32,000 nt of DNA from Candidatus Heimdallarchaeota archaeon B3_Heim (GCA_003144275.1 NJBF01000021.1:40724-72723); one strand, 5' to 3'; positions 1 through 32,000 are shown, counted from the stretch's first letter. A program made the numbers and translations. Notes: a model not told the origin generated them from the letters alone.

Positions 1-1410
1 AAGATTGTCCAAATTGCTGAATTAGCTGATATGCGATATGGTGTAAAAGGGTTCCTAGTATACCAACCATGGTCCACTATAGCAATAAAACGAATGTTTG
101 ACCTCTATGAACAAGAATTGGAAGAATTTGGACATAATCCAGTTATTTTTCCAAGTGTAATCCCTGAATCAAATTTTCAGGTCGAAGCTGATCATGTGGA
201 GGGATTTGCTCCTGAAGTGTTTTGGATTTCCTCGGCAGGAAGTACTGGTATGTTAGAGGAACGACTTGCCCTAAGACCTACAAGTGAAACAGCAATGTAT
301 CCTTTATACTCCTTGTGGATAAGAAGCTGGCGTGATTTACCTCTTAAACTCTATCAATCAGGCAAAGTGTGGCGATACGAAGGAAAATCTACACGACCTT
401 TCCTCAGGGGACGTGAATTCATCTGGATAGAATCCCACAACGTATTCACGACTATGGAAGAAGCGGAAGCACAAACCCGTGAAGATATGCAAATTTCGAT
501 AAATGTAATGCATGACCGTTTTGGAATTCCATTCATACAATTTCAGCGTCCAGAGTGGGATAAGTTTGCAGGAGCCGTTCATACATACGCTGCGGATACA
601 TTGATGCCCGATGGACGATTTCTTCAACTACCCTCTACTCATCTGTTAGGAGATAACTTTTCTAAGGCGTTTGGAATAAACTATATGGATGATGAAGGTG
701 TATCACATCCTGCATATCAGACTTGTTACGGCCCAGCAATTTCAAGAATTTTTGGTGGAATGATTGCTGTACATGGTGATGACTCGGGATTGATTTTTCC
801 TTTTGAAGTTGCTCCAGTTCAAGTGGTTATTGTCCCAATTTTGGCCAAAAAACAAGCAACTAAAGTCAAGAACTACGCTGAAGAACTCCGGATGCTTGTA
901 AAGGCTATGGGCTATCGAGTTCAAATTGATGCTAGTGATAAACGTCCAGGGGATAAGTACTATTACTGGGAGATGAAAGGAGTTCCTATACGCCTAGAAG
1001 TTGGCCGTCGTGAAGCAAAGGAGGATCAGATTACAATTTTTAGACGAGATAATCGAGAAAAAACTATAATATCCAAAACTGAATTAGAAGCAACAATAAA
1101 GAAGGTAGGTGCCGATCTGAATGAAAGTATTAAAGAACGAGCACAAGAATTTTTCGATTCTCGATTGGCCAGTGCCGAAACACTGAACGAATTAGTTGAA
1201 CATATTAAATCACGAAAGATGGTTAAAATTCCATGGTGTAGCATTGATTTAGACGGAGAAAATTGTGCTGAGGAGATTAAAGATCAATTAGCTGGTGCAG
1301 AAGTCCGGGGAATTGATGTTCAGGAAACAAAAATTCCGTCCAAGGACGAAAAATGCTTTATTTGCGGAAACCAAGCAAAGTGCTTTGTTTACGTTGGAAA
1401 ACAATACTGA
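1..1410 (+). CDS. proS: Prolyl-tRNA synthetase, archaeal/eukaryotic type (5'-truncated by window edge)
   Basis: The frame is open from base 1 (KIVQIAELADMRYGVKG), so the ATG at 31 is internal. Motifs: LRPTSET, WRYE..TRPFLRGREFIW, QTCYG, anticodon-binding domain (GVPIRLEVG), C-terminal Zn Cys cluster (C..C...CFICG). Confidence 0.97.
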   Translation, partial: KIVQIAELADMRYGVKGFLVYQPWSTIAIKRMFDLYEQELEEFGHNPVIFPSVIPESNFQVEADHVEGFAPEVFWISSAGSTGMLEERLALRPTSETAMYPLYSLWIRSWRDLPLKLYQSGKVWRYEGKSTRPFLRGREFIWIESHNVFTTMEEAEAQTREDMQISINVMHDRFGIPFIQFQRPEWDKFAGAVHTYAADTLMPDGRFLQLPSTHLLGDNFSKAFGINYMDDEGVSHPAYQTCYGPAISRIFGGMIAVHGDDSGLIFPFEVAPVQVVIVPILAKKQATKVKNYAEELRMLVKAMGYRVQIDASDKRPGDKYYYWEMKGVPIRLEVGRREAKEDQITIFRRDNREKTIISKTELEATIKKVGADLNESIKERAQEFFDSRLASAETLNELVEHIKSRKMVKIPWCSIDLDGENCAEEIKDQLAGAEVRGIDVQETKIPSKDEKCFICGNQAKCFVYVGKQY

Positions 1411-1422
1411 TCTTTATTACCA

Positions 1423-1971
1423 TTGGAAATGAACTTAATGCCCAAGGAAGAAAAGATTAGAACTGTTTCTACCATTCACGGCAAATCGTTTTCAGTCAAT
1501 CTTGATGAAGCAAAATTACCATCAGGAAGAATCACAGAACGGATTAGAGTAATCCATCCCGATGCATCAGCAGTTATACCCATATTAGATGATGGACGAA
1601 TTATCCTAGTTAAACAATTCAGGTATTCCATCCAAGAAGAAATGTTAGAAATTCCCGCTGGGAAAATAGATAAAGGTGAAACTGCTGAAGAATGTGCAAG
1701 ACGCGAGTTCGCGGAAGAAACGGGGTACTCCGTCTCTAATCTTGAATTCCTTCTCACGTATGTCCCTGCTATTGGATATAGTAATGAAAGATTACATATT
1801 TTCAAGGGAACAGACCTGAAAAAAATCCCTGAATTTGAATATCCGTCAGATGAAATTTCAAGATTAGAAATACTTTCCTTAGCAGAAATTCACACAAAAA
1901 TACATTCAGGTGAAATTCAGGATGGAAAAACAATTGTCGCCATGGCCTTGTTAAGTAAATGCTTCAAATAA
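1423..1971 (+). CDS. nudF: Nudix hydrolase, ADP-ribose pyrophosphatase family
   Basis: Nudix box GKIDKGETAEECARREFAEETG, preceded by QFRY...EIPAG and followed by the DGKT motif. The start is uncertain (TTG 1423 or ATG 1429/1438). Confidence 0.88.
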   Translation: MEMNLMPKEEKIRTVSTIHGKSFSVNLDEAKLPSGRITERIRVIHPDASAVIPILDDGRIILVKQFRYSIQEEMLEIPAGKIDKGETAEECARREFAEETGYSVSNLEFLLTYVPAIGYSNERLHIFKGTDLKKIPEFEYPSDEISRLEILSLAEIHTKIHSGEIQDGKTIVAMALLSKCFK

Positions 1972-2092
1972 AAATTGTGGCTGAGAGCAATTTTTGTGAT
2001 CGATCTATGAAAAAATATTTTCAGATAAGGCTAGTTTTCTTGAGTATTTAAACTATAAAATCTTATATAGGAAAAAGTACCTAGAAATAAGC

Positions 2093-2176
2093 TGGTATGC
2101 TAGGAACTTTTTAAAAAGGTTTTCTTGGTCTTCTCTCAAGTTCTGGATCTTAGGATACAGAAATCCTAGCATACCA
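2093..2176. repeat. 84-nt element bounded by perfect 13-bp inverted repeats (TGGTATGCTAGGA / TCCTAGCATACCA)
   Basis: Read directly: arms at 2093-2105 and 2164-2176, internal palindrome CTTTTTAAAAAG at 2107-2118, and two small hairpins. Confidence 0.8.
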
Positions 2177-2214
2177 CTCCCTCCCCCCATTATTAGGTAT
2201 GTTTGTTTCATAAA

Positions 2215-2946
2215 TTACTTCTTTGTAATTTTAAAGCTTTTAGAAATGAATTCAGGTAATGTTTTCTCAACAGGTCCAAGAATTGTCTTATTCGTCTCCG
2301 AAGATAATGGGGTTAACTCCAGATTGAATTCGTACGTTTCTAAATTCATATTCCCCTCTTTAGCAATAAAGGGAAAATTATTCACCGGATAAACTATCCC
2401 TGATGTTCCAATAATAAGCAACACATCAGTTTCTTTTAATCTGTTATAGGAAAATTGAATAATTTCAGAATTCAATGTTTCATTAAACCACACTACTTTT
2501 GGTCTAAGCATAGAGTTACATTTGATGCATTTGGGAATTTCTGGATTACTAAAAGTTTCTGTAGGTTCCCAGATAGTAATGTCGTGACATTGAATGCATC
2601 TTCGCTGGAAGATTTCTCCGTGGAGATGAATTACTTTACTTGAACCTGCACGCTCATGTAAATTATCAACGTTCTGAGTAAGCACTACAATATTATATCC
2701 AGAGGATTCTAAATTTTCTAGAGCCAAATGGGCCTCATTGGGCTTAGCCTGTGAGACTAATCCTAATCGCCAATAATACCACTCCCAAACTAGCTTGGGA
2801 TTACGAGCAAAAGCCTGAGGGGTAGCTAAGTCCATAACATTATATTTCTTCCATAGTCCATTAGTACCCCTGAAAGTAGGAATGCCAGAGGATTGAGATA
2901 CTCCAGAACCAGTTATTGCAGTTATTTTTGTGTCAAGCGATTTCAT
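2215..2946 (-). CDS. cobB: Sir2-family NAD-dependent protein deacylase, class III
   Basis: GSGVSQSSGIPTFRG, TQNVDNLHERAG, HG, Zn site CIQC/CIKC, LRPKVVWFNE, GTSG. The YxxR motif (WYYWR) is typical of class III desuccinylases. Confidence 0.95.
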   Translation of the reverse strand: MKSLDTKITAITGSGVSQSSGIPTFRGTNGLWKKYNVMDLATPQAFARNPKLVWEWYYWRLGLVSQAKPNEAHLALENLESSGYNIVVLTQNVDNLHERAGSSKVIHLHGEIFQRRCIQCHDITIWEPTETFSNPEIPKCIKCNSMLRPKVVWFNETLNSEIIQFSYNRLKETDVLLIIGTSGIVYPVNNFPFIAKEGNMNLETYEFNLELTPLSSETNKTILGPVEKTLPEFISKSFKITKK

Positions 2947-2991
2947 CCTAATCCACTCTCAAGACGAGTTGTAGTAATTATTATAGATAGG

Positions 2992-3049
2992 TTTTGTGAT
3001 AACTTAGGATATAATACATACATTATTCGGTTCACAATTTATCACAAAA
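2992..3049. promoter_or_regulatory. 11-bp inverted repeat in the divergent cobB/cca intergenic region, possible regulator site
   Basis: TTTTGTGATAA (2992-3002) and TTATCACAAAA (3039-3049), with an extra TCACAA half-site at 3032-3037. Confidence 0.35.
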
Positions 3050-3151
3050 GAACATTAATTTATCAACACAAATGAAGGAAGAAGCAAAAAAGTAAAATCC
3101 AATATTGCAATCACTCACTTTAGGAAAAAGACTCTATCCTGAGTTGACGCT

Positions 3152-4315
3152 GTGTACGATTTAAAGCAAAAAGGAGAAGAATTCTCTACATTATTAGTAC
3201 CTGCGTTAGTAAAGATCATAAGAACACTCCAACTACACGGAAAAGAAGTATTCATTATTGGAGGGGCCGTACGTGATTTCTTGTGCGGTCATCAGGTTAA
3301 AGATTTTGATGTTGCTACAAATGCTGTTCCTGAGCAAATTATTAAGTGGTTAAGTGAAGTAAATATAAAAACCAAGCCTATTGGGGGGAAATATGGAACT
3401 GTTCTGGCCATCAAAGGCAAAAATGCCTTCGATATAAGTACATATAGAAAAGAAACATTTATTACATATGGACAACCTCCCAAGATCACATTTGTAGATT
3501 CTTTGGATGACGATTTAATTAGACGTGATTTCCGAATCAACTCGATATTATATGATCCTGAGAAAAGTGAAATCATCGATAAATATGGAGGTTGGGCTGA
3601 TATTCAGAATCAATCAATCAGTATGATAGGAGACCCAAATATTCGATTAAAAGAGGATGGATTGAGGGTAATTCGTTTAGCAAGATTCATGTCTAAGTTT
3701 AATTTAAACCCAGAACCTGAAATACTGGACGCAGTTCGTTTGGTAGGTGATTCAGTCAAGTTTAGAAGTACCAAGGTAATTCAAATAGAATTATTCAAAT
3801 TTCTGCGTGTTAAGGACTTTCAGAAAGGATTGATGTTGTTATTTGAAAATAAAATACTTCATGGTATTTTTCCCCATTATCCTTTCCAGTTGGCTTTTGA
3901 GGATCACAAGCATTTTTCCTTCTTGATTAATAATTTTTGTTCTCTTCTGATTAGTGATGAATTAGCACGATTGTTCGGTGCATTATTGCTATTTTCAGAT
4001 GAAGCTCAACTTAATGAATCCCATTTTGAACGTATAGGTGAAAATTTAGCACTATCAAATCGCCAACAACAGTTACTACAACGTTTATATGTATCTTGGA
4101 AAAATTTTCCTAGAAATAAAGATAGAAATGAAATTAAAAGATGGGTAAGAGCAACTGGTATAAATACAAGTGAAATAGTAGCTAAAATCTTTTTTCTGAG
4201 TTTACTCAAAGTAGAAGATGCCGTACACGACCAAGAGGAGGAGTATCTGAAAACAATTCAGGAAATGGTGTCTAATCTTAAAACTGGGAAAAAAATAATT
4301 CCAGCTGAGGATTGA
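3152..4315 (+). CDS. cca: Class II tRNA nucleotidyltransferase (CCA-adding / poly(A) polymerase superfamily)
   Basis: GGAVRD...DFDVAT, YRKE, DLIRRDFRINS and EDGLRVIRLARF class II motifs. No HD domain is apparent. GTG start. Confidence 0.88.
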   Translation: MYDLKQKGEEFSTLLVPALVKIIRTLQLHGKEVFIIGGAVRDFLCGHQVKDFDVATNAVPEQIIKWLSEVNIKTKPIGGKYGTVLAIKGKNAFDISTYRKETFITYGQPPKITFVDSLDDDLIRRDFRINSILYDPEKSEIIDKYGGWADIQNQSISMIGDPNIRLKEDGLRVIRLARFMSKFNLNPEPEILDAVRLVGDSVKFRSTKVIQIELFKFLRVKDFQKGLMLLFENKILHGIFPHYPFQLAFEDHKHFSFLINNFCSLLISDELARLFGALLLFSDEAQLNESHFERIGENLALSNRQQQLLQRLYVSWKNFPRNKDRNEIKRWVRATGINTSEIVAKIFFLSLLKVEDAVHDQEEEYLKTIQEMVSNLKTGKKIIPAED

Positions 4316-5583
4316 TTCATATACCAATTCAGTATCAGGAGGTTAAAACTTCTGGAAAAGTCATTAATATATATGAAAATCCCGATTCTTGGTTTTGGCT
4401 GAGCGCATCAATAAATCCTTATAGAGGATGTGAGCATAACTGTTCGTATTGTGATGGTAAGGCGGAATGGTATAGAATCGACAGATTTTCTTCTCATATA
4501 CGAGTAAAGACTGACTCTCATAGAAAATTTGAAAAAGAGCTGCTGACTCTTGGGTATATCCCTAAAGAAAGACCGTCACTAGATAAATTTTTCCAACAAT
4601 CGTCATCCCATATTGTAGCTCCTAAAAAACAACTTTCCTTATTTGCCATCGGTGGAGGGGTCTGTGATGTATATCAACAAGCAGAAGAAAAATATAAAAT
4701 TACTCGAAAACTTCTCCAAGTAGCACACAAATTCATGATTCCTATTTCAATTCTGACTAAGAGTGAAATGGTTGCTCGCGACCTTAAACTTATTCAAAAA
4801 ATTAGTACTCAGTCTTACGCAAATGTTTCGTTTTCTATTACTCAGTTTGATGATGAAGTCCGAAAAGTTTTCGAACCAAACTCTTCCTCTACTGAGAATC
4901 GTTTTGATACACTTGAATTAATTAGAAAGAACGATATTCCTGGAGGAATTATGCTTATGCCTATTCTTCCTGGAATTGGGGATACAGAGGAGAATTTGAG
5001 AAATATTATAAAAAAGGGGAAAGATATTGGGGCAAATTTCGTCCTTCCAGCAGGTCTAACCTTAAAACCAGGAAGGAATAAAGACGAGCTGCTTACCACA
5101 ATCCGAAAAAATTATCCAGAATTTTCACCCCATTATGAACACCTATATTCAAATAATAACAAATATGGCATTCCAATAAGAAATTCAAAATTTTCCCGTA
5201 ATGGAGCCAAAATTGTTCATGAATTCTGCCGTAGGTATGACATTCCAGATAGAATTCCGCGATATCTGTCACCGTGGGCTATTAAGGTTAATTATGTAAT
5301 TAGCACTATTCTGTTCAACTTGGCGTATTATTTCCAATATGTAAGTGAACAAAAGTGGCGGAAAATAGCTAATTTTTCAAAAACTGCTCGTGTTATTGAA
5401 CAATCATCACAATCTGTCGCTTCGTTATCTAAAAAAGAGCTTAGAAATTTAATTTCGGACGAAACAGTTTTGGAAGTTGTAGAAGAAATATTATACAAAG
5501 GTAAATCAACGGTACTCTCTCAATATCAAAATCCTGGGGATGTGTTTGAGGGAAATCAATCCATTGAAGATTTTCTCTCTTGA
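4312..5583 (+). CDS. Radical SAM protein, spore-photoproduct-lyase-like family, with C-terminal helical extension
   Basis: INPYRGCEHNCSYC (CxxxCxxC), D.YQ..E, ILTKS, EP, PILPGI. The TTG start overlaps the cca stop (TTGA). Confidence 0.85.
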   Translation: MIHIPIQYQEVKTSGKVINIYENPDSWFWLSASINPYRGCEHNCSYCDGKAEWYRIDRFSSHIRVKTDSHRKFEKELLTLGYIPKERPSLDKFFQQSSSHIVAPKKQLSLFAIGGGVCDVYQQAEEKYKITRKLLQVAHKFMIPISILTKSEMVARDLKLIQKISTQSYANVSFSITQFDDEVRKVFEPNSSSTENRFDTLELIRKNDIPGGIMLMPILPGIGDTEENLRNIIKKGKDIGANFVLPAGLTLKPGRNKDELLTTIRKNYPEFSPHYEHLYSNNNKYGIPIRNSKFSRNGAKIVHEFCRRYDIPDRIPRYLSPWAIKVNYVISTILFNLAYYFQYVSEQKWRKIANFSKTARVIEQSSQSVASLSKKELRNLISDETVLEVVEEILYKGKSTVLSQYQNPGDVFEGNQSIEDFLS

Positions 5584-5587
5584 ATTC

Positions 5588-6721
5588 TCAAGAACCAGTA
5601 TTTAAAATATCATTAAGCCTCGTTCCAATTACTTCTGTTTTAGCTGTCCCTCCTAGATCGAATGGTAAGTATTTTCCCTCAAGCAGTAGTTCTTGGACAG
5701 CTTTTTCAATTTCATACGAAGCTTGGCTAAACTTAGTTAACCCCTTTTTTCGACTTAACCACTCTAACATCATTGAGGCAGCGAGTATTGCTGCTATTGG
5801 ATTTGCAAGGTGTTTTCCCGCGATATCTGGACCACTTCCATGAATTGGTTCAAATAATCCTTGTGAATCGGGTGACCAACCATTAATTTGTCCGGAAGGT
5901 GCCATTCCCATTCCACCAGCAAACACACTTGAAAGATCAGTTAATATATCCCCAAACATATTTGTGGTGACACATACTGAATATTTTTCTGGGGATCTAA
6001 GTATGTCTTGAGCAAAAGCATCGACCAAAATGTCGTTTGATTCAATATTTGAATATTCTGAGGCAATAGAATAAAATTCTCGTGTGAAGAGCTGGCATCC
6101 TCTGAGGATATTATTTTTATGAATTGCTGTGACTCTTTTTTTTCCATCAATGGGAGCAACTGATTTTTTCTCTTCTGAATATTGAAAAGCCAGACGAATA
6201 ATTCTTTGAGAATTTTGTTTAGTAATAGAACGAGCATCGATTACCTCATCATTATTTTCATTTACTGGTTGTTTTCCGAATGGAGAGGAGTACAATCCTT
6301 CAGTATTTTCCCTGAATATTGTAAAGTTTATATTGGATGGTTCCCAACCTTTTGTAAATTTATTAGATACTTTATGCTTTACACCTGCGTATAATTTTGT
6401 AGGTCTGATATTTGCATATAAATCTAGTCCAAGCCGCAGTCCTAAAACTATATTTGCCCCAGCTATATTATTATCAGGAAGTCGAGCCTTCGGATGACCT
6501 ATTGCACCCAAGAATATCGCATCAGCTTCATTACATAGCTCATACGACCCATCTGGCCATTCTTGACCATGTTGTAGATAGTAACTACCTCCTTCTATTT
6601 CAGTTATTTCAAGATTCAAATCGAATAGATCATTGACACGATTTAAGATCTTGATTCCTTCCGAAACCACCTCTGGGCCAATAAAATCTCCTCCTATTGC
6701 GACAATTTTAATATTAGTCAT
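5588..6721 (-). CDS. leuB: Isocitrate/isopropylmalate dehydrogenase family (LeuB-like beta-decarboxylating dehydrogenase)
   Basis: GDFIGPEV, LDLYANIRP, FRENTEGLYS, NMFGDILTD, FEPIHGSGPDIAGKHLANPIAAI. The exact substrate cannot be determined by eye. Confidence 0.85.
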   Translation of the reverse strand: MTNIKIVAIGGDFIGPEVVSEGIKILNRVNDLFDLNLEITEIEGGSYYLQHGQEWPDGSYELCNEADAIFLGAIGHPKARLPDNNIAGANIVLGLRLGLDLYANIRPTKLYAGVKHKVSNKFTKGWEPSNINFTIFRENTEGLYSSPFGKQPVNENNDEVIDARSITKQNSQRIIRLAFQYSEEKKSVAPIDGKKRVTAIHKNNILRGCQLFTREFYSIASEYSNIESNDILVDAFAQDILRSPEKYSVCVTTNMFGDILTDLSSVFAGGMGMAPSGQINGWSPDSQGLFEPIHGSGPDIAGKHLANPIAAILAASMMLEWLSRKKGLTKFSQASYEIEKAVQELLLEGKYLPFDLGGTAKTEVIGTRLNDILNTGS

Positions 6722-6943
6722 TTTACTATTAAATCTTCCTTATTTCATGGCTGAAACTATTGAATAAGACAATTTTATTTAATTCAACATTCAAAAGGGT
6801 GTTGGTATCATTTTCTATTGAGTTTTCTTGGAAATATGTTTAACTTTAGGTGTATAGACTAGTTTCTGTGAAACCTATATTTATTAAATTTCAGGGTAAG
6901 GTTAAAACGTTTGGAAAAATGAGCGATTGAAAAGGAATTTGTC

Positions 6944-7657
6944 ATGAATTACGATATAAAGTTACAGAACGTCTCAAAATATTATGCAATGGGTAATTCT
7001 AAAGTCAAAGCTCTGGAAAATCTTTCCCTCGAGATTGATCACGGAGAAATTGTTGTATTCTTAGGACCATCTGGATCGGGGAAAACTACACTATTGAATC
7101 TTGTAGGCGCTCTCGAAAATGCGACTAATGGTATGATTACAATTGGAAATAAAGAAATAACACAGATAAAAAGACAAAAACAATTCACCTATAGACGTGA
7201 AACAATTGGTTTCATTTTTCAAACCTTCAACCTTTTTCCAACGTTATCAGCTTTAGAAAATGTTCAGTACGTCGCTGATCTTGCCAAATTAAAACGAAGT
7301 AAACAGAAAGCAATTGAAGCGTTACAAATAGTAGGTTTGGGGGAACGAATTCGTCATTTTCCTCATCAACTTTCTGGTGGAGAACAACAACGAGTTGCTA
7401 TTGCTCGTGCATTAGTCAAAGATGCCCCCATTATATTGGCTGATGAACCAACTGGAGAATTAGATTTCAAAACCGGTAGACAAATTTTGTCACTTCTTGT
7501 TGAGCAGAAGCAGACGAAGAAAACAGTTCTTTTAGTAACGCATAATCGTGAGATATCAAGACTAGCTCATCGTGTAATTGAACTTCAATCTGGACAAATA
7601 GTAGCTGATGGACCCCCAAAAGATGGTACAGTAAGTATTGATAATCTGGAATGGTGA
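6944..7657 (+). CDS. ABC transporter ATP-binding protein (LolD/MacB family)
   Basis: Walker A GPSGSGKT, LSGGEQQRVAIARAL, ILADEPTGELD, VTHN. Confidence 0.95.
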   Translation: MNYDIKLQNVSKYYAMGNSKVKALENLSLEIDHGEIVVFLGPSGSGKTTLLNLVGALENATNGMITIGNKEITQIKRQKQFTYRRETIGFIFQTFNLFPTLSALENVQYVADLAKLKRSKQKAIEALQIVGLGERIRHFPHQLSGGEQQRVAIARALVKDAPIILADEPTGELDFKTGRQILSLLVEQKQTKKTVLLVTHNREISRLAHRVIELQSGQIVADGPPKDGTVSIDNLEW

Positions 7658-7661
7658 TTAC

Positions 7662-10136
7662 ATGGTACAGCTCAAATTTTTGCTCCGTTGGTCGTTCCGA
7701 GACTTAAGGGAACGAAAATTCCAGGTACTTGCGCTCTCAATAATCATTGGATTGGGAACGGGCGCCTATGTGGGTTTAAGCAGTACAACTCCTTGGAGAC
7801 AGTACGCATTTGACCAAAGTAATGAAAAACTGCATATGTTCGATCTTAAGATGGAGTTAGCATTTGGAAGTTGGGTTAATCAAACTCGACTTAGATCGGC
7901 TTTGAATAGTTTACCTCATGCTAATTGGATAGAGGCCATGGAGCTAAGAGTAGTTTTTCCGATTTCCGTCAATGCTTCAACTGAGAATAAAACGATTCTA
8001 GTGAATGGTAGAATTATTGGAATAAATGTTACTTCAGGGTCAGAAAATTTAGAGGTAAATGGAATAGAAGTAGTTGATGGAAGAAATATCAACTCTTCTG
8101 AAAATAATGCCTCAGTTTGTATTATTGAATATAACTTTGCTCAATATTATAATCTTCAACCTAAGGACCAAAATATTGTCATACCGGGTGGAATGAATCT
8201 TTCCTTTATCGGTAGTGGTCTCAGCCCCGAATATTTTATGGTAATAGAAGGTAATGCCGTCAAAGCCGAGGCAGTCTTTTGTGCATTATTCGTACCAATG
8301 GAAACAGCTCAAAGAATTTTGTACCAACAGGTTGGGTTACCCTTGGGTCATGTTAATGAAGCTATCTTCCTTATGTCGTCAGAAGCCGATTTCAATATCA
8401 TTGAAACAGAAATTTCGGAAGCATTTGAGAATGATTTTCCTACAATTGATGTTAAATTTACTGAAAAAGACGAATATCCAGCATATCGTATCCAGAAAGA
8501 AGATATCCCTACGGATCAACAAATGTATTTCATAATTTCTTTTCTAATTCTTTTAGCAGCTGCTTTTGGTACATTTAATCTTGTTTCAAGAGTTATTAAT
8601 TCTCATAGGCGTCAAATTGGAATAAATATGGCTCTTGGTGTACCTCCTTCACAATTGGCTATTCGTTATTTGATATTTTCTCTTGAAATCGCAATTGGGG
8701 GGGTATTTTTTGGCTTATTTCTTTCCCAATTTCTGGGTGAAAGACTTGGTTCAGTATTAGCAGAATTAATTCCTTTCCCTGTGTGGAAGGAATGGTTAGT
8801 GGTTGATTTATTTTTGCAGGGAGCGATTCTCGGTATACTAATTCCATTTTCTGCGACAGTTATTCCAATTTGGAGAGCAACAAGAGTTCGACCTATTCAA
8901 GCAATACAAACCAGTTACACACTTTCCACAGGTAAAGGGGCAGCTCCTCTGCTTGAACGAATTCATTTCCCTGGTTCCATATTTCTACAACTTCCATTCC
9001 GAAATTTTGCTAGAAATCCTCGTAGGACATTTTCCACTGTAATGGGAGTTGCCCTTTCACTCTCAGTTCTTATCGCAATTCTCTCTCTTCTTGATGGTGG
9101 TACTTATCTTCTTGACCGTGAGCAAGCTATTATGGAGGGAAATTCACCAAATAGATTGCATGTTGGTTTAAACGATTTTTATAATACTTCAACAGAAACC
9201 GTTACAAATATGACTCAGAATAAAAAGGTGGAAAAAGCTGTGCCCGCCATTGAAATTCCTGGTACAATCATTGGGCCTAAGGATTCATTTTCACTGAGTA
9301 TCCACTTCTTTGACCTTAGAAATGAGATTTGGACTCCAGAATTAAGTGAAGGGACTGTAGAAACAACGTCATCCCAACCAGGTATTATATTATCCAAAAA
9401 AACTGCAGATGATCTTGATGTTACTGTAGGTGACACTCTCACTCTTGAACATTTATTCCGTGAAACCTCATATCAATACTCAATGATGAATACAACGGTC
9501 GAAATAATAGGGGTCTATGGAAGTCAAGTACGATTTTGGGCGTTCATGGATCTAACGGATGATAATATATTGAATTGTACAGGACTTATCAACTCCCTAA
9601 TCTTACTCCCTAAACAGGGTGTATCAATTGAATCAATTAAAGTGGACTTGTTCGAAATTCCCGGTTATAGTGGAGTGCAAACCATAATCAGACTTGTGGA
9701 GACTTACGAAGAATTGATTGAATTATTCACATCAATTTTAACTGTAATTCAATATGCAGTCATGGCACTCGCTTTATTAATGGCATTTAATACTGCAACT
9801 ATCAATTTTGATGAACGACTACGCGAATTTGCTACAATGGGTGCTTTTGGAACACCGATTAGGACATCAATCTGGATGATGATGGTAGAGAGTATTATTA
9901 TTGGTGTATTCGGAACGTTATTTGGTTTTTATCCTTTAGGATTGATCGTAATGGAGATTTTCCAAATCCAAATTCGGACTTCAATGCCAGAAGTAAATCT
10001 TGCTGGATTTCTCTTTCCTGATAGTATCGCGATCATTCTCTTTATCGGGGTAGTACTTGTCGCATTAACACCTCTTCTTTCTATTCGTAAATTGGCTAAG
10101 ATGGATCTTCCGTCAGCTCTTAGGGTGATTGAGTAG
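7662..10136 (+). CDS. ABC transporter permease, FtsX/MacB-like duplicated architecture
   Basis: Two repeats of TM + large extracytoplasmic domain + 3 TM. Motifs RRQIGINMALG, RNFARNPRRT, ERLREFATMGAFG. The likely start is ATG 7662 behind GGTGA (the track gives TTG 7638). Confidence 0.88.
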   Translation: MVQLKFLLRWSFRDLRERKFQVLALSIIIGLGTGAYVGLSSTTPWRQYAFDQSNEKLHMFDLKMELAFGSWVNQTRLRSALNSLPHANWIEAMELRVVFPISVNASTENKTILVNGRIIGINVTSGSENLEVNGIEVVDGRNINSSENNASVCIIEYNFAQYYNLQPKDQNIVIPGGMNLSFIGSGLSPEYFMVIEGNAVKAEAVFCALFVPMETAQRILYQQVGLPLGHVNEAIFLMSSEADFNIIETEISEAFENDFPTIDVKFTEKDEYPAYRIQKEDIPTDQQMYFIISFLILLAAAFGTFNLVSRVINSHRRQIGINMALGVPPSQLAIRYLIFSLEIAIGGVFFGLFLSQFLGERLGSVLAELIPFPVWKEWLVVDLFLQGAILGILIPFSATVIPIWRATRVRPIQAIQTSYTLSTGKGAAPLLERIHFPGSIFLQLPFRNFARNPRRTFSTVMGVALSLSVLIAILSLLDGGTYLLDREQAIMEGNSPNRLHVGLNDFYNTSTETVTNMTQNKKVEKAVPAIEIPGTIIGPKDSFSLSIHFFDLRNEIWTPELSEGTVETTSSQPGIILSKKTADDLDVTVGDTLTLEHLFRETSYQYSMMNTTVEIIGVYGSQVRFWAFMDLTDDNILNCTGLINSLILLPKQGVSIESIKVDLFEIPGYSGVQTIIRLVETYEELIELFTSILTVIQYAVMALALLMAFNTATINFDERLREFATMGAFGTPIRTSIWMMMVESIIIGVFGTLFGFYPLGLIVMEIFQIQIRTSMPEVNLAGFLFPDSIAIILFIGVVLVALTPLLSIRKLAKMDLPSALRVIE

Positions 10137-10330
10137 TAAATAAATTCTTGAGGCAATTTTTAGTAATATTAGGGAAATATCAGGATCCAATTAGTCTCTA
10201 TATTGGAAAAGAATAACTCTCAAATATCGTTTAACCTGTATGAAAAATCAAAATACTAAAATACTAAAAATTTAGATTCACACAGGATTCTCGAATAATA
10301 GACGTTTCTGTAAATTCTGGAAGTAAAAAT

Positions 10331-10849
10331 ATGAGTTTTCTTCGTCGACGTAAATCGAAGGTAAAAACCATCCGTAGTGATTCAAAACTTGATCTTCAAA
10401 AAGGAATGGAGGCTAGTAGGGAAGAACGAGGCAAACTTGGAGAAACTCGCCCTCTATCTAGAGAGCGCCCTCAATTAAGTTTGGAGGAAAAGATCACACG
10501 TCTTGAAGAGAGATTAAACACTGCAGAAACTCGAAGTAGTCCCCCTCAACATATTTCTGTCATAAGGAATCTTGCTAAAGGATACACCAAGCTTGGGAGT
10601 AAAGAAGATGCAGCTTATTATGCAAAAGCAGAAAATCTTTACAAACAATTTTCGGTATTGTACCCATTACACATGGAAAAAATTGATTGGCTTGCGTGGA
10701 TTGAGGCAAGTGCAAAAGCAAGACTTATTCGAGAAGCAAGAATTCTTTTAGCTGAAGCTCGTCTTCTTTTCCCTGGTGATGTCCAATTCGATGAGGTCGA
10801 AACAAAAGTTCTTCACATTGATCATGGTAAAGCTGACGAAAGTACCTAA
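10331..10849 (+). CDS. Hypothetical protein (basic N-terminus, short coiled coil, helical/TPR-like C-terminus)
   Basis: 172-aa ORF filling the gap between two genes. No family recognised. Confidence 0.65.
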   Translation: MSFLRRRKSKVKTIRSDSKLDLQKGMEASREERGKLGETRPLSRERPQLSLEEKITRLEERLNTAETRSSPPQHISVIRNLAKGYTKLGSKEDAAYYAKAENLYKQFSVLYPLHMEKIDWLAWIEASAKARLIREARILLAEARLLFPGDVQFDEVETKVLHIDHGKADEST

Positions 10850-10880
10850 CTCCCTTTGATTCCTCATATCTACTTCTTAT

Positions 10881-12086
10881 TTATGCTAATGAGGAATTCT
10901 TGGATAAATTTTCTTTGTAGAACAGTATGCCAATTAAGAGCCCGAATAATGAAATACTACCCGCAAGGAGAAAATTAAATCTAATAATACCAGAAAAATC
11001 TGCCATATAAGCCCCAATTAATGTTCCTAATGCCTGGCCACTATATGTAACTGCCGAATATAACCCCATAGCTAATCCTCTTGTACCTGTATATGTGTTT
11101 TCAGATATAGCGACTGGTACAACAACGAAAAATGTACTATAGGCTGGAATGCTATATAAAGCCAACACAATGAAAGGATCAGTAGCAAAAATAAATGTTA
11201 AGGTAGGCAACACAAAGTAAATAATGAGACCAATTAAAATGACTCGCTTTTTAGCAAAACCGGCAGAAATTAACCTACCAACCAGAAAAGAAGCTCCCAT
11301 CCCGATTATCGTTGCTAGCGAATTCGCTACAGCGGCAAGATTTACAGGCTGATTAAGGTCTGACTCAATGAATATTGTGAAAAAACTTGTATATAATGCA
11401 ACCGATGTTTGTGTAAATAGTACTAATAATAGGAGAACAGCAATAGGTTTCAAAGCTTTTATAATAGAAACGGATTCAACATTAGATAGATCAGTTGTCA
11501 ATTTATTTGAATAATTCCTCGCTAATATTTTCTTTTCAGAATCTAATAGCAGAACACCACAAAAAGCGATAAGGGAAAATATTGCTGCGGTTAGGAATAA
11601 TGGACGAAAGTCATGGGTTTCACTATCTAATAAAATAGATGCTAATAAAGATCCCAAGAAAAATCCTAGGCTTGCCCACATTGCAAGACGTCCAAAAACA
11701 TTGCCTTGCTCAGATTGATTTGATTCTGTTCTGACTGATACATACCTATTATAAGCAGGGGCAAAAGCTGAAATCAGAACATTAAAACCAATATATGCAA
11801 GAAAGAAAATCCATGGAGTTGAAATATTGTAATAGACAATAAAAGAGGATACTTGCATAAGAAGTGCGAAGAAAATCAAATTTTTTGATCCAATGATATC
11901 ACTCAAACGGCCAAAAATAGCAGTAGAAAAAATAAAGGCAATATAAGGAATACTAATAATAAAACCTGCTCCAAGAAAATCCCCTCCCGATATATTATAG
12001 AAATACCAGCTAATAAAGGGCGTACTTAAAGCAACAGGAAAATGATAGAGAAGATAAACTGTTTCAGTCTTACTTATGAGACCCAT
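10881..12086 (-). CDS. Major facilitator superfamily transporter
   Basis: About 12 hydrophobic segments, with motif A GRLSDIIGSK and a second-half GRLIS. Confidence 0.9.
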   Translation of the reverse strand: MGLISKTETVYLLYHFPVALSTPFISWYFYNISGGDFLGAGFIISIPYIAFIFSTAIFGRLSDIIGSKNLIFFALLMQVSSFIVYYNISTPWIFFLAYIGFNVLISAFAPAYNRYVSVRTESNQSEQGNVFGRLAMWASLGFFLGSLLASILLDSETHDFRPLFLTAAIFSLIAFCGVLLLDSEKKILARNYSNKLTTDLSNVESVSIIKALKPIAVLLLLVLFTQTSVALYTSFFTIFIESDLNQPVNLAAVANSLATIIGMGASFLVGRLISAGFAKKRVILIGLIIYFVLPTLTFIFATDPFIVLALYSIPAYSTFFVVVPVAISENTYTGTRGLAMGLYSAVTYSGQALGTLIGAYMADFSGIIRFNFLLAGSISLFGLLIGILFYKENLSKNSSLA

Positions 12087-12293
12087 TCTAGAAAAACCAG
12101 TTTTGATTGCTTATTTACACTGTATAGAGGGAGGAAAAAAGAGAGTTTTTATGTCCGCTTATTCATTGTAAATATCATCATCCCCAATAACAAAAACAAT
12201 CCCCTCTGATTCTCTAGTTCCCCTTTCAGAGAGCTTATAAAATCGAATTTTACCCTAGTATTCAAACCTCTTGAAAAATGAAGGTATATAATA

Positions 12294-12623
12294 ATGACAT
12301 ATTGTGAAACCTGTGGAAAAGAAAATACTGATAACGCTAAATTTTGTAAGAGCTGTGGTGCTACCTTGCAACCCTCTGGTTCAGGAAGGCAATCCGCACA
12401 ATATTCACCCAATAAGCAGTCAATAGGCTTTGGAGAGCAGCGTACTGGAGAAAATCTTGTTTTGCGATGCACTCTTTGTGGTAGTCAAGATTTCGTTAAG
12501 TATAAGGGGAGGTTAGATTTTAAATGGGGTTTTACGAGCTTTAAAGTTGTGATGATGAGCTGTCGGCACTGTGGGCATATAGAGCTCTTTAACCGCGGAA
12601 GAAGTATCTTCGATTTTGATTAG
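12294..12623 (+). CDS. Small zinc-ribbon protein (N-terminal double CxxC ribbon plus a second CxxC..CxxC ribbon)
   Basis: CETCG..FCKSCG and CTLCG..CRHCGHIELF. Confidence 0.8.
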   Translation: MTYCETCGKENTDNAKFCKSCGATLQPSGSGRQSAQYSPNKQSIGFGEQRTGENLVLRCTLCGSQDFVKYKGRLDFKWGFTSFKVVMMSCRHCGHIELFNRGRSIFDFD

Positions 12624-12659
12624 GTCAATCACTCTGGATTTTTTTATGAGCATCGTACA

Positions 12660-13115
12660 GTGACGAAAACTTCACCTGTTGGTTCCTTAACTGAGCCTAA
12701 ACGTTTACCCGAGATTTTTATGAACCACAAAGTGAAATATCTCGCTACCGCAAATATTAGTTACCCCGTGGATTTTATGAATAAAATTTTAAGGGCAAAA
12801 CAGACTAATGGCCCTTCTTATATACAGATTTCAACTCCTTGTGTCCCAGCGTGGGGAATTGAGTCAGCTCAGATGATTAGAATTGCTAAAAAAGCTGTAA
12901 CAACTGGATATGATATTTTATATGAATTTATTGAGGATGAGGTTATTCTATCAAATCTCAGTAGACCTTATCTTGATAAATTAAAAAGAGATCCTCTAAT
13001 TGAATATCTTAAACCCCAAAAGCGATTTTCACAAATAATAGATAACCCTCAAGCACTAACTGAATTAGATGAGAAAATCGATAAGCACTGGGAGAGATTA
13101 AGTATTATTCGGTAG
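12660..13115 (+). pseudogene. C-terminal half of a 2-oxoacid:ferredoxin oxidoreductase beta subunit (PorB-like fragment)
   Basis: TSPVG, YLATANISYPVDF..K, GPSYIQISTPCVPAWG and ..YL..Q.RF resemble the PorB C-terminus. The N-terminal Cys/GDG TPP-binding half is absent and there is no porA nearby. Confidence 0.55.
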
Positions 13116-13134
13116 TGTAAAACTAATGGAAAAT

Positions 13135-14100
13135 TTATTTCCACACTTTTCGGAAGACTCGTTCAAAATTCCCACCCATGATTCTTTGAATATCCTTTTT
13201 ACTAAAGCCTTCTTTTTCAAGTAAAGGTTCTAAATTTTTCATTTTTCTGGCATCCTCCAACCCTAGAGGAGTTGTTGCAATACCATCAAAATCAGAGCCT
13301 AAACCAACATGCTCTGTTCCGATTAGATCTGTTATGTATTTGATATGTTTAATCACATCATCTATCGAAGTTTTTTCGGGAGTTGGAGATAGAAATTTCG
13401 GATAAAAATTCACTCCAACAACTCCATCTGCTGAAGCAATCATTTCTAATTGGTCATCAGTCAAATTTCTGGATATAGGACATACAGAATGAGCATTAGA
13501 GTGAGAATCAATGAAAGGGCCATCTGTAAATTGCATTACATCCATATACCCTTCGTAATTTAAATGTGCTACATCGATTAACATCCCCAGATTATTCATA
13601 TCCTCTAATAGCTGAATCCCATCTTTAGATAATCCCCGACCAGTTTTTTTCTCTGTAAAGCTGACTCCTTCTCCAAATAAGTTTTGTCTACTCCATGTAA
13701 TACCTATATTCCTTACTCCTAATTCATGTATCAACGGTAATATTTTAAGGTTTCTTTCTACTGCTATGGCTCCTTCTATGCTTAGAACCATTCCTGTAGT
13801 AGAGTTTTTATTCTGAGAAACGTAATCAAGATCTTTAGATGATTTAACTATGATAAAATTCTCATTTAATGCCTTTTCTTTTGCTATTTGAATCATCTCA
13901 AGTGTAACTTCAAGTCCAATTTTCTCAAGCTTCGGAGGAACAAACATTGCAAAAACCTGAACATTAACCTTTCCTTCTTCTAAAAACGCTTTTGTTATGT
14001 GCATTGGATCTTTCTCTTGAGATGAAAATCTCATAAGTGATCCGAAATACAATTTCAGTAGGGTATCAGCATGGGCATCAATTACTAAATTCTCTGTCAT
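13135..14100 (-). CDS. Membrane (renal) dipeptidase family M19 metallopeptidase
   Basis: IDAHAD, SIEG, TWS, IDVAH, SHSN, RNLTDDQL, HVGLGSDFDG, MGGNF.RV. Confidence 0.93.
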   Translation of the reverse strand: MTENLVIDAHADTLLKLYFGSLMRFSSQEKDPMHITKAFLEEGKVNVQVFAMFVPPKLEKIGLEVTLEMIQIAKEKALNENFIIVKSSKDLDYVSQNKNSTTGMVLSIEGAIAVERNLKILPLIHELGVRNIGITWSRQNLFGEGVSFTEKKTGRGLSKDGIQLLEDMNNLGMLIDVAHLNYEGYMDVMQFTDGPFIDSHSNAHSVCPISRNLTDDQLEMIASADGVVGVNFYPKFLSPTPEKTSIDDVIKHIKYITDLIGTEHVGLGSDFDGIATTPLGLEDARKMKNLEPLLEKEGFSKKDIQRIMGGNFERVFRKVWK

Positions 14101-14104
14101 ATTT

Positions 14105-14884
14105 TCACATCAAAAAATCATCTAACTGTTTTGTTCTTACAACATTTGAAGGACGCTTAACTGTAGGGAAAATGTCTTGCCAAGGTATACTTACTGACGT
14201 TAGATTATGGATTTTTAGGTAAGAAAGAACTTTTTTTGGTATATGATTAGCTACCAGAATACCCCGAACCTTTTCCCCTTGGTTTAGGAAAAATTCGATA
14301 TACCGATGTAATTGATACGCATCATTTAATGTAGCGGCTTGTTTCTTCACTTCAATCACTACATAGTTATTATTTGAATCTTGGGCGTATAAATCAATAA
14401 ATCCAAAAGCGATTTCCTTTTCTCGCTCAATAATGGTAAGATCTGGTTCAATGAGGTCAGGATGGAGAATTAACTGATTTACAAAAGCTTTCTCATCACC
14501 ATAAGTATGACCGCCTTTCCGAACTTCATCACTGATCTCAAGAAAGGCAGCGAATAATATAGTGTAAAAAGTGATGAAAAACGATTCGTCTGTTTTAGGC
14601 CGATAAGATTCCATAATTAGGGTCTTTTTCTCACTATTGTGAGTGAAAACAATCTTGCCTGCTTTAGCTTTTTGCCACTGAACAGGACGGGTTCCGGTTG
14701 CATTATGAAGCAAAATACTTCCATCTTTCTTGATTAGAAGAGTTCGATCTCCTTTTTCAAGTGTGGACTTAATACGACCATCAAAAATTGAGTCACAAAT
14801 CCCCACAAGAATGATAGTATCTTTAGTAAGGTGAGAAGGAAGGATTTCAGCAAGCTTGGATAGTTCTTTTGGAAGTATATCCAA
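14105..14884 (-). CDS. nucS: Endonuclease NucS/EndoMS (mismatch-specific)
   Basis: GDRTLLIKKDGSILLH...PVQWQ, GFIDLYAQD..VVIEVK, QL.RY, RGILVA. TTG start. Confidence 0.88.
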   Translation of the reverse strand: MDILPKELSKLAEILPSHLTKDTIILVGICDSIFDGRIKSTLEKGDRTLLIKKDGSILLHNATGTRPVQWQKAKAGKIVFTHNSEKKTLIMESYRPKTDESFFITFYTILFAAFLEISDEVRKGGHTYGDEKAFVNQLILHPDLIEPDLTIIEREKEIAFGFIDLYAQDSNNNYVVIEVKKQAATLNDAYQLHRYIEFFLNQGEKVRGILVANHIPKKVLSYLKIHNLTSVSIPWQDIFPTVKRPSNVVRTKQLDDFLM

Positions 14885-14927
14885 TTATAACCCTCAATGG
14901 TTTGTCTTCAGTAAAATTTAGCTAATA

Positions 14928-15386
14928 TTAGTCTAATTCTGCGAGTACGTCTTCAAGTAGACTTTTTGAGATATTTTCTTCTACTGTTTGAGCAATTCGC
15001 AGTAGATTGATCTGATCACTTATTTCTGTGGTATAGCGATTAATTCCCTTTTTCACCTTCTGAACATTGGCATTCTGGGAAATAACTCCAACTAAAATGC
15101 AATCTTCGCTGATCGATTGTAAAATAAGTTTGCCAACACTAAACTCAGAAAAAACAAAGTCCAGAGGTCCTAATTGTACTTCATTTCCTTGTTGTCTCAT
15201 TCCAATGAATAGTGCCATGGATAGAGCACCAATTCCTTCTAATTCTAGTATTGAAGATGATCTCGTTACATTAGCTAACGTAAGCCCAGTTGAATCTGTA
15301 AGCATCGCATGTTGGAGTCCAGGAGTATTTTTAATGATTTTAACAAGAATATTGTGAATACTAAGTGAGATATCCATGAATTTCAC
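14928..15386 (-). CDS. Roadblock/LC7 domain protein with C-terminal helix
   Basis: helix-PGL..AML.DSTGL.LA-helix(GALS.ALF)-EF..G.LIL pattern typical of Roadblock/MglB. Confidence 0.8.
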   Translation of the reverse strand: MKFMDISLSIHNILVKIIKNTPGLQHAMLTDSTGLTLANVTRSSSILELEGIGALSMALFIGMRQQGNEVQLGPLDFVFSEFSVGKLILQSISEDCILVGVISQNANVQKVKKGINRYTTEISDQINLLRIAQTVEENISKSLLEDVLAELD

Positions 15387-15635
15387 CTGAAGGGTTTATT
15401 AGATGTCAAGAAGTACAATAAAAGATATTAGAAATTTCCTTATTAAATATTTGCCCATTTTTTACTCCCATAGAAGAAGAAGGAATTACTTCTCATGAAA
15501 ATTTTCTGTCAAGATTTTACACCATGAAAAATTCTTCCTGTTGAGATAAACTAGTATTCCATCAAAGAGGGAATACTGCCATATTTCTGGGTGAGATTTT
15601 TATTAATTTCGTAGCAAATCTCTTTTCTGATTAAA

Positions 15636-17480
15636 ATGTCCAATGGGTTTCATAATCGAATGGTTCGGATCAATCTTTCCACAAATCAAATAAAAACGGA
15701 AACTTTGCCAGTAAATGCCGTTAAGAATTTTATGGGTGGGAAAGGGCTAGGTGCATTCATTTTAACAAACGAGCTTGATTCAGGAATTGATCCTCTAGGA
15801 CCTGAAAATAAAATAATCGTTACCACGGGTCCACTCCAAGGATCAGTTGTACCTATTTGTGGACGTTATTGCATAGTGACAAAATCTCCTCTTACTGGAT
15901 TATTTTTAGATTCTCATGCTGGAGGATATATTGGTCCTGAGTTAAAATTTGCCGGTTGGGATGCAATTGTCATTGAAGGAGTAGCAAAGTCACCTTGTTT
16001 TCTCTCAATTATCGATGATGATATTCAACTCAAAGATGGGGAACATCTCAAAGGTTTAACAACTCTAGATAAAGAATTTGCCCTCAAAGAAGAGCTAGGA
16101 GAATCCAGGGCGAGAATAATGTCAATTGGGCCTGCAGGGGAAAATCTCGTTAAGTTTGCATGCGTTACAAGTGATAGTTTTAGAAATATTGGTCGAGGTG
16201 GGGTAGGAGCTGTGTTTGGCAGTAAAAACTTACTTGCTATTGCAATAAAAGGATCCAACAAAAATCTACCAGTTGCTAACGAAGAAAAATTAAAGCAATT
16301 AGCGAAGAATCTTCGTGAAAGAGCAGCAAAAGGAAGAGAGGTCGATCATTGGATTTATCAGGTTGGTACTCCTGCGTTGGTGAATTTTGCATCTCAAGGT
16401 GACCAGATACCCGTCAGAAATTTCCAGTTCGGGACTGTAGAGAATCCTGAAGAATTTGGACGAGAAGCCGTAGAAGCTCATAAAACTAGAAAAATCCCTT
16501 GTTATAAGTGTGTAATACAATGTGCTCATGTATTTAGTGATGATTATTCCTTTAAAGATCATAAATATCATATTGCTGCAGTTCCTGAGTACGAAACGTT
16601 AGGTTTGATTGGTACAAACTGTGATGTAAAATTTGAAACCGTTGTTGAAGCAAACTATCTCCTAAATAAGCTTGGTCTTGATTCAATAAGTGCAGGGAGT
16701 GTTTGTGCTTTTTTCATGGAATGTTCGGAAAAAGGACTAGTACCAACCGAATATACAGAAGAAAAGATCATGTTTGGTGATGAAAAGGGACTTCTGTCAT
16801 TAATCCATAAGATTGCGTATCGTGAGGGTGTAGGTGAGCTATTAGCTGAAGGAACCAGGAAAACTGCAGAAGTATTCGGCCATGATTCCCATAAATTTGC
16901 TATAAATGTCAAAGGATTAGATATGGCTGCGTGGGATCCAAGAGGAAAGTTAGCTTTGGGTTTGAGTTACGCTACGGCAGCTGTAGGTGCTTCCCACCTA
17001 CGTGGATGGCCTTCAACGTCCAAATTACCCAAAGATGAAGAAGTTTCACCTGAGATAGTCCGAACGCTGATTGAGAGTACTGACCTAAAGCTAGTTAAGG
17101 ATTCACTTATTATCTGCCACTTTACTCATTCCATTATACCTGCACTTGATATTAAAGATACTCAAGCACTTTATGAGGCTGTTACTGGCTCTTCTACTAA
17201 TGTTGTAGAGATTGCACAAAATATTTGGAGTTTAACGCGGTATTTCAACATGCGTGAGTTTATGATTCATAAAAATCCCGCAGGTGTTTATGATACACTC
17301 CCCCACCGAATTTTAAATGAACCCCTTCCAACAGGAAGTGCTGCAGGATCAAAAGCGTTCATTTCGAAAGAAGATTTCCAGCAAGGATTAAAATATTTAT
17401 ATGATATGAGACGTTGTAAAGATGATGGGGATCTCACTGATATTGAAGTTACGAGAATCAAGAATCTTGTTGGAATTTAA
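15636..17480 (+). CDS. aor: Aldehyde:ferredoxin oxidoreductase (tungsten-type)
   Basis: GGKGLG, KSPLTG, LKFAGWD, IGPAGENLV, GRGGVGAVFGSKNL, CYKCVIQC, PEYET, GLDSISAG, DPRG, HLRG, DSLIICHF. Confidence 0.95.
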   Translation: MSNGFHNRMVRINLSTNQIKTETLPVNAVKNFMGGKGLGAFILTNELDSGIDPLGPENKIIVTTGPLQGSVVPICGRYCIVTKSPLTGLFLDSHAGGYIGPELKFAGWDAIVIEGVAKSPCFLSIIDDDIQLKDGEHLKGLTTLDKEFALKEELGESRARIMSIGPAGENLVKFACVTSDSFRNIGRGGVGAVFGSKNLLAIAIKGSNKNLPVANEEKLKQLAKNLRERAAKGREVDHWIYQVGTPALVNFASQGDQIPVRNFQFGTVENPEEFGREAVEAHKTRKIPCYKCVIQCAHVFSDDYSFKDHKYHIAAVPEYETLGLIGTNCDVKFETVVEANYLLNKLGLDSISAGSVCAFFMECSEKGLVPTEYTEEKIMFGDEKGLLSLIHKIAYREGVGELLAEGTRKTAEVFGHDSHKFAINVKGLDMAAWDPRGKLALGLSYATAAVGASHLRGWPSTSKLPKDEEVSPEIVRTLIESTDLKLVKDSLIICHFTHSIIPALDIKDTQALYEAVTGSSTNVVEIAQNIWSLTRYFNMREFMIHKNPAGVYDTLPHRILNEPLPTGSAAGSKAFISKEDFQQGLKYLYDMRRCKDDGDLTDIEVTRIKNLVGI

Positions 17481-17482
17481 TT

Positions 17483-19885
17483 TTGATATTCGAACAATCC
17501 AATTTGAGTGATGTAGAAAGAAATTTCCTTGATAATGGTCTAAGCTTGATATCTGATAGTGCTGATCAGGATGAACCCATATTAGAAAAAATGATTGCAT
17601 ATATTATCTCATTGACCCTTCTTGCAGAAGCGAAATCTTCAGAATCCTCCATTTTTGACAATATTCAAAAATTACCTTCAGTAATATGCACAGTAGATCT
17701 CCTTGATCGAATTTTTGAATTTTCTGAGTTTACTAGGAGACGTGGTGACATAACAAAGAAACTTATGCAGTTTATTAAAGCAGAGAAACATATCAATGCG
17801 ATAAAAATCGATAAAGAGAAACTCCTTCATCTCCACAATCTGGTTCCTTTTAGTCGTCATGACTGTTCATTTAATTTAAATCTCGGATCTCGCTTGTTAT
17901 CTCTGGTAGTTGAGAATTTATCAGTCTCTTCTTGGATGAAGAAAAAGAGAGGGACATATTACACACTTCCCACTGATGCAGATTTAATTTCTCTGTTGTC
18001 TAGCTACAGATTTTTACAACAATTAGCTCGAAAAACGACAGATGAAGATCTTTTAAGTTTATTAATATCAAAAACCGCTAAAAAGTCGAATTTATTCATA
18101 CATTCAGGTTTTCCTTCTGAAATAACCATTCTTGATCCTACATGTGGTTCAGGAACCTTTTTAGTACAAATTGCACAACTTTTGGGGGAATTAGGGATTA
18201 AAACTGGTAGAAGTTTGAAAATATCATTGTGGGGAATGGATCTTGATCCAATCGCAATAATGGTTACTCAATTGCGATTATTTTTCCTAGAGTTTCTCTT
18301 TGACGCGAAACTTGGGTCACATTCAATTCAAATTACTACTTCTTTGTCATGTGGAGATTTTTTAACTGAAAAATTTGATCAGAAATTTGACTTGATAGTT
18401 GGCAATCCCCCCTATGTACGACATGAGGACATTGGAATAAAAAATTCCCCAGATTATAAAAAATCTCTTCAGCAAAAGTTTTCAGACTTTTTGGAGCCCA
18501 ACATCAGACTAGATCGTAAAAGCGATTATCTGATATATTTTTGCTTAAAAAGTATAAGTCTCTTGAGTTCTAAAGGAGTCTTAGCCTTTTTAACTTCAAA
18601 TGCTTGGCTTGAAGTGAAGTATGGAAAAACCTTGCAAGATCAATTAATAGCTTTATTGGCGGTAAATAAGTTATCGACTTGTGAAATCATACATCAAGCA
18701 GGTTCAAGATTTTGGAAACAACTAGGTATAAATTCAGTCATCTTTCTAGCTTCGAAGAAGGTTAAGAAAGGTGTCTTAAGCAATAGAATATTTTTTACTG
18801 AGTCAGTAAAAACATTAAACCAAGTTCCAATAGCTTCTTTAAAGAATGGGGTCATATTTTGTAGGGAATATTCTTCTGAGAATTATCGAACTGAAGCTAT
18901 TTCAATAGCAGAATTGAAATCTACACATAAATGGGCAGGTACTTTCTTAAGAGCATCTAAAGAAGAGCGAGGGATTTTACAAAAAATTGACGCACAAGGA
19001 TCCCCTCTCTCAAGGCTAGCGAATGTACAATTTGGGATTAAGACAGGTGCAAATGATTTCTTTCATGTATCAGTGGAAAAATTAAATGAGAAGAAAAGTT
19101 CAGTAGAAATAAAAAGTAGATCTAATTTTAGAGGGAGGATAGAGTCTGAATTTCTTTTCCCTTTGGTTAAAAGTCCCGCTGAATGCAAAGGTTATGTAAT
19201 TCCACCCAAATTTACCCCTAAAGTCTGGCTATTCAACTGTCAAAAGCCATTGGACCAATTAAAGCGTACAGGTGCTCTGACGTATATACAATGGGGTGAG
19301 AGCAATCAAGTACCAATTAAACAAGGAAGAAGAATGGGTTCAACCGTAAAAGGGTTTCACTTATTGAGAAGTTTAAGTCAAAGAGATCCGTGGTATGCCT
19401 TACCTACCTTTTCGATTCCTGATCTGGTATGGATCAAAAGTTATCATGATAAACCAGGGTGTTTATTAAATCGAGCAAAATTTTTACCAGATCAGCGGTT
19501 TTATGGTATAACTGTAAATGATTCTAAGGATATTCCAGTTATTTTTGCTTATCTCAACAGTAGTTTTGTCTGGGCCCAGATGGAGCAAGCTGGAAATACA
19601 AATATGGGTTTTGGAGTATTAGATACTAATGTATACTGGTTGAAGTCAGTGAGAATTCCAACGAACCTGACATTGAAACAAAACCAAGATTTAACATCTC
19701 TTTATAACGATTTAATAAATGAAACATCTAGAACATCGATCACCACGGTTTCTTATTTACGTGAGCAGATCGATAAGTTTTTTGCTATGTTATTAGGTAT
19801 ATCCGATGAAGAACTTAGCATCATATTCCAGTTTATCCAGAGAAGTGTGGATAATCGTCTCAAAGGGAATACGAAAGATAATTAA
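17483..19885 (+). CDS. N6-adenine DNA methyltransferase (gamma class, Eco57I/TaqI-like with C-terminal target-recognition region)
   Basis: RGTYYT, ILDPTCGSGTFL (motif I), GMDLD, IVGNPPYVR (motif IV), YLNS. TTG start. Confidence 0.9.
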   Translation: MIFEQSNLSDVERNFLDNGLSLISDSADQDEPILEKMIAYIISLTLLAEAKSSESSIFDNIQKLPSVICTVDLLDRIFEFSEFTRRRGDITKKLMQFIKAEKHINAIKIDKEKLLHLHNLVPFSRHDCSFNLNLGSRLLSLVVENLSVSSWMKKKRGTYYTLPTDADLISLLSSYRFLQQLARKTTDEDLLSLLISKTAKKSNLFIHSGFPSEITILDPTCGSGTFLVQIAQLLGELGIKTGRSLKISLWGMDLDPIAIMVTQLRLFFLEFLFDAKLGSHSIQITTSLSCGDFLTEKFDQKFDLIVGNPPYVRHEDIGIKNSPDYKKSLQQKFSDFLEPNIRLDRKSDYLIYFCLKSISLLSSKGVLAFLTSNAWLEVKYGKTLQDQLIALLAVNKLSTCEIIHQAGSRFWKQLGINSVIFLASKKVKKGVLSNRIFFTESVKTLNQVPIASLKNGVIFCREYSSENYRTEAISIAELKSTHKWAGTFLRASKEERGILQKIDAQGSPLSRLANVQFGIKTGANDFFHVSVEKLNEKKSSVEIKSRSNFRGRIESEFLFPLVKSPAECKGYVIPPKFTPKVWLFNCQKPLDQLKRTGALTYIQWGESNQVPIKQGRRMGSTVKGFHLLRSLSQRDPWYALPTFSIPDLVWIKSYHDKPGCLLNRAKFLPDQRFYGITVNDSKDIPVIFAYLNSSFVWAQMEQAGNTNMGFGVLDTNVYWLKSVRIPTNLTLKQNQDLTSLYNDLINETSRTSITTVSYLREQIDKFFAMLLGISDEELSIIFQFIQRSVDNRLKGNTKDN

Positions 19886-19932
19886 AGATTCATCTCAGGT
19901 TGTTTCATGCTAAGTAAGGGTGTACTCTACTC

Positions 19933-20601
19933 GTGACTGTCACTACATTATCCTTTAGAGAAGTTATTGATCAGCTTGTTCGACAACAGTTCTTTATTGA
20001 ACCAAATATCATCACTGATCGAACTTATTCACTGCAGTTTGAGGTGGAAGGGTCAGAACAAATACTGAACTATTTTGCTAATTTTCTGTTTGACCATAGT
20101 AAAGATCTTTTCGGTACCGATCCTTCTCAATATTTAGCAGTGTTGAATCGCACCGGTAAGAAATTATCAATAAATCCCTTGGACAAACTCAAAACACGGT
20201 TCAATGAAAAAATTGGCAGTTTCATTGAAGGGGGTCGAGGAACAGAAACAGAATCAGAAACAGAGACAATTCTATTCATCGCAACTATCTCTTCAATTCT
20301 GGAAGTACTCGATCATTGTCATTATCAAACTTTGCTCAAAGAGTTATCTTCTCTCTATTATCACCAATGCGTTAGTAATTCCACCACTCAAGAGTATGAC
20401 GACCAAGCTAAGAATCTGGATGATGGGATAAAGCGCTTAAGCGAAGCGGCCGAGCCTAAACTCTCACTTATTCAAAATGTTATCAAATTAAAGAGCTTAG
20501 CGTCAATTTTTGATATCACAGACCTTATCTCCTATGACAAACGTCAACTTATGGATATCCAATCGGATATCATAAGGAAAGTTATTACCGGAAGTTATTG
20601 A
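19933..20601 (+). CDS. Hypothetical protein
   Basis: 222-aa ORF with a GTG start, co-oriented 47 bp after the MTase. No family recognised. Confidence 0.65.
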   Translation: MTVTTLSFREVIDQLVRQQFFIEPNIITDRTYSLQFEVEGSEQILNYFANFLFDHSKDLFGTDPSQYLAVLNRTGKKLSINPLDKLKTRFNEKIGSFIEGGRGTETESETETILFIATISSILEVLDHCHYQTLLKELSSLYYHQCVSNSTTQEYDDQAKNLDDGIKRLSEAAEPKLSLIQNVIKLKSLASIFDITDLISYDKRQLMDIQSDIIRKVITGSY

Positions 20602-20655
20602 CCTCTTACATTTTTCAAAAAAAGTTAAAAACTTGATTATTGTACTTATAGTAAG

Positions 20656-20663
20656 TTTATATA
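20656..20663 (+). promoter_or_regulatory. TATA-box-like element (TTTATATA)
   Basis: Matches the archaeal TATA consensus about 23 nt before ATG 20686, compatible with a short or leaderless mRNA. Confidence 0.35.
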
Positions 20664-20685
20664 TAACTATTCAAGGGTTTTAAAC

Positions 20686-21300
20686 ATGTTTGAAATTGTA
20701 GTGGAATTACTAGGGATTATTGTTCTGGTAGCTGGACTAATTGGCGTTGCGTACGGACTCAATAAATTTACGAAGTCGAAAGGACATGAATCTGGTTTCT
20801 TAAAGTTTTTAGCTTTAGCTACTTCGATTGTGATTGGAATTGTAAACATACTAGCTATTTATGAGGGTTTCATTGTTCACGTTGGTCCAGATGAAATTGT
20901 AAATTGGTTAACAGTGGTACTGATTTTCTTAGCAGGAATGTCGATGCTAGCTGACCCTCTAAAAGAAACTCCATTAGCAGCTATAATCTCTATGATAACT
21001 TTAGGCGCATTAGCAGGACTTCTGTTACTGTTTGCCGAAATAGAAGAAGGAGGATCAACTGATATTAACCTTTTTGATATAATAACTCTTCCTATGTGGT
21101 TGGTTATACTAGGCATTGTTGTGATCGTTGGAATCGTATTCGTTGCGAGTTTCTTCACAGAATTTACAGTAGATAGAATTTTACAACTTATTAGTTGGAG
21201 TCCTATTATTATTGTATTTAGCGCTCTTCTCCTTATTCAGGGATTATTAATGCTTGTCTTAGAAGAACCTGCAGGTATTTGGCATATTCTCAACCCATAA
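20686..21300 (+). CDS. Hypothetical polytopic membrane protein
   Basis: About six hydrophobic segments in 204 aa. Confidence 0.8.
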   Translation: MFEIVVELLGIIVLVAGLIGVAYGLNKFTKSKGHESGFLKFLALATSIVIGIVNILAIYEGFIVHVGPDEIVNWLTVVLIFLAGMSMLADPLKETPLAAIISMITLGALAGLLLLFAEIEEGGSTDINLFDIITLPMWLVILGIVVIVGIVFVASFFTEFTVDRILQLISWSPIIIVFSALLLIQGLLMLVLEEPAGIWHILNP

Positions 21301-21312
21301 AAAAGACTATTA

Positions 21313-21343
21313 AGCGGATTACCTCCGCTCTTTCTTTTTTTTT
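21313..21343 (+). terminator. Hairpin plus T-tract between convergent genes
   Basis: AGCGGA-TTACC-TCCGCT followed by a long T-rich run. Confidence 0.6.
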
Positions 21344-21887
21344 AAGTTTCAATTTTAGCTTTTGTTATGATATCTCGAGCTAATGTAATGAAAGCGTCTT
21401 CAATTGCCTCTCCTGTTTTGGCAGATGTTTCTATGAAGCCCGCGTTCAAAGATTTTGATTTGACAAATCCTTGAATAGTCTTTAAACTGCTGGGAATTTC
21501 CTCTCGTAAATCAATCTTATTTCCAACAAGTACAACAGGGAGATCATCATAAGTTTCTGCTCGCTCTCTGACTTCTTGTACCCACGAGTCGAGAGATTCC
21601 AAGGATTTAGGCTGGGTTACATCATAAATGGCAAGAGCGCCCATTGCACCCTTATAGTATGATTTCATGACATTTCTAAAGGCAGGTTGTCCAGCTAAAT
21701 CCCAAATTTGCCATTCTATATTAATTCCGTCAATTTTTGTCTTCAAAAAAGCGAAATCAGCTCCCATTGTGGCAAGAAAATCAGCTCGAAACCCTTCCCC
21801 CATGTATCGACGCCGAATCGATGTTTTACCCACCGCACCGTCCCCCAAAAGGATTACTTTGAATAATAACGTTGGCATCGTAAACAT
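21342..21887 (-). CDS. Rab-like small GTPase (Ras superfamily)
   Basis: G1 GDGAVGKT, G2 TMGADF, G3 WDLAGQ, YYKGAMGA, G4 GNKID, G5 ETSAKTG. No C-terminal Cys. Confidence 0.95.
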   Translation of the reverse strand: MFTMPTLLFKVILLGDGAVGKTSIRRRYMGEGFRADFLATMGADFAFLKTKIDGINIEWQIWDLAGQPAFRNVMKSYYKGAMGALAIYDVTQPKSLESLDSWVQEVRERAETYDDLPVVLVGNKIDLREEIPSSLKTIQGFVKSKSLNAGFIETSAKTGEAIEDAFITLARDIITKAKIET

Positions 21888-21955
21888 TGTCGCCTCACCT
21901 TTTGATTTTTTAAGCTCTTTCGAATGAAGAATTTTGATCCTCTTGAGTTGGTAGC

Positions 21956-22543
21956 ATGAAATCTGAGGCTAATCTAAACACGAAATTATTAGTATTTGTA
22001 GTTGGAACCTCTGGAAGTGGGAAAGATAGCGTGATGCAAGAAACAGTCTCTTATTTAGCCTCTCATAACATACCTGCCTCTACATTGAGGCGAATCATCA
22101 CTAGATCTCCAGATAAGAATGAAGAATCAACATTTATGACAACAGAAGATTTTTTGAAGCTTATGAAGAATAATGAGTTTGCTCTTTCATGGCATATTTA
22201 TGATAATTGGTACGGGTGTGGATGGACTCCTATAAAGGATGCAGTAACTCGAAATGAACTTCTCTTAATCAATGTATCAAGAAGTATTCTATTCAAGGCG
22301 CGGGAAGTATTTCCTGAGTGTTTGATTGTACATGTGACGGTACCAAAAGAAATTGCAGAATCTCGAATCAAGAAAAGAGGAAGAGAAGATGGGAGAGGAT
22401 TAACAACTAGATTAAATAGAATGAAAAGTAATGTTGAAATGCCGACTCCAAATAAAACTGTTGAAAACACAGGAGATCTTCATAAAACTGCAGAAGAGCT
22501 CGGAAAATATTTAAAAGAACATTATCTAGCAGTTAGAGGTTGA
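21956..22543 (+). CDS. phnN: Ribose 1,5-bisphosphokinase PhnN / guanylate-kinase-like P-loop kinase
   Basis: VVGTSGSGKDSV, RRIITR, FALSW..Y..WYG, INVSR, RGRE: closer to PhnN than to Gmk. Confidence 0.75.
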   Translation: MKSEANLNTKLLVFVVGTSGSGKDSVMQETVSYLASHNIPASTLRRIITRSPDKNEESTFMTTEDFLKLMKNNEFALSWHIYDNWYGCGWTPIKDAVTRNELLLINVSRSILFKAREVFPECLIVHVTVPKEIAESRIKKRGREDGRGLTTRLNRMKSNVEMPTPNKTVENTGDLHKTAEELGKYLKEHYLAVRG

Positions 22544-22549
22544 AAAACC

Positions 22550-23107
22550 ATGGGTGTAATCCTACAAAAATTAAAAGACTACTCGGAAACAAAAATTCTA
22601 GCTCTAATTACTATAATCTCAATTGTATTGACTGTAATCTTTTTTCTGTTGATGTGACCAATAGAATCAGAATTAACGGCACAAACTTTATTCGGTGTGA
22701 TCGATCTAGAATTTGCATGGAATGCAGAGCAAATAGATAATATTTTCACGTCTTGGGGAGATGATTTAATTGCAAAAGAAATTAATGCTGTTATCCTCGA
22801 TTTTGGATTCCTCTTGGTCTATTCGCTTTCTCTTGCAGGCATAACGTTAATTTTAACGAAATCTGGAGTTTTTAAATCTTGGACAAAATTCGGCTATTAT
22901 TTTACGTTAATTCCATTTTTCGCAGCAGGGTTCGATGCAGTTGAAAATATTAACTTGCTCTTAATGCTGAGTTCCCCCTCTTCCTTCCCTAGCTTTGCAC
23001 CTTTGGTAGCTTCGATATGTGCAACCATTAAATTCGGATTGATAATTGCTACAATATTATTTTGGGTAATAGGACTCGTCTATTCAGTAATAAAACGAAT
23101 TCTTTAG
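22550..23107 (+). pseudogene. Membrane protein gene interrupted by an in-frame TGA at 22655-22657
   Basis: ATG 22550 is in frame with track ORF 22697..23107 and reads MGVILQKLKDYSETKILALITIISIVLTVIFFLLM*PIESELTAQTLFGVIDLEFAW... Confidence 0.7.
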
Positions 23108-23150
23108 GATTAAAAAGTTTAATATTTCCTTTGATGTAAGGTAGAAGCCA

Positions 23151-23600
23151 TCACTCTGAATCCACAAACTTTGATAGTATATACCAAGTCTTCTGAAATA
23201 CATCATTTTCTAGAGTTGCTTCGACACCATAGCCATTCTTTTGGTAAAAGTCAACGTTTTGATGAATTGTGCTAAGTCGAATTTTATGCCATTTGTGTTT
23301 ATGAGCTAGCTTTTCTAAACGCTGTAATAAGAGACTCCCAATACCGTGAGATCCTCTGTATTCTTCTTTTACGAGCAGCTGAGAAATCCGAAGGGTATTT
23401 CCCATTATAAAACACCTAGCTGCAGCTAGTAATTGTGGAGGAGAAGAATCACTGTACACGGTGGCGGTTAGTGGCTTATTAATTTCCTCTGAGATATCGC
23501 GACCGAAGTGGATAAGATTAGCAGAGAGCCATTCCTCCTTAAAAAAGGATTTGATATCATCATTAGCATCTTCGAAAGCAATTTCAATACTATATTTCAT
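23151..23600 (-). CDS. GNAT-family acetyltransferase
   Basis: Acetyl-CoA motif LLVKEEYRGSHGIGSLLL, and FYQKNGY. Confidence 0.85.
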   Translation of the reverse strand: MKYSIEIAFEDANDDIKSFFKEEWLSANLIHFGRDISEEINKPLTATVYSDSSPPQLLAAARCFIMGNTLRISQLLVKEEYRGSHGIGSLLLQRLEKLAHKHKWHKIRLSTIHQNVDFYQKNGYGVEATLENDVFQKTWYILSKFVDSE

Positions 23601-23733
23601 TTAAACACTCTGAAAATATACATCTGTTGTGGTATAAGGGATTTGTGTTTATAAATAAACGAAATCAGTCCCAAATACTTACCCCAAGGTATTTACCATA
23701 CTTTGAATTCGTAATTACTGGTGTTTCAAAGAG

Positions 23734-24225
23734 ATGCAACTGCCTACTCATGTACTAGCTGGAATTTTCATCCAGTATCTTGTCAACAGTTTCATTCCAA
23801 CCCCAGCATGGTTGGCAATCATCTTAATTCTAATATTTAGTATTATATCTCACTTCTTTATCGATGCAATGGCGAAAATTACATATCATCCTCCTACCCG
23901 TGAACCTGGAAAATTCTGGTTGTATTGGCATAGCTTTGTGTATGGTTTTGGTATATTCTTGATTCTCCTTTATTTCCAGATATACTGGATTGGAATACTC
24001 GCAGCTAATGCTGTTGACATTTGGGATTGGTGCTTTCTTAGAAATTATGCAACTCGTACATCTCAACCTGATTGGGGGAAAAAATATTACATTCATCCAA
24101 TTGCAAATAAAATTCGAACAATGCTTTTTTCTCGCTTACCAAATTTCAACCACACAAAATCTGGTATTTTACCCGAGCTCCTTTTGTATATTGGATGGTT
24201 GATTCTCTATATTGCTACTTTGTGA
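23734..24225 (+). CDS. Membrane protein, possible membrane-bound metal-dependent hydrolase
   Basis: THVLAG...SHFFIDA...YH..WH His/Asp pattern within hydrophobic helices. Confidence 0.6.
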   Translation: MQLPTHVLAGIFIQYLVNSFIPTPAWLAIILILIFSIISHFFIDAMAKITYHPPTREPGKFWLYWHSFVYGFGIFLILLYFQIYWIGILAANAVDIWDWCFLRNYATRTSQPDWGKKYYIHPIANKIRTMLFSRLPNFNHTKSGILPELLLYIGWLILYIATL

Positions 24226-24237
24226 AAGAATTAGCTT

Positions 24238-25497
24238 CTAATAAAAGCGATTATGTTCCACGCTTGTTTGAGAAATAATCTTACCATTTTTTATCGTAGT
24301 TCTCGCAGGTGGAGTTGTACGTATTGCTTCATGCACATTCTTTACTCCGTGTAAAACCACTAGATCTGCGGGAGCTCCTTTTGTCAATTGATGCTCAACA
24401 TCCATAGTTTTTGCTGCGTTTTTCGTTATGGTGTCGTATAATACATCAATTTCGGATATGGTAGTCATTTTTGCCGCATGACCCAACAAATTTGCCACTT
24501 CAAGCATGTCTCCGTTACCAAAGGGATAATAGGGATCATGTACACAATCTTGACCAACAGTAACATTTACTCCTGCACTCAGTAATTCTTTTACTCGTGT
24601 GATGCCTACTCTCTGCGCTCCTGTATCTAATCGTCCTTGAAGAACCATATTAGTCGGGGGGTTCGTTACGACATTAATTCTTGCTTTTTTCACTAATTCT
24701 ATTACACGAGCAGCATGATAATTATCATAAGAGGATAACGCACAAATGTGATCAACAGTGATTTTGCCTTGATAATTCTCATCGATAGCTCTAGCGGCTA
24801 GATATTGAAGAGTACGAGAATTAGGGTCATCTGTTTCATCGGTATGGGAATCTATGGAAACATCGTACTTTTTAGCTAACGAAAGCAAAATATTGACATG
24901 TTTTTTAGAATGTTCCTCTGTAAATTCATTATGTGGCATTCCACCCAAAACCATATCCATCCCTCCTAGCTCTAGTGCCTTTTCTAACATTTCTTCCGTC
25001 CCTTCATCCTTTAATATTCCTTCTTGTGGGAAAGCAACTATTTGAAGATCAATAATATCTTTAAAAGCTTCTTTAGTAGCTAACAACCCTTTTAACGGCA
25101 TAAGTCCTCCAATAGAGTCGATATCAACATGGGTTCGGATGTGAGTTACACCAAATTTAATTTGATTATGGATAACCTCTGAAGCCCGTTTTTTGATATT
25201 TTCAACAGTATATTTACGTTTTACTTCCCATGTCTTTTGAATAGCTTCCCACAGGGTACCGGATTGATTCGGTTCAATAATGTCACCAATAAGAACTTTA
25301 TCAAGGTGAATATGTGGGGAAATTAAACTTTCTGTTACTAAAGATTGTTCTGCATCAAGAACTTGATCATAATCAGTATCCTTAATCTTAATGTCCGCCT
25401 TGTTAATTTCTGTTATGATTCCTTGATTAATGACAATGCTGACTAATTTTCCTTCCCTTGTAAGAGCATTCTTGATAACAAAACTCATTTCATTCAT
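24238..25497 (-). CDS. codA: Cytosine deaminase-like amidohydrolase (bacterial CodA type)
   Basis: PHIHLDK, RTHVD, AFPQEG, HTDETDDP, DHICAL, GQDCVHDPYYPFGNGDML. Confidence 0.88.
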   Translation of the reverse strand: MNEMSFVIKNALTREGKLVSIVINQGIITEINKADIKIKDTDYDQVLDAEQSLVTESLISPHIHLDKVLIGDIIEPNQSGTLWEAIQKTWEVKRKYTVENIKKRASEVIHNQIKFGVTHIRTHVDIDSIGGLMPLKGLLATKEAFKDIIDLQIVAFPQEGILKDEGTEEMLEKALELGGMDMVLGGMPHNEFTEEHSKKHVNILLSLAKKYDVSIDSHTDETDDPNSRTLQYLAARAIDENYQGKITVDHICALSSYDNYHAARVIELVKKARINVVTNPPTNMVLQGRLDTGAQRVGITRVKELLSAGVNVTVGQDCVHDPYYPFGNGDMLEVANLLGHAAKMTTISEIDVLYDTITKNAAKTMDVEHQLTKGAPADLVVLHGVKNVHEAIRTTPPARTTIKNGKIISQTSVEHNRFY

Positions 25498-25538
25498 CCT
25501 TTCTTGATCATTGGGTTTGGGAATACCTAAGATTGGAG

Positions 25539-26852
25539 TTATTCGATTTTTTCATATTCTTTTTCATCAATAATCTGCTTCAAATGCTGTGCAACTAACC
25601 AAATCTCATGATATTGATTATATAATGCTATAGGCGCCATTCTTATTACATTAGGTGGCCGAAAATCACTAATGACATTGTGATAAATTCTTAAACATTC
25701 ATTAATGCGTCTTGCTTCAGTGTCATGCTCAATAGCTATATGTCCTGACCGCTTTGCTGGGTTTCGTGGAGTGCCAATTCTAAAATTATAGGGATCTTTT
25801 GTAAGAAGGTTGTCAACAAGATATATAAGATATTCTGTCAGGTGAATTGATTTTTTTCTAATATTGTGAATTCCAGCTTTCAAATGGAGGTTTAATGCCC
25901 CCTCGATCGGTGCTGAACAAAGAATACTTGAACTAGAAATTTGCCATCCTCCAGCAGATTTTGCATGGTTAAAGTCCAATGACATATCAAATTGTCTTGC
26001 TTTTTCATACCCAAACCACCCTGCTAGACCAGGTTCCTTCTCGAAATGTTTCCTATTCAGATAAAGGAATCCTGTTCCTCCTGGGCCAGAGTTTAAATAT
26101 TTGTAACTGCACCAAAAAGCAAAATCTATTCCCCATTCGTCAAATTTGTGAGGAACAACACCTACAGAATGGCTACAATCCCACCCAATTGGAATATTCC
26201 GGTCATTCGCAGCCTTTGTTATATATTCCATATTGAATAATTGCCCACTTCTGTATAATGCCGATGGAAGAAGAATTAACGCCACATCGTCATCCATACG
26301 CTTAATAATTTTATCTTCATCAATTGTGCGACCATCATTACTTGGAATAAGTATGAGATGTTCTTTCGGATCCAAACCTTTCAATTTTATCTGACTTTTC
26401 AATGCATAGATATCTGTGGGAAAATCTAATTCGTCTGCAATTATTTTAGTACGTTTTCCTTCTTCTGGGTGATAAAACGTACTGACTAGGGAGTGTAGAT
26501 TAACTGTGGTAGTCCCCGTCGCAACTACTTCCTCTGGCTCAGCTCCAACAAGTGGAGCGGCCTTTGCGCCAAGATCTTCTCCGAAGTAAAACCAAGAATT
26601 CTTCGGCTTATACCAGCCAAGGATACCAAGTTCTTTCCAATCTTTTATGATTTTAAGCAGAGATTGTTCTGCTTCCTTTGAAAATAAACCTAAAGAGTTA
26701 CCGTCAAAGTAGATTGTGCCATTACCGGGAAAATAAAAGTGATCTCGATACTCTGAGAGAGGATCCTCTAAATCTAACTGTAAAGCAATACTCTCATCCA
26801 CTGAAAATTTGTTTGTCAATTCTAATGCTCCTGTATCCTTGATGGCGATCAT
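25539..26852 (-). CDS. kynU: Kynureninase (PLP-dependent)
   Basis: YFDGNSLGL, TTTVNLH, FPTDIYA, WDCSHSVG, WCSYKYLNSGPGG (PLP Lys), GWFG, DFRPPNVIRMAP. Confidence 0.95.
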   Translation of the reverse strand: MIAIKDTGALELTNKFSVDESIALQLDLEDPLSEYRDHFYFPGNGTIYFDGNSLGLFSKEAEQSLLKIIKDWKELGILGWYKPKNSWFYFGEDLGAKAAPLVGAEPEEVVATGTTTVNLHSLVSTFYHPEEGKRTKIIADELDFPTDIYALKSQIKLKGLDPKEHLILIPSNDGRTIDEDKIIKRMDDDVALILLPSALYRSGQLFNMEYITKAANDRNIPIGWDCSHSVGVVPHKFDEWGIDFAFWCSYKYLNSGPGGTGFLYLNRKHFEKEPGLAGWFGYEKARQFDMSLDFNHAKSAGGWQISSSSILCSAPIEGALNLHLKAGIHNIRKKSIHLTEYLIYLVDNLLTKDPYNFRIGTPRNPAKRSGHIAIEHDTEARRINECLRIYHNVISDFRPPNVIRMAPIALYNQYHEIWLVAQHLKQIIDEKEYEKIE

Positions 26853-26972
26853 ATCCTATTACTAATTATCTTTTTTCTCAGGATCTAGTCCTTTTAGCTA
26901 ACGCAAGAAAGAATTTTTAATCTACAATCAGACTTCCTTAATACCGAATCAGTTTTCCAATTACTATTGTAA

Positions 26973-27740
26973 TTGAATAATGTGCTAAATAAAGCTATAA
27001 AGTTGATAAAAATGTCAGCAGATGAAGATATTCTAAGACCAAAACCGAATAAAGTGAACCCCGAAAATTCTCCTTATTCAGCTAAATTTATAAATTTAGT
27101 TGATGGCTCCAAAATGGTAGTTCGTCAGATTACAAGAGAGGAAACGAAAAAGGTTATCCCATTATTTTATGATATTGTAAAAATCAACAAAGACTTTTAT
27201 GATCTTGTAGGCGCAAGAATTCTAGGGGAATTGTTGGCATACGTGCAATATCGTGTACAGGATGAGTATGTCCTTCTTGGCCAAGTACATGATACAGGAG
27301 AAGTTTTAGGATTAGTAAACGGCTATTTGAGTTTCAATGATCCGAAGATTGGAATCAGTTATCACACTATGACCTTCAAACGAGGGCTTCGTGTTGGTGC
27401 TCACCTCTTTGTTGCTAAGATGGAGCATCATCTGGACTATCTCCAAAATGATGAAGTTAAGATCGTTGCTGAATCCCATATTGGTTTTCGTCGATGGATG
27501 GAGGAATTACGATTGGAAGAGAATTTCGATTTCGAACATCCTGTGGGTGGCGTCCCTAGCTATAATCTTACTAGAAAGAACTGGGAATCTTATGTGAAAC
27601 CAGAGCGATGTTTTGGAACAGAAAATCGACCTATTCCTGAAGAATATCTTAAAACAGTCAAAGAGAATATTCTATTACCTGAAGATGTTATGTACCAAAT
27701 CACGGGTACTCCAAAAGATGAATTTTTGAAGGGATTTTAA
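26973..27740 (+). CDS. Hypothetical protein, possibly GNAT-fold
   Basis: The ORF abuts the thiolase-like gene (TAA then ATG). The segments VVRQ.., ISYHT.TFKRGLRVGAHLF and VAESHIGF resemble acetyltransferase motifs. The likely start is ATG 27012. Confidence 0.7.
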   Translation: MNNVLNKAIKLIKMSADEDILRPKPNKVNPENSPYSAKFINLVDGSKMVVRQITREETKKVIPLFYDIVKINKDFYDLVGARILGELLAYVQYRVQDEYVLLGQVHDTGEVLGLVNGYLSFNDPKIGISYHTMTFKRGLRVGAHLFVAKMEHHLDYLQNDEVKIVAESHIGFRRWMEELRLEENFDFEHPVGGVPSYNLTRKNWESYVKPERCFGTENRPIPEEYLKTVKENILLPEDVMYQITGTPKDEFLKGF

Positions 27741-28928
27741 ATGCGTGATGTTACCATAATTGGCGCAGGAATGGGAAGCCGTTGGGGAAAATACAGTGGT
27801 TCCCTAATTGAGATGATGGCCGAAGCTTCGCTTTCTGCGATTGATGATGCAGGAACTGATGAAATTGATGCAGTCTTTGTTGCTAACATGGGAGCGGGGA
27901 GAATTAATAATCAAACCGCACTCGGTTCAGCGTTGATTGACTATCTTAATTTGTTTCCTGCAGTTGGAGCTTCCATCGAAAATGGGCCTGCCTCTGGTGC
28001 TACTGCCGCTCGCATTGGCTATATGGCTATTGCATCAGGAGTCCATGATGTTGTGATGATCACTGGCGGGGAAAAGATGCGCGTTGCCCCAGGACCTGTT
28101 GTTACTGATTTTGTAGCTACTATGGCTCATCCAGAAGCAGAATATATTCATGGTATCACGTTTCCAAGTTTGGGTGCATTGCTTGCACGATTATATTTTG
28201 AAAAATATGGAGTGACATCAGAAGATCTAGCAAGAATAGCGATCAAGAATCATCAAAATGGCTTGAAGAATCCACATGCTCATATTCGACAAAAAATCAC
28301 TATGGAAGGGATTTTAACAAGTAGAGAAGCAAAATTAAATAATCCGATGATAGCTGATCCTTTACATTTATATGATATGTGCCCCGTCAGTGATGGTAGT
28401 GCTTCGATTATAATGTGTTCTATGAATAAAGTTCAAGAATTTGAAAAGACTCCTATCATTAAATTTGCAGGTACTGGACAAGGTATGGATACAATGGCTG
28501 TTCACGAACGAGAAGATCCTACATTCTTAAAAGCTGTGAAAATTGCCTCAGATCAGGCGTTCAAAATGGCTGGTTTGACCCGAGAGGATATTGATTTTGC
28601 TGAAATCCATGATGCCTTTGAAATCTTGGAACTAGCGGAGTTAGAGTCTGCAGGTTTTTACGAGCGTGGAAAGGCCCATCTGTCTGTTAGAGAAGGGGAA
28701 ACAGAACTTACGGGCAAATTTCCTGTAAATACTTCGGGTGGTTTAAAAGCTCGTGGACATCCCGTTGGAGCCACTGGTGTAGCACAGTTGTGTGAATTAG
28801 TATGGCAATTACGTGGAGAAGCAGGTGAAAGACAGATACCTAATGATCCAAAACATGGTTATGCTGTAAATTTTGGAGGGTTTGGAAACAATGTGGTTTC
28901 AACAATCCTTTCTCGAGTTAAAGGGTGA
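27741..28928 (+). CDS. Thiolase-fold protein (archaeal/SCP-x type) lacking the canonical nucleophilic Cys
   Basis: GGEKM, KNHQNG..NP.AH, DMCPVSDG, EIHDAF, NTSGGLKARGHPVGATG. ENGPASG replaces ExACASG. Confidence 0.9.
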   Translation: MRDVTIIGAGMGSRWGKYSGSLIEMMAEASLSAIDDAGTDEIDAVFVANMGAGRINNQTALGSALIDYLNLFPAVGASIENGPASGATAARIGYMAIASGVHDVVMITGGEKMRVAPGPVVTDFVATMAHPEAEYIHGITFPSLGALLARLYFEKYGVTSEDLARIAIKNHQNGLKNPHAHIRQKITMEGILTSREAKLNNPMIADPLHLYDMCPVSDGSASIIMCSMNKVQEFEKTPIIKFAGTGQGMDTMAVHEREDPTFLKAVKIASDQAFKMAGLTREDIDFAEIHDAFEILELAELESAGFYERGKAHLSVREGETELTGKFPVNTSGGLKARGHPVGATGVAQLCELVWQLRGEAGERQIPNDPKHGYAVNFGGFGNNVVSTILSRVKG

Positions 28929-29281
28929 AAAAAATGTCTATACATACACCGATTGCATATAAATGCTTGAATTGTGGAAAATTGCATTATCCTAAACATG
29001 GACGTTGTCTTCAATGTAAGCACCGAGAATTTGAAGAAGTCCCCGTTTCCTCCGAGGGAACCTTAATTACATTTACACAGCTCAAAGCGCCTCCCTCCGG
29101 TATTGAATCTCGCTCCTTATTCCTGGGGGTGATTGATCTAGGTGATGTGAGGTACACAGGTCAAATTGAGGTTGAATCTATTGATAGTTTGCATTCTGGC
29201 ATGAAACTTGTAGCTACATGGAAACAGGTTCGAACTATCGACAATCGTCCGATTTATGGATTTGTTTGGGGACCTCCTTAG
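28925..29281 (+). CDS. DUF35 family Zn-ribbon/OB-fold protein
   Basis: CLNCGKLHYPKHGRCLQC followed by G.LITFT..., overlapping the thiolase-like gene stop by 4 bp. Confidence 0.88.
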   Translation: MKKMSIHTPIAYKCLNCGKLHYPKHGRCLQCKHREFEEVPVSSEGTLITFTQLKAPPSGIESRSLFLGVIDLGDVRYTGQIEVESIDSLHSGMKLVATWKQVRTIDNRPIYGFVWGPP

Positions 29282-29580
29282 CCAAATCCCTTTTCTAGTC
29301 TATTTTCGGGTTCTATTTGGTCAATAGTGTTAAGATTGACATTTTCAGATGGACATATATTTTAGCGAGATTTGTATTTTACTCGTCGGTAGACCGAATA
29401 GAGGATACTCTTTTATATTAACAAACTTTTCTTTGTGCAATTGGATGATTGGATGATATTCACCACTTAACTCTGAAATAATTTTTCTCATTAGAATTGA
29501 GTAAGAAAGAGTGTGGAAGGATTAAAGCGGATGATTATTGAAAATATTCCAATTCAATTATCGTATTTAGTAAAAATTAA

Positions 29581-30309
29581 ATGGAAGGAAGAGTTTTGGA
29601 ACGAGAAACAGCTAAAAATCTTTTGGTTTGGGGTGCAACAATTCTTGTAGCTCAAAATATAGTTTTAATAATACTAATAATGATGACATTCGTTTTGCAA
29701 GATGTAAGCACAATCGAATTAGTTCAAACACTATCTTTTTGGTTGGATATAATTGGATTTGGTCTAATTGGATTCGGAATGCTTAGTATTGGTATTCATT
29801 ACCCCTCAGTAGGTAATTATACTCAAAGAGGAGCATATCTCGCGTTTGGATGGGCAATTTTATCTATCATCTGGCGCTTAATCATGGGTATGCTTATTCC
29901 AGATTTCTACTTATTAGGAGAACCTGATATTGCAAATCTTGAGTTATATGCCATACTTCCCCCTGTTCTGTTTGGAATTGCGGCAGTTTTGTTACTACTT
30001 TTGATGTTCTCATTTAACACAACGATGACAAAATTTCAGGAACTAGAAGGCATCGGTACCGGTAAAAGTAACCTCTTTTCTGCATATGCAATAGTACACA
30101 TTGTCGGAGCAGCTATGATTGTTGTAGGCTGGGTACCTATTGCTAAAATTATCCTTGACCCCGCAAGTACAAGTATTGACGATTTAGGTGAGGCAGCAGG
30201 AGGTTTAATGCTCGCAGGGCTTGGTTTTATTATCAAAATACTTGCTGTACCAATAATGGGGATAATAGCATTCTTAGGAGTAAAGAATAGTTTTCAAACC
30301 ATAGAATAG
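29581..30309 (+). CDS. Hypothetical polytopic membrane protein
   Basis: About six hydrophobic segments in 242 aa. Confidence 0.78.
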   Translation: MEGRVLERETAKNLLVWGATILVAQNIVLIILIMMTFVLQDVSTIELVQTLSFWLDIIGFGLIGFGMLSIGIHYPSVGNYTQRGAYLAFGWAILSIIWRLIMGMLIPDFYLLGEPDIANLELYAILPPVLFGIAAVLLLLLMFSFNTTMTKFQELEGIGTGKSNLFSAYAIVHIVGAAMIVVGWVPIAKIILDPASTSIDDLGEAAGGLMLAGLGFIIKILAVPIMGIIAFLGVKNSFQTIE

Positions 30310-30318
30310 AATAATTAA

Positions 30319-30362
30319 ATATTAGGGTCTTGAGTGACCTTAATATCTCCTCCCCTTTTTTC
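30319..30362 (+). terminator. Hairpin plus pyrimidine/T tract between convergent genes
   Basis: ATATTAGGGTC-TTGAGT-GACCTTAATAT (11-bp stem, one G-T pair), then CTCCTCCCCTTTTTT. Confidence 0.55.
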
Positions 30363-30423
30363 ACATTGAAATATCAAGGAACTAAGCCTGCATTTTCTGG
30401 GGAAAATCTCTATATTAATAATC

Positions 30424-30822
30424 TTAAAGAAGAAGATTCGTTCTGAGAATTTTTTCTATCTCAGATTCCCACGCTGCTTTTGATGACTCTTCCACATTCC
30501 CTATTAACCTCATAATGTGTTGCATAAATGAGGTGAGTTCCGAAAATTCGTCAAAATCCATACGAGAAGGAGTAGCAAGCTGTAGCACGGCTTTAGGGTG
30601 TCCACCACCAGCAAAGAGAAAACGAATATTGATTAATACCTTCTTTTTCCCTTTAATCACAAAATTAAAACCATTTTCCCTCTTACAGCGAATTTGAATT
30701 GAACTAAGTTTCTCCCTTTCAGGAGTCTGATTTGTTGAATTCACTTGATCGTTTTTTGCTCCACATTGCATACAGAAAACCCATTTTGCCTCTATAAAGC
30801 TCCCACAGTTATTACACTTCAT
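30424..30822 (-). CDS. Zinc-ribbon domain hypothetical protein
   Basis: N-terminal CNNCG..FCMQCG, with a Shine-Dalgarno-like GAAGGTGA upstream. Confidence 0.75.
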   Translation of the reverse strand: MKCNNCGSFIEAKWVFCMQCGAKNDQVNSTNQTPEREKLSSIQIRCKRENGFNFVIKGKKKVLINIRFLFAGGGHPKAVLQLATPSRMDFDEFSELTSFMQHIMRLIGNVEESSKAAWESEIEKILRTNLLL

Positions 30823-31124
30823 ATTTTATCACCTTCACAAGCAAATAAATAAATTATAACACAAAATTGAAATTATGCAAATCATTTGTTCTATTGGTAA
30901 TTGTTCAATATAATGAAATTACCTGCATCTTTTTCATTATATCACCTCTCCCCTACTAAAACTTATTTACAGTATTAAGTTTCTAAATTTCTTATAATAT
31001 TGTTTATTTCTAGTGCATTAATTTGCTGATATTCGACCATTAATTGCCTTTTCCTTTTTTTGCCCATTATATTTGGTAAAGTATTTGGTGCCGTCATTCG
31101 ACGAAGATGGATATTCTAAGTAAC

Positions 31125-31817
31125 TCATTCCTTTACTTCTTCTCCAAAGTTAATAATGCTGTCAGTGCTAAATTTGTTAATTGTTGGGAATCGGGGGAGT
31201 ACATACCTAAAGAAGGTAAAATTCAGCATTATTAATGAAAGTATTATTAACCAGGGAGCGACTGGAGCCAAGAATGATGCGAGAGCAGGAGAAATGAATG
31301 CCACGAGACTGGTTGAGCAACATACTATACCGCTAGCTAAAGCCGAAGTTCCAGCGACCGCTGTAGATACTGAGGAGACGGCAGATTGACGTTTCGTGGT
31401 ATTTTTTGTATTCTCTTGATTTGAAACATCAATGATTTTACAATATGGTTTCGTTGTAAACAAACCTCCATAGACCATTCCTGAAAGAAGTGAAACAGCA
31501 AGCAAGCTTACACCAGGATCATAAGGTATGAAGATTCTGAGATGAGTTGTTATATTCCATGTTAATGCGCGTTCATCAAGAAAAAATCCTTCTTGAAGTA
31601 GATAATATGAAGTAATTCCCCCAGTTAGGTAAACCAATGCAACAAAGATAACTAGAGCAAGTAAACCACTTAGAACTATGAATTTTCTCCAAAAAACTCT
31701 GTCAAGATTAAATTCTAGCTTCTTACGGTAATGATCTAGATTAATGAGGATTAGGGGTAATAATAGAAAAAAGAGAGAAGGAAGGGATTTTTCAATTAAG
31801 AAATTCCATTCAATCAT
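31125..31817 (-). CDS. Hypothetical membrane protein with an intramembrane Cys-Cys pair
   Basis: Several TM segments, and ASGIVCCSTSLVAF near the C-terminus. Confidence 0.75.
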   Translation of the reverse strand: MIEWNFLIEKSLPSLFFLLLPLILINLDHYRKKLEFNLDRVFWRKFIVLSGLLALVIFVALVYLTGGITSYYLLQEGFFLDERALTWNITTHLRIFIPYDPGVSLLAVSLLSGMVYGGLFTTKPYCKIIDVSNQENTKNTTKRQSAVSSVSTAVAGTSALASGIVCCSTSLVAFISPALASFLAPVAPWLIILSLIMLNFTFFRYVLPRFPTINKFSTDSIINFGEEVKE

Positions 31818-31821
31818 AAAT

Positions 31822-32000
31822 TCACTTCGGTCTCCTTTTTGGCATTTTTTTTATTATACGATATACTACTGCTATTCCTAGGGAGAAGATTATAACATCT
31901 AATACAAGCAAACTTGGTGCTGATGATGTTATTGAATCACTTGAAGGCTCAAAAGTCGATACATGGGTTACCGATGAGTTTCCAGCAAAAATTTCTATAG
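31822..32000 (-). CDS. 3' end of a probable membrane-anchored surface protein (not in ORF track)
   Basis: The minus-strand frame reads IEIFAGNSSVTHVSTFEPSSDSITSSAPSLLVLDVIIFSLGIAVVYRIIKKMPKRRPK*: a Ser/Thr linker, one TM helix and a basic tail. It stops 4 bp before the next gene's ATG. Confidence 0.7.
   Translation of the reverse strand, partial: IEIFAGNSSVTHVSTFEPSSDSITSSAPSLLVLDVIIFSLGIAVVYRIIKKMPKRRPK

Follow-up and report, generated by a model that had tools for sequence, protein, structure and literature searches.

The closest described counterparts of the locus studied here are the archaeal acetoacetyl-CoA thiolases, represented by the thiolase/HMG-CoA synthase (HMGCS)/DUF35 complex of M. 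thermolithotrophicus (6esq, 6et9) and by PFC_04095 of P. furiosus (7yvy), which have 38-40% identity and TM-scores of 0.87-0.93 to its thiolase-fold protein. Another archaeal protein of this fold, ST0096 of Sulfolobus tokodaii (4yzo), also lacks the nucleophilic cysteine (it reads VDNTSGSG) and keeps the GHP motif; the literature searched contained no reported function for it. Three-component systems built from a thiolase-fold subunit, a DUF35 protein and a third subunit are PhlABC, CsATase and MucABC (5m3k, 9skh, 9vbo). They are biosynthetic, PhlC forms an acyl-enzyme on a cysteine, and for the third subunit they use a protein of HMGCS/KAS III fold. The thiolase superfamily further includes the KS-Q/chain-length-factor enzymes and TbSLP (5ab4-5ab7), in which the nucleophile is replaced, the oxyanion or histidine machinery is kept and neither a DUF35 nor a GNAT partner is present. 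Condensing enzymes in which another residue has taken the place of the active cysteine retain or acquire activity as malonyl decarboxylases. Malonyl-thioester decarboxylation is a known or residual activity both of the KS-Q type and of the Cys-poor relative TbSLP, which decarboxylates malonyl-CoA weakly (TbSLP: PMC12329534). Finally, Ltp2-ChsH2 and Sal-Shy (6ok1, 9myr) contain thiolase-fold enzymes that have no nucleophilic cysteine and depend on DUF35, with a tyrosine of a YDxF or YDCY motif as catalytic base (PMC12329534).

The window, by which we mean the whole stretch of 32,000 nucleotides from the B3_Heim genome that was analysed, carries three co-directional genes on the plus strand. The original prediction had described them as tightly coupled, with an overlap at the second junction and no HMG-CoA synthase gene adjacent, and the layout bears this out. 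The first gene (27012..27740) encodes a GNAT-fold subunit of 242 residues; its reading frame is open from TTG 26973, but the probable start is ATG 27012, as homologues begin at the matching residue. Its stop codon TAA (27738-27740) abuts the ATG at 27741 of the second gene (27741..28928), whose product of 395 residues is a thiolase-fold subunit of the SCP2/archaeal thiolase type without the catalytic cysteines, here called ThlX. The ThlX stop TGA (28926-28928) overlaps the GTG start (28925) of the third gene by 4 bp as GTGA. This gene (28925..29281) encodes a DUF35 subunit of 118 residues; alternatively, it could start at the in-frame ATG 28934. No HMG-CoA synthase gene lies in the window, and the sole HMGCS-like gene of the genome is on another contig (C19). 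All three genes of the trio are under purifying selection, with dN/dS values of 0.06-0.11 for GNAT, 0.03-0.13 for ThlX and 0.06-0.18 for DUF35. Divergent from the trio, on the minus strand, is a cytosine-deaminase-like amidohydrolase (24238..25497) with the Pfam domains Amidohydro_3 and Amidohydro_1, which scores 351.7 bits against NCBIfam PRK07572 'cytosine deaminase', under the cut-off of 438. A kynureninase gene, also on the minus strand (25539..26852), separates it from the trio; it exceeds the cut-off of TIGR01814 (362.3 bits against 246.4).

ThlX belongs to the thiolase superfamily, whose hallmark is a five-layer fold, by both its domains and its predicted structure. It matches the Pfam families Thiolase_N, Thiolase_C_1 and Thiolase_C (E-values 1.2e-19 for the N-terminal and 2.6e-43 for the C-terminal domain), scores 410.7 bits against NCBIfam PRK06064, under the cut-off of 420, and has 7yvy (2.9e-88) and 6esq (8.4e-75) as sequence matches in the PDB. 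Its AF2 model (pLDDT 86.7) is matched by Foldseek to 7yvy with TM 0.87/0.93. At the site of the nucleophile, where a cysteine-to-proline exchange had been claimed, the motif ENGPASG (27978..27998, starting at E80) aligns opposite IEAACASG in 7yvy and VEAACASG in 6esq, placing Pro83 (CCT, 27987-27989) at the position that in catalytic thiolases holds the cysteine of the E-x-x-C-x-S-G loop. None of the 118 full-length close homologues lacks this proline, and of 24 diverse family members 23 have it; the sole exception has an alanine and comes from a lineage without a GNAT gene. The acid/base cysteine of HDCF is missing as well, with Ala292 found family-wide in the motif H290-D-A292-F (residues 290-293; 28608..28619). 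The earlier reading of HDAF in place of HDCF thus stands, but its diagnostic value does not: HDAF alone is not diagnostic, since the Cys-bearing P. furiosus thiolase 7yvy reads HDAF too. The GHP motif (G339-H340-P341; 28755..28763) is intact, as first read, and both His290 and the retained thiolase histidine His340 are invariant in close homologues and diverse members alike. Conservation is highest in the active-site blocks ENGPASG, HDAF, GHPVGATG and NFGGFGNNV, and its pattern is far beyond chance. In a quick tree, the ThlX family forms one clade (stem 1.62, support 98) apart from the Cys-bearing paralogue of the same genome. ThlX is not a decayed thiolase.

The loss of both catalytic cysteines implies that ThlX would form no acyl-enzyme and perform no Claisen or thiolytic chemistry. 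With both positions replaced family-wide (Pro83, Ala292), we consider it very probable that the trio is non-thiolytic, in agreement with the original prediction, which had denied it ordinary thiolysis. ThlX-type genes are labelled acetyl-CoA acetyltransferase in databases, and this label is wrong; thousands of public genes that carry it, including Asgard ones, cannot be thiolases. Counting them as such inflates the inferred capacity for fatty-acid, butyrate or mevalonate metabolism, and the Asgard genes with this label feed metabolic reconstructions of the eukaryotic ancestor. Hodarchaeales are the Asgard lineage closest to eukaryotes.

With thiolases of the 6esq/7yvy type, the trio shares the SCP2-type fold and its GHP histidine, a neighbouring gene for a small DUF35 partner with zinc ribbon and OB fold, and a third subunit. 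It differs from the archaeal complex by the exchange of the nucleophilic cysteine for proline and of the HDCF cysteine for alanine, by an insertion at residues 195-201, and by its third partner, which has a GNAT fold, whereas that of the archaeal complex is an HMG-CoA synthase, for which the trio has no co-encoded gene. The genomic context differs too, pointing to nucleobase or ureide catabolism (see below) rather than the mevalonate synthesis in which the archaeal complex acts. ST0096, the second-best PDB match to the ThlX family profile (1.3e-99), reads N-T-S and HDMA where ThlX reads N-G-P and HDAF, and it lacks the insertion.

For the first protein of the trio, no Pfam or NCBIfam match was found at E <= 0.01. 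Its initial description as GNAT-like agrees with all structural comparisons: the AF2 model (pLDDT 93.3, pTM 0.91) has a GNAT fold, whose hallmark is a mixed beta-sheet with a beta4-beta5 splay, the best 50 Foldseek matches in the PDB are all GNAT acyltransferases (probability 1.00), and VIA-align yields Z-scores of up to 12.6 over residues 20-200 (rmsd 3.0, 142 aligned residues). The Atlas clusters to which it belongs carry the automatic name 'putative N-acetyltransferase'. Its invariant residues include S116, H118, T119, R124-G-L-R-V-G129, K136, E138, E154 and S155. In GNATs, the CoA pyrophosphate loop (motif A) usually reads Q/R-x-x-G-x-G/A; the corresponding R124-G-L-R-V-G129 has an arginine at the usual central glycine and falls in the predicted interface of the complex described below. 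As the loop is both atypical and predicted to lie within this interface, the GNAT subunit may depart from the usual mode of CoA binding. The third protein consists of a C4 zinc ribbon followed by an OB fold, the arrangement that defines DUF35. Its Pfam scores are just under the gathering scores (zf-ChsH2 25.0 against 27.1, OB_ChsH2_C 20.7 against 23.2), it matches NCBIfam BbsA with 9.7e-13, and its four zinc-ribbon cysteines (C14, C17, C28 and C31; nt 28964-29017) are all invariant in 25 homologues.

The order GNAT, ThlX, DUF35 is found in 77 of 80 loci, drawn from Hodarchaeales and from over 12 bacterial phyla. Two further loci (L035 and L037) show it, as do three further archaeal loci, from Micrarchaeota, Korarchaeota and another archaeon. 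Cultured carriers of the trio include Neomoorella stamsii, Clostridium rhizosphaerae and Oceanirhabdus. The original prediction had suggested the upstream protein as a third partner, a proposal that would have failed had its gene not been conserved beside ENGPASG homologues; the gene order withstands this check and agrees with the proposal, as does the predicted complex. Two lineages (G060 and G061) keep ThlX and DUF35 without GNAT, and a relative, G065, has the GNAT gene beside the amidohydrolase gene, with ThlX and DUF35 on another contig. Upstream of ThlX, G060 and G061 have a guanylate-kinase-like ORF, which was considered as a counterpart of the GNAT gene and rejected, as it is unrelated to the GNAT protein. 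Our literature searches returned no published description of the trio, and these genes go unmentioned in a paper on a reductive pathway for uric acid. The family is widespread and unstudied.

When ThlX was modelled together with the GNAT subunit, ipSAE values of 0.67, 0.64 and 0.68 were obtained (best control 0.00). Of 80 solved complexes, 58 reach the calibration mark of this score, as do 2 of 110 mismatched pairs; the score expresses the prediction model's own confidence. At least 77% of contacts are shared between the runs, and partner pLDDT is no lower than 78. On ThlX, the predicted GNAT interface is formed by residues 184-202 (28290..28346), a segment that includes a family-specific insertion of seven residues (around EAKLNNP, residues 195-201). 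This insertion is absent from 7yvy, 6esq and 4yzo and from the genome's own paralogues (C52 and C47), and in G061, a ThlX relative without a GNAT gene, it is three residues shorter. We regard it as likely that the trio forms one physical complex. Such a complex would be a new thiolase/DUF35 multi-enzyme architecture, in which the third subunit has a GNAT fold and the catalytic cysteine is absent.

The neighbourhood of the trio is rich in catabolic genes. Across 67 bacterial loci, we found AllF-like genes in 31, PucR/CdaR regulators in 13, AllH in 12, a cyclase in 12, AllG in 9, a Mo hydroxylase in 6-7 and an NCS2 permease in 5. The full clostridial operons have the same catabolic gene set, and one of them also carries a carbamate kinase. 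About half of the bacterial loci, notably those of Thermotogota and Bipolaricaulota, have none of these catabolic genes within 4 kb. In Neomoorella, genes for BKACE, a cyclase and a thiolase lie directly upstream of the trio. In E. coli, AllFGH cleaves an N-acylurea; one product is carbamoyl phosphate, the other an amide that this bacterium leaves unmetabolised (PMC11326118).

All 13 Hodarchaeales loci have the cytosine-deaminase-like gene next to the GNAT gene, and in Moorella naiadis (L059) it follows DUF35; the amidohydrolase is a likely functional associate of the trio. Kynureninase, present in 5 of the 13 Hodarchaeales loci, is probably not a core part. A downstream gene for a membrane protein of 242 residues was rejected as a core part as well, being conserved in one of the 13. 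Elsewhere in the B3_Heim genome, unlinked from the trio, are genes for AllF, AllG, AllH, a cyclase with 53% identity, Mo hydroxylases and a carbamate kinase. AllG is confined, within the class, to the genus bearing the trio and is missing from the two genomes that lost GNAT, a co-occurrence within one genus that does not count as independent evidence. Overall, a link between the trio and nucleobase or ureide catabolism seems rather more probable than its absence. It would point to a step in anaerobic catabolism of these compounds that is shared by lineages as far apart as Clostridia, Thermotogota, Korarchaeota and Hodarchaeales. The association of this very large family with nucleobase and ureide genes had been missed by the earlier reading.

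Taken as a whole, these observations are best explained by a conserved non-thiolytic acyl-CoA enzyme, perhaps of malonyl type, in pyrimidine or ureide catabolism, a reading to which we assign a probability of roughly 0.45. Its narrower form, a malonyl-type decarboxylase or transferase, is suggested by the lost and kept residues together with the gene context and remains tentative. In this enzyme, ThlX has kept its CoA tunnel and the histidine pair that would polarise the thioester and stabilise the enolate, the DUF35 subunit would act as the usual zinc-ribbon/OB clamp of the thiolase-fold subunit, and the GNAT subunit would dock on the family-specific insertion, adjoining the thiolase substrate entrance. 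A malonyl-type (beta-carboxy or beta-oxo) C3 unit might then undergo decarboxylation and/or acyl transfer via a CoA thioester, with the GNAT subunit making or consuming an acyl-CoA or amide bond; the parallel is with condensing enzymes that turn into malonyl decarboxylases on losing their cysteine. ThlX follows the KS-Q pattern in having lost the cysteine and kept His290 and His340, but it has proline where KS-Q has glutamine, and its identity to TbSLP is about 21%.

The trio may stand, as terminal module, at the end of a route for nucleobase or ureide catabolism, which in the bacterial operons would comprise a permease, a Mo hydroxylase, a ring hydrolase of the cyclase family, an AllFGH-like transcarbamoylase and a carbamate kinase. 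The best-fitting route would lead from uracil via barbiturate and ureidomalonate. In the Asgard genome, its input might come from the neighbouring cytosine-deaminase-like enzyme, and its remaining genes would lie scattered over other contigs. A bolder and more doubtful version is that the trio supplies the final enzyme of an energy-conserving, oxidative pathway for pyrimidines that has not been described before and that operates in Hodarchaeales from dispersed loci: cytosine or uracil would be converted via barbiturate and ureidomalonate to carbamoyl phosphate and a malonyl/malonamoyl C3 unit, and the latter to acetyl-CoA, CO2 and NH3, with ThlX as a CoA-thioester decarboxylase and GNAT responsible for amide/thioester exchange.

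Among the alternatives, the one that survives best, although we think it improbable, assigns all catalysis to the GNAT subunit, as an N- or O-acyltransferase for an intermediate of the pathway, and reduces ThlX and DUF35 to a pseudoenzyme scaffold that binds or delivers acyl-CoA. Both catalytic cysteines of ThlX are gone, the GNAT fold is confident, and distant GNAT homologues (34-38% identity) are present without any thiolase, beside AllFGH and Mo-hydroxylase genes. There is also precedent for a thiolase/DUF35 pair that carries a third subunit, in the PhlABC and HMGCS complexes (PMC12329534). However, the active-site blocks of the thiolase are the best conserved parts of ThlX, and across the same pairs of genomes ThlX is more conserved than GNAT (86% against 66-70% identity), which would be unusual for a mere scaffold. 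Moreover, it is GNAT that the G060 and G061 lineages have dispensed with, and the complex prediction buries its atypical CoA-binding loop in the interface.

Considerably less probable is a retro-aldolase like Ltp2 or Sal, an option raised by the original prediction, in which ThlX and DUF35 would cleave a 3-hydroxyacyl-CoA to an aldehyde or ketone and a short acyl-CoA. The combination of a thiolase fold lacking the cysteine with a DUF35 partner recalls Ltp2-ChsH2 and Sal-Shy (PMC12329534), and Foldseek gives TM values of about 0.80-0.83 to 6ok1 and 9myr. Yet the catalytic tyrosine of these enzymes (YDHF/YDCY; PMC12329534) is a histidine in every family member, which reads HDAF or HNAF, and the essential cysteine of Sal is an alanine in ThlX. 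In Ltp2 and Sal, DUF35 is fused to a hydratase and there is no GNAT partner, whereas the DUF35 subunit of the trio is free-standing, and no MaoC hydratase is fused to it or encoded beside it among the scanned ORFs of the window. Identity to Ltp2 and Sal is 25%, against the 38-40% to true archaeal thiolases. The retro-aldolase option fails on the motif and is not supported.

We give slightly less credence still to a CoA-independent C-acyltransferase of the PhlABC/MucABC kind, acting on a cyclic tri-oxo ring (barbiturate, phloroglucinol-like) with GNAT in place of PhlA. It would account for the three-part architecture of thiolase fold, DUF35 and third subunit, for the Foldseek TM of 0.86 to PhlC, and for the genes upstream of the trio in Neomoorella, which are of the kind used in phloroglucinol breakdown. 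Barbiturate is the aza-analogue of phloroglucinol. PhlC, however, works through an acyl-Cys88 intermediate (CsATase C88S entry), and ThlX has proline at that position; the third subunit is of a different fold from PhlA, the context is catabolic instead of biosynthetic, and identity to PhlC is only 24%.

ThlX has exactly three cysteines, Cys214, Cys226 and Cys351. Cys214 is invariant in the diverse members (24/24) and aligns to the pantetheine-tunnel segment x-C-P-V-S-D-G, which we take to correspond to Ser247 of the Zoogloea thiolase. That ThlX might be an ordinary thiolase with Cys214 or another residue as relocated nucleophile is nonetheless very unlikely, since the position of Cys214 is also a cysteine in the genome's canonical Cys-bearing paralogue, so that it is neither a family-specific replacement nor a compensation for the loss, since the acid/base cysteine is lost too, and since the other two cysteines occur in only 10/24 and 3/24 members.

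Three open reading frames (ORFs) run in one direction at 26973-29281 (+) of the window, which lies on contig C43 of a 3.95 Mb Asgard genome with 36% G+C; close homologues bear the names Hodarchaeales or Heimdallarchaeota. The genes are as tightly coupled as originally predicted: the TAA of the first (27738-27740) abuts the ATG of the second (27741), whose TGA (28926-28928) overlaps the GTG of the third (28925). The first ORF does extend from 26973, as had been proposed, but the start probably does not lie there; since its homologues begin at the residue matching ATG 27012, the gene probably encodes 242 residues (27012-27740).

The second protein, ThlX (27741-28928, 395 residues), comprises the Pfam domains Thiolase_N and Thiolase_C_1 and scores 410.7 bits against NCBIfam PRK06064, slightly below the 420-bit cut-off. 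Its AF2 model (pLDDT 86.7) superposes on the thiolases of P. furiosus (7yvy) and M. thermolithotrophicus (6esq) and on the thiolase-like protein ST0096 of Sulfolobus tokodaii (4yzo) with TM 0.83-0.94 and 33-40% identity, whereas Ltp2, Sal, PhlC and TbSLP are much more distant (20-26% identity). Residues 80-86 read ENGPASG (nt 27978-27998; Pro83 codon CCT), and pairwise alignments place them opposite IEAACASG in 7yvy and VEAACASG in 6esq, bearing out the predicted exchange of the nucleophilic cysteine for proline. HDAF (residues 290-293) and GHP (339-341) are also where the original prediction had them, but HDAF instead of HDCF is not diagnostic by itself, because the cysteine-bearing 7yvy has HDAF too.

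Among the best 120 homologues, all 118 full-length proteins carry ENG(P)ASG, H-D/N-A-F, GHPVGATG and NFGGFGNNV, a set still complete in homologues from Korarchaeota, Micrarchaeota and Bipolaricaulota at only 55-60% identity. E80, N81, G82, A84-G86, H290, A292, H340 and C214 are invariant in 24 diverse members and Pro83 is present in 23, with alanine in the lineage of the related genome G061, which lacks the first gene. A quick maximum-likelihood tree groups the family as a single clade (SH-aLRT 98, stem length 1.62), with the genome's cysteine-bearing paralogue on contig C52 outside it; dN/dS values of 0.03-0.18 across all three genes indicate purifying selection. Judged by these sequence comparisons, ThlX is a member of a distinct family and not a decayed thiolase. 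Its homologues are publicly named 'acetyl-CoA acetyltransferase' or 'thiolase domain-containing protein'.

The third protein (28925-29281) is a DUF35 protein: both Pfam halves match slightly below threshold, the NCBIfam match to BbsA has a value of 1e-12, and the four zinc-ribbon cysteines are invariant across 25 homologues. For the first protein, neither Pfam nor NCBIfam gave a match. By three measures, its predicted structure (AF2, pLDDT 93.3, pTM 0.91) has a GNAT fold: every one of the best 50 Foldseek hits is a GNAT acyltransferase, VIA-align yields Z up to 12.6 across residues 20-200, and its Atlas neighbours are automatically named 'putative N-acetyltransferase'.

An exhaustive profile-free search gave 104 representative clusters of the GNAT protein, none annotated, and scanning GTDB species genomes turned up more than 564 loci. 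The upstream gene is indeed conserved beside ENGPASG homologues, the order GNAT, ENGPASG protein, DUF35 occurring in 77 of the 80 best loci. These come from Hodarchaeales, Bacillota (with the cultured carriers Neomoorella stamsii, Clostridium rhizosphaerae, Oceanirhabdus and Acididesulfobacillus among others), Thermotogota, Bipolaricaulota, Verrucomicrobiota, Riflebacteria, Elusimicrobiota, Bacteroidota, Lentisphaerota, Atribacterota, Actinomycetota, Myxococcota and others. The same order appears on two long metagenome contigs, in Micrarchaeota and Korarchaeota, and on one more archaeal contig. Literature searches returned no paper describing the trio.

There are exceptions. The related genome G065 has its GNAT gene (L014, contig C42) beside a cytosine-deaminase-like gene and its ThlX/DUF35 pair elsewhere (L030, contig C15), behind an FG-GAP repeat protein gene. 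G060 and G061 (65% ThlX identity) lack the GNAT gene and have a guanylate-kinase-like gene upstream instead. The window holds a guanylate-kinase-like P-loop protein gene 5 kb upstream of the trio (21956-22543, +), and proteins with the same Pfam matches directly precede ThlX in the GNAT-less relatives (L031 959-1504, L032 989-1504). More remote GNAT homologues (34-38% identity) are found with no accompanying thiolase.

Co-folding of the three chains with their alignments, scored for the GNAT protein as partner, gave ipSAE values of 0.67, 0.64 and 0.68 (best control 0.00); this score is the model's own confidence, and solved complexes attain its mark in 58 of 80 cases, mismatched pairs in 2 of 110. 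Between runs, at least 77% of contacts agree, with partner pLDDT of at least 78. The predicted interface on ThlX comprises residues 184-202 and 211. Within this stretch sits an insertion of 7 residues, which 7yvy, 6esq, 4yzo and both paralogues of the genome lack; every GNAT-linked member has it, and in the GNAT-less G061 lineage it is shorter by 3 residues. In the model, the GNAT docking site coincides with this family-specific insertion, shortened where GNAT is lost. Contacts on the GNAT side include the β4-α3 loop (R124-G-L-R-V-G129), which in ordinary GNATs binds the CoA pyrophosphate. The three proteins likely form one complex; none of this composition was found in searches of the PDB or in the searchable literature.

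In bacteria, we counted genes within 4 kb of the trio at 67 loci and found AllF/FdrA-like proteins at 31, PucR/CdaR regulators at 13, AllH and PF04199 cyclase-family hydrolases at 12 each, AllG at 9, a three-subunit Mo hydroxylase at 6-7 and an NCS2 (xanthine/uracil) permease at 5. Extended clostridial loci are single operons, with PucR set before AllH-AllF-AllG-cyclase-GNAT-ThlX-DUF35-Mo hydroxylase-permease; C. rhizosphaerae has the same genes in a different order, and the Acididesulfobacillus locus also has a carbamate kinase above the arcC cut-off. Thermotogota and Bipolaricaulota loci have none of these catabolic neighbours within 4 kb. In Neomoorella stamsii (L058 332-3851), a BKACE β-keto acid cleavage enzyme, a PF04199 cyclase and a canonical thiolase lie directly upstream of the trio, a gene set of the kind reported for anaerobic phloroglucinol degradation. 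E. coli AllFGH converts oxalurate to carbamoyl phosphate and oxamate, which is metabolised no further (PMC11326118).

In Hodarchaeales, a divergent cytosine-deaminase-like amidohydrolase (24238-25497, -, in the window) lies beside the trio in 13/13 loci, with a kynureninase (25539-26852, -) in between in only 5. Counterparts of the bacterial operon genes are scattered over other contigs of the genome: C44 carries AllF and AllG (41% and 51% identity to Clostridium), a cyclase (53%) and a Mo hydroxylase; a Mo hydroxylase of closer match (47.5%) is on C30, AllH on C74 and carbamate kinase on C93. Across the class (83 genomes), AllG, like the GNAT and ENGPASG genes, is confined to the window's genus; it is present in 13 of the 14 relatives having the GNAT gene and absent from both GNAT-less genomes. 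This co-occurrence is suggestive only, the genomes being kin. Overall, a link of the trio to nucleobase or ureide catabolism appears somewhat better than even.

ThlX lacks both the acyl-enzyme and the acid/base cysteine and retains the two histidines; the trio enzyme very probably can neither thiolyse nor condense by a Claisen route. The enzyme would still bind acyl-CoA and stabilise an enolate. Decarboxylation of a malonyl-type thioester would be the most economical chemistry, proposed by analogy with condensing enzymes that have lost their cysteine and with TbSLP (PMC12329534). The GNAT subunit may handle amide or thioester exchange. Genomic context suggests that the substrate is the C3 piece left over when a pyrimidine-like ring is opened; cytosine or uracil would then pass via barbiturate and ureidomalonate to carbamoyl phosphate and a malonyl or malonamoyl unit. 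We tentatively favour a malonyl-type decarboxylase or transferase (probability roughly 0.35).

That GNAT alone catalyses, with ThlX as a pseudoenzyme scaffold, seems unlikely, because the active-site blocks of the thiolase are extremely conserved and some lineages retain ThlX and DUF35 alone. The originally suggested Ltp2-like retro-aldolase, or a Sal-type aldolase, is improbable: the catalytic-Tyr motif test failed and a hydratase partner is absent. PhlABC-like C-acyl transfer, slightly less probable still, needs a cysteine that ThlX is missing. An ordinary thiolase with a relocated nucleophile is the most doubtful, being unsupported by conservation: among the three cysteines still present, conservation is limited to C214, and since the canonical paralogue also has cysteine there, its sequence marks it as no family-specific substitute.

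Beyond the trio, the genome encodes further thiolase-related proteins. On C52 (L002, C52:2087-6217; locus 350-3850), a canonical thiolase (380 aa, TEAACSSS and HDCF) has a Zn alcohol dehydrogenase and an enoyl-CoA hydratase fragment before it and a 421-aa DUF35-SDR fusion after it, an arrangement that resembles a proposed archaeal ketothiolase/DUF35/ketoreductase fatty-acid synthase (bioRxiv 10.1101/2024.07.05.601840). C47 (L003, C47:30826-34881; locus 1285-3228) encodes a second, distinct Cys-less thiolase-like protein (422 aa, IDNGGNTGGS and HDAF) with a long DUF35 partner (220 aa), adjoining a UbiA-type prenyltransferase-like membrane protein. The only HMG-CoA-synthase-like gene (559 aa; L007, C19:50343-54404; locus 985-2664, minus) scores 176 bits against TIGR00748, below cut-off; its C-terminal extension has a CPKCG zinc-ribbon-like motif and is possibly a fused DUF35-like domain.

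Elsewhere in the window, positions 15636-19885 (+) hold a tungsten-type aldehyde:ferredoxin oxidoreductase (AFOR_N, AFOR_C) and, directly after it, an 800-aa Eco57I/MmeI-like type IIG restriction-modification methyltransferase. A Ras-family small GTPase (21342-21887, -; Pfam Ras 3.8e-44) and a Roadblock/LC7 protein (14928-15386, -) are typical Asgard eukaryote-like signature proteins.
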